Of a stretch of 64,000 nucleotides of DNA, positions 1 through 64,000 are shown one piece after another. The notes below the pieces were generated by a model that saw nothing but the letters and a program-made list of their open reading frames with translations, did no database searches and was not told the origin of the DNA. The DNA lies in assembly GCA_965223845.1 (NCBI GenBank), contig CBDCXR010000004.1:6176001-6240000 (forward strand). The letters are read 5' to 3'. Position 1 is the first letter of the stretch. Each line of letters starts with the position of its first letter. The translations under genes were made by a program, and so were the position numbers. Source of the stretch: Planctomycetota bacterium (GTDB lineage: Bacteria > Planctomycetota > UBA8108 > SXIK01).

Positions 1-1093
1 CCGCTGCGGGAGCGAGGCGTGTCGCCGCCCCGAGTCGCCGGATCGTCCCGAAGGTCCGCCCGTCCGTCGAAGCACGGCATCGTATCCGGCCCGTGACTCG
101 ATCGGACCAGACGAGCAATAGCTCCCCGGGTCTGGCCGCCAAGGCCGGACTCGCGCGACTGCCCGTGCGAAGGCCGACTCTCTCCGTCAATCGAATCTTG
201 AGCGTCTCTGCGACTTTCGTCATGTGCTTTGCCGACGCCTGCTCGCGCTGGCCAGGTTTTTCGCCGGCAAAATGAAGTCCCACCGCTGCGTGACTCGAGG
301 CCTCGAGCCAGAGGGCTCCGGAGTCGCCCTTCTTCGTGAGCTCGCCACCCGAGCTTGCCGGAACGATCGATAGTTCGTGAGTCCCGACGCCGTCGATGAC
401 GCCCTCGGTCCGCCCGGTTTTCGCGCCCGATTTGATGACTCGCATTCCGATCGCCGGTGGGACGACGCCCGTCACTCCTCCCGGAATCCCCACGATCCCG
501 CGCGACGCTTCGCGTTGGTTCCCGAGTTGAGCGACCGCACAATCGAGTTCGCGGTTGGAACGAAGCACGCGGGCGATGCGATCCCCGACGGCGGTCGTGC
601 CAGGTTGCGTGACCCAATCGCCTCGCGCGCCGTTCGCGCGGGACCGCACGAATACGTGGTGATTCGAAAGAACGAGTGAATCGCCGGTCGCACGATCGAT
701 CACGACCGCGCCGATCGTCCCCTTCTGATCGAGGCGAACGTTGCGAGCCTGGCTACCGCCGACGATCGGATCGAATCGTTCCCCTTCGTGCAGATCGATC
801 GACGACTCGATGACATCGACGGGGATTCCGAAGATCGACCGAGGAATGCGCTCGGCTCGAGGCAGCTTCGCGAGGTCGACCTTCTTGCTCACGTACGCAC
901 GGAGACAGATCTCGCTCGTCATCCGTCCGTCGACCCAGCGGTAGCCAACGTCGACGCGCTCGACTCCCGCCCTCCGGAGCAATCGCTGGCGGTGCGTTCG
1001 CAGTCGCTTCAAGTGGCGCACCATCTCTCGGTCGGTGAGCACGGCGACTGGTCCGCGTCGACGGCGTCGCTTGGACTTCTTCGCTTTCCCCAT
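1..1093 (-). CDS. Trypsin-like (S1/Nal1-like) serine protease with C-terminal beta-propeller-like repeats; partial, runs off the left edge
   Basis: Not in the ORF track because it has no stop in the window. Manual translation from ATG 1093 gives MGKAKKSKRR...VDVGYRW...AYVSKK...IP...GIPVDVIE, then GTIGAVV..LSNHHVF (His), LDCAVA (Asp), KSGAKTGRTEG and KGDSGA (Ser), followed by SPALAARPGELLLVWSD...STDGRTFG. Confidence 0.8.
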   Translation of the reverse strand, partial: MGKAKKSKRRRRRGPVAVLTDREMVRHLKRLRTHRQRLLRRAGVERVDVGYRWVDGRMTSEICLRAYVSKKVDLAKLPRAERIPRSIFGIPVDVIESSIDLHEGERFDPIVGGSQARNVRLDQKGTIGAVVIDRATGDSLVLSNHHVFVRSRANGARGDWVTQPGTTAVGDRIARVLRSNRELDCAVAQLGNQREASRGIVGIPGGVTGVVPPAIGMRVIKSGAKTGRTEGVIDGVGTHELSIVPASSGGELTKKGDSGALWLEASSHAAVGLHFAGEKPGQREQASAKHMTKVAETLKIRLTERVGLRTGSRASPALAARPGELLLVWSDRVTGRIRCRASTDGRTFGTIRRLGAATRLAPAA

Positions 1094-1138
1094 ATCTGCC
1101 TTCCGGAGTGGACGGCTCGCGCTTGCTGCGGACTGGGA

Positions 1139-2359
1139 TCAAGGTGGAAGTGAGAATCGAATCTCGCGCTCGCCGAACCCGATGTCGATGTGGAGCACGA
1201 TCTCGCGCCCGCTTCGAAGCGGCTCGCCGCCGAACAGTGCGTAGCCGACGACGGGACTCGTGTCCGCCGAATTCGATTCCGATCGGAGGAGGAGCGAGTC
1301 GATTCCGCCTCGTCCTTCCAGCGCGGCTCGGTCCGCTTCGATCGCCGAACCGGGGAACGAGGCGTCTTCGATCAGTGCCGGAGCGCTCCACACCGCCGCC
1401 GACGGGATCGCTGCTTCGAGGACGCGAGCGTCGATCGCGCGGTAGCTCACCTGGCGTGATCGTTCGCGAAACGACGGAGAAGGCGGAGCGCTCATTCCCG
1501 CGCGATCTGCGTCGACGCCGTAGAGGTACTGAATCGTGCGAGTCGCGTCGAGACACTCGAGAGGGTGTCCGTCGCAGCTCACTCGGATCTCCGCCGGCTG
1601 GACGCGGGCCGCGCGAGTCTCCATCGCGAGTGCGAGCTTGAGCACCCCCTCCGGACGGGCTACGCGCGGCTGCACCTCCACGCGCGCGTCGGTGCCGAAC
1701 CGAAGAACGGCGGACTTCGACTTTGGATCCCACAGCACGATTTCATTCGAGCTCGCTTCCGCGAGCAACGGTTCGAGCGCGACCGAAGAGAGCGGAACGA
1801 GATCGGCGAACGTCACGTCGGGCTCTTCGAGACCGACGAGAATGTGCGGCTCGTCCCGCTCGTCCGGTCGTTCGCTCCGGAGCGAGAGGCCGACGGCCTG
1901 GACCTCGAAGGAGACCTCCTCTACGGCAGCGCCCTCCTCGAGGGCGATGACTTCGCGAAGCGCTGGGAGACCGCGGGCGAACGAACGATAGACCGCTCTG
2001 AGGTGTCCGTGGTGAGAGATCGCCCTCCGCTCGACTCGGCGAATCGGTTCTCCGCCCGCGGATCCGGCCACGATCCAGCGCAACTCGACGATGCGGTAAC
2101 GTGCGTTCGGGTCCGCATCCCGGACGCGCGCGACGTGGTCCGACGTCCCGCTGGCGACGAGGCGGAGCAGTGTGTCTCGCTCGAGATACGGAATGAACTG
2201 ATCGGCGAGGGAGAATGGGTGATCGGTGTCGGACACCGCAGCGAACGCGCTCTCCCACTCGCCTCGATTCCGTGCGCTCGAGCAGGCAGAGGTGAACGCG
2301 ATCGCTGCGGCGGCCGCCACCGCACCCAGGACGATCCGTCCTGATCTACTTGGTGACAT
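1139..2359 (-). CDS. Hypothetical lipoprotein
   Basis: 406-aa ORF with a hydrophobic N-terminus and lipobox-like FTSAC; start overlaps the secretin stop. Confidence 0.7.
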   Translation of the reverse strand: MSPSRSGRIVLGAVAAAAAIAFTSACSSARNRGEWESAFAAVSDTDHPFSLADQFIPYLERDTLLRLVASGTSDHVARVRDADPNARYRIVELRWIVAGSAGGEPIRRVERRAISHHGHLRAVYRSFARGLPALREVIALEEGAAVEEVSFEVQAVGLSLRSERPDERDEPHILVGLEEPDVTFADLVPLSSVALEPLLAEASSNEIVLWDPKSKSAVLRFGTDARVEVQPRVARPEGVLKLALAMETRAARVQPAEIRVSCDGHPLECLDATRTIQYLYGVDADRAGMSAPPSPSFRERSRQVSYRAIDARVLEAAIPSAAVWSAPALIEDASFPGSAIEADRAALEGRGGIDSLLLRSESNSADTSPVVGYALFGGEPLRSGREIVLHIDIGFGEREIRFSLPP

Positions 2360-4016
2360 CGTACGCGAACACTCCGCCGCGGCGCAGGCGACGACCGAAC
2401 CGATTCCAGTAGCTGCTCACGCTGAAGTTCTCGTAAGCAGGCTCGAGCGCGTCCCTCAATCCTACGGAAAGCCGCGTGTTCGTGAGAGCGACTTGGACGT
2501 AGTTTGCGCCGAGTATGAAATCCTCGCGAGTCTTCGTGAGTACCGCATTTGCGCTTTCATCCTTGGCGAGCTTTCGAGCTTCGACGAAGACGAGAGTCTC
2601 GGTCTTCTGACGATCCGTCGTCTTGTCCTTGAAGAGCGCACCGACGAGCGGCAAGTCGCCGAGGATCGGGATCTTCTCTTCGGTTTCGATCTCGCGCTCG
2701 CTGATGAGCCCGCCCATGACGAGGCCGCGATTGTCCTCGAGCTCGACCAGATTCTGTACCGAGACGATGCCGGATTCGAAGTTGACCGTGTTCGAATTGA
2801 GATTCTGTGTTCCGCTGTCCGCCACTCGCACGACGATGTTGAGGCGGATCTTGGCGCCTTTCGCGATGATCGTGGGCGTCACCTTCACGTACGCACCGAC
2901 GTTCTTATAGAAGAACTCGCGGACGGTGTTGGTGTTTTCGGCGATGACGTTCGTGCCCAGTCGAAACGGCAGCTTCTCGCCGGAGAAGAACTCCACGCTG
3001 TTTTCGTTCAGCGTGACGACTTGCGGGGCGGTTACCGTGTCCGCGTTCAGCTCGGACGCGAGGAAGCTCGCGAGTAGGTTCACATGCTTCCCGGTCAAGT
3101 TGACGAGGAGTCCCTTTCCTCCGCCGATCGCCGTGCCGTTTTGATCGAGCCCGATCAGGCCGAGGATGTCTCCGAACCGAGTTGCCGCGCTCTCGGTGCG
3201 CTGATTCCCGTGGATATTGTTTCCCGTCACGAGTGATGCGCGCTGTCCCGACTGACTGCGATAGTCGAGCACGGAGCTGAAGGCCGATCCGTTCGAGCGG
3301 GCGACCTCGACGACGCGAACTCGGATCTGTACGAGGTCGCGCGGAGCTTGGGACTTCTCCTTCTTCGCCGCGGCGTCTTTCTTGCGTTCCTCGATTTCGA
3401 TGCGGAGCTTCTCCACCTCGATCTCTTTCTCTCGGCGCAGTCCTTCCTTTTCCGCCAGAGTTTCGAGGATGCTCTCGAGTTCGGCCTTCGCCGCATCGGC
3501 CTGCGCTCGGGCGGCCCCTGCCGCGGCTTCGGCTTCTTCGGAGGCCTCCACCGCTCGATCTAGGGCGTCGAGGGCTTCCGATGATGGAGATTCCATCGCA
3601 TCGACCGTACGGTTCGCGATCGTTTTCGCGCGAGCCTTCGCCCGTGAATCCGCTTCGAGCCGGGATGCGTTTGCGTCGGCTGCATCGGCGGCGTTTCGGA
3701 GAGAAACCGCCCGATTGCGGAGTTCGTCTTCCTCGGCGCGAAGGAGCTCGGCCTCACGCTCGGCGCTCGCGAGCTCGACCGTGCTCGCCGGCTCGTCGCC
3801 TGCCGACTCCAGCTGCTGCGTGGTCCCGCCGCCCGCGTCCAAGCGGATCAGCTGGACGTTGACGCTCCGCGGAATTCCCAGCTCGGCGTCGAGCTCACCC
3901 TCCCCCGCGAGCACCGAGGGAGTCTCGACGACTTGGGCCGAGAGGATCGACCCGACGAACCACACGGCACTGGAACTACACCAACACACCCATCGGAATC
4001 GCTTAGCGTCCGCCAT
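2346..4016 (-). CDS. Secretin-domain protein (type II/III secretion system family) with Ala/Glu-rich coiled-coil N-region
   Basis: Signal peptide; C-terminal secretin motifs VQIRVRVVEV, TAPQVVTL, VGAYVKVTP, MGGLI, KIPILGDLPLVGALFK, KTETLVFV. Confidence 0.85.
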   Translation of the reverse strand: MADAKRFRWVCWCSSSAVWFVGSILSAQVVETPSVLAGEGELDAELGIPRSVNVQLIRLDAGGGTTQQLESAGDEPASTVELASAEREAELLRAEEDELRNRAVSLRNAADAADANASRLEADSRAKARAKTIANRTVDAMESPSSEALDALDRAVEASEEAEAAAGAARAQADAAKAELESILETLAEKEGLRREKEIEVEKLRIEIEERKKDAAAKKEKSQAPRDLVQIRVRVVEVARSNGSAFSSVLDYRSQSGQRASLVTGNNIHGNQRTESAATRFGDILGLIGLDQNGTAIGGGKGLLVNLTGKHVNLLASFLASELNADTVTAPQVVTLNENSVEFFSGEKLPFRLGTNVIAENTNTVREFFYKNVGAYVKVTPTIIAKGAKIRLNIVVRVADSGTQNLNSNTVNFESGIVSVQNLVELEDNRGLVMGGLISEREIETEEKIPILGDLPLVGALFKDKTTDRQKTETLVFVEARKLAKDESANAVLTKTREDFILGANYVQVALTNTRLSVGLRDALEPAYENFSVSSYWNRFGRRLRRGGVFAYDVTK

Positions 4017-4301
4017 CGCGACGTCCTCCCGTCTGCTCCAATACGTTCACTCTCGGCTTTGCGCCCCGGCCGCGCACGGACGAGCGCGCTCCGAAAACCC
4101 ACGCGGTGCCCCCGACACTGCACCTATCCGAGAGAGACGACTACACGCTACGAGAGGTGTTCGTAAGACGCAAGACTCCTCGTACGAATTATTGAAGCCC
4201 TGCTTGCTTCATTCAGACTACCGGCGTCGGCGGGAGGAGGCGCCTCAGTAGAATCCTGTGCGCGGCTGCGAGTGCGGCGGTTCGACGGAGCATCCTTGCC
4301 G

Positions 4302-4787
4302 TCAGTCCCCGCCCCGCACCTCCACCCGCCGAGCCCGCTGCGAAGCTGCCTTGGGCATCGTCACTCGCAGCACGCCGTTCTTCAGCTCCGCCCCCGTCCG
4401 CTCGACGTCCACCTCGCACGGAAGGCCGATCGAACGCTCGAACGGCCCCGCGCGACGTTCGGATCGGTGAACGGTGCCGCCGGGGCGAGCCGCGGTGTCG
4501 TCCGTACGCCGAACCGTCAGCGTTCGTTCCTCGACGGCGACGTCGAGGTCCGCGAGTTGCGCTCCCGGGACTTCGCACTCGACGTACAGATTCGCCTCGT
4601 CTTCCCACAGGTCGAGGCGCGCGCGTCCGCTCCGTGCCCGCCCGCCGGGCTTCGACGGATCCCCGGCGATGCCGGTGAAATCGAGGACGTCCTCGATGAG
4701 CTGCTCGATCTTTCCCGAGAGGCGCTCGGCGAACCGCCGGCCAAACTCCTCCGGGCCTTCGTTTCCTTGCGTGGGATTAACACTCAT
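4302..4787 (-). CDS. Hsp20/alpha-crystallin small heat-shock protein
   Basis: DLWEDE...EVPG, ERRAGPFERSIGLP and AELKNGVLRVTMPK motifs; AGGAGAG RBS before ATG 4787. Confidence 0.9.
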   Translation of the reverse strand: MSVNPTQGNEGPEEFGRRFAERLSGKIEQLIEDVLDFTGIAGDPSKPGGRARSGRARLDLWEDEANLYVECEVPGAQLADLDVAVEERTLTVRRTDDTAARPGGTVHRSERRAGPFERSIGLPCEVDVERTGAELKNGVLRVTMPKAASQRARRVEVRGGD

Positions 4788-5231
4788 GTTCGCTCTCCTG
4801 TTGCGGGGTTCCTGCATCTTAGGAGTAGACGCGCGCGCGGGGGTGGCGTTTCCGGGGCCGTTCCGTTCTGGCCGGCGAGTTTCGCGCGCGGCTTCCTACC
4901 CGGCGTCGATTCGGCACTCACGGCCGCGTCAGTTCTGGAACCGCAGGGGGGAGTCGATCGCGTTCGTAGATTCTCCGCGCTCCGAGCTTTCGTGCTCGGG
5001 AACACGAGGCTGCGGGCTACCGGTCGCCGCGCAGAGTTCGCCCCGATGGCAGTCAACTGTTCGCCATCCGCTCGCCGAGTTTCCATGGGAGCGCGTCCGC
5101 AGAGAGACGAGCCTTGCCCGCCCCCGCCGGGGGAAAATACAATCCGTAGATTCTGCGGATTTCCGCGGAATCCCGACGATCGTGGTGCGCCCCGAGCGCG
5201 CCGCTACTCCTTCAACGCGGCTGAGCTCACT

Positions 5232-8200
5232 ATGTCCCGAAATCCTCGCGTTTCCTCAGGGCGCTCCCCGCGGGTCGCTCCGCTTTTCGGTCTCGTGTGT
5301 CTCGTTCTCCTCGGCGGTCCGTCCGCGCTCACGGCGGACCCCGCGGCGAAAAAGCGCGCGCGCGAAGTCTCGTTCAATCGCGATATTCGCCCGCTTCTCT
5401 CCTCGAACTGCTTTCACTGCCACGGCCCGGACCAGCACAACCGGAAGGCGAAGCTTCGTCTCGACGACGCGAGCGGCGTCGCCCGCGTCTTCAAGCCCGG
5501 CGACCGAGCTGCGAGCGACGCCTGGGCGCGCATCACCGCGAGTGACCCCGACGACCGCATGCCGCCGCCCGATTCCGGCCACGAGCTCAAGCCCGAGGAG
5601 ATCGAGCTGATCGGACGCTGGATCGATCGCGGCGCGAAGTGGGAGGGCCACTGGGCGTTCGCCGCGCCCGTCGAGCCCGAGCTTCCAGAGGTCTCGCGCG
5701 TCGATTGGCCGAAGGCGCCCGTCGACTCGTTCATCCTCGCCGAGCTCGAAGCCGAAGGCCTCGCGCCGAATCCCGAGGCCGATCGCGAGACGCTCCTTCG
5801 CCGGGTAACGCTCGATCTCACGGGACTCCCGCCGACGATCGCGGAGATCGACGCGTTTCTCGCCGACGACTCCCCCGGCGCGTACGAGCGCGCGGTCGAT
5901 CGACTGCTCGCGTCTCCCGCCTACGGCGAGAGGATGACCCTCGCGTGGATGGACGCGGCGCGCTACGGCGACTCGAGCGTCTTCCACGCCGACGGCCCGC
6001 GTGACATGTGGCCGTGGCGCGACTGGGTGATCGACGCCTACAACGCGAACAAGCCCTTTGACGAGTTCACGATCGAGCAGCTCGCGGGCGATCTTCTTCC
6101 CGAGCCCTCGACGGAGCAGCTCATCGCGACGGGATTCCATCGCAACAACGCAACGACCGACGAGGGCGGAGTGATCCCCGAAGAGTTCCGCGTCGAGTAC
6201 GCCGTCGATCGCGTGAAAACGACCGCCCTCGTCTGGATGGCGCTCACCATGGAGTGTGCGCAGTGTCACGACCACAAGTACGAGCCGATCTCGCGCCGCG
6301 ACTACTACCGCTTCTACGCCTATTTCAATCAGGCGTCCGATCCGGGGATGCAGACGCGGAACGGCAACCAGGCGCCGACCGCGAACGTGCCGAACTACGC
6401 GCTCCTTCCGCGAGTTCCCCGGCTGAACGACGAGCTCGCGCAGTTGAAGACGCAGCTTACCGCGCGCGTTGAGGAAGCCGAGCCGCGCTTCGCGACCTGG
6501 GTCGAGCGCGAGGAGAAGAATCCCGAGCGCTCGCAGCCCGAACCGAAGGGGATCTTCATCCACTTCCCGTTCGACGACGGGAAGGGGAAGAAGATCGCCG
6601 ACGTGATCGAGCCCGAGCGGATCGCCGCGCTTCGCGGGAAGCCGACCTGGGAGAAGGATGGGCGCCTCGGCGGTGCTCTTCGCCTCGGAGGCAACCGCTT
6701 CGTCGATGCCGGCGACCTCGCGAATTTCGAACGGAACCAGTCGTTCTCGTACGGTGCATGGGTGAAGACGGACGGCGACGGCGCGGCCGCGGTGATCGCG
6801 CGCATGAAGGACGGCAACGCCTACCGCGGCTACGACCTCTACCTCGCGGGCGGGCACGTCTCCGCGCACGTCATCCACCGCTGGCCCGAGAACGCGATCA
6901 AGGTGACGTCGAAAGCGAAGATCAAGAAGGGCGAATGGCACCACGTCTTCGCGACCTACGATGGCTCTTCGCGCGCCACCGGCCTCAAGATCTACATCGA
7001 CGGGAAACCCCAGGAGGTGAACGTCGAGCAGAACGGTCTCTCGGAGACGATTCAGGCCGAGACGCCGCTCTACGTCGGCCGTCGAAATCCGGGTTCGCAG
7101 TTCAGCGGACTCGTCGACGACGTCCGCATCTACGACGTCGAGCTCACGCCGAAGGAAGTCGCGACGCTCGCCGGCGCCGATCCGATCGGCCCGATCCTCG
7201 CGACGAAGCGCGAAGAGCGCACGCCCGAGCAGACGGAGATCCTTCGCCGCCACTTCCTCACGGAGAACGACGCCGCATACGTCGAGGTGCGCGAAGCGAT
7301 CGCGCGCGTCGAGAGCGAGATCGCCTCGGCGACGAAGCCCGTGAGCACCGTCATGATCATGAAGGACGTCGACAAGATGCGGACGACTTTCATGCTCGAT
7401 CGCGGGAACTACGCCTCGCCGCAGAAGGACAAGCCGGTCGATCCGGGAACGCCGGAGTTTCTTCCCGCGCTTCCCGAAGGCGCGCCCGCGAATCGTCTCG
7501 GCCTCGCGCGCTGGATCGTCGATCCGCGCCATCCGCTCACCGCGCGAGTCGCGGTGAATCGCTACTGGTACATGCTTTTCGGGACGGGCATCGTCGAGAC
7601 GGTCGAGGACTTCGGGCAGCAAGGCGCGCAGCCGAGCCACCAAGACCTCCTCGACTGGCTCGCGGTCGATTTCGTCCGCAGCGGATGGAACGTGAAGCGC
7701 ATGATCAAACAGCTCGTCCTCTCGGCGACGTATCGCCAGAGCACGCGCACCTCGCCCGATCTCCTCGAGCGCGATCCGAAGAATCGCCTCCTCGCGCGCG
7801 GTCCGCGGTTTCGCCTCCAGGGCGAGTTCATCCGCGACAACGCACTCGCGGCGAGCGGGCTCCTCGTCCGCCGAATCGGCGGCCCCGGCGTGAAGCCGTA
7901 CCAGCCGCCGGGGCTCTGGAACGAGGTTAGCCTCAGCGCCGGAGTTCGCTTCGTGCAGGATCACGGCGAGAAACTCTTCCGCCGGAGCATGTACACGTAC
8001 TGGAAACGTTCCGCTCCCGCGCCCGGTCTCACGATTTTCGATGCGCCGACGCGCGAACAGTGCGCGCTTCGCCGCAGCCGGACGAATACGCCGCTTCAGG
8101 CGCTCGTCACGCTCAACGATCCGCAGTTCGTCGAGGCGGCGCGGAAGCTCGCGGAGCGAGTCTTGCTCACGCCGGGATCCACCGAAGCGCGCATCACGTA

Positions 8201-8432
8201 TGCGTACCGCCTCGCGACCGGCGTTCGGCCGCGCGCGGATATCCTCGCGATCCTCACCAGCGCCTACGCCGAAGAGCTCGGCGTTTTTCGAACGGACGGC
8301 GAACGTGCCAAGGCGCTCCTTGCCATCGGCGAGTCGCCCCGTGCGGAGAAACTCGATGCCGCCGAGCACGCGGCGATGACCGTCGTCACCAGCATGATCC
8401 TCAACCTCGACGCCACGATCACGAGAGGCTAG
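5232..8432 (+). CDS. Planctomycete cytochrome c / DUF1549 / DUF1553 protein with inserted LamG domain
   Basis: [46 protein letters not shown] motifs; central LamG ([19 protein letters not shown]). Start trimmed to the ATG preceding a signal peptide. Confidence 0.92.
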
Positions 8433-8440
8433 CAGATTCG

Positions 8441-9910
8441 ATGAACCCACTCGAAGAGTATCAGCGGCAACTCACGCGGCGTCAGCTTCTCGGGCGCTCC
8501 ACGAAGGTGGTCGGCGCGGCTGCACTGTCGTCTCTGATCGGTGGCGAAGCGATCGCGGCGTCGTCGCCTCTTCAGGGCGCAGGCTCCCCGGCGACGATCG
8601 GACCCCGCCCGTCCCACTTCGCGCCGAAAGCGAAGCGCGTCATCTATCTCTTCATGTGCGGTGGACCGTCGCACATCGACACGTTCGACTTCCATCCCGA
8701 GCAGCGTCAGCTGCACGGGCAGGAGCTCCCGGACTCCGTCCGTCAGGGGCAGCGCATCACCGGAATGACCTCGGGGCAGAAGTCCTTCCCCGTCGTCGCG
8801 CCGATGTTCGACTTTCAGCGCTACGGCGAGCACGGGACGTACGTGAGCGAGATCCTGCCGCACGTCGCGGGCATCGTCGACGACATCACGATCGTGAAGT
8901 CCATTCACACCGAGGCGATCAACCACGATCCCGCGATCACGTTTATCAACACCGGCGTTCAACAACCCGGCAAGGCGAGCATGGGCGCGTGGGTGAGCTA
9001 CGGCCTCGGGAGCCCCGACGAAGACCTCCCCGCGTACATCGTCATGATTTCACGCGGGCCCGGGCAAAAGCAGGCGCTCTATTCACGCCTCTGGGGAAGC
9101 GGATTCCTTCCCTCGAAGCACCAGGGCGTGAAGCTTCGCTCGGGCGCGGACCCGGTTCTCTATCTGAAGAATCCGGGCGGCATCGATCGCCCGATGCGGC
9201 GTCGCATGCTCGACCGCATCGCCGCGATCAACGAAACGCAGTTCGGGGAGATCGGCGATCCCGAGATCCGAACCCGCATCGCGCAGTACGAGATGGCGTT
9301 TCGGATGCAGGCGTCGGTGCCGGAGCTCATGGATCTCTCCGACGAGCCCGAAAGCACCTTCGATCTCTACGGACCGGACTCGAAGAAGCCCGGGACGTTC
9401 GCGCGGAACTGCATCGTCGCCCGGCGACTCGCCGAGCGCGGCGTTCCGTTCCAGCAGCTCTTCCATCGCGGTTGGGACCAACACGGCAGCCTCCCGCGGC
9501 TCATCCGCGGTCAGTGCCAGACGATCGATCAGGCCGCGGCGGGACTCGTTCAGGATCTCAAGCAGCGCGGCATGCTCGACGACACGCTCGTGATCTGGGG
9601 CGGCGAGTTCGGCCGCACGATCTACTCGCAGGGACGTCTCACGAAGGATGATCACGGACGCGATCACCACGGCCGCTGCTTCACCGTGTGGATGGCGGGA
9701 GGCGGGATCAAGCGCGGCTTCGAGTTCGGGAAGACCGACGCTCATTCCTACAACATCGTCGAGAACCCCGTTCACATCCGCGACATGAACGCGACGATCC
9801 TCCACCTCCTGGGGATCGATCACAATCGCTTGACGTTCCGCTACCAGGGACTCGATCAGCGACTCACGGGAGTCGAGCCGACGCGAGTGGTGAACGAGAT
9901 CCTCGCCTGA
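8441..9910 (+). CDS. DUF1501 domain (sulfatase-like) protein with Tat-like leader
   Basis: [44 protein letters not shown]; typical partner of DUF1553 genes. Confidence 0.92.
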
Positions 9911-9947
9911 GGTCGCGCTCGAGTCATCCTGCGAGCCATCGCCCGCG

Positions 9948-10331
9948 CTACGGGCTTCGGTCGGGCTCGAGCTCCGCGCGGTACTGCTTGGACTCGTCCG
10001 CCGCGAGGGAGAGCACTTGCTGGTGAGTGCGGTAGCCCGGCTTCTCGATCACGAGATGCACCTTCCCCACGCGCGCCGACATGCGCTCGAACGCGTCCTC
10101 GGAAATCAGTCGACCGCGGTAACGAGTCAAGACGTCGACCGTCTGCTCGACAACCGGTGACGTGCCGAGGAGGAGCTTCTCATCGCTGAGGGGCCCCAAT
10201 CGATAAACTTCCGCGCCGGGTGGGTCGGTGAACACGGAGACCGTGCGCGGCTCCAAGGTCACGCGCGGGGCCGCGCTGCAGGCGGTGAGCAGGGCTACGG
10301 CGGTCGTCGCGCCGACGCGTAAGCGACTCAT
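9948..10331 (-). CDS. PEGA-like domain lipoprotein
   Basis: Lipobox LTAC; TDPPGAEVY, LGTSP and IEKPGY motifs. Confidence 0.7.
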   Translation of the reverse strand: MSRLRVGATTAVALLTACSAAPRVTLEPRTVSVFTDPPGAEVYRLGPLSDEKLLLGTSPVVEQTVDVLTRYRGRLISEDAFERMSARVGKVHLVIEKPGYRTHQQVLSLAADESKQYRAELEPDRSP

Positions 10332-10551
10332 AAGCAATTCGCACCTCCGATGCGCCCCTCGGCTCATCGCAACGAATCGGTTCGCCACGAGGTTCCGCGA
10401 TTCTCGCGATTCGTGATCGAGATTCGCTCTCCTCGCCGCCTGCCGCTCGCCGGATCGGTCGCGGAATCCGTCCCTAGCGCCGAAAGTTCGGTTACAGTGG
10501 ATGCAACTGCCGATCGACACTTGGGTCCGGGATCAGACTTGGGAGGGACTG

Positions 10552-13500
10552 ATGTACGTTCAAGGCCGAAAGCTCGCAGCTCTGCTATTCATCGGGATAG
10601 TCGCGTCGCCGCTCGCTGCGCAGGAACCCGCCGCGCACTGGTGCTTTGAGGAGCGGGAAGGAGAGACGACATCCGACCGCGTCGCCGGGAACGACGCCTC
10701 GCTCGTCGACTTGAACCCCGTCACGGCCTGGGTGCCCGGCGAAGTCGGCATCGCGGGCATCGAATTCGACGGCGAGGGCGGCTATCTCGAGATCGGTGAT
10801 CCGGCGGCGTTCGACCTCGGAATGGATTTCACCTGGGCCGCGTACATCCGCACGGATCATCCGAACGCCGGGACGATCATCTCGAAGTCCCCCACCGAAG
10901 ACGGCTGGGGCATGGGTTCGTTCGCGCTCTTTGTGCGAGAGGGCGTCCTCACCGTGGACGTGGGATACATCGGCGATCTCGAAGGCGATTTCGTCGCGGA
11001 CGGTGAATGGCACTTCGTCGCGCTGGCGGTCACCCACGATGTCGGGGAAGAGGGCGGCGATCTCGTCGAGCTCTTCGTGGACGGCGTCGCGTCGGCGAGC
11101 TTTGCCGACTGGGACATCGACGAGTTCGGCCCTCCCGGCGAGGGGGAGCCGTTCAAGATCGGCTTTGCGAGTCCGGACTTCCCCGAAGACGGGACGTTTT
11201 TCGAGGGGACGATCGACGACGTTCGCGTGTGGAACGAGGCCCTCGCGCTCGAGGCCATCGAGATCGCGTTCGAAGACGCGGGTGAGGGTTGTACGCTCAA
11301 CCCGCCGAACTGTGAGGACCCCGCCGACACCCACTGCGACGGACTCGCCGTAACCGGCCCCGATGGCGATCTACCGGGAGCGTACACGCTCACGGCGACG
11401 GCGACCGATGACGGCGGCGACGATATCATCTATCACTTCTCCGTCGAGAGCGAAGCCGGAAGGGTGATCGAGGTCACGTCGCTCGAAAACGAGATCGAAG
11501 TGCGTCTTCGCGCGGGGACATGGACGGCGAGCGTGACCGTCGATGACGATCCCTGGTGTGACGACGAAGCGGCGAACAACTCCTGCTCGGAAGGACCGTT
11601 CGAAGTCCTCCCGCTCCCGGCGCAGCTCGTTGCGCACTACTGCATGGAAGAGCGCGAGGGTGACGTCGTCATCGATGCGACCGGCGGAGCGAACGGTCTC
11701 ATCGTCCAGATGGAAGACGGGGCTGTCTTCGAGCACGCGAATCCGGACGGTGCTTGGGTGCCCGGTTGCGTCGGCTTCGCCGGTCTCGACACGGGAAGCG
11801 TCGACGGATTCGTCGCGATCGACGATCCCGAGGGACGCATCGATCTCGCCGAGAGCTTCACGATCGCGACGACGATCCGCACCGACGACGAGTTCGCCGG
11901 GACGATCTTCGCCCAGAGTCCGTCCGAAGAGACGGAGCCGGGCTCGCAGCACTTCTTCATCGCCGAAGGACTCCTTTTCTACGACGTAGGCTTCGTCGGC
12001 GAGATCGTCGGTTCGGTGTTCGTCGCCGACGGCGAATGCCACCACGTCGCGGTCGTGGTCGAGCGCGACTTCGAGGGGGACAACGAACGCGTTCAGTTCT
12101 ACGTCGATGGCGTGCTCGATACGGAATCGACGTTCCTCGATTTCCAGGCGGCCGGCGAAGAAGTCGTCGGTGAGAAGAAGATCGGGATGGGGGCGATGTA
12201 TTTCCCGGATCAACCCCACTATCAGGGGGTGATCGACAACCTGAAGATTTGGAACTACCCGCTCGCGCTCGACGAGATCGAGGCCGACGTCGAGACGGAG
12301 AACGAAGGCTGCGAAGCGGATCCGCCCGAGTGTCCCGCTGAGGGTGACGACGAGGACGGCGATTCCCGGTGCATCGCGATCGAGACGATCGGTCCCGAGG
12401 GCGCGCTCGAGGGAACCTGGGAGTTTTTCGTCGAGGCCGAGGACGCTACTGAAGACGCTCTCTTCTACACTCTCGAACTTCTCCGACGCGGCGCGGACGG
12501 CGAAGATGACGAGGAGCTCTCGCTCACCCAGTTCGACAACCCGGAGTTTTTCCCGCGCCTTAGGCCGGGCGACTGGGAGGTGTCAGCGCGAGTCGACGAC
12601 GACCTCTTCTGCGAGGACACGTCGGAGGAGGCGATCTGCGGCGACACCGAGTTCACGGTGAATCCACTTCCCGAAATCCTCGCCGCTTCGTTCTGCTTCG
12701 AGGACGAGGAGCCCGAATTCACCGAGGACGTCATCAGCGGGATCGGCGCCGACCTCATCGCGTTCCCTGAGGGCGCCGGCGACGGCGAGCCGCCCGCGCG
12801 TGAAGACGGCCTCGACGACGGAAGCGATAGCGCTCTTCTCTTCGACGGCCTCGACGACGCGGTCGTCGTCGATCCGCACCCGGCCTTCGATCTCCGAAAC
12901 AGCTACTCCGTCTCGGCGACGATCCTCGTCGGCGACGACCCGGCGACGGGCGAGCCGGATCCCTACGGCGGATCGATCTGGATGCTCGGCCCCGAGCTCG
13001 GCGAATCGGCGGATGTGCCGGGCGTCCAAGACATCTTCGTCCACGAGGGCTTCGTTCGCTTCACCGTCCTCTTCGTCGGCGAAATGGAACTCAGCGCGGA
13101 GATCCTGCCGGTGAATGACGGTCTCCCGCATCGCGTCCTCCTCACCGTCGACGCGGACTTCGAGGACGTGCTCGATCGCGCGGTTCTCTACATCGACGGC
13201 CAACCGGTCGGCGAGTGGGAGGCTGATTTCCTCGGCGGCGGCCTCTTCTTCGATGAGGACGGCGAGAACGAGACGCACTTTCGAATCGGTTACAGCGCGC
13301 CCGATTGGCCGTCGGCCGATTTCCCGAGCGGCAACGACCGTGACATCAACCACTTCAACGGCTTGATCGACAACGTGAAGGTGTGGTCGTACGCCCTCAG
13401 TGAAGACGACGCTCTCGAGGACGCCGAGGATGCCGGCGCCAACTGCGAAGCGCCCGAGGTGCGGTTCAAGCGTGGCGACAGCAATGCCGACGCGGGTTTC

Positions 13501-13743
13501 AACATCGCCGATGCGCTCTTCACTCTGAATCACCTCTTCTCGGATGACGGCGTGGAGCCGGGCTGCCTGGCGGCTGCGGATGCCAACGTCGATGGCGGCG
13601 TCAACATCGCCGACGCGCTCTACACGCTGAACCATCTCTTCGGCGATGGCCCGGAGCCGCCGCCGCCCTTCGAGGCGTGCGGGCCCGGGACGGCATCCGA
13701 TCTCGAAGTCGGGTGCGCGGTCATTCCGCCGGAGTGTCGCTAG
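10552..13743 (+). CDS. Secreted acidic protein with three LamG-like domains, Cys-linked Ig-like modules and a C-terminal dockerin-like domain
   Basis: Signal peptide; three repeats of (W/C/P)HxV...FxGxID(D/N)(V/L)(R/K)(V/I)W; C-terminal FKRGDSNADAGFNIAD...AADANVDGGVNIAD; GGAGG RBS. Confidence 0.88.
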   Translation: MYVQGRKLAALLFIGIVASPLAAQEPAAHWCFEEREGETTSDRVAGNDASLVDLNPVTAWVPGEVGIAGIEFDGEGGYLEIGDPAAFDLGMDFTWAAYIRTDHPNAGTIISKSPTEDGWGMGSFALFVREGVLTVDVGYIGDLEGDFVADGEWHFVALAVTHDVGEEGGDLVELFVDGVASASFADWDIDEFGPPGEGEPFKIGFASPDFPEDGTFFEGTIDDVRVWNEALALEAIEIAFEDAGEGCTLNPPNCEDPADTHCDGLAVTGPDGDLPGAYTLTATATDDGGDDIIYHFSVESEAGRVIEVTSLENEIEVRLRAGTWTASVTVDDDPWCDDEAANNSCSEGPFEVLPLPAQLVAHYCMEEREGDVVIDATGGANGLIVQMEDGAVFEHANPDGAWVPGCVGFAGLDTGSVDGFVAIDDPEGRIDLAESFTIATTIRTDDEFAGTIFAQSPSEETEPGSQHFFIAEGLLFYDVGFVGEIVGSVFVADGECHHVAVVVERDFEGDNERVQFYVDGVLDTESTFLDFQAAGEEVVGEKKIGMGAMYFPDQPHYQGVIDNLKIWNYPLALDEIEADVETENEGCEADPPECPAEGDDEDGDSRCIAIETIGPEGALEGTWEFFVEAEDATEDALFYTLELLRRGADGEDDEELSLTQFDNPEFFPRLRPGDWEVSARVDDDLFCEDTSEEAICGDTEFTVNPLPEILAASFCFEDEEPEFTEDVISGIGADLIAFPEGAGDGEPPAREDGLDDGSDSALLFDGLDDAVVVDPHPAFDLRNSYSVSATILVGDDPATGEPDPYGGSIWMLGPELGESADVPGVQDIFVHEGFVRFTVLFVGEMELSAEILPVNDGLPHRVLLTVDADFEDVLDRAVLYIDGQPVGEWEADFLGGGLFFDEDGENETHFRIGYSAPDWPSADFPSGNDRDINHFNGLIDNVKVWSYALSEDDALEDAEDAGANCEAPEVRFKRGDSNADAGFNIADALFTLNHLFSDDGVEPGCLAAADANVDGGVNIADALYTLNHLFGDGPEPPPPFEACGPGTASDLEVGCAVIPPECR

Positions 13744-13776
13744 TTCACCCCGGTTCGATCGGGAGTCACGCCGGCG

Positions 13777-16700
13777 ATGCGGACGCGCACGATCGTTCGA
13801 CAGACTGTTTTCTTCGGTTCCGGCGCAGCGGACACGACGATCGCGGCGAGCGGGATCTTCCTTCTCGCCGCGATCGCCGCCGCGGAGCCCGCGCGCGGCG
13901 AGGTCGTCCTCAACGAGCTTCAGGCGAGCAACGATGCGACGATCGAGGACCCGGACGCCCCGGGAGAGTTCGACGACTGGGCGGAGGTGTTCAACTCGAG
14001 CGACGCCGACGTCGACCTCGGTGGACACTACCTAACCGATGATCTCGAGCGTCCGACCCGCTGGCGGATTCCGCCGGGCGTCGTCGTGCCCGCGCGCGGA
14101 TTCCTCGTCTTCTGGCTCGACGACGACGAAGAGCAGGGCGACCTGCACGCTCCGTTCCAGCTAGACGCGGGCGGCGACGCGCTCGCGCTCGTTGCGCCGG
14201 ACGGACAAGCCGTCCTCGACTCGATCGAGTTCGGTGAACAGGCGACGGACTGGTCGTTCGGACGTGCAGCCGACGCGAACGAGCGCTGGCTCGCGATGCC
14301 CGAACCGACCCCGGGCGGACCGAACGGAGTCGGCGCGGGGGACGCCCCGACGTTTTCGGTCTCCTCCCGCACCTTCTTCGACGCGTTCGAGCTCGCGATC
14401 GCGCCCGGAGACGAAGAAGCGACGATCTACTACACGCTCGACGGGTCGGAGCCGAACGAGGAGGAGGGGCGCAAGTACGACGGTCCGATCACGATCGATG
14501 CCACGACTCGCGTGCGTGCGCTCGCCATCGAGCCCGAGCTCGTCCCGAGTCCGGTCGTGAGCGCGGTGTACTTGCACATCGACGAGAGCCTCCGCGACTT
14601 CGAGTCGAATCTTCCGCTCGTCGTCATCGACACACTCGGTACGAACGTCGACGCTCTGGTCGCGCGGCCGCGGCTCTTTCAGCCCGTACTCGCGGCCTTC
14701 ATCCCGACACCGGGCGAGAACGCGCACGCGTCCCTTCTCAGTCCGGCCGAATGGGCCGGGTCCGGCGGACTCCATGTCCGCGGCTCGAGCACGACGCAGT
14801 ACCCGAAAAAGCAGTACGCCTTCGAGACGTGGGACGAGCGACGCGAAGACTCGCCGGTGTCCCTCTTCGGGATGCCTCGCGAGTCGGACTGGGTGCTTCA
14901 GGCGCCCTATTCCGACAAGACGCTGATGCGAAACCACCTCATCTACGGGTGGAGTCGCGCGATCGGTCGCTACGCGCCGCGGACACGCTTTTGCGAGGTG
15001 TTTCTGCGCCGCACGGACGGCGCCGTGAGCGAGAGCGACTACCGCGGCGTCTACGTCCTCATGGAGAAGATCAAGCGGGACGACGACCGAGTCGATATCG
15101 CTCGACTGGATCCCGGCGACGACGCCGAGCCCGAGATCACCGGTGGCTATCTGCTCAAGAAAGATTGGCTGACCGGCGCGTCGTTCTTCACCACCGAGAC
15201 CTACCGCGACAATCTCATCTACGTCGACCCGGATGTCTCCGAGCTCACGGGCGCTCAGCGACGGTGGCTGAAGGATCATTTCGACGAGTTCGAGCACGTA
15301 CTTTCAGGCGAGGACTTCGCCGATCCGGGTGGCGGCTACGCGCAGTACATCGATGTCGATTCGTTCGTCGATCACCACCTTCTCGTCGAGCTCGGACGCA
15401 ACGTCGACGGCTACGTCCTCAGCACGTTCTTCTACAAGCAGCGCGGCGGGAAGGTCTTCATGGGCCCGATCTGGGACTACAACGGCGCGCTCGGCGGCGC
15501 CGATTACTTTTGCTCGTTCGAGACCGCCGGCTGGCACTACGAATTCGACGAAAGCGAATGCGGCGGCGGGGGAGAGACGTTCCCAGCGGACAATCCAAAC
15601 GGCTATCGATGGTACGCACGTTTGTTCGAGGACCCCTCGTTTCGCCGTCGGTACGCCGAGCGCTGGGTGGAGCACCGCGCCGGGGCGTTGAGGACGGAGA
15701 ACCTGCTCCGTGACATCGCGAACGCCGCGAGCGAGCTCACGGACGACGGGGCGCCCGAGAGTCCGGTCGCGCGAAACTTCGACCGCTGGCGCATCCTCGA
15801 CACCTACGTCTGGCCGAACGCGTTTCCCCGCGGAACGTACGAGGAGCACGTCGACTGGATGCGCGAATGGATCGTCGGGCGCGTCGAGTGGATGGACACT
15901 CAGCTCACGATTCCACCCACGGCCGAACCGGCCCCCGGCGACGTCGAGCCCGGGACGGAGGTCTCTCTCTCCGCGCCGTCGGGCGAGATCTTCTACACGA
16001 TCAACGGACCGGATCCTCTCGGACCGAACGGAGCGCCCGCACCCGAAGCGCGGAGGTTCGCCGGTCCGATTCGCGTCGACGCGAACACCCGGATCCTCGC
16101 GCGGGCGCGGCTCGGCGATGCGCTCTGGACCGGGCTGCTCGAGGCGATCTACCTCACGTCGCGTCCGCGTCTCGCCGTCACCGAGCTCATGTACAACCCA
16201 GGCGAGCCTCCGGAGGGGAGCCCCTTCACGCGGCGGAACTTCGACTTCCTCGAGATTCAAAACGTCGGTGACACCGCGGTCGACCTCGCGGGCTTCGCCT
16301 TCGTCGAACGGCTCCGCTACGAGTTCTCGTCGGGCGCGATCACTACTCTCGCCCCGGGCGAGTTCGCGTTGCTCGTTCAGAGCGCCGACGCCTTCGCCTC
16401 GCTCTACGGCGACGATGCTCCCGTCGCGGGCGAGTACGAAGGCATCCTCTCGAATACCGCGCAGGAGCTTCTCCTTCTCGGCTCCGTGGGTGAGACCGTA
16501 GTTCGCTTCGAGTATCGCGACTGGTACGAGTCGACGGACGGCGGCGGCCATTCGCTCGTTCTCGTCGACCCTCGATCCCCTACCGATTCGTGGAGCCGCG
16601 AGGATGCGTGGCGTCCGAGCCAAGACCCCGGCGGATCGCCCGGCGGTGAAGACGGAAGCGCGAACCCATCGCAGCGACGCGTGGGAGACCTCGACGGCGA

Positions 16701-16944
16701 CGCCAGACTCACGATCGCCGACGCGATCTTTCTCCTCGAGTATCTCTTCGAGGGAGATCGCGACCTTCCGTGCAACTCGCCCGCGGGGAATCGGCTCCTC
16801 GCGGATGTGAACGGAGACGAGAGGACGAACGTCTCCGATGCGATTTACGCGCTCTTTTTTCTCTTCGCCGAGGGCGATCCGCCCGCGCGCGGGACGGAGT
16901 GCCTCGAGATCGCGAGCTGCCCCGCCGCGTGCGGCGAGGGGTGA
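13777..16944 (+). CDS. CotH kinase family protein with lamin-tail domains, FN3/chitobiase-like modules and dockerin-like C-terminus
   Basis: VVLNELQASN...DWAEVFN (LTD), IYYTLDGSEP, HVRGSST, YSDKTLMRN, GVYVLMEKIK, MGPIWDYN, second LTD (VTELMYNP), GDLDGD/ADVNGD. Confidence 0.9.
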   Translation: MRTRTIVRQTVFFGSGAADTTIAASGIFLLAAIAAAEPARGEVVLNELQASNDATIEDPDAPGEFDDWAEVFNSSDADVDLGGHYLTDDLERPTRWRIPPGVVVPARGFLVFWLDDDEEQGDLHAPFQLDAGGDALALVAPDGQAVLDSIEFGEQATDWSFGRAADANERWLAMPEPTPGGPNGVGAGDAPTFSVSSRTFFDAFELAIAPGDEEATIYYTLDGSEPNEEEGRKYDGPITIDATTRVRALAIEPELVPSPVVSAVYLHIDESLRDFESNLPLVVIDTLGTNVDALVARPRLFQPVLAAFIPTPGENAHASLLSPAEWAGSGGLHVRGSSTTQYPKKQYAFETWDERREDSPVSLFGMPRESDWVLQAPYSDKTLMRNHLIYGWSRAIGRYAPRTRFCEVFLRRTDGAVSESDYRGVYVLMEKIKRDDDRVDIARLDPGDDAEPEITGGYLLKKDWLTGASFFTTETYRDNLIYVDPDVSELTGAQRRWLKDHFDEFEHVLSGEDFADPGGGYAQYIDVDSFVDHHLLVELGRNVDGYVLSTFFYKQRGGKVFMGPIWDYNGALGGADYFCSFETAGWHYEFDESECGGGGETFPADNPNGYRWYARLFEDPSFRRRYAERWVEHRAGALRTENLLRDIANAASELTDDGAPESPVARNFDRWRILDTYVWPNAFPRGTYEEHVDWMREWIVGRVEWMDTQLTIPPTAEPAPGDVEPGTEVSLSAPSGEIFYTINGPDPLGPNGAPAPEARRFAGPIRVDANTRILARARLGDALWTGLLEAIYLTSRPRLAVTELMYNPGEPPEGSPFTRRNFDFLEIQNVGDTAVDLAGFAFVERLRYEFSSGAITTLAPGEFALLVQSADAFASLYGDDAPVAGEYEGILSNTAQELLLLGSVGETVVRFEYRDWYESTDGGGHSLVLVDPRSPTDSWSREDAWRPSQDPGGSPGGEDGSANPSQRRVGDLDGDARLTIADAIFLLEYLFEGDRDLPCNSPAGNRLLADVNGDERTNVSDAIYALFFLFAEGDPPARGTECLEIASCPAACGEG

Positions 16945-16986
16945 TCGAGCGGAACGGCGAGAGTGCGGGTTCGACCGCCCGGAACT

Positions 16987-17490
16987 CTACGAGAAAATGT
17001 TCGGCGCCGCCTGCTCGGGGATGTGCTCGCCGTACTCGATCTTGCCCGTCACGTCAGTTCGGTACGGGATGTAGATCGTCAGGCTCGCGCCGGCGACGTG
17101 CTCGAGATTTACCCGAATCGCTTCGACGGGATCCGGTCGATCTTCGAAGTGGATCACCACGTCGCAGAAGATCGCGACGGCGAGGTAGCGTCCTCTCTCG
17201 GCACCGCGACGGAACCGTGCGGTCAACAGATCGACACTCTCTTCGGCGGACGAATCCGCGGACTCGTCGTCGAACACGAGCGAGTAGTCGACGTCGGCGT
17301 CGGCGTCGGCGAACTCGCCGCGATCATCCGCAGCGCCGCCGTCGCTCTCCGTCTCGACACTCACGTGCTCGAGCTCGGAGTCCGTCGTGATCGTCCCCCC
17401 GAACGGGGCGAATCCACCCGCGACCGAGAGACTCCGCTCGGCGAACGGGATCAGCTCGTTCACAAGTCGCTGAAGGTCGCTCTCTACCAC
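16987..17490 (-). CDS. Hypothetical protein
   Basis: Coding-like acidic ORF (LIPFAERSL...FAPFGG...AIRVNLEH...YIPY). The track's longer N-terminus reads through the repeat region and is probably spurious; GTG start chosen. Confidence 0.7.
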   Translation of the reverse strand: MVESDLQRLVNELIPFAERSLSVAGGFAPFGGTITTDSELEHVSVETESDGGAADDRGEFADADADVDYSLVFDDESADSSAEESVDLLTARFRRGAERGRYLAVAIFCDVVIHFEDRPDPVEAIRVNLEHVAGASLTIYIPYRTDVTGKIEYGEHIPEQAAPNIFS

Positions 17491-17691
17491 GGGGTCGCCT
17501 TTCGGTGGACGGATCGGATTCCCCCCGGAAGCGTCGCTACCTCGGTTCGTCCTCGATGATAGGGCTCGGCGGCCCGCTGAGAATCCGCCGCGTCGATGGA
17601 TCCGCAAAATCGGGCGGCGGGACCCGGGCTTCCCCCGAACCGCGCTCGCCGAGCGCGCACCCGCGGCAAACGAGACGGCGGCAAAAAAAAG

Positions 17692-18096
17692 AACGCCCAG
17701 ATCTCTCGGCTGAGAAAACTGGGCGTTCAAAAGCTGCCCTCGGCACAAGGTCGCGAGCGCACCCTTTTTCGAAATGGCCGTTAGTGGCTTCTCTGTCAGG
17801 ACTTACGGGTCCGCTCGTCGTGGTGGCGGCGGGAAACGAAAAACGCCCAGTTCTCTCGGTTGAGAAAACTGGGCGTTCAAAGGCTGCCCTCGGCACAAGG
17901 TCGCGCGAGCGGCTTTTCTCAAGATAAGCTCTAAGTTGTTTTTTTGTATATAGATGTGGGATCGAGGCGCCTCGCTTCGACTGGAGGACTCGCCGGAGCC
18001 CGGCGGCTGGAAACGAGAGATTTGGGGTCCCACGAAAAACGCCCGGTTCTCTCGGTTGAGAAAACTGGGCGTTCAAAAGCTGCCTTCGGTACAAGG
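17692..18096. repeat. Three direct copies of a ~59-bp hairpin-forming repeat (17692-17750, 17842-17900, 18038-18096)
   Basis: Consensus AACGCCCAGTTCTCTCGGTTGAGAAAACTGGGCGTTCAAAAGCTGCCCTCGGCACAAGG; the first 36 nt are an imperfect inverted repeat around a 4-nt loop. Confidence 0.93.
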
Positions 18097-18265
18097 CGAT
18101 CCCCGGGGCGAACCCGAAAAATTCTTAAATGACTTGGACATAGAGGGTTACGTCCCGATCCGCCCAGCGTGGTAAGGGGTTTGAGGCGCTCGTTCGGGAT
18201 TCGGAGTACCATCGGGCCGGCCGTCCGAGGGGCGGACAGTCGATCTTGCCGAGGGTCAGAGGCGT

Positions 18266-18625
18266 ATGACGAGACTCCACACGCTTTTCGTGATGATCGC
18301 CGGCGCCGGCGCGCTCGTCGGCTGCGCCGAGTACGACGTCCCGGCGCGTGAGCCGCTCACGCTCGAGCGCATCATCGAGATGTCCGGCGCCGAGACCCCC
18401 GTTGAGGACATCGTGCGCGAGGTCGAGAGCTCGCGCACGATCTACCGCCTCTACACCGCGGACGTTCTCAAGCTCCACGAGGCCGGCGTCGACCATCGTG
18501 TGATCGATACACTCCTCGAGACGCACTACGGTCTCGTCCGCCGAGGCTACTGGCGGCCGTACTACTACGATCCGTACTGGCACGCCTGGCCGCATTACAC
18601 GTACTGGTATCACCACGGCTGGTGA
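18266..18625 (+). CDS. Small hypothetical lipoprotein with Tyr/Trp/His-rich tail
   Basis: Lipobox LVGC; LHEAGVDHRVID; aromatic C-terminus. Confidence 0.78.
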   Translation: MTRLHTLFVMIAGAGALVGCAEYDVPAREPLTLERIIEMSGAETPVEDIVREVESSRTIYRLYTADVLKLHEAGVDHRVIDTLLETHYGLVRRGYWRPYYYDPYWHAWPHYTYWYHHGW

Positions 18626-18656
18626 GCGCGCGGAGCTCGGGGGGCCGATCCCGCTC

Positions 18657-19130
18657 TCACCCGAGCAACCACTCCGCCGCTCGACCCGGATCGGCGGAGA
18701 GGAGCAGCCCGGCGATCGTCCACGTGGCGAGCGGAACGACGATCGGCGCTAGAAACCGCTGGAGTGGGACGGGCCGGAGCGCCCACTGCTGGAGCACATC
18801 GCCGACGCTGACCGCGATTTGCACGATGAGGAGCGGGGCCATCATCACGCTGCCGCTCACGAACACGGCGTACGCGACGCCGAGGGCCCAGTGAATCTCG
18901 CGGGGAAGGTCGATCGAAGGCTGCGGCGCTCGGCCGAGGGCGACCCACGCGACCGCCCACGCGCCGTAGAGCACCACGATCAAGGCGATGGGAAAGAGCG
19001 CGAGCGCGTACGTGTAGCGCGCACGCCGCGCGGTCATTCTCTCGAGCCACAAACGGCCGAGCTCCGAGGGTTCGTGACCGCGGGCGCGGGTCCGGTCATC
19101 GAGATGACGGTCGCGAGCGTCGCGGTTCAT
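18657..19130 (-). CDS. Hypothetical membrane protein
   Basis: Three hydrophobic segments; ATGA overlap with the stop of the upstream ATPase. Confidence 0.7.
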   Translation of the reverse strand: MNRDARDRHLDDRTRARGHEPSELGRLWLERMTARRARYTYALALFPIALIVVLYGAWAVAWVALGRAPQPSIDLPREIHWALGVAYAVFVSGSVMMAPLLIVQIAVSVGDVLQQWALRPVPLQRFLAPIVVPLATWTIAGLLLSADPGRAAEWLLG

Positions 19131-22100
19131 TTCGCGGCGATCTCGCGCCGGACGCCCTCGTGGAGCGCGATGGGCTTCAGTCCCGCAAGCACTTCACCGG
19201 CCGCCCGGACGCGACTCTCGTGGCAGGTGAGAAAGATGACTTGCGCCGTGCGCGCCACTTCGGCGATCACGGCGAGGGTGCTCCGCGCCCGCTCGTCGTC
19301 GAAGTTGACGAGGACGTCGTCCATGATCACGGGAAGCGGTTCGCTCTTCGCCGAGTAGTGGAGAACGTACGCCAAGCGGATTGCGAGGTAGAGCTGTTCG
19401 CGCGTTCCGGTGCTGAGTTGCGCCGGCTCCTTCGTCCCTCCGGTTTTTTCGCGGACGAGGAGCGTTCCTTCGGCGTCGAGGCGCCGCTCGACGCCGACGT
19501 ACTCGCCGAGCGTCATTCGAGCGAAGAGTCGAGCGACATCCTCGAGAAGCGCGGGCTGGTGCTCGCTCTCGAATCGGGCGAGCGAGCGCCGGAGCGTCGC
19601 GCGGGCGAAGACGAGCGCGCACCAGCGATCCACCGCGCTCGTGAGCTCACCGCGATGACTCTCGAGCTTTTGCGCCCGCTCTACCGCGTCGCTCTTCGAA
19701 TCGAGATCGGCGAGCTCCTTGCGAACGACCGCGGCCTCCTCGAGAGTTCGCTCGTAGTCGGCAGTCTCGCGCTGGAGCTCTTCGCTCGTTCGCAGGCTGC
19801 GCGCTTCGATCTCGGCCGCGTCGATGCGCAAGAGTTCCTCGCGGAACGCTCGCTCGTCATCGCCCGCGCCGATCGTCGCCATCTCGCGCTCGAGGGCGTC
19901 GACTTCCCGGACGAGCGACTCGCGCCGCTCAGCGCGTTCGATCACGGCGAGAAGCTCCGCCTCGGTCGTCGTTCCCGCTGCGCGATGAAGCGAGGCGATG
20001 CGCTCGTTCGCCCGGTCGACTTGCTCTCGCGTTCGCTCGAGGCGTCGCTCGGTCGCGCTCTCCTCCTCACCGAGCGCGGCGAACGCCTGCTCCGCCGTCT
20101 TGGCTTCGCTGATTTTTCGGTGAAGCTCCGCGACCGCGTCCTCGGTCGGGAGCGACGACGCCGGGTCGTCACCGAGGCTCGCCCGCGCCCGGGTCTCGAA
20201 ATCCGCGAGCGCCGACCGCATCTGTCCGATGCGCTCGCGCAGTCCGGCGAGCTCTCGAGTCCGGCCGTCCGCCGCCGCGAGATCGGCCAGGGTTTCGGTC
20301 GCGGCGGCGACGCTCCAGTCCTCAGGAAATCCGACCTCGACGAGAAGCTGACGCCACCGAGACTCCCAATCCGTTTTTCGCGCCGCGGCCGCTTCGAGGT
20401 CGCCGAGGAGCTCGCGGAGGCGCGCCCGCTCTTCGGGAAGGCGCACCTCGAGCTCGCGTCGCTCGCTCGCGGCTCGCTCCTCTTCTTGCGCCCGCGCCCG
20501 GGCCTCGGCGAGGAGCTCGTCCGACGCGTCTCCATCCTCGCGATCGCGCGCGAGAACTTCGCGGAGCTCGCGGCGAAACGATTCCACCCGCGCCTCGACC
20601 GCAGCGAGCTGTTCTCGAGCCAAGGCGAGATCGCCGCGCTTCTCGTCGAATGAGCGATGGTCATCGAGCCATTCGAGCATCGCTTGCGGCGCGAGCGGAG
20701 CGAACGGGCAGTCGCACCAGAGCGAACGCCATTCTTCGTCGAGGGCCTCGAGCTTTTCGCGGCGCTCCCCCGCGGCGCGCGCGCTCTCCTCGACCTGCTC
20801 GCGCTGGCGCTCGGCCTCGGCAGCGAGCTGTTCCGATTGGGCGACGAGCTCGGCCCTTCGCTGGCGCTCATCGGCCAGCCGGTCGCAGTGCTCGAGCTCG
20901 AGCTCGAACTGGGATGCTACCGGTCGGCGCTCGTCCCCCATCCAAGCCGCGATCTCTTCCCGCGAGACGTCACCCGCATCGTCGATCCAGTCGAGCTGTC
21001 CGTCGCGGATGTATTTCCGGCGAATGAGACGCCAACCCTCGTCTCGGCGCGTGCGCCGGCGGAGAAGCTCTTCGCGATCGGGGATCTCCTCCTGAGCGCG
21101 AAAAAGATCTCGGCGCTCCTCGCGCGAGATCAGCTCACGCCGCGCATCCTCGTGCCGGCGTTCGGCGAGCGCCAGCTCAGCCTTCTCGGCGTCGAAGCGC
21201 GCGAGATGAGAGCGCACCGCACCCGCGAGAGGAACGCGCGCATCGTCGAGATCGGCGGGTTCGCAATCGACGGCTCGCGCGATGCGCTCGCCGAGGAATC
21301 GTACCTCGCCCCCCAATCGCCGCACGGAGTCGGAGAGTTCCTCGGCCACGGTGACGTCGGCGAGATGCGCGCTCCCCCGGTTGACGAGCGCGGCGAGCCG
21401 AGAGGAGCGCTCGGTCGTTTCGAGGCGTTCCCAGCGCTCTTCGCTCTCCCGGACCTGCCGCTCGAGCTCGGGTCGCTGGGCTTCGAGAGCGGTGAGCCCG
21501 CGTTCGAGTGTGGTGCTCTCCTCCGCGAGCGATTGCACTTCGGGCCGGCGACGGAGGATATCCGAGCTCTTCCGCCGCTCGATTCCACCCTCGGAGTTCT
21601 CGCCGTCACGCACGTTCGAGCGCGGCGTCGCGGGAAGCCGATCGAACACCGCCGAGAGCTCCGTCTCAACTCGAGCGGCGTCGACCTCGAGACGCGGAAG
21701 ATCCTGTCGCACCGATCGGACTTGCGCGATCTCCTGGTTAAGCGAGCGAACCTCGGCCTCGCGAAGGACTAGGTCGGGATTTCGTTCGATCCGTTCTTTC
21801 TTCGCGCGAGTCTCCGCGAGCTCGGCTTCGAGCGACTCGCGCTCGGCTTCGATCTCCGCGAGTCGCTCCTTGGCGCGTTCGAGCTCCGCTCTCGCCCCGA
21901 ACGGCAGGCCATCGGGTAGATCGAGCGCGTTCAGCTCGTCGCTCGCGGCGGCGGCCCGGCGCGCCTTCGGGAGCGCCCGCTGCAGTCGATCGAGGCGACC
22001 GGATTCCTGCCGCAAGTGCGCGATCGTTCCGTGCGCGGATTTGCTCGCTGCGTCGAGCTCGGTGCTCCGCCGCCGAAGCTCGCTGTAGTCGCGCGGACGA

Positions 22101-22723
22101 ACCGAAAGCTCGCGGAGGGCGCGAGTGTCGTCGCGGATGCGCGCGAGGAGCTCGTTGATCGTCTTCTTTCGCCCTTGGGGGGTGAACAGAGCGTCCGCCT
22201 CGGCCCCGAGGGAATCGGAGAGCGCGGAGAAACTGCCCAGGCTCCCTAGGCTTCCGCCGTACAGCGCTTCGGAGAGATTCGCATCGACGAGCGCTTGCTC
22301 GCCGCGAGAGAGCTCCGTGAGGGAGAACGCAAACACGGAACGAAAAAGCTCTGCGCTCGCGTGGCCGAGGACTCTCGTGAGCGCGTCGTCGTCGATCTTC
22401 TGAGCGGAGTCCGGACCGCTGAGAACTTCTCCGGTGACGGTGTTCTTTTGTCCCTTTCGCCGGCGGAAGCACAGTCGCGATCCATCCGCGAGCTCAACCG
22501 TCGCGGTGGCGGCGAGCTCTCCCTTCCGATCGCCGAAGTCGTACGGGTGGTGCTTGTGCTGAAATCCGAAGAGGACGTCGCGAAAGAGTGCGAGGAGGGT
22601 CGACTTTCCCGCCTCATTCGGCCCGAAGACGAGATGGAACCCCGCGTCGCCCGCCGGCTCGAACTCGAGCTCGAGGCCGGAGTGGATGCCGTAGTGTTCG
22701 ATCTCGAGACGGACGAACTTCAC
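19127..22723 (-). CDS. yhaN: YhaN/SbcE-like SMC-type ATPase (AAA_27)
   Basis: Walker A FGPNEAGKST, long coiled coil, signature LSTGTREQLYLAIRLA, Walker B PVIMDDVLVNFDDER, QVIFLTCH; GTG start with GGAG upstream. Confidence 0.9.
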   Translation of the reverse strand: MKFVRLEIEHYGIHSGLELEFEPAGDAGFHLVFGPNEAGKSTLLALFRDVLFGFQHKHHPYDFGDRKGELAATATVELADGSRLCFRRRKGQKNTVTGEVLSGPDSAQKIDDDALTRVLGHASAELFRSVFAFSLTELSRGEQALVDANLSEALYGGSLGSLGSFSALSDSLGAEADALFTPQGRKKTINELLARIRDDTRALRELSVRPRDYSELRRRSTELDAASKSAHGTIAHLRQESGRLDRLQRALPKARRAAAASDELNALDLPDGLPFGARAELERAKERLAEIEAERESLEAELAETRAKKERIERNPDLVLREAEVRSLNQEIAQVRSVRQDLPRLEVDAARVETELSAVFDRLPATPRSNVRDGENSEGGIERRKSSDILRRRPEVQSLAEESTTLERGLTALEAQRPELERQVRESEERWERLETTERSSRLAALVNRGSAHLADVTVAEELSDSVRRLGGEVRFLGERIARAVDCEPADLDDARVPLAGAVRSHLARFDAEKAELALAERRHEDARRELISREERRDLFRAQEEIPDREELLRRRTRRDEGWRLIRRKYIRDGQLDWIDDAGDVSREEIAAWMGDERRPVASQFELELEHCDRLADERQRRAELVAQSEQLAAEAERQREQVEESARAAGERREKLEALDEEWRSLWCDCPFAPLAPQAMLEWLDDHRSFDEKRGDLALAREQLAAVEARVESFRRELREVLARDREDGDASDELLAEARARAQEEERAASERRELEVRLPEERARLRELLGDLEAAAARKTDWESRWRQLLVEVGFPEDWSVAAATETLADLAAADGRTRELAGLRERIGQMRSALADFETRARASLGDDPASSLPTEDAVAELHRKISEAKTAEQAFAALGEEESATERRLERTREQVDRANERIASLHRAAGTTTEAELLAVIERAERRESLVREVDALEREMATIGAGDDERAFREELLRIDAAEIEARSLRTSEELQRETADYERTLEEAAVVRKELADLDSKSDAVERAQKLESHRGELTSAVDRWCALVFARATLRRSLARFESEHQPALLEDVARLFARMTLGEYVGVERRLDAEGTLLVREKTGGTKEPAQLSTGTREQLYLAIRLAYVLHYSAKSEPLPVIMDDVLVNFDDERARSTLAVIAEVARTAQVIFLTCHESRVRAAGEVLAGLKPIALHEGVRREIAAK

Positions 22724-22901
22724 TCTCGTCTCCGGCGTTCTCGCTCCATCGGGTCCCGCTCCCGCTGCCCGCTCGCCGACTGCGCGAGCGCTCCCCCATG
22801 GAACCATGAAACGACCCGGACGAGAACCGGCCGAGCCGCGAACGCGCCGCGGATCGGCCGAAGTTGCTCACATCGGGGATGGAGTGCGAGTAGAGATCAA
22901 A

Positions 22902-23678
22902 TCAAGTCGCCGAGGGAACCGACGACCGGCGGCCGGCCGGGGCGGCGTCGCGCGGCGGGAGCGGGATGATCATCGACACCTGGCGGCGGTAGCTCTTGTA
23001 GTCTTCGCCGTGCGCGCCGACGAGATCTCGCTCCTCGAGCTGAATCGCGACGAGCATGTACGCGGTTGTGACCCCGGCGAAGAGAAGACGGCCAAACGTC
23101 ATGTGGGGAGTCGCCCAGAACGCGATCATGAACCCGAAAAGGAGCGGGTGGCGAACGTAGCGGTAGAAGAGCGTCACTTTGAACTCGGGAGCCGGGTAGG
23201 GTAGGCCGCGAAAGTGATACCACACCTGCTTCAGCCCGAAGAGATCGAAGTGATCGATCACGAAAGTCGACAGAAGAACGATCACCCAGCCGGCGCCGCA
23301 GATCGCCCAGAGCGCGATTTTCCCGAGCTCCGACTCGACGCTCCACACGGCGCCGGTGAGCGGCTGCCACTGCCAGAAGATGAGCGTGAGGATGACGTTC
23401 GTGAACAGCACAAACGTGCTCCGCTCGACCGCCGGGGAGACGATCTTTGTCCAGAGCCGCTTAAACGCCGGACGCGCCATGATGCTGTGCTGAACGCCGA
23501 AGAGGCCGAGGAGAAGGACGTTGATCGCGATCGCCATCCCAGCCGACGCGGGTTCCGCGCCGTCGTTGATGCCCCTCGGGACCAATACGTCGCCGACGAA
23601 GCCGATCGCGTAGAGAAACACACCGAGGAAATATGCGTAGGCGAAGGCGCCGTAGATAAATGCAGCGTATCGACCCAT
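22902..23678 (-). CDS. mddA: Methanethiol S-methyltransferase MddA-like (ICMT/NnrU membrane methyltransferase family)
   Basis: LYAIGFVG, LFGVQHSIMARPAFK, ERSTFVL, HFDLFGLKQV, YVRHPL, WATPHMT, QLEERDL motifs; 258 aa, multi-TM. Confidence 0.82.
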   Translation of the reverse strand: MGRYAAFIYGAFAYAYFLGVFLYAIGFVGDVLVPRGINDGAEPASAGMAIAINVLLLGLFGVQHSIMARPAFKRLWTKIVSPAVERSTFVLFTNVILTLIFWQWQPLTGAVWSVESELGKIALWAICGAGWVIVLLSTFVIDHFDLFGLKQVWYHFRGLPYPAPEFKVTLFYRYVRHPLLFGFMIAFWATPHMTFGRLLFAGVTTAYMLVAIQLEERDLVGAHGEDYKSYRRQVSMIIPLPPRDAAPAGRRSSVPSAT

Positions 23679-24040
23679 GGAAACACCTCTCGAAAGCCGT
23701 CGATCGTCCGAAACACCGGCGCGCGGGACGGAACAGCGGATTCGACCGTCGGTGCGCGTCTACGGGGTGAACTGCAGGACGACCGGCGGCCGCGACAAGT
23801 TTTTCGCGATTTTCTCGCTCCACCGCCGGGCAAGAGCGGACGAGGGAGGCTGCGGCACGGTCATGTCTTCCCAGAGTCGCGACGAGAGAAATCGTCGTGC
23901 GGGAATGTAGTCGTCCGGCGAGAATCTCGACAAGAAAGAGGCGCACGTGTCGCCGGAGATTATGATCCCCGTCCAGCGCGCGTTCAGATCCGGGGCGCGA
24001 TACGATCCGACTGTACGAATTTAGCGCCACTCATCACGCA

Positions 24041-25867
24041 ATGAGCAACTCCAATTCACACCGATTTCAGGTCGACCTCGGAGGGATGATCGACCTCTTG
24101 TCGTCACATCTCTACAGCAGTCCCCGGGTGTACATTCGGGAGCTTCTTCAAAATGCAGTAGACGCGCTGCGGATGCGGGAAGCTCTGGGTGACTCGTTCG
24201 AGGCGGTGATCCGCGTCGAGCTCATCCCCGCGGGGGACAAATCATCGCCGTCCACGCTGATCTTTGAAGACACGGGAATCGGGCTTACGGAATCTGAGGT
24301 GCACGAATTTCTCGCGACAATCGCCCGGTCGAGCAAGCCGGACGCACTCGGCGAGGCGCGTGACGACTACATCGGTCAGTTCGGGATCGGCCTGCTCTCG
24401 TGCTTCACCGTGAGTCGCGATATTGTCCTCCACACGCGATCCTCTCGCGGAACGGGAAGTGTCGAGTGGCGCGGGCGGCCGGATGGTACGTACGAGGTCC
24501 GGCGACTCGAGGCGAAAGGGCCCGTGGGAACGCGGGTGTTCCTTCAAAGTCGCGCGGAAATGCGCGAGTACTTCGACCGCGAATTCGTGGCCGAACACAT
24601 CCGCACGTTTGGGCGTCTTCTTCCCTATCCAATCACCTTCTGTTCGCAGGGAATGGAAACCGAGATCGAGCGTGATGTGCCGCCATTTCGTCGGCAATGG
24701 GACGATCCAAAAAAGGAGCAACAAGCTCTCCTCGAATTCGGCCGCGACGAGTTCGGTGTCGGCTTCTTCGATGCATTTCCGCTGCGCGCGAAAGACACGG
24801 GGCTCGAAGGAGCCATCTTCATCGTGGAGCACACGACGACGCCACAGTCGCGGCAGAGTCATCGCGTCTACCTGAAGGATATGTTCCTCTCCGATTCGGC
24901 CGAGAATCTGCTCCCCGAATGGGCTTTCTTCGTCCGCTGCGTGATCAACTCACGGCACCTTCGGCCGACAGCATCGCGCGAAGAATTCTACGAGGACGAC
25001 GACCTCGAGCGCGCTCGCGAAGCTCTCGGGCAATCCATCAAAGACTATCTTTTCGACCTCGCGTACTTCGACCGCGAGCGGCTCGATCGACTGCTCACCC
25101 GGCATGCTTTGCCGATCAAGGCCCTCAGCCTCGAAGACGAGGAATTCTATAAGCTCGTCGTCGACTGGCTTCCGTTCGAAACGCCGTTCGGCCGGGCGTC
25201 GCTCGGTGATCTCCGGCGCGAACACAGCCCCCTTCGCTACGCGTCGGAGCTCGATCAGTACCGACAGATCGAGGCGGTCGCCCGCGCGCAATCGATGATG
25301 GTCGTGAATGCCGGTTACGTCTACGACGCAGAGATCCTCGAGCGACTGCCCCAAGTTCTTCCGGATATCGTCGTCGAACTGATCGATGCCACCGACGTGG
25401 CTCAGGAATTCGAAGAGCTATCAATCGCGCAGCAGGAAGTGCTCGCGCCTTTCGTCGATTTCGCGGCTTCCGTGATCGAGCGGTTTGACTGTGCCGTCGC
25501 GATCAGATCGTTCCGACCTCGGGAGCTCGCGTGCCTCTACAACTTGAATCGAGACGCAAGTTTTCTTCGATCGGTTGAACGATCGCAGGAACTTTCCGGC
25601 GACGTGTTCTCAGTCGTCCTCGATGGAGTCGCGGCTGAAGCGCGGTCGACCGCTCGAACGGAGCTGTGCCTCAATCACTCGAACGATCTCATCCGTCGCT
25701 TGTGCGATCTCGGCGAGGGTGATCTCAGCCGTCGGATCGTCGAGCTCCTCTACGTACATTCGCTGCTCCTTGGCCACCACGCTCTGAAGCGTGAAGAAAC
25801 CGAGCTGCTCTCTTGTGGTTTTCTCAGCCTTATTGACTTCGCTCTCGGCGAGGAGGGTCGGCGATGA
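24041..25867 (+). CDS. HSP90/HtpG-like family ATPase (divergent, partner-associated type)
   Basis: FQVDL...HLYS...YIRELLQNAVDA, DTGIGL, IGQFGIGLLSCF, LRPTASRE. Confidence 0.9.
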   Translation: MSNSNSHRFQVDLGGMIDLLSSHLYSSPRVYIRELLQNAVDALRMREALGDSFEAVIRVELIPAGDKSSPSTLIFEDTGIGLTESEVHEFLATIARSSKPDALGEARDDYIGQFGIGLLSCFTVSRDIVLHTRSSRGTGSVEWRGRPDGTYEVRRLEAKGPVGTRVFLQSRAEMREYFDREFVAEHIRTFGRLLPYPITFCSQGMETEIERDVPPFRRQWDDPKKEQQALLEFGRDEFGVGFFDAFPLRAKDTGLEGAIFIVEHTTTPQSRQSHRVYLKDMFLSDSAENLLPEWAFFVRCVINSRHLRPTASREEFYEDDDLERAREALGQSIKDYLFDLAYFDRERLDRLLTRHALPIKALSLEDEEFYKLVVDWLPFETPFGRASLGDLRREHSPLRYASELDQYRQIEAVARAQSMMVVNAGYVYDAEILERLPQVLPDIVVELIDATDVAQEFEELSIAQQEVLAPFVDFAASVIERFDCAVAIRSFRPRELACLYNLNRDASFLRSVERSQELSGDVFSVVLDGVAAEARSTARTELCLNHSNDLIRRLCDLGEGDLSRRIVELLYVHSLLLGHHALKREETELLSCGFLSLIDFALGEEGRR

Positions 25868-26976
25868 GTACGCCTCGAGAAAGCTACCAGGAACTTTTCC
25901 AACGCGCCGAATGCTTGGACGAGGGAGACGAGAAGGTCCAGCTCCTAGAGCGGGCGGTCGAGTTCGCCGATGCGGCGTCCGACGTCGACCGCGCCTACGA
26001 AGCGCGCCTCGAGCTGGTCCACGCGGCATGCTTTTCTGGCTTCAACGAGAAGGCGTTGGTCGCGTTCGCCTGGTGTCTCGCCTGGACAGACCAAGACCCG
26101 GAGAGGTACCCCATCGAGAATCTGCTCTGGAAATACAAGTGGGTTCTCGAAGCTGCGTTTGGCTTTCCGTCGATCACGAAAAACAGCCTCGAGAATTTGT
26201 TCGACGACTTTGGGCGGCGCTACGAGGCGGAGGGCCTGAGTCCGCGAACTTACCACTACTTTCGAATGCGATACGCGCTGAGTTTCTCGGCAATCGACGC
26301 AGACGTCGATGCGTGCCGCCGAGAATTTCTTTCGCACCCTCGAGACGCACAAAGCGATTGCGCCGCGTGCGAGCTCAACACCCAAGTCCGTGTGTCTCTC
26401 CGACTCGACGGTGCGAAAACGGCGATTTCGAAGGCGAAGCCAATCCTCTCCGGGCGGCTGCGGTGTAGATGCATCCCACACGCCACGTATCCGATCCTCC
26501 TTCTCCCGTTTGTAGATACGGGACAGGTTGTAAGAGCAGACGAATACTTCAAACGCGGCGTGCGTCTCGTCGACGGAGATCGTGACTTCGTGCACGAGGT
26601 CGGCACGATCTACGGTTATCTTGCCGTGATCGGAGCGTTCGACCGAGCCCAGCGCCTGTTCGAGCGAAATCTACGCCACGTGGTCGAATGTCACTCGCTT
26701 CTCGACTGTCTCGCGTTCCACAGTGCCGCGTGTGTGCATTTCGGGAAGCTGAATCGGCAGGGAATACATCGGGTCGGCCTAAGCGTCCCCGCGTCGTTTC
26801 CGATTTCCCCAATCGATGGCAGATTCTCGACTCAACAACTCTCTCGCCATTTCGAGAGCGAGGCGCGTCATATTGCCGAGAAATTCGACGCGCGGGAAGA
26901 AAGCCGATGGCAAACCCAGCTCCTGGAAGCGTTCCTCGAGCGAATCGACCGAGACGCCCCTACCACGGAAGGGTAA
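25864..26976 (+). CDS. Helical-repeat (TPR-like) hypothetical protein coupled to the HSP90-like gene
   Basis: ATGA overlap; LLWKYKW, RDAQSDCAACE and CRCIPH motifs; helical composition. Confidence 0.8.
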   Translation: MSTPRESYQELFQRAECLDEGDEKVQLLERAVEFADAASDVDRAYEARLELVHAACFSGFNEKALVAFAWCLAWTDQDPERYPIENLLWKYKWVLEAAFGFPSITKNSLENLFDDFGRRYEAEGLSPRTYHYFRMRYALSFSAIDADVDACRREFLSHPRDAQSDCAACELNTQVRVSLRLDGAKTAISKAKPILSGRLRCRCIPHATYPILLLPFVDTGQVVRADEYFKRGVRLVDGDRDFVHEVGTIYGYLAVIGAFDRAQRLFERNLRHVVECHSLLDCLAFHSAACVHFGKLNRQGIHRVGLSVPASFPISPIDGRFSTQQLSRHFESEARHIAEKFDAREESRWQTQLLEAFLERIDRDAPTTEG

Positions 26977-27308
26977 ACGGGGGGATTCAGAGGAAGACAC
27001 GCGGTGCTAACCCAGCGATTCGAACACAACCTCGGATCGATGTTGGCTTCGACGTAGCTGTCCGACCAGCCGAGGGTGCGCGCGACCGCGCGCGCGCGAC
27101 GATTGCGAGCGTTGGCCCGGCGATCTGGCGGGAATTGAGGCGTCTTCGTACCGCCAAGCATCTCGCCATTTCTGCCGCGTAAGCTATGGGGCGAACGCGG
27201 AGCTTCGACAATTTGAAGCCAACACTCCGAGGCGATAAGTCCGTCGCCGCGACGGCGGTCTTTCGAGTCCCGGCGAGTCTCGAAGTACGCCAAGCGCGCC
27301 GCACCCGC

Positions 27309-28565
27309 CTACGACTCCGAAACGTCTTCCCACAGCCGCGACGAGAGAAGGCGCTCCGCGTCGCGCAGCCAGCGACGCAGCGCGGCCGGATCGCGGAGGT
27401 CGATTCCGGCGCGTTTGAGCTCGAGCGCGCCTTTTTCTTCGAGCGGAGCGAGCTCTTCGGCGAGCTTGGCGAGGGCTTCGTCACTCGCCGCGGCTTCGTC
27501 CATCGTGCGAAGGAGCTCGCCGACGAGGTCCGGGCGACGGCGCATTTCGTCGAGGTCGACCGGCGGTGAGACGTCGAGTCGGACGCGCTCGACCCAAAGC
27601 TCCTCGACGTCGCCCGCGAGATTGCGGATCTCCGCGATCGTCTCCTCGCGCTCGGCGCGCGTGCGAAGCGACTCGTGAGCGGCGGCCGCCCCGGAGACCG
27701 TGACGCGGACGACACCGAATCGACCCTCGTTCGATTCCTTGAGTCGATCGAAGCCGTCGCGTACACGGTCGTAAAGCTGTGCGCGCGTGTCATCCGGATC
27801 CAGCTCGAGCTCGAAGTGCGACCAACGGAGAGTATCGGTCGCGCGAAACTCCACCGATTCGACCTCGCCGCTCGAAGTCGAGACGACGAGACAGCCCTTG
27901 GCGCCAGTCTCACGAATGTGCCGTCCCTGGGTGTTCCCGGCGAAAACGATCCACGGGCGCTCGCGCACGATCTCACGCTGGTGGATGTGCCCGAGAGCCC
28001 AGTAGTCGTAGCCCTTCGCGGCCAGCACGTCGGCGCTGACGGGTGCGTAGGTGTCGTGCTCCGCGCTCCCGCCCAGACTCGTGTGAAGGACGCCGACGTT
28101 GAAGAGATCCGGGACGGGATCGGGATAGTCGGCCGCGAGATTCTCCGTGACCTCGCGCTGTGCAAAACCTTGGCCGTGGATCGCGACTCCGAGCTCGCGA
28201 TCGATCACCGTTTCCGGTGCTTCGACCGAGAACTCGTGAACGCAGTCGGGCCACGAAATCGCCGCGTGCACTTCACTCGCCGCATCGTGGTTGCCGCGGA
28301 TGAGAAACACGCGAATCCCGGCATCGCCCAGCCGTCGCATCTGCGCCGCGAGATAGATGCCGGTCTTCATTTCGCGCCAGGGACCGTCGACGAGATCGCC
28401 GGCGATCACGACGAAGCCGACCCGCTCGTCGATCGCGATCGCGACGAGATTCTCGAGCGCAACGCGCGTCGCCGCCCGCAGTCGTTCGGCGGGAGCACCG
28501 TCGTAGATCTCGAGCTTCTCGAGGGGGCTGTCGATGTGAAGATCGGCGGCGTGGATGAATTTCAT
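27309..28565 (-). CDS. yhaO: YhaO/SbcD/Mre11-like DNA repair metallophosphoesterase
   Basis: FIHAADLHIDSP, IAGDLVD, GNHDA, LHTS, YWALGHIH, GNTQGR. Confidence 0.92.
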   Translation of the reverse strand: MKFIHAADLHIDSPLEKLEIYDGAPAERLRAATRVALENLVAIAIDERVGFVVIAGDLVDGPWREMKTGIYLAAQMRRLGDAGIRVFLIRGNHDAASEVHAAISWPDCVHEFSVEAPETVIDRELGVAIHGQGFAQREVTENLAADYPDPVPDLFNVGVLHTSLGGSAEHDTYAPVSADVLAAKGYDYWALGHIHQREIVRERPWIVFAGNTQGRHIRETGAKGCLVVSTSSGEVESVEFRATDTLRWSHFELELDPDDTRAQLYDRVRDGFDRLKESNEGRFGVVRVTVSGAAAAHESLRTRAEREETIAEIRNLAGDVEELWVERVRLDVSPPVDLDEMRRRPDLVGELLRTMDEAAASDEALAKLAEELAPLEEKGALELKRAGIDLRDPAALRRWLRDAERLLSSRLWEDVSES

Positions 28566-28648
28566 GTTCGGGCGGGAATCCTTGCTCAAGCGACTCCCCG
28601 GCGGAGACTAAACGCCGAAGCGAAGAATCGGCTCTTCTCGGACCAGCG

Positions 28649-29971
28649 CTATCGAGCCAGCGCCTCGTCGTCGCGCGCGGCAGCACCGTCGTTCTCCTGA
28701 CGATCGCGGAACCGCCACTCGCGGTCGACGATCAGACGCGCGCCGCGGCGGAACGTCAAGTACGACCAGGCCCAACTCAGCACGACGAAGAGTCGGTTCT
28801 TGAACCCCGTGAGAAAGTAGATGTGGACGACGAGCCAGGTGATCCACGCGAACCAACCAGAGAACTTCAGCTTCCCCAGCTCGACCACGGCGCGGCTCCG
28901 GCCGATCGTCGCCATTTGACCGCGGTCGACGAAACGGAAGGCTTCACGGGGCTCGCCCGCGACGTCGCGGCGGATGGTCTCGGCGACGTAGCGACCTTGC
29001 TGCATCGCGACGGGAGCCGTTCCGGGAAGCGGCGCGCCGGTCGCGTGGTCGAATCTCGCCTGGTCGCCGGCGACGAACACGTTTGGATGCACGTCGAAGC
29101 TGAGCTGCTCGTTCACGACGATCCGCCCGAGTCGATCGAACTCGAAGCCGGCCGGGTGGTCGAGCGGGACCGCGCGCACGCCCGCGGCCCAGAGCACGGT
29201 TCGGGCGCCGATGCGCTCCGCGCCCAGCTCGACTCCCTCGGCGTCGACCCTCGTCACGGGGCTGTTCGTCCACACCTGCACTCCGAGCTTCTCGAGATTT
29301 CGCGTCGCCTCGCTCGCTTGTTTTTCGCCGAACGACGGCAGTATCCGCGGGCCGGCTTCGATGAGCACGATCCGCGCGAGCTTCGCGTCGATGTTGCGAA
29401 AGTCCCGCGCGAGCGTGAATCGGCTCATCTCGCCGATCGCGCCCGCGAGCTCGACTCCCGTCGGCCCGCCGCCGATGATGACGAAGGTGAGCGAACGGCG
29501 ACGTTCGTCCGGATCGTTCGTTCGCTCCGCGCGTTCGAAGGCGCTGAGGAGCCGCCGACGGATTTCGGTCGCCTGGGGAACCGTCTTCAGGCTCGGCGCG
29601 TGTTCCTCCCACTCCGAGTGACCAAAGTAGGACGGGATCGCGCCGCAGCAGAGGACTAAGTAATCGAACTCGACGGTTCCGAAGTCGGCGGAAACCGTTC
29701 GAGCTTCGAGGTCGACGCCGTGTACCGTTCCTTGGAGCACGGCGATGTTCGGGTAGCGCGCGAGCAGACTCCGGATCGGCGCGGCGATGTCGGCCGGCGA
29801 CAGGCCCGCCATCGCGACTTGGTAGAGAAGCGGCTGAAAGAGGTGATAGTTTTCGCGGTCGACGAGAGTGACGCGCACTCCTCGAACGCCGCCGAGCCGC
29901 TTCGCAGCGTTGAGACCGGCGAAACCGCCGCCGACGATGACGACGTGCTTCTCTCGACCTTCCTTGTTCAT
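28649..29971 (-). CDS. ndh: Type II NADH dehydrogenase (FAD-dependent)
   Basis: VVIVGGGFAGL, HLFQPLLYQVA, IIGGGPTGVELAG, VFVAGD, MATIGR. Confidence 0.92.
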   Translation of the reverse strand: MNKEGREKHVVIVGGGFAGLNAAKRLGGVRGVRVTLVDRENYHLFQPLLYQVAMAGLSPADIAAPIRSLLARYPNIAVLQGTVHGVDLEARTVSADFGTVEFDYLVLCCGAIPSYFGHSEWEEHAPSLKTVPQATEIRRRLLSAFERAERTNDPDERRRSLTFVIIGGGPTGVELAGAIGEMSRFTLARDFRNIDAKLARIVLIEAGPRILPSFGEKQASEATRNLEKLGVQVWTNSPVTRVDAEGVELGAERIGARTVLWAAGVRAVPLDHPAGFEFDRLGRIVVNEQLSFDVHPNVFVAGDQARFDHATGAPLPGTAPVAMQQGRYVAETIRRDVAGEPREAFRFVDRGQMATIGRSRAVVELGKLKFSGWFAWITWLVVHIYFLTGFKNRLFVVLSWAWSYLTFRRGARLIVDREWRFRDRQENDGAAARDDEALAR

Positions 29972-30021
29972 GGGCGAACGAACTCGAAACCGGCGATCCC
30001 GTCCGGCAGAGCTCCCCTCGA

Positions 30022-31632
30022 TCAGTAATCTCCGCGCTTTTCTTTCGGGCGCCGCGGTCTCGGCGGCGGCGGCGTGATGCCGGCGCTTCGCATCACGCGG
30101 TGGATCGCCGCGACGGTCACCCGCGACGGCTTGTAGTTCCCGGGACGGAATCCTTCCGCGATCACGAGAGGCGTCCAGCCGTGCTTGTTCTTCTGGTTCC
30201 AGACGTCGATCTTCGCGCCGCGCTCGGCGAGAAAGGCGACGATCTTCGGCGCGTTCTTGTACGCAGCGCAGTGCATCGCGGTTTCGCCGTTCGCGTCCAC
30301 GGCGTTGACGTCGGCGCCGAGCTCGAGCAGGAGACGCAGCGCCGATAAGGCCTCGACTTCAGTGCCTCGCTCCTCGCCGGGCGCGCGCACTCCCATGCCC
30401 GCCGCTGCAAGAAGCGGCGTGCAGTTTTCCGCATTCGGGATCTTCGGATCGGCACCGAGCTCGAGGAGGACCTTCATGAGCGGGACGTCGGCCGATTTCG
30501 CCGCGAGCAGAAACGGCGTAGCGCCTTTGAGATTGAGAACGCAGGCGCCGGATCTGCCCCGCTCGAGGCGGCGGTTAACGTCGGCACCGTGCTCGACGAG
30601 AGCACGTACGAATTCGAGGCTCGTCACCTTCCCCGAGCCTTCGGGCGGCGGATTCCCGCCCTCCCCGTCTCCGCGTTCGGCTTTGCGCGTCCGCGGGATC
30701 GTGTGGAGGGCGGTGAGTCCCGAACGCTCGTCGTTCGGATCGGCTCCGGCGCGCAGAAGCTCGAGGGCAAGCTCGAAGTGAGCGTTTTCGACGGCGAGAA
30801 GAAGCGCGCTCGTCTCTCGCGCACCGGCCTTTTTCCACGCGCCGGAGCCCGACGGGCGGCCCGGTGCGAGCGCTTCGTTGACGTCGACGCCCGCGTCGAG
30901 GAGGGCTCGAACGACGCTCGTCCTCCCTTCGCGCACCGCGAAGAGAAACGCCGTAAATCCGGAACGCAGGCGCACTCCGGCCTTGGCACCGTTCTCGATG
31001 AGAAGACGGACGACTTTCGCGTGGCCTTCGGCGGCGGCCCACATGAGCGCCGTCTGACCGCGCCGCTCCGTTTCGTTGACCTTCGCGCCGGCGTCGAGGA
31101 GGGCCTTCACCGGTTCGATCTTTCCGGTGCGAGCGGCAGCGAGGAGCGGAGTCTCGCCACTCCGCCGCCGAGCGTTCGCGTCCGCTCCGCGCGCGAGGAG
31201 CGCAGCCACGATCTCGCCGTTCCCGTTCTCGCAGGCGAGCGCGAGCGGCCGAACGTCGTAGCGATTCTTCGCGTCCGGTTTCGCGCCGGCTTCAAGAAGC
31301 TGCTTCGTCGTCTCGAGGTCGCCGCGATACACCGCCCAGTGAAGCGCTGTCATCCCGTCGATCTGCGCTGCGTTCACGTCCGCACCTTCCTCGAGAAGCG
31401 CGCGAACTGTTTCCGAATCGGCGCGTTCCGCGGCGTCGGCGAGTGGACTCGGCGATTCGGCCACCGTGCGCGAAGCGACGACGAGAACGAGAAAGACGGC
31501 GACCGATCGGCGTCCGTTCTTCGCTTTCTCCGCGGCGCGAGTTGAGTAGACCCCAGCGTTTCGAAAACTCGACGGCGAAGAACGCTTTCGCTCGCCGTTC
31601 TTTGAAACGTCGGGGCGGAGCGCGATCTCCAC
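30022..31632 (-). CDS. Ankyrin-repeat protein, probably exported
   Basis: Many GxT(A/P)LxxA...LLxxGADxN repeats; hydrophobic leader; start uncertain. Confidence 0.9.
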   Translation of the reverse strand: MEIALRPDVSKNGERKRSSPSSFRNAGVYSTRAAEKAKNGRRSVAVFLVLVVASRTVAESPSPLADAAERADSETVRALLEEGADVNAAQIDGMTALHWAVYRGDLETTKQLLEAGAKPDAKNRYDVRPLALACENGNGEIVAALLARGADANARRRSGETPLLAAARTGKIEPVKALLDAGAKVNETERRGQTALMWAAAEGHAKVVRLLIENGAKAGVRLRSGFTAFLFAVREGRTSVVRALLDAGVDVNEALAPGRPSGSGAWKKAGARETSALLLAVENAHFELALELLRAGADPNDERSGLTALHTIPRTRKAERGDGEGGNPPPEGSGKVTSLEFVRALVEHGADVNRRLERGRSGACVLNLKGATPFLLAAKSADVPLMKVLLELGADPKIPNAENCTPLLAAAGMGVRAPGEERGTEVEALSALRLLLELGADVNAVDANGETAMHCAAYKNAPKIVAFLAERGAKIDVWNQKNKHGWTPLVIAEGFRPGNYKPSRVTVAAIHRVMRSAGITPPPPRPRRPKEKRGDY

Positions 31633-31635
31633 GAG

Positions 31636-33006
31636 TTACACCGAAAGCGGCCCGAAGAGACCGTCGACCTTGCCGCTGCTGTCCGCGAAGGTCTCGAGCT
31701 CGACGCCGACCTTCGCGAGAAGCGTGAGGTGGAGATTCGCGAGCGGCGTGGGTTCGTCGTACCGAATGTGCCGACCGCCGCGCATCGCGCCGGCGGCGCC
31801 ACCTGCGACGATGATGGGAAGGTTCGTGTGATCGTGCTTGTTCGGGTCGCCCATCCCGCTCCCGTAAAGGTAGAGCGTGTGGTCGAGAAGCGAACCTTCT
31901 CCCTCGCGGACCGCATTGAGCCGCTCGAGGAAGTACGCGAAGAGCGAGACGTGGAAGTGATTGATCTTCGCCATTTTGGCGATCTTCTCCGGGTTGCCGC
32001 CGTGGTGCGTGAGTGGGTGGTGCGGATCCGGGACACCGATCTCCGGGTACGTGCGGTTGCTCGTCTCCCGCGCCATTTGGAAGGTGACGACGCGGGTCAC
32101 ATCCGCCTGGAGAGCGAGCACTTGGAGATCGAACATGAGCCGCGCGTGATCCGAGTACTGAGCCGGTACTCCCAGCGGACGTTCGGCGTCGACCGGCGCG
32201 CTCTCGGCTTCCGCTTCGGCCTTTTCGACTCGTCGCTCCACCTCGCGGACGGCTTCGAGGTACTCGCTCACCTTCGATCGGTCAGCGGGCCCGAGAGTTC
32301 GCTCGAGCCGGGCGATCTCTTCCGTGACCCCATCGAGGAGGCTCGCCTTCCGTTTGAGCGCGGCGCGTCTCTCCTCCGGCGTGCCACCTTCGCCAAACAA
32401 CTTTTCGAATACGATGCGCGGATGCGCTTCGGCCGGGAGCGGCGTCGTCGGAGACGACCACGAGAGATTGTTCTGATAGACGCACGCGTAGCCGTTGTCG
32501 CATTGGCCGACCGTCTCGAGGAGATCCATCGCGAGCTCGAGGGACGGGAGACGCGTCTCTTGTCCGATTCTCTTCGCCGCGATTTGATCGACGGTCGTCG
32601 CGAGCCGGTAGTCGCTGCTCTCCGTCCACTTTGCCTTCGCCGCGCTGAGGAAGGCTGAGTTCGACGTTGCGTGCGTGCCCGGGTACGCGTTCATCAGCTC
32701 CATGTTGGTGATGATCGCGATCTTCTCTTTGACCGATTCGAGCGGACTGAGGCTCGGCGACAACTCGCCGAGGCTTTCCGTACCCGCCGGTGTCCAGCGG
32801 TCGATGTCGCAGCCCATCGGCATATAGACGAATCCGAGCCGGCGCAGTTGCCTCGGGTCTGCGGGCGTCTCGGACGCGACCGTCATCGCCGGAACCATCG
32901 CGTCGAGGAGCGGAAGCGCCACCGTCGCGCCGAGCCCGCGAAGAAAAGTGCGACGCGGGAGTGCCTTCTTCGAAACGAAGGGCGAGCGTCTCTCGGAGTC
33001 GGTCAC
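31636..33006 (-). CDS. DUF1552 domain protein with Tat leader
   Basis: LPRRTFLRGLGATVALPLLDAM, TTVDQIAA, HHPLTHH, SLLDHTLYLYGSGMGD. Confidence 0.9.
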   Translation of the reverse strand: MTDSERRSPFVSKKALPRRTFLRGLGATVALPLLDAMVPAMTVASETPADPRQLRRLGFVYMPMGCDIDRWTPAGTESLGELSPSLSPLESVKEKIAIITNMELMNAYPGTHATSNSAFLSAAKAKWTESSDYRLATTVDQIAAKRIGQETRLPSLELAMDLLETVGQCDNGYACVYQNNLSWSSPTTPLPAEAHPRIVFEKLFGEGGTPEERRAALKRKASLLDGVTEEIARLERTLGPADRSKVSEYLEAVREVERRVEKAEAEAESAPVDAERPLGVPAQYSDHARLMFDLQVLALQADVTRVVTFQMARETSNRTYPEIGVPDPHHPLTHHGGNPEKIAKMAKINHFHVSLFAYFLERLNAVREGEGSLLDHTLYLYGSGMGDPNKHDHTNLPIIVAGGAAGAMRGGRHIRYDEPTPLANLHLTLLAKVGVELETFADSSGKVDGLFGPLSV

Positions 33007-35651
33007 CGTGCCAACCTCATCTGAAACGGCGTGCTCTTTGCGATCCCCAAAACGAGTGACGAGAATCGATAGTTTCCCTTCCGCGCGGCGCGCACGATCT
33101 CACGAACGGCCGGAGCATCATAGTACTCGACGCCGCGGCCGAGCGCGAAGGTGAGGAGCTTCTCGACGAGCGTGCGAACGAAGATTTCCGGTCGGTCGAG
33201 GAGGCTCTCTTCGAGGCCCGCGACGCCTTGGAACTCGCCCCCGCCCGGGGCTCGACCGGTCGCGTCGATCGGAGCCTCGGCGTCGAGGTCTCGCCAGCGG
33301 CCGACCGCGTCGAAGTTCTCGAGGGCGAAACCGATGGGATCCATCATCTCGTGACAGCTCGCGCATGCGGGATTCGCGCGGTGTTCGAGGAGACGTTCGC
33401 GAAGAGGAAGATCCGCGGACACGGTCTGCTCCTCGAGCGCGGGAACATCAGGAGGCGGCGGTGGCGGTGGCGATCCGAGAAGGTTTTCGAGGATCCAGTG
33501 ACCTCGGATCACGGGCGACGTTCGCGTCGCGTACGACGTCACGGTGAGAATACTGCCGTGGCGGAGGAGGCCGCCGCGCGGGTTATCCTCAGCGAGCGCG
33601 ACGCGGCGAAACCGGCTTCCGTGGACGTGCGGTATCCCGTAGTGCTTCGCGAGGCGCCCGTTGAGGTAGGTATGACGGGAGCGGAGGAGCTCGAGCACAC
33701 TTTGATCGCCGAGAAAAACGTCGCGAACGAAGAGCTCGGTCTCGCGCCGGAGCGCCGTGCGAAGGTTGTCGTCGAAGCTCGGAAAGAGTCGTTGGTCCGG
33801 CTTCGTCGAATCGAGATTCCGGAGGTGAAGCCACTGACTCGCGAAGTTGTCGACGAGCGAGCGCGAGCGCGGATCGGCGAGCATGCGCCTCACTTCGCGC
33901 TCGAAAACCTCCGCGTCGCGCAGTCGTCCGCTCTCTGCGAGTTCGAGGAGCGCATCGTCCGGGATACTGCTCCAAAGGAAGAACGACAGCCGCGACGCGA
34001 GGTCGATGTCGCTTACGGGGTAGGTCTCACCCGGCGCGGTTCCCGGCGGCGCTTGTTCGATTCGGAAGAGGAACCGCGGACTCACTAGGATCGAGCTGAG
34101 GGCGAGCTGAATTCCTGCGTCGAACCCTCCGTCGAGGCTTCCTTCGCGATAGAACTGAAGCGGTTGCGCGAGGAGCTCGTCGTTCACCGGTCGCCGGTAC
34201 GCCCGGCGCGCGAGAGTGGACAAAATGCGGCGCGCGCAATCGTCCGCCTCGGAGGGCGTCTCGGGTCGGCACGCGAACACGCGGCGCCGACTCGGAGTGT
34301 CTCCCGATCCTTTGGCGCCGAACGGCCCGGTGATCGAAACCTGGAAAATCGCCGGCGTCCGCCGCGCGTGGCGGTGGCGGTTGAAGCGCGCTTGGTAGGG
34401 TTGACGGCGAGACTCGACGAGAGCCGACGACGACTCGACGAACGTCACGCCGATCCGGCGCGGACCGGCGCGGACGGGAATGCGCACTTTCAGATGGGCG
34501 TCCACCTTCGAATGATCGTCGTCCTGCGGCGGCTCGACGCGGAACGTCGCCGCGCGTTCGCGGTCGACGAGGAGCTCGAGCTCGTGCGGTTCGCGGAGGC
34601 CCTCGACGTGTTCGTCTCGGTCCCGCGTGAGCCAGATCTGAATCTCGTAGTCCCCGTCGAGAGGGAACGTGTACGGAAAGAGAGTGCCGCCGCGAGTGCC
34701 GAGGGGCAGACCTTCGACGTGCCCTTCCTGAGTTCGATCCGCAGGGACGCGAATCGTGTCGCCGCGCGGAGCATTCAGCTTCCCGCCAACGGCGAGACGG
34801 CTGATCGTTTCCGCCGCCCCGACGTAGCGTTCGAGTCGCGTGGGCGAAAGGTCGGCGACGGTGACATTGTCAAAGCCGTGACTCGACGAGTCCGGCGGGA
34901 GGAGAGCCGAAGCGTCGACGTCGAGCGCGAGGAGGTCGCGAACCGCGTTTTGGTATTCGGTCCGATTGAGTCTTCGAAACGAATCCGTGCGACCGGGATT
35001 CGGATGCTCGGCGGCGGCGGCGTCGAGCTCTCGCGCAAGCGCCGTAACGACCGCGCCGACGCTCTTTGGATCTGGGCGAGGCTCTCCCGCGGGCGGCATC
35101 TGACGGGCGGCGAGCTTTCGAATCACGTTTTCCCAAACGCGCGGATGCTTCCGAGCGGGAAGCGTCGCGATGCTCTCGAGGTCGAGGCCGGCCTCTTTCG
35201 TCTCCGCATCGTGGCAATGCGCGCAGGACTTGGTGATCCAGCTCCCGCGCTGCGTCGCGTCGCTCTCAATGCTCTCCGAGTCGTCGCTGGTCGTTCGCGC
35301 GCTCAGTAAGCCGTCGATCGCCGAGACGATCTCGTCGTATGTTTTCTCGTCCGGGCGAGGTTCATCCTCAGGCGGCATCTCGCGCGAGCGGAGCTGGCGG
35401 GCGATCTTTCGCCACTCCTTCGTGCCGAGGTCGAGGTTTCGAGCGGCGACACCGGTGAGGTCGAGCTTTCCCTTTCGCTTCTCGGGATTGTGGCAGCCGA
35501 CGCAGTACTTTCCGAGGAACGCGTGAACCTCAGCGTTCTGCTTTGTCGCAGCGTCGTTCGAACTAGCGGCCCGTTCCTCGGCCGCGATGGCAGTCGCGGC
35601 GAGAACAAGGATGGCCAAGAGCCCTGGAGTCGATCGGTCGAGGAAGCGCAT
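33003..35651 (-). CDS. DUF1592/DUF1588/DUF1585-family cytochrome c protein with two N-terminal cytochrome modules
   Basis: CVGCH and CAHCH modules, RRLNRTEYQN, LASRLSFFLWSSIPD, RTSPVIRG, CASCH, GFALENFDAVG. Confidence 0.9.
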   Translation of the reverse strand: MRFLDRSTPGLLAILVLAATAIAAEERAASSNDAATKQNAEVHAFLGKYCVGCHNPEKRKGKLDLTGVAARNLDLGTKEWRKIARQLRSREMPPEDEPRPDEKTYDEIVSAIDGLLSARTTSDDSESIESDATQRGSWITKSCAHCHDAETKEAGLDLESIATLPARKHPRVWENVIRKLAARQMPPAGEPRPDPKSVGAVVTALARELDAAAAEHPNPGRTDSFRRLNRTEYQNAVRDLLALDVDASALLPPDSSSHGFDNVTVADLSPTRLERYVGAAETISRLAVGGKLNAPRGDTIRVPADRTQEGHVEGLPLGTRGGTLFPYTFPLDGDYEIQIWLTRDRDEHVEGLREPHELELLVDRERAATFRVEPPQDDDHSKVDAHLKVRIPVRAGPRRIGVTFVESSSALVESRRQPYQARFNRHRHARRTPAIFQVSITGPFGAKGSGDTPSRRRVFACRPETPSEADDCARRILSTLARRAYRRPVNDELLAQPLQFYREGSLDGGFDAGIQLALSSILVSPRFLFRIEQAPPGTAPGETYPVSDIDLASRLSFFLWSSIPDDALLELAESGRLRDAEVFEREVRRMLADPRSRSLVDNFASQWLHLRNLDSTKPDQRLFPSFDDNLRTALRRETELFVRDVFLGDQSVLELLRSRHTYLNGRLAKHYGIPHVHGSRFRRVALAEDNPRGGLLRHGSILTVTSYATRTSPVIRGHWILENLLGSPPPPPPPDVPALEEQTVSADLPLRERLLEHRANPACASCHEMMDPIGFALENFDAVGRWRDLDAEAPIDATGRAPGGGEFQGVAGLEESLLDRPEIFVRTLVEKLLTFALGRGVEYYDAPAVREIVRAARKGNYRFSSLVLGIAKSTPFQMRLAR

Positions 35652-36095
35652 CCCGGACGTCGCGTAGATTGGGTCTCGGTGCGAAGGCGCACGTCCGTCC
35701 AGGATACCCGCTCGCGGCGACGCGACAAAGAATGCGAACGGCGACACAGGCTGTGTACGAACGCCGGTGTTGTTTGCTCGTTCTTCTAGTTCTTCGGTTT
35801 CCGCGAGTCGTGAGAGGCAGCACCCGGTGAAGTCGCAGATCCGTGGGCGACCCGTAACGGGGTTAGTTGGGAGGGGAACGGGGTTCGTATGAGAACAGGT
35901 ACTATTAATTAACTATATTCGGAGGCTGTTCCCGGGAGAGCCGTCCTCGATTCGGCGTCGGAGGCCGAAGGATCGACCGGGATTGGCGGAAGATCCAATC
36001 AATTCAATCGCATTGTGGTCGATTCCGACAGACCAGTTCCCCTGGGCGCTGCGTAGTTGGCGCGTTCGGAGATCTCCGGCTGGTCTCGGTGCCCG

Positions 36096-37010
36096 CTACG
36101 GCGGAGCCGGAACCGCTCCGGAGTAGAGAGGATCACACGGTTGGCGGTGAAACACGCGCATCCAGTACGTTCCCGCCGGGAAGACCACGTCCTTCACGCC
36201 GTCGCGGTACTGGCGGAGCGCCACGCGGTAGCAGTTTCGAAACGCGACGAGAGCTCGGAGCTCCTCGATTCTGGGTTCGGGTCGTTTCGCTTGGATCGTC
36301 GGCGAGAGCTTCCATCTCTTCTCGTAGCCTTGCGGTGAATCCGTGGGGCTTTGGTTGCGGGCCCGCTTCGCTCCGAGAAAACCGCTTTTCGATTTCTCGA
36401 TTCTCTTTCGGCAGACCGCTTCGCGCTCAGCGACGGCGCGTTCGATCTCCGCTTTGAACTCGTCGAGGTCGCACTCCGAATAGCAGGGCGGCGGCTCTAT
36501 CTCGAGCGCGACGACGTCCGGCATCAGATCCGAGAAGAACCAGCCGGGTTTTTCTGCGTAGACCGTAGTACCGAACTGACTCGGATCGCTGCGCACCCCC
36601 GGCCATTCCTTCGCCGTGGGAACGAGGCCGGAGGAGACGGGGTTACAAAACGTGTATACGAGCTGACGCAGCACGTCTTCCGACTCGATCGCCCGCACGC
36701 AACTCGGTCCCGAGCAGTCGAACACACTGCCGAGCCTCCCGCGAAGCGCGTTCAGACAGCGAGCGAGCAGAAGATGGAAGCGCTGGAGGAACTCGGAGTT
36801 CCGGCAGTCGGGATCCGTGGCGATGAGATGGTAGTGGTTGGACAGCGTCGCGAACGCGTGAATCTTGAGGCCCGTCTTCTCGGCCGCGTACGCGAGACAG
36901 TAGAGCACGGCGCAATTGACCCTCTCATCGGGACGCAGGAGGAACTGCCGCTGGGTGCAGCGCCGCGTGATGAGATAGGTCGCGCCCGGGAGGATCTGTC
37001 TTGGGTGCAA
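36096..37010 (-). mobile_element. REP-associated tyrosine transposase (RAYT; IS200/IS605 Y1 HUH superfamily)
   Basis: YLITRRCTQRQFLLRP, HUH motif SNHYHL, catalytic YTFCNPV, WPG, C-terminal FPAGTY. Confidence 0.85.
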
Positions 37011-37236
37011 ACGTCATTCTCTCCGAGTCGTCGAGGCGCCCGTCGGTTCGGAGAGCGTCGCGTGGGTCAGGCATCAGTAGCTTGGAGGGAGGCGGGCATG
37101 ATCTCAAGATTGAGCCTCTCTCGTCCGTCCTGGCGGTTGGTCGATGGCGCGGTCCGGGTCGGCTTCGCTGGCAATCACGCGCTGACCCGAACCGTCGCGC
37201 AGGATACGCCGAGTTCCTGTCGAGAAGCTCGTCGCC

Positions 37237-38934
37237 TCATTTCCGTTCCGCGACGAGCTTCCTCGCCTCACCGAGCACCTGATCGAGACTCCCGTGTCCG
37301 GCCACCCGGCCTCGTTGGTCGACGACCACGGAATACGGGATGCCGTGCACGTGGTACCAGCTAGAGAGGAAGCCGTAGCCTCGCCCTCCGCCGGGCTTCT
37401 TCGTATCGATGCAAATCGGATAGCTGAGCTTCTTCTCGTCGACCAGCTTCCTTACGCCTTCGAGCGATTTCGTCGGGGTGTGAACTCCGATCACGACCAC
37501 CCCGGATTTGTCTCGCCCTTTGTGCCAGCTCTTGAGGATCTCGAAGTCGTTCCGGCAGGGCGCGCACCAGTCGGCCCAGAACTCGAGAACGACCACTTTC
37601 CCTCGGAGATCGTTCCACGTGAGTGGCTTGCTGTTCAGCCAGACCGTTTTGGGGAAGTGCACGGCGGGCTTGCCGATCCGACGGTCCTGTTTCGCTTTTC
37701 GGTTTGCTTGCTCAGAGGCTTTCTTTGCGTGCGTGTCGAGGATCGCCTGCCACTCTTCGGGAGAGAACTCTTTCTTGTACGCGTAGAAAAGCGGCGGGTC
37801 ATACCGCCGGTCAGCGACTCGAACTCCTTCGCGCATTTCGACCTCGAAGAGCTCATCCGGAAGCGTCGTATTCACTCGGTGTTCGACGACCTCCAGATCC
37901 CGCCGGCCACGGATCTCGTCCTTCGTGCCCCGGCGGAAGAACCAGTAGCCGTACTTCAGCGGAAGTCGGAAGCCCGGTAGCAGCTCGCGGTAGTCGTCGA
38001 AGTATGTCTCGCTTGAAGGGTTCGCGGCCTCGAGTAGCTGAGCGACGAGACGTCGTTCCGCCTCCCTCTGTTTCTCCTCGGAAACGCCCTCTTTCCACGC
38101 TTTCCACGCCGCGACGTCCGCGATGGCCGCACCGGCGATGCGAGTCATCGCCTTCCTTCTCTCGTCATCCGGCACTCGCCGAAAGGAAGTCTGGCCGTAG
38201 AGGAACCCATCGTCGACCCCGACGTAGATACGCCGAGACGGCCAGCCGCGATCGGCGATGGTCCCGAGCACGTGACACTCGCGCCCGCGAACGTTCTCGT
38301 GGCCGAGAAGTACATATTCCTCCGGCGCGCCCCAGAAACGACTGCGATGCTTCCCGTCGCGGTCGTACCACATCGTCACCGATCCGATTTGGAACTCGCT
38401 CGAATTCCACCAAAACGAATGCGCTCCGATGGCGAGCCAGTAGAGACCGTCGATATGCGTGAAGTTCCCCTCCGGGCGGTCGTCGAGTGCGTAGCCTTCC
38501 TGCTTGTGCGTGAAATACCGTTCGTAGACTGTGGCCTGACGTCCGTCCCAAATCTGGAAATGAGTCGAGGCGTCGCGACGCTCGGAGGAGACTCGCATAC
38601 GAGCTCGATCGAACGCGAGCTCGATCGACTCCGTCTGCCGCGGACGTAGCGCGGGGAAGCGCTCCGGCGTCACGGTCTCGGGCGCGAACTTCTTCTCGAG
38701 GTCGGCCCGCTCGTCGGCGATCGTCTCCTTCGAGCGCGTCCACGTTCCGCGCATTCGGAGATGAAGACTCTCGAGATCGTGGATCTCGTTCTCGCGCGCG
38801 ACCAGCGCGCGAACGATGTCGGCGGCGTCAGCAGAGCTCGTCTCGGCACTCCCGTCCGCACGCGTGAAGTTCGTGCGAATCGCGATGGCGCCGAGAATCA
38901 GCAGCCAAACCGTACTACGGTGATGTCGTCTCAT
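37237..38934 (-). CDS. Exported protein with C-terminal TlpA/redoxin domain
   Basis: Signal peptide; WLNSKPL...LRGKVVVLEFWADWCAPC...IGVH...GIP. Confidence 0.85.
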   Translation of the reverse strand: MRRHHRSTVWLLILGAIAIRTNFTRADGSAETSSADAADIVRALVARENEIHDLESLHLRMRGTWTRSKETIADERADLEKKFAPETVTPERFPALRPRQTESIELAFDRARMRVSSERRDASTHFQIWDGRQATVYERYFTHKQEGYALDDRPEGNFTHIDGLYWLAIGAHSFWWNSSEFQIGSVTMWYDRDGKHRSRFWGAPEEYVLLGHENVRGRECHVLGTIADRGWPSRRIYVGVDDGFLYGQTSFRRVPDDERRKAMTRIAGAAIADVAAWKAWKEGVSEEKQREAERRLVAQLLEAANPSSETYFDDYRELLPGFRLPLKYGYWFFRRGTKDEIRGRRDLEVVEHRVNTTLPDELFEVEMREGVRVADRRYDPPLFYAYKKEFSPEEWQAILDTHAKKASEQANRKAKQDRRIGKPAVHFPKTVWLNSKPLTWNDLRGKVVVLEFWADWCAPCRNDFEILKSWHKGRDKSGVVVIGVHTPTKSLEGVRKLVDEKKLSYPICIDTKKPGGGRGYGFLSSWYHVHGIPYSVVVDQRGRVAGHGSLDQVLGEARKLVAERK

Positions 38935-38987
38935 TCGGCATGATCTCCGGCATTCTTCGGACCTGTTGTCTCTCGTTCGAACTTGCA

Positions 38988-41900
38988 TCACGGCTGAAGC
39001 CTCACTTCGAGTACGCCGACCTCTCCGGATCGAAGTGTCACCGTCGCCGGATCGGGGCGCGGAAAGCCATCGGCCGACGCCTCGACGGTCCACTCGCCCT
39101 CCTCGAGCGCGTAGAGTCGCCCGACCCCGAAGCGATCGATGGAGATTCCGGTCGAGCGCCCGCGCTGCTTTTCGTGCCCGCGGAGCTTGACCCGCAGCGC
39201 AGACGGCCGCGTCCGTTCATTGCCGACCACCTCGACGCGAAACTCGAGCTGCGCACCGGGCTCGAGATGCACGACCGGCTCGAGATCCTCGATCGAGGCG
39301 TACGCGATGTCGCGCGGAAGAAAACGGTCGAGCTCGAACGAGAGCGTGCCGCTCTCGGGTAGATCGAAGCAGATGAACCTTCCCTGGTGGTCCGTGACCG
39401 TTCGCGCATTCCCGTAGTAGACCGAGGCGCTGCGAAGCGGATCTCCGTCGGGGCCGCGAACAACCGCCGACCACGTCGTACCGCGACCGAGATCCTTGAG
39501 CTGAAGCGTGAGTTCCGCCTCGAATCCGACCGCCGCTTCGGGTTCACGGCTCAGCGTCGCAGTTCGGTTTATCCGATGCCCGCGATACGCCGCCGAGACG
39601 TGATAGTATCCGCCGGCGAGGCCGGCGATGCGGTAGTCGCCTGCGGCGTCCGTCTCCGCCCAAGAGCCGAGGGGCGCACCGGAGCGCATGCTCGCTGAGT
39701 TGAGCGCCGAGACGAGCGCGCCTTCGACACCTCGCCCGCCGCTGTCGACGACTCGCCCGACGATCGCACCTCCTCGCGTGAGGACGATATCGTTCTCGAG
39801 CTCGACCGTCGCCCCGACATCGAGCGGAGCGAGTTTCTCGGTGTGAGTGACGCGATACTCGCCGCTGACAGAGATCTGGATCTCGACGCCCGCTTCGACG
39901 CCGACGAAGCGAAAGCGTCCGTCGACCGAACTCCGCGCCGTTCTTCTCGTCACGGGCGGTGAACCCGAGACCGTGACTCGCGCACCGACGACCGGAAGGC
40001 CGGAGTCGTCGACGACTCGCCCGCCGATCTCACCACCGGGAGCGAGCGCCACCTCGATCGAACCTTTGTCGGTCCTCGCGGCCGCATCCGGCTCGATCTC
40101 GACGGTCGTCGCCGCGTAGCGAAAGCGATGCACCTCGACGACGAGGTTCTCGCTCACGAACCCACCGAGCTCGGCCCGGCCCTCCTCGTCTGTTCGGCCC
40201 TCGTCGACTTTCCGTCCTCTCTCAACTTCGCCTCGTGGAGCAAAGATCTGCACCTGCGCCCCCTCGAGGAGTTCTCTACTCGCGGCGTCGCGCACGACGA
40301 TCTCGAGCTCCTCCCCGCGCTCGATCGACACCTCACCGACATCGATCGCGGCGCCGGAGATCGAATTGGCGTCGTGCTCGGTCCAGTCGAGCTCGACGTC
40401 GACCCAGCCGTCGACCTCGAGCACCGCGCGCGAAACTCCATCGGGGATGGCGGCGCTTCGAAACGCACCATCGGTGTCGATCTCGACCGACACTCGCTTT
40501 CGTTCGAAGCGCAACTCGCCCTTCGTGCCCTCCGCGAACCTCGAGTCGCGTTCGGACGGTTCCGATTCTCCGACCTCGGGACGCAAGCGACCGACCACGC
40601 GGTGACTCGGAGCGAGCTCGACCTCGACGAAGTCTTCGGCGGGAACGAGCTCGCTGTGCTTCGACCAGCGCGGCCATTCGGGATGGCTGACGGAGATCGA
40701 GCGGTAGAGTCGCGACGCGTTCGCGATTTCGAACTGGCCGTCTTCGTCGGTCGTCGCTTCGGGCTCTAGATGGTGGTTGTAGTAGAGGTGATCGGGGTAG
40801 CGATCTTCGATCGCCGGATAGATCGTGACCTTTGCACCCCTGATCGGTTCTCCGGCCGGCCCCCGAACGACACCCTTCAGCGAAGCGCCGGAGTGAACGC
40901 GGATGACGACATGAGAGACCTCGCCCGCCTTCGGTTTGACCGGCGCGGAAAAAGCGGCGCCGTACCCAGGGCCGATGACTTCGAATGCGACCAGAGGCTC
41001 GAGCGTGTCGACGGAGAACCGCCCCCACTCGTCGATCTCGAACGAGACGAAATCCCTCGACATGTAGCGTGCCGCACGGAGACCTTGCGGCGACTCCGAG
41101 AAAGCGCTCGCCATGAGCCGCGCTATCATGTGTCCTCTTCCTCCTTCGACGGGGCTCCCGTCGCGAGCGTAGACGACTTCGCCCGTGACGCGCGCGCCGG
41201 GCGAAAGGCGAACGGTGACGTCCTGGTCGTCCTCGATGCGCTTTCGGTGCGAGTCCGTCACCGGCAGGTACCCTTCGCGCTCGACCTCGACGCTGATGTC
41301 GCTCTCCTTCTTTTCGCGCGGAGGGAAACGAAACCGGCCTTCGGAGTCGGAGCGCGCGGTCGCGACGATCTCCGCCGGACCGCCGGAACGCGGCGACTCG
41401 ACGAGCCGGACTTCGGCATCGCCGACGGGAGAGAGTGTGAGGCTGTCGATCACGACTCCGCCCACGCGGAGTGCGACCGCCGGCGGTGATTCTTCGATCG
41501 GAGGCGGCACGGCGCCCCCGACCGCGGGTGTGTCGGCGACTCCGGGCGACGGAGCGGGCTCGGAAGCGCCCTCGGCGCCCGTGGCGACCGCCGGCGGATC
41601 GCCGGCGCCGACGACGGAGTTCGGAGTCGATTCCTGGTCGGGCCACGCGAACCACACGCCTGCGGCAATTACGGCGGACGCGACGAGCGCGATCGATCCT
41701 TTCGCGGCGAGGCTGGAGGCACCGAGGTGCGCCGCCGTCGACGCGCCTGCGGAGTGTCCGCAGAGCGGGATCAGTGCGAGTGCCCAGGTGCGGCGCTTGC
41801 TCCCGGAGCTTCGTTCGTCATCGAACCGATGGTCGAGCCGAACCGCGATCTGCTCGAGCGCTCGGCGGATGCGAGTGCGCACGGTCTCGACCGGGATCTC

Positions 41901-42329
41901 GAGCCGCGCCGCGATCTCTCGCGGCTTCAGGTTCTCGTAGAAGCGAAGCAGAACGACGCGCCGGTAACGTTCGTCGAGTGCGCGGACGGCATCGGTCACG
42001 GCGCCGAGCAAGTCCTCGCGCTCGCGGAGCTCGTCGACTCGCTGCGGATTGTCCTTGCGTTCGAGCTGACGACGACGATCCGCCTGCAGCTCGCGCCGAC
42101 GCCTGCGTTCGCCGCTTCGCCGCTCGTGCCGCGCCGTGTTTCGCACGACACCGGCGAGCCAGGCGCGAATCCGACCGGGCGTTTGTGGAGGTCGTGCCAA
42201 GAACGCGAGCCAGGCCTGTTGAACCAAATCGTCCGCGCGGCTCGCGTCCTCGACGAGACTCCGTGCCAAGCGCTGTACGAACTCCCCGTGCTGCGCGATC
42301 AGCTCCCAGTTTGCGTCGTCCGTTCGCAT
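38988..42329 (-). CDS. ECF sigma-70 factor fused via a TM helix to carboxypeptidase-regulatory-like repeats
   Basis: ADDLVQQAW (region 2), EIAARLEIPVETVRTRIRRAL (region 4), TM segment, repeated GxVVDxxGxPVxGAxV...TDxxGxF. Confidence 0.9.
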   Translation of the reverse strand: MRTDDANWELIAQHGEFVQRLARSLVEDASRADDLVQQAWLAFLARPPQTPGRIRAWLAGVVRNTARHERRSGERRRRRELQADRRRQLERKDNPQRVDELREREDLLGAVTDAVRALDERYRRVVLLRFYENLKPREIAARLEIPVETVRTRIRRALEQIAVRLDHRFDDERSSGSKRRTWALALIPLCGHSAGASTAAHLGASSLAAKGSIALVASAVIAAGVWFAWPDQESTPNSVVGAGDPPAVATGAEGASEPAPSPGVADTPAVGGAVPPPIEESPPAVALRVGGVVIDSLTLSPVGDAEVRLVESPRSGGPAEIVATARSDSEGRFRFPPREKKESDISVEVEREGYLPVTDSHRKRIEDDQDVTVRLSPGARVTGEVVYARDGSPVEGGRGHMIARLMASAFSESPQGLRAARYMSRDFVSFEIDEWGRFSVDTLEPLVAFEVIGPGYGAAFSAPVKPKAGEVSHVVIRVHSGASLKGVVRGPAGEPIRGAKVTIYPAIEDRYPDHLYYNHHLEPEATTDEDGQFEIANASRLYRSISVSHPEWPRWSKHSELVPAEDFVEVELAPSHRVVGRLRPEVGESEPSERDSRFAEGTKGELRFERKRVSVEIDTDGAFRSAAIPDGVSRAVLEVDGWVDVELDWTEHDANSISGAAIDVGEVSIERGEELEIVVRDAASRELLEGAQVQIFAPRGEVERGRKVDEGRTDEEGRAELGGFVSENLVVEVHRFRYAATTVEIEPDAAARTDKGSIEVALAPGGEIGGRVVDDSGLPVVGARVTVSGSPPVTRRTARSSVDGRFRFVGVEAGVEIQISVSGEYRVTHTEKLAPLDVGATVELENDIVLTRGGAIVGRVVDSGGRGVEGALVSALNSASMRSGAPLGSWAETDAAGDYRIAGLAGGYYHVSAAYRGHRINRTATLSREPEAAVGFEAELTLQLKDLGRGTTWSAVVRGPDGDPLRSASVYYGNARTVTDHQGRFICFDLPESGTLSFELDRFLPRDIAYASIEDLEPVVHLEPGAQLEFRVEVVGNERTRPSALRVKLRGHEKQRGRSTGISIDRFGVGRLYALEEGEWTVEASADGFPRPDPATVTLRSGEVGVLEVRLQP

Positions 42330-42602
42330 GTACTTGCTCCGGTGTGTTACGCCGATGTCACCCGCATTCGGGGATGGATGACCGGCGACGCCGGAATCGG
42401 TTCAGGAATTCGAGAGAGCCGATCCGGATCGGCTCTCTCGAAGAGAGACTCACACGAAGCGCGCGACCATTGGCCGACGCAAGCGAGTCGGTCGGATTCG
42501 TACAGGCCGGGTTTCGGATGCGAAGGTAGGATGTCTGCCGCATTGCGATTCCCTCGCGCGACCGGGATTCGACCCCGACCCAACCCAGCATGGAGACCAT
42601 CG

Positions 42603-42983
42603 ATGGACCGCGTGTGCCACTTCGAAATCCCGTACTCGGACAAAGAGCGAGCCGAGAAGTTCTACCACGGCGTCTTCGGCTGGCAGATCACTCACGTCCC
42701 GGAGATGTCGTACACGTTTGCGATCACAACCGAGGTCGACGAGCAGTTCATGCCAAAGAAGGTCGGCGGCATCAACGGCGGCATGTACGAGCGGACCGAA
42801 TCGGTGAGTCCGACCCCGGTGGTCGTGATCGAGGTTCCGTCTTGCGAGAAGCGGCTCGCGGAGGCGGAAGCCGCCGGCGGCGTGAGGATCAGCGATCCGG
42901 CGGAGGTGCCGGGGAAGGGCATCTACGCCATGCTCAAGGATCCCGAGGGAAACACCATCGGGCTTTGGCAGCCGCTCCACTGA
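42603..42983 (+). CDS. VOC/glyoxalase family protein
   Basis: VCHFEIP...RAEKFYHGVFGW, GINGG, DPEGNTIGLWQ; GGAG RBS. Confidence 0.9.
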   Translation: MDRVCHFEIPYSDKERAEKFYHGVFGWQITHVPEMSYTFAITTEVDEQFMPKKVGGINGGMYERTESVSPTPVVVIEVPSCEKRLAEAEAAGGVRISDPAEVPGKGIYAMLKDPEGNTIGLWQPLH

Positions 42984-43001
42984 TCGCTCTTGCGCCGGCG
43001 T

Positions 43002-43565
43002 TCAATGGCCCCGCTCGTGCGCCTGCGTACGCTCGCGAGTCTTTTCGTCGAGCGCGGCGAGCGAGTAGCGAGGACCGAACAGCCGAACCGTTCCCTCCTC
43101 GATGGTGACGAGGATCGGACCGTGAAGCGCGCCGAGGAGTGGAACGCATTCGTAGGTCGCGGCGGAGTGCGAGGACTCACGGAGTGCGTAACCGGCGGAG
43201 AGGAGCGCGTCGTGCGCGAGCTCCGGTGTGACCTCCCGCGGCAGGTCTCTCCGATCGGGACGGTGCTGGAGATAGAGAAGAAGAAGCATGAGCGCGGTCG
43301 AGGCCAGGAAGATTCCTGCGATTCCGATCGGAGGAGGAAGGTCCAGGTGCTGGACCGCGCGCGCCCCGAGCGCGATCGTCGTGAAGAATCCACCTGAGAA
43401 GAGCGACGTGAGATTGCGCTTCGCCGCGATTCTCTTCTCGATCCGAGCCGTGAGCTCTGCGATCGAGGGAGACGAATCGCGCGTGGTCTGAGGGGCGTCG
43501 CCTCCGCCCGTATCGTGCTCTCCGATCGCGTCGCTTTGAAGCGAGAGCCTTCGTCCGATGTTCAT
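43002..43565 (-). CDS. Hypothetical membrane protein
   Basis: Two hydrophobic segments; 187 aa; co-oriented with upstream genes. Confidence 0.6.
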   Translation of the reverse strand: MNIGRRLSLQSDAIGEHDTGGGDAPQTTRDSSPSIAELTARIEKRIAAKRNLTSLFSGGFFTTIALGARAVQHLDLPPPIGIAGIFLASTALMLLLLYLQHRPDRRDLPREVTPELAHDALLSAGYALRESSHSAATYECVPLLGALHGPILVTIEEGTVRLFGPRYSLAALDEKTRERTQAHERGH

Positions 43566-43700
43566 GGTGTCGCCGTCGTGGTGACGATCCGGTTCTCGAT
43601 GGGTACCGCCTCAATGACGGATCGCGAGCCGAGGTCGTTGCAGAGGTCGCCTGCGACGCGCTTCTTCGCGTTCATGGGTTCCTCTCGAGGACACGACTCC

Positions 43701-44138
43701 TCAATTGTCGAGGGCGACTATGAAGAAGAAGTAAACGAAGAAGTTCGCAATCGCGACGCCGAGCGCGAGTCCGACCGCCGAGAGCCACGGGCGTGGTTCG
43801 CGCGTTCGGCGAAAGATCCAGACGGCCCAGGGGTAAAGGAGGAGCATGCTCGCGAGACCAGTGAGCACGCCGCCGGTCTGGAAATCGCGATTCCCCATGG
43901 CGCCTCCGATCAGAACCGATCCGCACGCGATGGTCGCGGGCAAGACGGCGACCGCGACCGATACGATGCGATGACCGATCAGCCGCCGCGTGATGCAGAG
44001 CTCCCACGGCTCGAGCTCGCGGGAACATTGCGGACAGGTGTGCGGTCGCCACACCGTAGGTGCGATGTCGAAGTGGCAACCCGGACAGTACCGCTGGCGA
44101 AGAATCGTCTCGGATTCGCGTTCAGCGCGTTCGGCCAT
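43701..44138 (-). CDS. Hypothetical membrane protein with N-terminal Zn-ribbon
   Basis: CPGC...CPQC followed by three TM segments; start overlaps the end of the upstream TPR gene. Confidence 0.7.
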   Translation of the reverse strand: MAERAERESETILRQRYCPGCHFDIAPTVWRPHTCPQCSRELEPWELCITRRLIGHRIVSVAVAVLPATIACGSVLIGGAMGNRDFQTGGVLTGLASMLLLYPWAVWIFRRTREPRPWLSAVGLALGVAIANFFVYFFFIVALDN

Positions 44139-46251
44139 CGTTCGCTTCGTTCGTTTCTCGCGGTGCGGCCGAGTTCGGGTCCTTCCCGAGACGAGTGAGA
44201 TTCGCCCGCGCCGGCGCAAAGCTCGGGTCGATCGCAAGGGCGCGCTCGAACGACTCCCGCGCCCGTTCGCGCTTTCCCCGGCGGAGCAGCAGAAGCCCGA
44301 GGTTGTTGTAAGGCTCCGGTACCCGGGAATCGAGCTCGATCGCGCGCTCGTACGCGACGATCGCCGCATCGAGATCGCCGAGCCGCCGGTAGACGACGCC
44401 GAGATTGTTGTAGACGTCCGAGAGATCGGGATCGAGCTCCCGTGCTCGCTCGAGAAGACGCCGGGCTTCTTCGTTCTCGTTCTCCGCGATCCGCACGCGC
44501 GCGAGGTTGTTGTGGGCGTTCGCGTTTCTCGGCTCGTGCCGAATCGCCGCGGCGAAGAACGGTGCGGCTTCTCGGACTCGCCCGCTCTTCGCGGTGAGAA
44601 CGCCGAGCGCATCGTACGCCTCTCCGTACGTCGGGCGTCGCTCGATCGCGTCGCGATACCAGCGCACGGCTTCTCGCGCAGCTCCGCGTCGCTCGGAGAG
44701 GACACCGAGATTGAAACTCGGCTCCGCGAAATCGTTTCGCAGCTCCCGGGCCCTCAGGAACGCCGCTTCAGCCTTGTCCCACTCGCCGTTCGCACCGGCC
44801 TCGCGAGTTCCCGCCTCGAGCGCGATCAGTCCGAGGTTGTTCCACGCCTCCGGAAAGTCGGGATTCCATTCGAGGAGCTCGCGATAGTGGCGCTCTGCGT
44901 CCGCGCGAGCACCCGCGAGGCGGAGGTCCGATGCGAGCTGAAAGCGTAGACGGGATTCCGCGAGGTGTCGGCTCGCCGCGATGCGCGGATGCGAGAGCGC
45001 GATCCCCTCGAGCGGCGCGGCGCGCCGGAATCGCTCGTTCGCATCTTCGGGCGTGCGCGCTGCGTCGGCGACCAAGGTCTCTGCATCCACCGGGCCTTTG
45101 TAGAGCGCGACCCATCGGCCGCGACCGTCGACGAGGAAGCTCGACGGGACCGGAAGCCGCGTGCTGAGCGGCAGCTGCGAATCGTGGAGGTGCTGAAGGA
45201 GACCGAGCACGGCCGGGGTCGCGCGCGCCCACGGAAACGCGAGGCGCAGTCGTTCCACCGCGCGCGGAGCCGCCTCGAGCGGCGTCGGATCGTCGCCCAC
45301 TCCGTCGACGCAGAGCGTGAGGACGCGGATTCGCGCTCGGTCGAACAATTCCTTCTGCTTCGTCCACGCGGCGAGTTCTTCGAGACAGGGAGCGCAGCGG
45401 CTCGACCAAAGGTTGAGTACGAGCGCTTCGCCGCTCCCGACGCGGAAGCCGGGCGATCCCGCCGGCGCGACCGCATCGAGGATTCCCTGCGGAAACGAGA
45501 CGAGGCTCACGAGCGGGATGCGGGCGGCAGCACGGGGCGCCTCCGGACGAGGACGCGAAGCGCGAAGCGCGAGCGCGTCGTTTCCCGGTGCCGCCGGGCG
45601 CGTCCACACCCGCGCGCGGCCCGCGCCTTGCTCGAGAACGAAGTGGCCGCCCGGCGACACCCCCTCGAACTCCTCGGTCGCGTTTTCTCGAGATCGCGTC
45701 GGCCACCGGACGCGAACGCGTTCGATCACCCGTGCCTCACCGTCCGGCGCGCGACCCAACCCGAAGTGGATCCACTTCGACGACTGCGAGAGGAATCCTT
45801 CGCCTGCGCGGAGTGTCTTCATGCGCGGTGCGTCTTCTCCCGCGACGAAGAGCTCGACCCGTGCGCCGATCGCATCTCGATTCGTTCCACTCGCGGTCGC
45901 GCGGAGTCGAAGCGCTGCGAAGTGATGGGCGATCGCCGCATCGACTTTCCCCGCGCCTCGGATGCGATTTCGGTAGAGACGAGCTCGCGGGGCGTTGCGG
46001 TTGGAAATCCAGAGGTCGAGATCGCCGTCGTGGTCCCAATCGACGAGTGCCACACCCCGCGAATCGTCCGGCGCGTCGAGACCGGACGCCCACGACACGT
46101 CCGCGAAGCGACCCGACGCACTTCCGAGGAAGCAACAATTGCGTTCCCGTGCGCTCCAAGACCGCCCTTCTTTCACCATCCGCGAGAGAGTGAAGAACGG
46201 GCTGAGCGCATCGCTCGCTCGATCGCCGACGTGGTCACGCGATGACGACAC
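44122..46251 (-). CDS. ASPIC/UnbV + redoxin-like (CxxC) + TPR protein; probably the C-terminal half of a UGA-recoded protein spanning 44122-48240
   Basis: SWSARERN, DWDHDGDLDL, NRDAIGARV, GEGFLSQSS..HFGLG, NLWSSRCAPC, several TPRs; in frame with the upstream ORF and no evident RBS before its GTG. Confidence 0.88.
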   Translation of the reverse strand: MSSSRDHVGDRASDALSPFFTLSRMVKEGRSWSARERNCCFLGSASGRFADVSWASGLDAPDDSRGVALVDWDHDGDLDLWISNRNAPRARLYRNRIRGAGKVDAAIAHHFAALRLRATASGTNRDAIGARVELFVAGEDAPRMKTLRAGEGFLSQSSKWIHFGLGRAPDGEARVIERVRVRWPTRSRENATEEFEGVSPGGHFVLEQGAGRARVWTRPAAPGNDALALRASRPRPEAPRAAARIPLVSLVSFPQGILDAVAPAGSPGFRVGSGEALVLNLWSSRCAPCLEELAAWTKQKELFDRARIRVLTLCVDGVGDDPTPLEAAPRAVERLRLAFPWARATPAVLGLLQHLHDSQLPLSTRLPVPSSFLVDGRGRWVALYKGPVDAETLVADAARTPEDANERFRRAAPLEGIALSHPRIAASRHLAESRLRFQLASDLRLAGARADAERHYRELLEWNPDFPEAWNNLGLIALEAGTREAGANGEWDKAEAAFLRARELRNDFAEPSFNLGVLSERRGAAREAVRWYRDAIERRPTYGEAYDALGVLTAKSGRVREAAPFFAAAIRHEPRNANAHNNLARVRIAENENEEARRLLERARELDPDLSDVYNNLGVVYRRLGDLDAAIVAYERAIELDSRVPEPYNNLGLLLLRRGKRERARESFERALAIDPSFAPARANLTRLGKDPNSAAPRETNEANDGRTR

Positions 46252-46263
46252 GACCTGTCGCCA
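46243..46263 (-). promoter_or_regulatory. Candidate bacterial SECIS hairpin
   Basis: mRNA reads UGA-AGCUUCUUC-UGGCGACA-GGUCG-UGUCGUCA: 8-bp stem with one G-U pair and a 5-nt loop starting GG at +18 after the UGA. Confidence 0.7.
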
Positions 46264-46272
46264 GAAGAAGCT

Positions 46273-48240
46273 TCAGAGATCGCCGGTGTCTTCGGTCGTG
46301 ATGTATCCGTTCGCGACGATGAGATCCTCCCAGCCGTCGAGGTCGACATCGACGAAGTTCGAGCTCCACGCCCAGCGGCCGCGAAGGACGCCTGCGTCTT
46401 CGCTCACGTCTTCGAACGAACCATCGGGCGTCGCGCGAAGGAGGGTGTTCCCGCGGCTGAATCGCCGGAGGCGCGAGCGAACGTCTGCTCTCGAGTTCGG
46501 CTTGAACTCGGCCTGCCCGGTCACTCGGCTCCCCGCGGCCGAGAACATGTTGCTCACGTAGACGTCCATGCGGCCGTCGCGGTCGAAATCGGCCCAGGTC
46601 ACGGACATCCCCGAGGCGCTGTCCTCAGCGTTGCGAGCGGCGGCGACGTCGATGAAGCGCGCGGTGCCTGACTCCGCGAGTTGGTTCTCGTAGAGAGTGT
46701 TCCGCCCGAAGTCGTTCGCGACGTAGAGGTCGTCGTCGCCGTCCCCATCGTAATCCTCCCACGCGGCGGCGAAGCTGAATCGCCGGTTGTTTTCGTCGAG
46801 ACCGGACTCTTTCGTCGCGTCGGTGAACTGCCACTCTGTTCCGTTCGTGCGGTCGTTGCGAAAAAGTGTATTCGGAGCGCCGCTGTTCGCGTCGTGATAC
46901 ACGAAGTCCTCGCCCACTCCGATCGACACGATTCCGGATTCCTCCGCGAGGTCGCTCCGGTTGTAGCCGCAGACGTAGATGTCGAGATCGCCGTCGCGAT
47001 CGTAGTCCGCCGCAGCGAGTGAGAACGAGTCTTCGCACGTCGAGAGGGTCGCGCGAACGTCGAATCTCCCGCGCCCATCGTTGGCTGCGAGAACGAGCAC
47101 GTTCGTCGTTCCGGCGGCGAGATCCTGGTCGCCGTCGCCGTCGAGATCGACGAGGAGAACGCCACGCGTGCTCTCGAGCCAATCGACCCCGCTTTCACGG
47201 GACGCGTCCGTGGCCGTTCCGTCGAGATTCTGGCGGTAGAGGCGATTTGGGAGTCCACCCTCCTGGGAGAGAAAGAGATCGTCGAGTCCGTCCCCGTTCA
47301 CGTCGCCGACGGCGATTCCCGGCGTCCCGAGAAGATTGAACGAGCGACCGTCTTGGATGCGCTGCGCCCAGTGGTTGTAGCCGAAGAGGAGATGTTTCGA
47401 GTACGACTCGTTCGCGCCGAGGACCGAGGGTGTGACCTCCTCGAAGAGGGGTGCCGGCGCCTCCGTCTCCTCGTGTTCGCCGACCGCGATCGACGCGAGA
47501 CGAAGGTCTCCCGAGGGCGCGCGACGCCAGCGCGTGCGCCAGCGCGCGTGAATCTCGAGCGGTCCCGCAGCTCGCGTCGCGGCGATCGATACGTGCTCGG
47601 TGCTCGCGACCGTACCGCCTTCCTCGACGACGCGGACCACTTTCATCTCGACGCGCCGTTCGATCGCGCCGGCGAGGCGATCACGAAGCGGACGGAGCGC
47701 GGTGACGAAACGCGCGACACCGGCCGTTTCACTGCCGCCGCCATCGCTCTCGTCGGGGGCGGCAGGGGCCGCTCTCGCGCGTGCGACGGAAAAGTAGCCG
47801 GCCGCCGACGGCGCCGAGTCGACTTTCGGGCGGAGAGTCTCTCCGCGGAAGCCCGGGTCGATGATCCTCGCGAGATCCGTCGGCGGGGGCGCGCCGCGGG
47901 ACGAAATGAGCTCACCCACCTTCTTCAGCCGCGCTTTCACTTCGTCGTGGAGAGCTTCCGACGCCCAGCCATCGCGGGAGGGGTCATCGCGCTCGTCCCA
48001 TCCCGGGACATCGTCCGACTCCGGGAGCGCGATCAGCTCGCGAACGAGCTCGACGCTGCCTTCGGCGTTTTCGACCGGAGCGATCGACGGGGGCGGCGCG
48101 TCCGAGACCTTCTCTACCCCGCGGTCGCAGCCGCCGACGAGCGCAGCGCCGGCGATGAGGAGTCCGACCGTGCGCGCGACGCCGCCCCGACTCCTCAGAG
48201 GAAGTTCGAACGTATCGCCGGCTCGTCGTCTATCGCGCAT
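46273..48240 (-). CDS. FG-GAP/VCBS-repeat (CRTAC1-like) lipoprotein; probably the N-terminal half of the UGA-recoded protein
   Basis: Lipobox-like VGGC; repeats GDVNGDGLDDL, DLDGDGDQDL, DYDRDGDLDI, DYDGDGDDDL, DFDRDGRMDV, DVDLDGWEDL; ends ANGYITTEDTGDL-TGA. Confidence 0.88.
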   Translation of the reverse strand: MRDRRRAGDTFELPLRSRGGVARTVGLLIAGAALVGGCDRGVEKVSDAPPPSIAPVENAEGSVELVRELIALPESDDVPGWDERDDPSRDGWASEALHDEVKARLKKVGELISSRGAPPPTDLARIIDPGFRGETLRPKVDSAPSAAGYFSVARARAAPAAPDESDGGGSETAGVARFVTALRPLRDRLAGAIERRVEMKVVRVVEEGGTVASTEHVSIAATRAAGPLEIHARWRTRWRRAPSGDLRLASIAVGEHEETEAPAPLFEEVTPSVLGANESYSKHLLFGYNHWAQRIQDGRSFNLLGTPGIAVGDVNGDGLDDLFLSQEGGLPNRLYRQNLDGTATDASRESGVDWLESTRGVLLVDLDGDGDQDLAAGTTNVLVLAANDGRGRFDVRATLSTCEDSFSLAAADYDRDGDLDIYVCGYNRSDLAEESGIVSIGVGEDFVYHDANSGAPNTLFRNDRTNGTEWQFTDATKESGLDENNRRFSFAAAWEDYDGDGDDDLYVANDFGRNTLYENQLAESGTARFIDVAAARNAEDSASGMSVTWADFDRDGRMDVYVSNMFSAAGSRVTGQAEFKPNSRADVRSRLRRFSRGNTLLRATPDGSFEDVSEDAGVLRGRWAWSSNFVDVDLDGWEDLIVANGYITTEDTGDL

Positions 48241-48424
48241 GTCCCACCCGAACCGATTCTCGACCGTAGTCCCGAATCGAGCACGCCTCCGAAGGGGCTT
48301 CGCCCTCCTTCGATCTCACACCCTCGCTCTCTCCACTTCAATTCCGTTCTTCATTGTCTCGCGTCGTGTTCGCGTCGCACACTTTCGGGTGAATGTCGAC
48401 TCCCGCCTTCGCGAACGGTCGACG

Positions 48425-48465
48425 AAAAAAAGGGCGGCTCCCGATTCCTCGGAAGCCGCCCTTTT
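48425..48465 (-). terminator. Rho-independent terminator
   Basis: GC-rich inverted repeat GGGCGGCTCCCGA-TTCC-TCGGAAGCCGCCC (one mismatch) with a 7-T tail on the minus strand, about 20 nt after the stop at 48485. Confidence 0.85.
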
Positions 48466-48484
48466 GCCGCTGCTTCGGATCAGC

Positions 48485-51400
48485 TCAGCACTTGTCGTAG
48501 AGATCGCAACCGAGCGAATCCGCGGGGCTCGGATCCGGGCCGCAGTCGGTTCCCTCCGGTCCGTGGCCGCCGATCGGCGGGGGGCCGTCTCCGAAGAGGC
48601 GATTGAGGCCGAAAATCGGATCGGCGATGTTGTACGCCGCGTCGCCGTTCACGTCCGCGGTCTCGGTACACGGCGGTGCACTGCCGTCGCCGAACAGGTC
48701 GTTCAGCATGAAGATCATGTCGGCGATGTTGACGGCGCCGTCGTTGTTGGCGTCGCCGCGACGGAACTCTTGGCCGCCGCCGTCACCCGTCACGGTGTCC
48801 GCGCCGGCCTCGAAGTTCCCTAGGACTTCGCTCCAGCTGAGCGCGCGGTCGTACAGACGAAACTCGTTGATCGATCCGTCGAGCATGGGATCGTCCCACT
48901 GCGAGCGCCCGAGCCAGTTGTTGAGCTCGAGCATGTCCGCGATCGAAAAGTGCGTATCATTCTGGTCGACCCGCGAACCGTCGACGAAGAGCGCAACTCG
49001 ACCTTCGTCGCCGTTCCAGACGACGACGATGTGCTGCTCGACGCCGTTCGGCATCGTCGCCGCGTTGAGTTGCCGCTCGACGCCCGTCGGGCCGTCACGA
49101 TAGCCGAAACGAAGCGAGTTTCCGCCGCTTCTCGGCGTGAGGAAGAGGTTGTACGTCGTCGCACCGCCATCGGAGAAGTCTTCGCCGCCGACGGAATTGC
49201 CGAGATCGAAGAGGCGCTGCCAAGCGGGAGAGAACGCATTCCCGTTCCAGGTTGCCCACAGCTCGAACGTGACGTTGTTCCCGAGCGCCGAGATCATCTC
49301 GTTCGGAAGATCGACGTAGGCGCCGGGCGGATCCGCGGGCGGTGACTGACCGTTGTCGTTCGAGCTCTGAGCGCCGGGGTTGTTGGTGAACACGGCCTGA
49401 CCGTCGAACGCGACCTCGCCGTAGCCTATCCCGTCCGCGCCGCCGTTCGCATCGGACGCGTCGGCCGTGAACGAGTATCGGTGCGCCGGACCGCTCGAGA
49501 GATCGGCGGGCATCACCGCATTCACCGTCCAGTTGACTTCCGCGGTTCCCTCCGAGTTGGTCGCCCTGACGCGAACCTCGAACGAAGCCGGTCGGGGGTC
49601 GGGAATCGTGTAGTTCACGAGACCGCCCGGCGTGACCGTCGCGCCGTCCGGAGACAGAGCTTCGACCGTCGGAACGGGGACTCCCGAGATCGAAAGTTGC
49701 CGAGCATAGACCGTTTCGGTCGGTCCGATCTCGTCCTCTGCCGGAACGCCGGTGATCTCGGGCGCGACGGGATCGAAGAAGTCACTGAACTCCGTATTGA
49801 AGTTGTGCTCGATCTCCGCGTCCCGGAGCGTGTCCGAGTGGATGCGGAGCCGCGCGATGGAGAGCGAGCCCTTGAGCGGAATGTTGACCGCGACGCCGTC
49901 CGGCTCGAGCTGGCCCGCCACCGTGATGCGCGTGCAGCAATGGGTGTCGATGGCGCCGACGCCGAGCTCCTCCTCGTTCTGGAGAACGCCGTCGGCGTAC
50001 ACCCGTGTCGTCGTTCCGTCGTAGGTATAAACGAGGTAATGCCAGATTCCCGCCTCGGGTGCGCCCGGTGTGAAGTCATTGTCGACCCAGCCGATGTCAG
50101 CGGTCGCGCCGCCCCAGTGTCCGATGGCGCCGAAGTTGCCGTGGTCCCCGTAGTTGAAGCTCATGTTCGAACCGTCGGGACCGCCGCGCCGTCCCCAAGC
50201 GACGATGGTCTCCTCGCTCGCGATCTCTGGGTTGTACACCCAGGCCTCGATCGATCGTTTCGGATCGGGGCCGATGATGCTTTCGGGCGCATTCTCGATG
50301 CTCTGGTAGAAGTCGTCGGTGAATCCGTCCGGCGGATTGAAGGTCACGGCGGCGACACCCTCGACCGTCTCGAGGAAGGGCTCACCGACTCGCTCGAAGT
50401 CGCCGGCCTCGCTGTCTTCGGCGAGATTGGTCCAGAAATCTTCGCCCGCCGATTCGTCGTCGGCGTCGAGGTGGACGACGAGCTGACCGGCGACCGCGAG
50501 CTGGCCCACCGGGGGAAGTCCCTCGCGCGAGACCGTCCACGATGCTTCCGTTTCGCCGGCTGAGTTCGATGCCTTGATCGTGATCTCGAAGGAACCCGGC
50601 TGCGGATCGGGAAGTGGGACCGAGAGCGAGCCGCGTCGCGCGAATTTGCCCGACTCCGTCAGAGACGTATTCGCGGGTGCCGCGACGATCTCGACCGACG
50701 GCAGCGGGAAGCCATCGACCGCGAACGTCGCCGTGTACTCCGCCTCCCCGGCGAGGTAGGTCTCGTCGTCCGGCACGCCCACAAAGACGGGCGCGACCGG
50801 CGTGATCGGGAAGTCTTCGCGCTCGAGCTCGTAGTTGTTGGCGATTTGCTCATCGGTAAGGACGCCGTCGTGGATGCGGAGGCGTCCGATCGAGAGCGAG
50901 CCCTTGAGCGGCAGATTGATCGCGATGCCGTCCGGCTCGAGCTGTCCGGCGACGGTGATGCGCGTCTCGCCGTGAGTATTGATCACACCCGGTCCCAGGA
51001 CCTCGTTGTTCGCGTCGCACTGCTCTTCGCTGATGCAACCATCGGCGTAGACGCGCGTCACCTCACCGTCGTAGGCGTAGACGAGGTGGTGCCACTGCCC
51101 CGCGACCGGCGCACCCGCGGTGAACGCGTTGTCGACCCAGCCGATGTCCGGGCCGTTGCCGCCCCAGTGGCCGATCGCGCCGAAGTTTCCGTGGAACCCG
51201 TAGTTGAAGCTCATGTTCGAGCCGTCGGGACCGCCGCGTCGTCCCCAGGAGACGATCGTCTCTTCCGACGCGATCTCCGGGTTGAACACCCAAGCTTCGA
51301 TCGTTCGCGTGGCGTCCACTCCAATGAGACCTTCCGACGCGAACTCGACGCTCTGATAGAAGTCGTCGGTGAAGTCGAAGTTGAAGGTGACGGCCGTAGC

Positions 51401-51622
51401 GCCGTTGATGTCCTCGACAAACGGCTCGCCGACTTTCTCGAAGTCGCCGACGGGGCTGTCGTCGACGAGGTTGATCCAAAAATCTTCGCCGGCGGATTCA
51501 TCTCCCGCGTCGAGGTCGACGACGAGATCTTCCGTCTCGAGCTGGGCGAAGGTGTCGCTCGGAACGAAGAACGTACCGAACGCGCACACTACGGCAATCG
51601 CGACCGCGCGATGTCGGTGCAT
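48485..51622 (-). CDS. Secreted acidic LamG-repeat protein with C-terminal dockerin-like domain
   Basis: AAGGAGG RBS, signal peptide, two near-identical LamG-like domains plus a third (WQRLFDLG, NNWLGRSQW), FRRGDANNDGAVNIAD. Confidence 0.9.
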   Translation of the reverse strand: MHRHRAVAIAVVCAFGTFFVPSDTFAQLETEDLVVDLDAGDESAGEDFWINLVDDSPVGDFEKVGEPFVEDINGATAVTFNFDFTDDFYQSVEFASEGLIGVDATRTIEAWVFNPEIASEETIVSWGRRGGPDGSNMSFNYGFHGNFGAIGHWGGNGPDIGWVDNAFTAGAPVAGQWHHLVYAYDGEVTRVYADGCISEEQCDANNEVLGPGVINTHGETRITVAGQLEPDGIAINLPLKGSLSIGRLRIHDGVLTDEQIANNYELEREDFPITPVAPVFVGVPDDETYLAGEAEYTATFAVDGFPLPSVEIVAAPANTSLTESGKFARRGSLSVPLPDPQPGSFEITIKASNSAGETEASWTVSREGLPPVGQLAVAGQLVVHLDADDESAGEDFWTNLAEDSEAGDFERVGEPFLETVEGVAAVTFNPPDGFTDDFYQSIENAPESIIGPDPKRSIEAWVYNPEIASEETIVAWGRRGGPDGSNMSFNYGDHGNFGAIGHWGGATADIGWVDNDFTPGAPEAGIWHYLVYTYDGTTTRVYADGVLQNEEELGVGAIDTHCCTRITVAGQLEPDGVAVNIPLKGSLSIARLRIHSDTLRDAEIEHNFNTEFSDFFDPVAPEITGVPAEDEIGPTETVYARQLSISGVPVPTVEALSPDGATVTPGGLVNYTIPDPRPASFEVRVRATNSEGTAEVNWTVNAVMPADLSSGPAHRYSFTADASDANGGADGIGYGEVAFDGQAVFTNNPGAQSSNDNGQSPPADPPGAYVDLPNEMISALGNNVTFELWATWNGNAFSPAWQRLFDLGNSVGGEDFSDGGATTYNLFLTPRSGGNSLRFGYRDGPTGVERQLNAATMPNGVEQHIVVVWNGDEGRVALFVDGSRVDQNDTHFSIADMLELNNWLGRSQWDDPMLDGSINEFRLYDRALSWSEVLGNFEAGADTVTGDGGGQEFRRGDANNDGAVNIADMIFMLNDLFGDGSAPPCTETADVNGDAAYNIADPIFGLNRLFGDGPPPIGGHGPEGTDCGPDPSPADSLGCDLYDKC

Positions 51623-51967
51623 GATCCAACCCTCCTTTGTTCGGCGCTGATTTCGCGCTTCCGGCAGAATCAGCGAAGAGATTTCAGCCCGCTTCGTTGC
51701 GTAGGCGACAAAGATCCTGGACCCTCGACCAGACCCGCCATCGTAGGCCCAGTCGGCGGGAGCCGTCAATCGACGGATTGTCCAGGGCGCAGGATCGCAG
51801 AGGCGGTCGGACGCCCGGTTCCGCGATTCCGTGTTCGATCCACGTGCGCTAAGCCCCGCGATCGGTGGTTCGTGAACTGTTTCGCGGCGTTGGGCCCCGC
51901 AGCTTCTCGAAGGGAAATCGTCCGTCTCGAGTTGCCGCGGATCGACGACCCCGACTCCGTCAGAAGA

Positions 51968-52906
51968 CTAAAACAACCGCAGCGACTCGGAGTAACGGAG
52001 ATTCTCGCGGAGCTGTCGTGGGCTCCGCATTCCGACGAGAGCACTCGCCACTCCGGGGCGCGCGAGGGCGCCCGCGATCGCGACGGCCGCTGGCGGCAGC
52101 CCGTTCGCCTGAGCGCGCGCGATCGAGCCGCGGGCGCGTGCGACGATCTCCGCGTTGGCCTCGGCGTCGAAACGTCGGTCGCGCCGGCGAAGGTCCCGGC
52201 GACCGAGTCCCGCCACCGTCGTTCGTCCCGCGAGAAGCCCGCGAGCGAGGATGTCGAATGCGACGATCGGAATGCCTTCCCGTTCCGCGAGCGCGATCGT
52301 CTTCGACGAGTCTCGCGCGACGTTCTCGTACTCGGCGGCGTAAGCCTCGAGAGTGTTCACCGGATGCTGAATGATCGCGGGTCGGAGAGCCCGTTCGGGC
52401 GAACCGCTCTCTCCGAGCAAGACGCCGAGCTGCGCGGCGGTGACATTCGACACTCCCCACGCACCGACGAGCCCGCGAAGTCGCAAATCCTCGAGGGCGC
52501 CGCAGCTCTCGCTCACCGGTACGCCGGCATCGGGCCAGTGAAGGAGATAGAGCTCGATCCGGTCGCGCCCGAGTCGACGGAGCGATTCCTCACACTGCCG
52601 CGAGAGCGACTCGGGACGTGCGTCGTGGCGGACGCGCCGGTGATCGTCCCAGGTGAGGCCGCCCTTCGAGACGACGACCGGCCCGGCTGCGCGACCGAGC
52701 GCCTTCCCCAAGAGTTCTTCTGACCGACCGAAGCCGTAGACCGGGGCGGTGTCGAAGAGGTTGATCCCGGCGTCGAGCGCCTCCGCGATCGCTTCGCGCG
52801 CGGGTGCGGCGGGCGTCTTCCCCCAGCCGTGACCGCCGAGTTGCCATCCGCCGAAACCGAGCTCGGAGATGCGGAATTCAGTGCGTGGGACGGGGACGGT
52901 CTTCAA
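51968..52906 (-). CDS. Aldo/keto reductase
   Basis: ISELGFGGW, GINLFDTAPVYGFGRSEELLG, SLRRLG..IELYLLHWPD, GVSN; TTG start inferred. Confidence 0.88.
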   Translation of the reverse strand: MKTVPVPRTEFRISELGFGGWQLGGHGWGKTPAAPAREAIAEALDAGINLFDTAPVYGFGRSEELLGKALGRAAGPVVVSKGGLTWDDHRRVRHDARPESLSRQCEESLRRLGRDRIELYLLHWPDAGVPVSESCGALEDLRLRGLVGAWGVSNVTAAQLGVLLGESGSPERALRPAIIQHPVNTLEAYAAEYENVARDSSKTIALAEREGIPIVAFDILARGLLAGRTTVAGLGRRDLRRRDRRFDAEANAEIVARARGSIARAQANGLPPAAVAIAGALARPGVASALVGMRSPRQLRENLRYSESLRLF

Positions 52907-53078
52907 GGCGATCTCGAGGCTCGTTCGGTGAGCCCCGATTGTAACGAAGCGAGTCACCCGTCGACTCTCCCGGAGAGCGGGCCCGAGCGGTCGCGCGCTT
53001 CGAGGCCGCGAGTCTCGGCGGGTAGGGCCGAGGGAGTGGGGGCGGGAGCGGCGCCACGCGTCTTCTCCCAATCGATGC

Positions 53079-53996
53079 GTGCTCGACGGGGCTCGAGACG
53101 GCGAACGTCTCGAGCTCCATCGACTCGCCTCCTCGTCTGCCGACTCTGGTTTCATTCCGCATCCGAAGGAAAAGGGCGTGAACCTCGCGCACCTCGTCAG
53201 AGCTCGCGTGCGACTCGACCTGCGCGAAGGCGACTTCGACTCCGCTCTCCGGCGAACGCGGCAAATCCTCGAATTCGGGAGGCGCGTTGCAGGCTGCGAA
53301 TCGTTCGGAGATTCAATCGTGAGCGTCATCGTGCAGATCTGGGGACTCGCCGAACTCCGTCGCGTCGTCGAGCAGGGAACGCTCGGTTCCGACGTGTGTC
53401 GGGAATTGGTCGGCGATCTCGAAGCCTACGAATTCGATCGCCGTCGAGTCGATCGTCTCTGGGCGGCGGGTTACCGCGACGCCGTTCAGACGCTAGAGGA
53501 AAGCCCATGGCTCGGAGATTCGCGGTTCTATCTCCGGAACCGAACTCTCCAGCGCGTGGTGACCATCTATCGCGCGGAGCGAGCGTGGATGAAGGAGACC
53601 CAATGGACGGCCCCGCCGTTCCCCGAAAGCCGGGAGGCGTTTGTGCCCCCGACGCCATCGAATTGGTTCAACTCTGACGGCGAGCACGTTTACTTCACCG
53701 AGCTGGTGAGTGGCGGTTGGTGGGTCGACCCGTAGAAACTCGACTTCCAGGTCCGAGCGACTCGCCTCGTCCTCGCCATGCGAGTCTATAGACTCGAACA
53801 CGAGGTGCTCCCCGAGACGCTCGACGTCCTCGTCCCGGACTTCATCGATCAGGTGCCGATCGATCCCTTCTCCGCCGAGAAGAAACCGCTCAATTACTCG
53901 CGAAAAAATCGCGAAATCTGGTCGGTGGGCGCCGAGGATCCTCTGCACGTCCACCGTCCGGAAGAACTGGTCGTGCGGATTCCGCCGTCCTGGTGA
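53079..53996 (+). pseudogene. Hypothetical planctomycete-type protein interrupted by an in-frame TAG (53733-53735)
   Basis: ORFs 53079-53735 and 53778-53996 are in frame; read-through gives VDP*KLDFQVRATRLVLAMRVYRLEHEVLPETLDVLVPDFIDQVPIDPF...WSVG. Confidence 0.6.
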
Positions 53997-54072
53997 AACG
54001 ACGGCCGCCGGGATCGGGGTTGTCCCGTCCCGGCGGTCTTTTGGTCGGACGCGCTCGTTCGCAGATACTTCC

Positions 54073-55740
54073 TTACTCGCAGCTCGAACTCTTCTCGCAC
54101 CCGAGCCCGTCCGCCGTCGGATCCACCCCGCAGACCGCACCCGGCGCCGCGGGAGCCCGACCACTCGAGAAGAGGTAGTTGAGCATGTAGGACGGATCCG
54201 AGATGTTCACCGCGCCGTCGTCGTTCGCGTCGAGCGCGTCGAGACACTCGACGTCCGCGCTTCCCCCGAAGAGGTGCGAGAGACTGAGGATCGCATCGCT
54301 GATGTCCATCCGCCCGCTCGCGTTCGTGTCGCCGCGGCGGAAGCGCGGTTCAGACGGAGGCGGATCGACGGGGTCGACCGGGTCCTCTGGGTCCTCTGGG
54401 TCCTCGGGGTCGACGGGCTCGCAGCTCCGCACGAGATGGCCGTCGTAGCCGAGCAGCGCGAGGCCGTACCGGCTGTCGGATCGGACGACCTTTCCCGCGA
54501 CGACGAGTCCGCGACCGGTTGCCGCGATCGCTCTACCGAACGAAGTCCCGTGCTCTCGCGCGAACTCGATCGACCGAATTCCTTTCGTCGCCCACGATGA
54601 ATCGAGAACCCCGTCGTCGCCGTAGCGATAGACGACGGCGGCATCGGATTCCGACCCCACCGTGAAGAATCCATCGGTCATTCCGAGTGCGATACCCGCT
54701 ACATCGTCCGGGACGAGCGCGTGTCCGAACCCCCCCGCGAAGTCTCGGTCGATTCCACCGTCGGGATCCATCCGAAACACGCCGTTTCCCGTCAGGAGGA
54801 GGTAACTGCCGTCAGGGCGGCGAAGGACGTCCTTCGCGGAGAGGTGCGGAGCGAGGGGGAGGTACTTCTTCCCGCGACGTCCGAACGACTCGTCGAGTCG
54901 ACCGTCGGGAAGATACCGAACGGCGACCGGACCATCGCCATCCCTCCCGAGGGCGAGGATCGAGCCGTCGCCGCTCACGTGCATCGCCGAAAGTTGGGCT
55001 CGGTCGCCGAGCTTCGTGACCACGACGCCGTCGCCCCCGAACGATCGATCGAAACTCCCGTCCGGGTGAATGCGCAGCAAGGAGAACTTGAGGTTGCAAT
55101 GACCGAAGAACGGACAGTCTTCGTCGGAGAACCCTCCGAGCACAATCCGCCCGTCGAAGAGCACCGTCATCGCGTGGACCTCTTCCCAGTTGTCGGTCCG
55201 GTTGATCATGAGCTTCCCGCCGTCAGCGAAGGACTCGTTGAGTGTTCCGTCCATATTGAGACAGACAAGCGCGCGGTTCGACCGATCGTTAGTCGTGAGA
55301 GCTACGTAGATGCGGCGAGAGATTCGTCCGCCCGTGACGGCGATCGCTCGCGGAAACGCCTCCCCGCGACCGAAGCTCAGGCGCACCGTTCCTAAATGTC
55401 CGAAGTTCCCGTCGATCTGACCGTCGCGGAGGTAGCGCGTCACGACGCCTTCCCCATCGATCTGACTGGCGAGGAGGATTCTCCCGTCCGATTGAACCGC
55501 GACTCGCGAAATGAACTTGCGACCTACGCCGGTCGGGTGGGAGATCGTTCCGGTGTGAGTCCCGTTCGGGTGGAGTGCGCCGAAACCGCACTCATCGGCG
55601 CGAGCGGCGTCGGGCCCGACAAACGAGAGTGCCGCGGCGAGGAACGTCGCCGCGGCGAGAGCTCGCGGTCGACGTTCGCGGGTTCGAGGCGAACGATCGC
55701 CGCTCCCCGACGCTCGAGTTCGAAGTCGAGACGGGGCCAT
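54073..55740 (-). CDS. Delta-60-type beta-propeller repeat protein with Pro/Asp linker and dockerin-like C-terminus
   Basis: AVQSDGRILL, RYLxDGxLDxSFG repeats, FRRGDTNASGRMDISD; start uncertain. Confidence 0.85.
   Translation of the reverse strand: MAPSRLRTRASGSGDRSPRTRERRPRALAAATFLAAALSFVGPDAARADECGFGALHPNGTHTGTISHPTGVGRKFISRVAVQSDGRILLASQIDGEGVVTRYLRDGQIDGNFGHLGTVRLSFGRGEAFPRAIAVTGGRISRRIYVALTTNDRSNRALVCLNMDGTLNESFADGGKLMINRTDNWEEVHAMTVLFDGRIVLGGFSDEDCPFFGHCNLKFSLLRIHPDGSFDRSFGGDGVVVTKLGDRAQLSAMHVSGDGSILALGRDGDGPVAVRYLPDGRLDESFGRRGKKYLPLAPHLSAKDVLRRPDGSYLLLTGNGVFRMDPDGGIDRDFAGGFGHALVPDDVAGIALGMTDGFFTVGSESDAAVVYRYGDDGVLDSSWATKGIRSIEFAREHGTSFGRAIAATGRGLVVAGKVVRSDSRYGLALLGYDGHLVRSCEPVDPEDPEDPEDPVDPVDPPPSEPRFRRGDTNASGRMDISDAILSLSHLFGGSADVECLDALDANDDGAVNISDPSYMLNYLFSSGRAPAAPGAVCGVDPTADGLGCEKSSSCE
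54362..54415. repeat. Six imperfect 9-bp tandem units encoding the (V/E)DP linker
   Basis: ggatcgacg gggtcgacc gggtcctct gggtcctct gggtcctcg gggtcgacg. Confidence 0.85.
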
Positions 55741-55945
55741 CGCACCGGCCATTCGGTCGACGTCCGGCCAGCGAGCGAAACCGTGAGTCGGAGAGTAGGT
55801 TCGAGCTTCCATTCTGGGCCTCCTTGAGACGGGGTGGGTGACGAGCTGCGGATCCGTCCGCCCGGATCCACTCGCCCCCGCGCCGTCCCGCGCGAAGAGG
55901 GGCCAGAATTCTTCGTTTTTCTCAGGGTCGCGACGGAATGAGACC

Positions 55946-56578
55946 TCAGCCTCGCTCGCTTGGCGTCTCCCCCGCGCCGCCGAGGGCGTCGTAAAGCCAA
56001 GCGCGCGCAAAGCTCCAGTCGCGCTTCACCGTCCGCGTCGACGATCCGAGCACCGCGGCGGTCTCCTCGACACTCAAGCCGGCGAAGTAGCGAAGCCGCA
56101 CGGTTTCCGCGAGTCGCGCATCGAACTCTTGTAGGCGATCGATCGCGTCGACGAGTGAGAGCGTGTCGTCGGGGTCGCTCGCCGCGAGGTCGGCGACGTC
56201 GAGAAACTCCCGCGCGTTCCCGCCCCCGCGCTTCTCGCGAGACCGTCGCCGCGCGTACTCGATGAGGATACGCCGCATCGCATCGGCCGCCGCGTGAAAG
56301 AATTGCGCACGCCCGGTCATCGGACGCGCGCTGAGATCTCCGACCAGACGAAAGTACGCCTCGTGGACGAGGTCGTCCGCCTGGAGCGTGTGTCCCGCGC
56401 GCTCACGGGCGATCCGGCCGCGAGCGATCGAGCGCAGCTCGCCATAGACGACTTCGATGAGCCGATCCCTCGAGTCGACATCTCCGGCGCTCACCGCCTC
56501 GAGAAGCGACGTCACCTCGTGGGGCGGCGGTGTCGCGGGATCGGGTTCACCTCGACTCGGTCGTGGAGGCTCGCTCAC
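55946..56578 (-). CDS. ECF sigma factor, kinase-associated TIGR02999-like type
   Basis: [63 protein letters not shown]. Confidence 0.9.
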
Positions 56579-59500
56579 GCTCGAATTCCTCGAACCGCTT
56601 CTTCCACGCTCGCTCCCGCTTCTCGTCTCCTGCGGCCTGGTAGAGCCGCACGAGTCGGTCGAGCGTCAGCCGCAGCGTCCGCTCGAGCGTACGCGGATCG
56701 TCTTTCATGTTGCGGTAGCTTTCGATGAGGAGCGTTCGCGCTTCCTTCAATCGACCTTGGCCGAGCAGGCTGTCACCGAGAGCGCTTTCGGCGGCCCAGA
56801 TCTGAATCGCGTTCTCGTCCGCGTTTTGCCTCAAGTATCCTAGGCACTCCTGCAAGATCTTTTCGGCCTTCACGTGCTTCTCGTTCCCGACGAGGACGAG
56901 TCCGTACATCAAGAGAGCCGACGCGTTCCGCGGCATCTGTTCGGGCCGCGCCGCCGCGCGGATGATTTCGACGACGCGCTCGATGTGCGGGAGCGCCGCC
57001 TCGAAGCGTGCTTCGGACTCGAGGCACGTCGCCATCGCCGCGTGGGCCCGCGCTATTCCGGCGCGAGTCGTGCCGATCCGCTCCTGCAGGTCGAACAGCT
57101 CCTTGAGGACAGTCTCCGCGCGATCGCATTCACCCGTCCGAACGTAGGCTTCCCCGAGATTGAGGAGCACGACGAGAATCGAAGGGTTTTCCGCGCCAAC
57201 GGCTTCCTTCAGATCATCGATCGTTTCCTCGAGGAGCGCCTTGGCCTCCTCCGCGCGTCCGAGCGCGGTGTAGTTCGCCGCGAGGTTGGTCATCGACTCG
57301 AGCGTCCGGGCGTGCTCGGGACCGAGAGTGCGTTTTCGGATTTCGAGTGCCTTGCCGCTCCACTCGGCGCCTTCGGAGTGGTTTCCCTCGTAAGTGAAGG
57401 TCACTCCGAGCGCCGCGTGAACCTCCGCCGTCTGGCTATGATCCGCTCCGTAGATTTTCTCGTAGGCAGCGAGCGCACGGCGGAGGTTGTCCTTCGCCTT
57501 CTCGTAGCGAGCTTGCTGGCTGTGAATGACGCCGACGTTCATTCTCGCCCGTGCGACGGGAGGAAAGTCCCCGCCGTAGACCCGTGTGCCGATTTCAATC
57601 ACCTCCTCGAAGAGCGCGATGGCTTCATCGTGGCGCTCGAGCAACGGAAGAACGGCCGCCAGATCGTGCATCCCCCGGAGCGTCTTCGCGTGCTCCGGTC
57701 CGAGAACGCGGCGGCAAGCGGCGAGAGTCTCGCGAGAGAGCTTCTCCGATTCATCAATTCGCCCGCTGTAGTGGAGCGCTCGCGCGCGATCGAAGGAGGC
57801 GGTGAGAACCTTCGGATGCTCGGCGCCGAGTTCCTTTCGCAACCGCGGAATGACCTCCGATGTCACTTTCTCGGATGCGACGAATCGTCCCGCCGCGCCT
57901 AAGACGGCGCCGAGGGTCGCGATCGCGGAGAGTGTCACGTCGTGGTCTTCGCCGCCGAGAAGTGCGGCTAGATCGCGCGTCTCCATGAGGAGGGATTCGG
58001 CTTCCTTGAGTCGGCCAAGCCTCGCCGACACCTCCGCCAAGTGGACGGTCATGCGAAGCGTCGTGAGGTCATCTTCACCGAGAACTCTCTCGCAGACTGC
58101 GCGCAGATCTCGAAACGTGGACTCGGCGTCCCGGAACCGCGCCATCTCGGAATACGTCTCGCCGAGTCCTTCGCGCGCGAGGATGGTCGGCAGAGCGTCG
58201 TCGCCGAGGCGCGCCGAACGAACCTCGATCGAACGCTCGAAGCTCGCCTCGGCGAGTTTGAAGCGACCGAGACCGAGGTGCGCTCGACCGACCGTGTGGC
58301 GGAGCGTCGCCTCGATTTCCGGTTCGTCCCGGAGAGCGTCCCAAAGGTCGGCTCGCGTGTAGTCGTCGAGGAGTTGGCGGACGGTGTAGGTCGGCCCGCG
58401 CGCGGTTTCCGGGTCGGCGGCGTGAAACATCTCGTCGATGAGCCCGAAGACGCGACGGGCGGTGTCGGCCTCGCGGCGCGCGATCTTCGCGCTCTCTTCG
58501 GCTTTCGCCTGGGCGATGCGTGCGTTTTCCTTCTCGGCGCGCTCGCGCCCCTCGGCCTCCTGTGCCGTTGTCGCTGCGGTTTGCGCGAGATCGCGTTCGT
58601 CGGCCGCGACGATGAAACCCCAAATCGCGAGCAGGAGGCCGGTGATGAGCGCCCCGGCAACGACGCCCGCTCCAGCGACCGCGACGCGATTTCGACGGAT
58701 GAACTTCTTCACCCGATACGCCGTCGAGGGCGGTCCCGCCGCGACGGGTTCGTGTTCGAGAAACCGTCCGATGTCGAGCGCGAAGGCCGCGGCGCTCTCG
58801 TACCGGCGCGACCGGTCCTTCTCGAGCGCCTTCATGATGATCCAGTCGAGATCGCCGCGGAGTAGTCGTCCGAGCTCGCGGGCGTCGACTTGGCGCGAAC
58901 CGGCGACCACCGTTCGGCTCTCGTCGTCCATCGAACTCACCCGCGTCGACGGCTTCGGCGGCGTTTCCTCGCGAATGACTCGCTGGACCTCCTTGTAGCC
59001 TCGCTCGAAGAGTTCCTTCGTGTCGAACGGAGTCGTGCCCGTGAGCAACTCGTAGAGGAGGACTCCGAGCGAATAGATGTCGCTCCGCGTATCGATGTCG
59101 AGACTCGACATCTCGGCTTGCTCGGGACTCATGTACGCGGGCGTGCCGACCATCGCGTGAAAGCGCGTGAAGAAGGTCTTTTCGGTGAGCTTCTGGTGCG
59201 TCGCCTTCGCGATGCCGAAATCGATGATTTTCGGCACGGCGCGGCCGTCGTTGACCGTGACAAGGACGTTCGACGGCTTGAGATCGCGGTGGATGATCCC
59301 TTTTTGGTGCGCGTGCTGAACCGCGTCGCAGACCGGGATGAACAGCTCGAGACGCTCCCGCGGAGAGAGGTTGTTCGCGTCGCAATATTCAGAGATCGCC
59401 ACGCCACGGACGAGCTCCATCACGAAGTAGGGACGACCCTCGCGCGTCGAACCCGCGTCGAGCACCCGGGCGATGTTGGGATGCTCCATCATCGCGAGCG

Positions 59501-59990
59501 CTTGTCGCTCGGCCTCGAACCGAGCGATCACCTCGCGCGTGTCCATGCCGAGCTTGATCACCTTGACGGCGACGCGCCGGCGCACGGGCGCTTCTTGCTC
59601 GGCCATCCACACCGACCCGAATCCGCCTTCGCCGAGCTTCTGAAGAAGCTTGTAGGGGCCGATGCGAGAACTACGGGACGGATCGAAATCCGCCGACGCT
59701 TCGATCTCGCCCCCCGTCGAATCCGGCTCGGGCGCGACCGTTCCCCGCTCGACCGGAAGGGTGGGACCCGCGTCCGCTGCGGCGGCGACTCGCTGAGGTG
59801 TCTCCGAGGCGTCCGTCGCGAGAAATGAATCGGCGGCCGCGTGTGCAGCGAGGAGGCGTTCGATCTGCGCTTTGATCGCGTCGTCGTCTCCGCAAGCTTC
59901 GGCGAGAAACGATGCGCGCTTCTCTTCGGGAAGCCGTACGGCGTTCTCGAAGATCCGCTGCAACCGACTGCGCCCGTCGCGATCCGCCAT
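56547..59990 (-). CDS. Ser/Thr protein kinase with TM segment and TPR array
   Basis: [40 protein letters not shown]; repeated LGxEHxxTL TPRs. Confidence 0.95.
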
Positions 59991-60207
59991 CTCCGTCGTC
60001 CAAGTCCGGGTGATTCACGAGCTGTGTCTCGAGCCGATCATCGTAACCGGTTTGGGCGGAGGAGTCCGCCGTGCGGGATTTCCTCCGCATGCCGGGTCCG
60101 GTTGACTTGGTCGACGTTGGCCTACCGTTGGTCGTGCGTTCGGCGCAGGCGCGTAGTATGACTAAGATGCTCGACCCTGCGGACCTGGGGAGGCAGACGA
60201 GACCGAA

Positions 60208-62898
60208 ATGTACAAATGGCGCCAACGAATCGCGGCCGCGATCCTCGCCCTTCCGGCGTGCACGTTCGTTGGTTTTCTCGTGTACCGCCACGTCCGCGAA
60301 CGCGTCGAGCTCGCGCGCGTTGTGAACGGCGATCGGGCGCGGAGTGAGGCTGCTGCGGCTTGGCTCGCGGAGACCAAGATTCCGGGTGCAGTCGAGGCTT
60401 TGCTCGCGCGAGGGAAGGCGGATATCGAGCGCACGATTTCCGAGCTGGGTCTCGGAGACCAGCCCTGGACGGGGCCGGATCTCGCGCCAGCCTACATTAA
60501 CCGCGCGCTCGATTCGCTCCTCTGGCCTCCCTACGACCCTCTGGTTGCTGAGCTTCTCGCTGACTCGGAGCCTCGGGTCCGTGCGTGGGCGGCGAAAGTG
60601 CTCGGACGTCAGTCCTCGCGAAGTGAGGGCGCGCTGGTAGCGCTCGCTCGTGCGACTCGAGACGAAGATTTCGAGACAGCTCGCTGGGCTAGCGAGGCGC
60701 TTCTCCGCGAGGGTCGGCGCGCCGCGAAGTTCCTCGTGGACGCGATCCCTATCGAGGACGCCCCAGTCACGGCACGGGACAACTTGACATGGGAGGAGTT
60801 CCTCGATCGAAGCTGGACTTATAAAGCGATTGTTCGATTGGGACCGAACGCCAAAGCGGTTCGCCATCGATTCCGCGAACGCATCGAGAGAATCGAGTCA
60901 CGACTTACCGACACCGACCGCCGCGCGCACCGATCGCGCTACCTGGCGACGGGGTTTCACGCTCTCCTGATCCCCCTCAGCGACGAGATGGAGGCGGAGT
61001 TTATACGTCCATTGGAACGATCGCTCGCGCCCACGCCGACGCTCGGCGGCGGCAGAGGTCGACCGGAAACCGCGCGCTTCATCTCTCGTTTGCTAGACGC
61101 AATGGCCATGGCCTCGCAGGCCGTAGGTGAGACCCTGGACGCGCGCGTCTTCCGACGAATTGCGCTCGGCCTCGAGGAGCGGCGGTCACGGATACCGATC
61201 GAGGAGCGTCACTTGGCTGTGAAACTGGAACCATTGAGAGACTCGGATCGGGAACGCCGAGTCGAAAGTTTCCTCTTCGCCCTCGATCGACTCGGCCCGA
61301 GGGCGGAATCCGCGATTCCGCGTGTCGTGAAGCTCGCGGATTCCGCCGCCGATTCGTGGTTCATTTTCCGAGAGGTTTTGAGGCCCGGGGCAAACGTATC
61401 GCGACCAGAGATTAGCGCCGCGGTCGCCGTTCCCCTCTTGCTCGAGTCCGGACTCGATCGATTGGTGTCTCTGCAACAGCTTTCCCGGTATCCCGAGTAC
61501 GCGTCCGAAATCGTGCCGGCGATCGAGCAGGACTTGATGGCCGATTCGCGCGAGATTCGCTGCGAAGCGGCGCGCACATTGCGGGCGATGGGTGAGCTCG
61601 GAAGACGAACGACGGACGCCACGATCGCACGGTTCGGAAAGGAGAACCGCGTTTGGCTCGCTGAGGTGCTGTCGTATCTCGACCCAACCGATCCCCGAAT
61701 GGCGGAGTACGTCGTTTCCGAACTCTCGCGGCCATCGGGCGAGCCTCGTCTAGAGATTCTCCGACGAGTGGGCGCGGTCGAGTCGGCGATCGAAACTGTG
61801 CGTCCGAAGCTTCGGGCATGGCTCGGCCATGGGGATTCCGCCGTACGGCTGTGGGCCGCGGCCGCATTCTGCCTCCAGGATCCGGATACGACCGAGGCGA
61901 TGCGAGCGCTCGAGGCTGCGTGCACAGATCAGGCGCTGGTGACGGAAGACCGCGAAACACCGGAGCTGTTTCGGACGCTCGAGGAGTGCGGAGAACGAGG
62001 ACTCGACGTCCTCGCGAGATTGTTCGAGAGTAGCCCGAAACGCCTGCATGAGGCTGCGTTCGAGAGTCTCCACCGAATGAATCCCGGCGAAGAGTCTCTT
62101 CCCGTACTCCGGCGGATGCTCGGCAACAGGAGCACGGAACTGCTTGCCGTCGCGCTCCACTTGACGGGGAAACTGGGCGTGAAGGCTCGGTCTCTACGCT
62201 CCACCGTCGAGGAGTTGACCGAGCATTCCCTCGTCGAGCTTCGAGAGCTCGCGTTCAGCACGCTCGGCAAGATCGCGCCGAACGCGGTGCTCCCCCGGCC
62301 GGCCGACCTCGAGCCGATCGAAAAACTCCTCGCGGCGCTGGAGACCGGCACCCCCAGTGAACGGCGCGACGCGCTGCTCACGCTCGCGTGGAACGACCAA
62401 GATGATCCGCGAACGCTCGACGCTCTTCTCGCCGGAATTCGCGATCCGTCCCTCGCGTACTCGTCATCGCGAGGACTCGTCGGGTTGGGCGCTCGATCGG
62501 TGGACGGGTTGATGCCACTTCTCGAGCACCCGTCCGAGGAGACGCGATCATGGGTGGCGTACACTCTCGGGCGAATCGGCATCGAAGCGAGCGCGTCGAT
62601 TCCCGCGCTCGTTCGAGCTGCGCGGGACGAAGATTGGGTGACTCGCGCGAATGCGATTCAGGCGCTCGGGCGCGTGGGTCGCGGGGACGAACGCGCCCGT
62701 GACGCTGTTCTCCGAGGATTGCTCGATCTCGAAGGAGACCTTCGCTGGTACGCGATAGAGGCGAAGGCTCGGCTCCAATCTGACGAACCGATCCCAAGAG
62801 ACGAGACCGACTGGCTCGATATCTTTAGTCGTTTCTATCCCTACTACGGTTCCCGGCGCGGGCGGTGCGACCACCGTACGTTTTGTACACGTGGATGA
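60208..62898 (+). CDS. HEAT-repeat protein with N-terminal membrane anchor
   Basis: VRAWAAKVLG, AYTLGRIG...IPALV, RANAIQALG repeats. Confidence 0.82.
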   Translation: MYKWRQRIAAAILALPACTFVGFLVYRHVRERVELARVVNGDRARSEAAAAWLAETKIPGAVEALLARGKADIERTISELGLGDQPWTGPDLAPAYINRALDSLLWPPYDPLVAELLADSEPRVRAWAAKVLGRQSSRSEGALVALARATRDEDFETARWASEALLREGRRAAKFLVDAIPIEDAPVTARDNLTWEEFLDRSWTYKAIVRLGPNAKAVRHRFRERIERIESRLTDTDRRAHRSRYLATGFHALLIPLSDEMEAEFIRPLERSLAPTPTLGGGRGRPETARFISRLLDAMAMASQAVGETLDARVFRRIALGLEERRSRIPIEERHLAVKLEPLRDSDRERRVESFLFALDRLGPRAESAIPRVVKLADSAADSWFIFREVLRPGANVSRPEISAAVAVPLLLESGLDRLVSLQQLSRYPEYASEIVPAIEQDLMADSREIRCEAARTLRAMGELGRRTTDATIARFGKENRVWLAEVLSYLDPTDPRMAEYVVSELSRPSGEPRLEILRRVGAVESAIETVRPKLRAWLGHGDSAVRLWAAAAFCLQDPDTTEAMRALEAACTDQALVTEDRETPELFRTLEECGERGLDVLARLFESSPKRLHEAAFESLHRMNPGEESLPVLRRMLGNRSTELLAVALHLTGKLGVKARSLRSTVEELTEHSLVELRELAFSTLGKIAPNAVLPRPADLEPIEKLLAALETGTPSERRDALLTLAWNDQDDPRTLDALLAGIRDPSLAYSSSRGLVGLGARSVDGLMPLLEHPSEETRSWVAYTLGRIGIEASASIPALVRAARDEDWVTRANAIQALGRVGRGDERARDAVLRGLLDLEGDLRWYAIEAKARLQSDEPIPRDETDWLDIFSRFYPYYGSRRGRCDHRTFCTRG

Positions 62899-62963
62899 TG
62901 CGGCGACGACGGACGACCCAAACTCGCGGTCGGTAAGCGTCTGGGAGTCGGGCTGCCCCTCGT

Positions 62964-63560
62964 TTGAGGTCGTGGCGCGACTCACTCCCGAAGAAAGAAG
63001 GGCTTGGCGTGTTCGAGCGGCTGTTCCGGAGGCGGCCTTGGAGTCTCGTCGATCCCGATTGGGATCTGGAGATCGTCGAGTTTGCGATGGAGATGGAGGA
63101 GACGTTTGAGATCTCAATTCCAGACGAGCAGGCCGAGAGGATCCGCACGATCGGGGACTTGAAAACGTATTTGACTGCGAACTGCTGGTCGCAGCCCGCG
63201 AGTTCCTGCGCGACTCAGGCTGCGTTCTGCCGCTTGAGATCTCGAGCCTGCAGTGTGCTCGGAGTGTCGAAGACCGCCGTGGTTCCACGGACGCGATGGC
63301 TCGTGCTCCTGCCTCCCGACGACACGTTTCGCCTCTGGTCGCAGATCGCTCGCGAAGCCGGAGTTCCGCCTCCGACCGTAAGGGACCCACGTCGAGGGCG
63401 CGACGGGTTGCCGCTGAATCGAACCACCGTTGGCGAGGTTGCGAAATTGCTCGCCGCGCTGGCCCCGCGGGTAGATGACATCTCAGCGCGGATAGATCGA
63501 CTGGTAATGAACTTTTTCGACGTGACGGATTTTACGGACGAAGTGGGCTGGTGCGGCTGA
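62964..63560 (+). CDS. Protein with acyl-carrier-protein-like segment
   Basis: IVEFAMEMEETFEISIPDEQAERIRTIGDL followed by CATQAAFCRLR; start uncertain. Confidence 0.7.
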   Translation: MRSWRDSLPKKEGLGVFERLFRRRPWSLVDPDWDLEIVEFAMEMEETFEISIPDEQAERIRTIGDLKTYLTANCWSQPASSCATQAAFCRLRSRACSVLGVSKTAVVPRTRWLVLLPPDDTFRLWSQIAREAGVPPPTVRDPRRGRDGLPLNRTTVGEVAKLLAALAPRVDDISARIDRLVMNFFDVTDFTDEVGWCG

Positions 63561-63726
63561 GAGTTGAGCGTCGCGAGTCTCTTCTCTCGCGATCTCGCGC
63601 GTCCTCTGTGATGCGCGCTTCGTTCGCGGTTTCGCGCGGTCACGCGTCAGCTTTGGATGCCCGGGCCACGATCCATTCGCGCGCCGAGCGTCGCGTCAAC
63701 GCCGACGCTCGGCGCGTTCCAAGAAG

Positions 63727-64000
63727 CTACGGAGCGTGAACGTTCCAAGCCGGTGGCCACGGATCCGTGAGGGCGCCGTCCACGATATCGACCATCGCGA
63801 CGGTCGGCGGAAGTGCTCCGAGATCGTTGTCCCCCGGGAGCGGCGGGAACGTGATCGCGGCCGACGGAACGCCGGGAGGAAGTTGCACCTTGAGAAGAAG
63901 GCGCGGCGCGAGGCCGAGGCTCGCCGCGGTACGCGACGGATGATTGTCCGACCAGATCGATTTCTGAACGTTTAGCTCCGTCGGCGGGATGTACAGCACG
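63727..64000 (-). CDS. C-terminal end of a hypothetical protein entering from the right edge
   Basis: Open frame from the window edge to TAG at 63727-63729 with protein-like composition. Confidence 0.5.
   Translation of the reverse strand, partial: VLYIPPTELNVQKSIWSDNHPSRTAASLGLAPRLLLKVQLPPGVPSAAITFPPLPGDNDLGALPPTVAMVDIVDGALTDPWPPAWNVHAP

Follow-up and report, generated by a model that had tools for sequence, protein, structure and literature searches.

CRTAC1 carries an FG-GAP beta-propeller with calcium motifs, followed by an UnbV_ASPIC domain, in one secreted chain. To our knowledge, the CRTAC1 family has no reported member that contains selenocysteine (Sec) or is joined to a redoxin domain with a CxxC. 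TlpA, ResA and CcmG (DsbE) are free-standing anchored proteins that have a thioredoxin fold with a CxxC motif at the start of a helix, and they act outside the cytoplasm as reductants for specific partners. In the MsrA/MsrB fusion (2h30, 2jzr and 2fy6), a catalytic module is tethered to a TlpA-like thioredoxin domain, which regenerates the catalytic residue outside the cytoplasm. The catalytic residues of these chains are Cys.

Discovery and annotation of prokaryotic selenoproteins have largely depended on Cys-containing homologues being present (PMC12013277 and PMC13188914, papers from 2025 and 2026). Cys homologues are a correlate of selenoproteins and not a mechanistic requirement. In the SECIS element of Escherichia coli fdhF, the spacer is 11 nt long and the G and U of the GGUC loop are essential.

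Here, we describe a gene in a 64,000-nucleotide stretch of planctomycete DNA (the window) in which an in-frame UGA, codon 656, is very likely read as Sec, although direct selenium, RNA or proteome evidence is lacking. The gene represents a widespread, probable selenoprotein family found in several phyla, with eight paralogues in the source genome, for which we found no earlier description.

One gene, annotated as two

The minus strand of the window between 44122 and 48240 is a single frame of 1372 codons whose sole internal stop is a TGA, translated here as U. Gene callers split it: the ORF listing holds a 655-aa piece, 46273..48240(-), and a 709-aa piece, 44122..46251(-), and the library representative protein P0023 starts within the second piece, at 100% identity. 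The initial annotation, made from the letters of the window and without a stated strand, had taken the two ORFs as one frame broken only by the TGA at 46273-46275. This held exactly, and the strand is the minus strand. The junction peptide around codon 656 is ...ANGYITTEDTGDL-U-SFFWRQVVSS.... The features of the gene are as follows.

44122..48240, minus strand: whole gene, 1372 codons plus the terminal TGA at 44122-44124, with one internal UGA
48127..48240, minus strand: N-terminal signal peptide with lipobox-like LVGG-C38, read from the sequence (MRDRRRAGDTFELPLRSRGGVARTVGLLIAGAALVGGC...)
45961..47343, minus strand: FG-GAP / CRTAC1-like beta-propeller, about residues 300-760 (Pfam, Foldseek, DxDxDG calcium-type motifs)
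46273..46275, minus strand: UGA in frame at codon 656, proposed to encode selenocysteine
46244..46262, minus strand: SECIS-like hairpin GGCGACA / GGUCG / UGUCGUC, starting 10 nt past the UGA
45685..45873, minus strand: UnbV_ASPIC domain, residues 790-852 (Pfam PF07593, E 5.2e-12)
45019..45525, minus strand: TlpA/ResA-like thioredoxin-fold domain, about residues 906-1074 (Foldseek and family profile)
45385..45396, minus strand: redox motif C949-A-P-C952 at the start of the thioredoxin-fold helix
44221..44886, minus strand: C-terminal TPR array, residues 1119-1340 (Pfam TPR_11, TPR_2, TPR_1 and others)

Domain architecture and structure model

Pfam upheld the FG-GAP repeats, UnbV_ASPIC domain and TPRs of the initial annotation. 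FG-GAP_3 matches five stretches of the propeller (E 9.1e-38), and PF13517, PF01839 and PF07593 all score over the Pfam gathering cut-offs, placing the propeller and ASPIC domain in one chain. The UGA falls within the propeller, ahead of its last blade. An FG-GAP-type DxDxDG blade (VDWDHDGDLDLW) is present downstream of the TGA, so the additional repeat that had been claimed there is real. The claimed thioredoxin-like module with a CAPC motif also held, with CAPC at residues 949-952. That the propeller protein is exported and membrane-anchored is supported by the lipoprotein signal: the signal peptide and LVGG-C38 suggest an exported lipoprotein, but this is read from sequence alone with no predictor behind it, and export remains inferred.

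Murine CRTAC1 (9etn_A) is the best Foldseek match (E 2.1e-24, TM 0.71 by target length). CRTAC1 is also matched by profile (E 8.1e-31), the UnbV_ASPIC region corresponding to its residues 379-483. Sequence identity in the structural alignment is, however, 18%, and the bacterial protein, unlike CRTAC1, also has a lipoprotein signal and, beyond the ASPIC domain, TlpA-like and TPR regions. The Sec-bearing segment is left uncovered by the HMMER alignment to CRTAC1, which gives no sequence-level placement of Sec on the CRTAC1 structure.

For the thioredoxin-fold domain, Foldseek returned ResA, TlpA, CcmG and DsbE (E 2e-7 to 7e-6; probability 1.00 for ResA and TlpA), and the family profile matched TlpA 1jfu among PDB sequences (E 1.6e-16). 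The relation to TlpA and ResA is a resemblance in fold and motif only. The NCBIfam TlpA model NF047696 gives 26.1 bits (E 6.3e-6) where the curated cut-off asks for 230, so the domain does not qualify as an equivalog. The Pfam AhpC-TSA and Redoxin models do not match the window protein at E<=0.01; they do match many homologues. Whereas the TlpA-type proteins stand alone, the domain here is one module of 1372 residues, and the presumed partner of its CxxC is an intramolecular Sec. In this it resembles the Msr fusion, whose thioredoxin-like domain in 2h30, 2jzr and 2fy6 matches the family profile (E 3e-4 to 4e-4). The catalytic modules are nevertheless unrelated, Msr folds in one case and a CRTAC1-like propeller in the other, and Pfam found no Msr domain in the window protein.

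In the AF2 model (pLDDT 91.1, pTM 0.93), Sec656 is the first residue of helix 656-664 (model residues 366-374). In model numbering, C949 is residue 659 and C952 is residue 662, and the helix spans residues 660-671.

The TGA column across homologues

Wherever a distinct homologue has a stop at the Sec column, 65 in all, that stop is TGA, within the shared motif DL-[TGA]-SFFWRQVV. Eight of these genes are the paralogues in the source genome, and the 57 others include TGA forms in records titled Planctomycetota, Verrucomicrobiota, Gemmatimonadetes and Acidobacteriota; local GC of the TGA-bearing genes ranges from 0.39 to 0.72. In a phylum sample, the family was found in 50 of 301 genomes (E<=1e-40), and among 96 listed matches 88 have one TGA and 8 have none. 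We also compared the best 150 of 58,300 library proteins. Fifty-eight terminate at the residue just ahead of the Sec column, which is what truncation by gene callers would produce, and 80 read through. All such counts across relatives are phylogenetically dependent and were corrected only in the independent-pairs test below, which uses a FastTree tree.

A pseudogene, or a sequencing or assembly error, would account for the bare presence of a stop codon, which is the only point in its favor. The TGA is not unique to this assembly: its recurrence in the eight paralogues and 57 other distinct genes, together with a frame otherwise intact over 1372 codons, all but excludes this explanation. Logan contigs from four runs, all of one sample, span the TGA and show zero differing letters; these contigs are not independent support, because the sample is possibly the assembly's own source. 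Genome-wide reassignment of UGA is likewise ruled out, because the gene itself terminates with TGA; so do 24 of the 56 natural stops of family genes.

A second alternative is that the TGA is a true stop, separating a propeller piece from a re-initiated ASPIC-redoxin-TPR piece, with the hairpin acting as a coupling or attenuation element. In its favor, gene callers annotate two pieces, the 58 library proteins mentioned above end there, and a GTG or ATG stands at codon +8 in 37 of 46 sequences. We regard it as very unlikely on several grounds. The internal stop is invariably TGA, whereas these genes end naturally in TGA in 24 cases, TAA in 17 and TAG in 15 (nine run off the locus). The seven codons from the TGA to the possible GTG keep their amino acids through synonymous changes, with Ser encoded by AGC in 39 and AGT in 6, and Phe by TTC in 36 and TTT in 5; Arg downstream of the TGA uses four different codons in the family. 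Nine of the 46 sequences have no start codon at +8. The break would fall inside the propeller, ahead of the last blade, and the second piece has no signal peptide of its own, as read from the sequence, although the protein is predicted to be exported. Finally, non-TGA homologues are not two separately initiated genes but single chains with the same peptide over the junction. Continuation of translation in frame across the UGA is thereby supported, although the codon data do not identify the amino acid inserted.

A conserved SECIS-like hairpin

On the minus strand, the TGA (46275-46273) is followed by a 10-nt spacer (46272-46263), the 5' arm GGCGACA (46262-46256), the loop GGUCG (46255-46251) and the 3' arm UGUCGUC (46250-46244). 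The initial annotation had described an 8-bp stem enclosing a GGUCG loop past the UGA, and this held: the eighth pair is an outer one, U46263-A46243, which extends the stem to 8 bp with one G.U pair included, while only the inner 6-7 pairs are conserved across the family.

The hairpin is encoded by the W-R-Q-V-V-S codons, and its conservation partly reflects the protein, because non-TGA forms conserve the WRQVV motif too. Two pairs nonetheless show compensatory changes, and the hairpin itself is conserved. Across 46 sequences, pair 24-34 is GU in 18, AU in 17, CG in 7, GC in 2, UG in 1 and other in 1, and pair 26-32 is AU in 39 and GC in 7. The covariation score is 0.253 versus 0.122 in shuffles, none of 500 shuffles reaches 0.253, and sliding the partners gives <=0.086. 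One homologue (L041) has a very different peptide, yet retains a 7-bp hairpin with a GGUC loop. All six inner pairs are in register in 54 of 63 TGA forms versus 1 of 13 non-TGA forms with the xxxWR motif; four non-TGA forms (L072, L074, L103 and L106) still make 5-6 of the pairs.

The source genome offers its own comparison in an FdhA-like gene (CSRA-[TGA]-HAPTVAG), in which an 11-nt spacer precedes a 7-bp stem with a GGUC(U) loop. Both elements are therefore hairpins 10-11 nt past the UGA with a 7-bp stem and a loop starting GGUC. The window hairpin differs from bacterial SECIS elements in that its stem sequence is set by another peptide (WRQVVS) and no bulged U is evident; there are no SelB-binding data. 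An Rfam scan of 46100-46400 at E<=10 gave no match to a hairpin model, only a chance snoRNA at 12 bits, which is uninformative either way because an unrecognized hairpin simply yields no match.

Selenocysteine machinery

All four components looked for are present in the source genome and over curated cut-offs: tRNA-Sec (68.1 bits; ARAGORN call tRNA-SeC(tca)), selB (352.7 bits), selA (536 bits) and selD (308 bits). In the phylum sample, selA occurs in 46 of 47 TGA-bearing genomes versus 172 of 251 genomes without the family, and it is present in all nine TGA-bearing genomes reached via named loci. It was not found in the TGA-bearing genome G275, which is 84% complete. Five of six tested genomes holding non-TGA forms also have selA.

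These results bear on a third alternative, read-through without Sec, in which a near-cognate tRNA would supply Trp, Cys, Arg or Gly at the UGA, with the hairpin stimulating read-through in a generic way. It can draw on the fact that in-frame translation is supported, yet no data exist on the amino acid inserted, and on the absence of an Rfam model that recognizes the hairpin. Against it, selA accompanies the TGA forms in both sets of genomes, and the spacing, stem length and GGUC-type loop match the hairpin of the FdhA-like gene. Read-through homologues have Trp, Arg or Gly at the column rarely or not at all, and a sense codon would be simpler than maintaining a UGA and a hairpin in 65 genes. 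We find this explanation very improbable. Decoding as Sec is the preferred reading: overall, the selenoprotein interpretation is supported, and none of the refutation tests run, on uniqueness of the TGA, separate initiation, hairpin conservation and Sec machinery, contradicted it. The constancy of the TGA, the covariation and the contrast with non-TGA forms together go well past what chance would produce.

Residues at the Sec column and the link to CxxC

One expectation failed. Cys, anticipated as the conserved alternative to TGA, occupies the Sec column in only 6 of 193 read-through homologues (3/80 and 3/113). The residues are mostly Glu, Ser, Asp, Ala or Asn, and the full range besides Cys is E, S, D, A, N, G, Q, M, H, Y, R and T. 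The family does not meet the usual discovery criterion for selenoprotein genes, which is the existence of Cys homologues; it is therefore atypical, and searches for Sec/Cys pairs would miss it. The rarity of Cys does not weaken the case for Sec in this protein, given that TGA, hairpin and machinery point the same way. Such a variable column would, even so, fit a non-essential helix-capping position.

The CxxC of the C-terminal TlpA-like domain is intact in 58 of 59 Sec forms, L071 being the sole exception, versus 10 of 80 non-Sec forms; among another 113 non-Sec forms, 12 retain it. A second Cys, C702, shows enrichment as well (66% of Sec forms versus 17% of non-Sec forms). For the independent-pairs test, the FastTree tree was made without the trait columns and 10 independent pairs were taken: CxxC changed in the same direction as Sec in a mean of 7.4, in the opposite direction in 0.1 and showed no difference in 2.4 (median sign-test p 0.016). 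On the family tree, the Sec state changes at least 21 times. The co-occurrence of Sec and CxxC backs the earlier suggestion of a Sec/dithiol redox system, while the redox chemistry itself is inferred.

It remains conceivable that Sec is inserted but is neither catalytic nor recycled by the CxxC, serving instead as a selenium-dependent switch, a metal or ligand contact, or a structural cap. As a switch, it would let the gene yield the full-length protein under selenium supply and a truncated propeller without it. Several observations favor such a role: the column tolerates many residues and rarely Cys; its main replacements, Glu, Ser, Asp and Ala, are typical of helix starts, and Sec656 opens a helix in the model; the many changes of Sec state suggest an easily exchanged position; and the propeller has DxDxDG motifs of metal-binding type. 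We nevertheless consider it unlikely. The Sec-CxxC link counts against a purely regulatory or structural Sec, because neither would predict it, and the association holds in the independent-pairs test. The enrichment of C702 points the same way.

Proposed mechanism

In the reading that we prefer, a SelB/tRNA-Sec system directed by the in-gene hairpin (7 bp, loop GGUCG) would decode UGA 656, giving a single exported lipoprotein of 1372 residues with, from N to C terminus, the propeller, ASPIC/UnbV, the TlpA-like CxxC domain and the TPRs. Sec656, at the N-terminus of an alpha-helix, is inferred to be the redox-active nucleophile of the propeller module and may cycle via a selenenic acid or selenenylsulfide state. 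The tethered TlpA-like domain would recycle it through its CxxC, and by analogy with TlpA, ResA and CcmG would in turn draw its reducing power from the cytoplasm. Homologues that have Glu, Ser, Asp or Ala instead of Sec, most of which have also lost the CxxC, would be redox-dead versions of the scaffold.

If Sec is granted, its functional coupling to the CxxC is likely, though inferred; for insertion and coupling taken together, we lean only modestly in favor. A bolder reading is that the family is a new kind of selenoenzyme, with Sec at a helix start in a non-thioredoxin scaffold and served by a CxxC, in which lost Sec gives way not to Cys but to Glu, Ser or Asp, with accompanying decay of the CxxC. 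The present evidence leaves this close to evenly balanced, tilting slightly in favor.

Earlier descriptions and significance

We found no relevant report of a Sec-bearing FG-GAP, ASPIC, CRTAC1 or VCBS protein in the literature searched. FG-GAP, ASPIC, VCBS and propeller go unmentioned in the bearing main-text sections of PMC13188914, PMC13326102, PMC12013277 and PMC9312934, as do FG-GAP and ASPIC in the bearing sections of PMC4807772. This main-text negative excludes supplements, and the family could be included in Table S9 of PMC4807772 (planctomycete selenoprotein candidates) or in the BSepDB family list (Additional File 1: Table S2). NCBIfam has no model for the family, and the names of its public proteins go no further than 'FG-GAP-like repeat', 'VCBS repeat' or 'TPR/peroxiredoxin'.

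If Sec is confirmed, the known selenoproteins would gain a family that has many members per genome and spans several environmental phyla, and hundreds of split genes would need re-annotating. It would provide a first mechanistic handle, an extracytoplasmic selenol/dithiol redox center, on the poorly understood bacterial CRTAC1/ASPIC proteins, and a natural series from Sec to Glu, Ser and Asp, with a partner CxxC that co-decays, for studying the gain and loss of selenoproteins. Should the bolder reading be true, a whole class of selenoproteins would be invisible to methods that require Sec/Cys pairs, and with eight copies here it may form much of the selenoproteome in some planctomycetes and verrucomicrobia.

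Genomic neighbors

No CcdA/DsbD was evident among the window neighbors examined, and there was no clear operon partner among them. ORFs within 8 kb of the eight paralogues have only a C-terminal dockerin-like domain of about 90 residues in common. Dockerin-like domains were rejected as conserved neighbors: about 305 occur genome-wide, one per 26 kb, and their presence near six of the eight paralogues was dropped as evidence because it equals the chance expectation. The neighbors in the window itself are a Laminin_G_3 protein, an ECF sigma region with CarboxypepD_reg repeats, an aldo-keto reductase, a kinase-TPR protein and a 618-aa protein with an AhpC/TSA C-terminus.

Gene and domain architecture

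When the internal TGA is translated as selenocysteine (Sec, U), the gene reads as one chain with the peptide ...TTEDTGDL-U-SFFWRQVVSS... across the junction of 44122-48240(-). The initial annotation had claimed that two ORFs are a single frame broken only by the TGA at 46273-46275 and that the product carries FG-GAP, ASPIC/UnbV and TPR domains; translation and Pfam searches uphold both claims, with FG-GAP repeats detected by Pfam in the 1372-codon product alongside the domains listed here.

Features of the gene (window coordinates, or residues of the product)
44122-48240, minus strand: whole gene, one 1372-codon frame when TGA is translated as U
46273..48240, minus strand: upstream ORF piece, 655 aa (ORF listing)
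44122..46251, minus strand: downstream ORF piece, 709 aa (ORF listing)
46273-46275 in plus-strand numbering, minus strand: internal TGA, codon 656, the sole in-frame stop within the gene
residues 790-852, minus strand: UnbV_ASPIC (Pfam)
residues 1119-1340, minus strand: TPRs (Pfam)

The N-terminus, MRDRRR...LLIAGAALVGG-C38, resembles a lipoprotein signal, an inference from sequence alone without a predictor. The genome holding the window (G000) comprises 7.93 Mb in 4 contigs and is 91.7% complete. Contigs from four runs of one sample span the TGA with zero differing letters, but this rules out only a gross assembly slip because the sample may be the assembly's own source.

Conservation of the TGA codon

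When G000 and 40 related genomes were searched in six frames, 30/41 had matches at E<=1e-20, with exactly one TGA in nearly all strong matches. In the alignment around the stop, the TGA column is identical in 29/29 genes that cover the site with a stop, eight of them paralogues within G000. Matches at E<=1e-40 were found in 50/301 genomes of a phylum sample, and of the 96 matches listed there, 88 have one TGA and 8 have none. A scan of named species genomes added more TGA forms, with record titles of Planctomycetota, Phycisphaerae, Pirellulaceae, Akkermansiaceae, Verrucomicrobiales, Roseibacillus, 'Candidatus Multivorans', Gemmatimonadetes and Acidobacteriota.

Wherever a stop occupies the Sec column, i.e. 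the alignment column of codon 656, it is TGA (65/65 distinct genes), so the codon is not unique to this assembly; a TGA found here alone would have counted against the initial proposal. Composition does not account for this exclusive use, since the natural stops of the same genes are mixed (TGA 24, TAA 17, TAG 15; 9 run off the locus) and their local GC spans 0.39 to 0.72. The reading that the gene is a pseudogene or the TGA an error is contradicted by several results and can be set aside almost entirely.

We also scanned 1.84 billion representatives with HMMER, using query residues 300-900 with C placed at the stop, which returned 58,300 proteins at E<=0.001. Among the best 150, 58 terminate exactly one residue before the Sec column, just where gene callers that halt at the TGA would end them, and 80 read through it; the remainder either cover other regions (6) or lack a local alignment to a 130-residue probe (6). 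The ESM Atlas holds clusters of 615-622-residue 'FG-GAP' proteins (62, 100 and 437 members), which agree in length with the N-terminal piece and are commonest in Planctomycetota and Verrucomicrobiota, the cluster nearest to the window's protein being commonest in Planctomycetota.

Several genomes carry tandem pairs of TGA-form genes within ~3 kb (loci in G316:C206, G209:C1 and G312:C35, given as genome and contig), and many genomes of the phylum sample have 3-6 family copies. The family expands through local duplication, with the TGA retained.

Translation past the UGA

Under a true-stop reading, the UGA would terminate translation and the locus would encode two polypeptides. In 46 aligned TGA forms, however, the first codons past the TGA change synonymously and leave the amino acids intact, with AGC in 39 and AGT in 6 for Ser, TTC in 36 and TTT in 5 for Phe, and four codons each for Arg and Val. 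Codon +8, the only one nearby that could act as a start, is GTG or ATG in 37/46 and another codon in 9/46. The non-TGA homologues, with a sense codon at the Sec column, are single chains that share the junction peptide DL-x-SFFWRQVV, and the TGA sits within the propeller, ahead of the last blade with a calcium-type DxDxDG motif. Because the codons after the TGA are translated, the homologues are single-chain and the stop lies inside the propeller, two separately initiated genes are very improbable; the true-stop reading, contradicted by several results, is given very little weight.

A SECIS-like hairpin

The hairpin begins 10 nt after the UGA.

Hairpin elements (RNA-strand sequence)
46272-46263, minus strand: spacer after the UGA, 10 nt
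46262-46256, minus strand: 5' arm, GGCGACA
46255-46251, minus strand: loop, GGUCG
46250-46244, minus strand: 3' arm, UGUCGUC

An 8-bp stem with a GGUCG loop had been proposed, and this holds if the flanking U46263 and A46243 are counted as the eighth pair. We aligned the hairpins of 46 TGA forms, excluding locus L041 and the paralogue in locus L086, whose hairpins are in a different register. Pairing at the six inner positions holds in nearly all cells of the alignment, with compensatory changes: pair 24-34 is GU in 18, AU in 17, CG in 7, GC in 2, UG in 1 and other in 1, and pair 26-32 is AU in 39 and GC in 7. Covariation scores 0.253, whereas shuffled alignments average 0.122 (0/500 reach the observed value) and sliding the partners gives no more than 0.086. 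Several compensatory changes shift the protein in step, as predicted by selection on the RNA: Ser at +9 changes to Pro or Ala together with the Arg codon, and a Gln-to-Arg change at +6 accompanies replacement of Val at +8 by Ala or Thr. L041 has a very different post-stop peptide (AEFNTGAVAP), yet its hairpin still has 7 bp and a GGUC loop.

Among sequences with the xxxWR motif, all six inner pairs are present in register in 54/63 TGA forms vs 1/13 non-TGA forms (Mann-Whitney p 3e-8, uncorrected for relatedness). The other nine TGA forms fall short: four retain five of six inner pairs, another four (the L086 paralogue and loci L107, L109 and L118) have the hairpin in an alternative register as read from their sequences, and L071 has 3/6 pairs with no alternative register assigned. 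With compensatory changes and this degree of retention, the hairpin passes the conservation and covariation test set for it initially. No Rfam model matches the hairpin. G000 provides its own positive control: a formate-dehydrogenase-like (FdhA-like) gene with the classical CSRA-[TGA]-H context, an 11-nt spacer, a 7-bp stem and a GGUC(U) loop, an architecture shared by the window hairpin (10-nt spacer, 7 bp, GGUCG). Overall, the window hairpin behaves like a SECIS element.

This FdhA-like molybdopterin enzyme (L167, G000:C4:4984214-4984963 (-), CSRA-U-HAPTVAG, GGUC-loop hairpin) is a second kind of selenoprotein in G000, and its gene is probably split or mis-called too. Separately, Logan unitigs of the four window-bearing runs break exactly at the hairpin-and-motif stretch, window 46246-46278, where summed depth is 100-425 vs 3-32 in most other bins. 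The ~30-nt Sec-codon/hairpin segment therefore behaves as a multi-copy repeat in the sample, with copies that come from the paralogues and probably from other organisms, and it could be used to probe for family members.

Selenocysteine machinery

Absence of the Sec machinery would have refuted the proposal, but the full set is present in G000: tRNA-Sec (68.1 bits vs a gathering score of 47; tRNA-SeC with anticodon tca in ARAGORN), selA (536 bits), selB (352.7 bits, within a single frame) and selD (308 bits). Across the phylum sample, 221/301 genomes have selA: 49/50 of those bearing the family (46/47 of those with a TGA form) and 172/251 of those without it. The nine TGA-bearing genomes tested from other named lineages all carry selA as well. 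Of the genomes tested that bear non-TGA forms, one, a complete Tunturiibacter chromosome, lacks selA and five have it, so the implication holds in one direction only, from TGA form to Sec machinery.

Selenium-independent read-through of the UGA is contradicted by several results, and we give it very little credence. In silico, the recoding signals and machinery fit a single chain whose codon 656 is decoded as Sec in a SelB-dependent manner, export being inferred. We consider Sec insertion very likely, in the absence of any experiment or RNA data on selenium incorporation.

The only TGA-bearing sample genome without a selA match, G275, is a 990-contig assembly of 84% completeness, and a congener of it has selA. 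Its copy at G275:C393:2577-3605 is the sole family match with a second stop (1 TGA + 1 TAG); it may be decaying in a lineage losing Sec, or may be an artefact of the incomplete, fragmented assembly. In G000, the selD match (L017, G000:C4:5317241-5318161 (-)) lies inside an 809-aa open frame vs a 311-position selD model, possibly a selD fusion or a long upstream open stretch.

Replacement residues and the CxxC motif

Selenoproteins normally have Cys homologues. The Sec-column residues of the 80 read-through representatives are E 27, S 17, D 14, A 7 and N 5, with C 3, Q 3, M 2, R 1 and T 1 being rarer, and 113 further full-length homologues have mainly S, A, N, E, G and D, while 3 of them have Cys. 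Thus, of the initial expectation of a conserved TGA or Cys, the TGA held and Cys is rare (3/80 and 3/113).

The CxxC motif of the TlpA-like C-terminal domain (residues 949-952) is intact in 58/59 Sec forms vs 10/80 non-Sec forms (the others being 14 xxxC, 4 Cxxx, 47 neither and 5 gapped) and in 12/113 additional non-Sec forms. Cys702 is also enriched in Sec forms (66% vs 17%). Counts across relatives are not independent, except in an independent-pairs test. On a FastTree tree of propeller-ASPIC columns only, with the Sec column removed, Sec changes state at least 21 times and CxxC at least 20 times. In 10 phylogenetically independent pairs differing in Sec, CxxC on average follows Sec in 7.4, runs counter to it in 0.1 and shows no difference in 2.4 (sign test, median p 0.016, range 0.004-0.22). 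This co-occurrence backs the Sec/dithiol redox system suggested initially, the redox chemistry itself being inferred.

Predicted structure and proposed mechanism

Residues 291-1090 were modelled with AlphaFold2 on a 60-row alignment, giving a mean pLDDT of 91.1 and a pTM of 0.93. Among PDB entries, murine CRTAC1 matches the model best (9etn_A, E 2.1e-24, TM 0.71 by target length), and the model's C-terminal domain matches ResA, TlpA, CcmG and DsbE; by sequence, the family profile matches CRTAC1 (8.1e-31) and TlpA (1.6e-16). Sec656 (model residue 366) is predicted to be the first residue of helix 366-374, and C949 and C952 (model residues 659 and 662) to flank the start of helix 660-671, the canonical thioredoxin arrangement. 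A redox-active Cys or Sec usually sits as nucleophile at a helix N-terminus. The residues replacing Sec (Ser, Asp, Asn, Glu, Ala, Gly, Thr) are common at helix starts, which would explain why lost Sec does not give Cys once the redox role is gone.

We infer that Sec656 would be the redox-active residue of the propeller module, that the tethered TlpA-like CxxC domain would recycle it, and that the non-Sec relatives may be redox-dead scaffolds. Given Sec, functional coupling to CxxC is a probable inference. Methionine sulfoxide reductase fusions, whose mechanism we offer as a parallel for CxxC recycling, are comparable in design: they likewise carry a TlpA-like thioredoxin domain, which also matches the family profile. 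A regulatory or structural role for Sec is unlikely, although it cannot be excluded.

Novelty and annotation

The literature searched, including the main texts of selenoproteome papers but not their supplements, does not mention an FG-GAP, ASPIC, VCBS or propeller selenoprotein; the family could still have been listed before, e.g. in supplementary family tables. None of the public names of full-length homologues mentions selenium, and no NCBIfam model covers the family. Present selenoprotein discovery pipelines demand Cys homologues (PMC12013277, PMC13188914) and would therefore filter it out. Pending any experiment on selenium incorporation, we regard this as a probable new selenoprotein family, one in which both the scaffold is new and the residues that replace Sec are atypical.

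Neighboring genes

Two large secreted proteins in the window, a Laminin_G_3 protein (48485-51769 (-)) and a DUF5122 propeller protein (54073-56010 (-)), end in the same ~90-residue dockerin-like domain with a Cys-rich tail. Dockerin-like domains were considered as paralogue-linked neighbors and rejected, their nearness being at chance level; tblastn finds ~305 in G000, one per 26 kb.

About 5 kb from the selenoprotein gene lies a 618-aa ORF (37237-39093 (-)) with AhpC/TSA-Redoxin only at its C-terminus (474-598) and no domain assignment in its N-terminal 470 residues. The ORF at 38988-42329 (-), 1113 aa, combines N-terminal ECF sigma-70 regions 2 and 4 with four CarboxypepD_reg repeats, and may be an unusual fusion or two genes joined by a mechanical ORF call.
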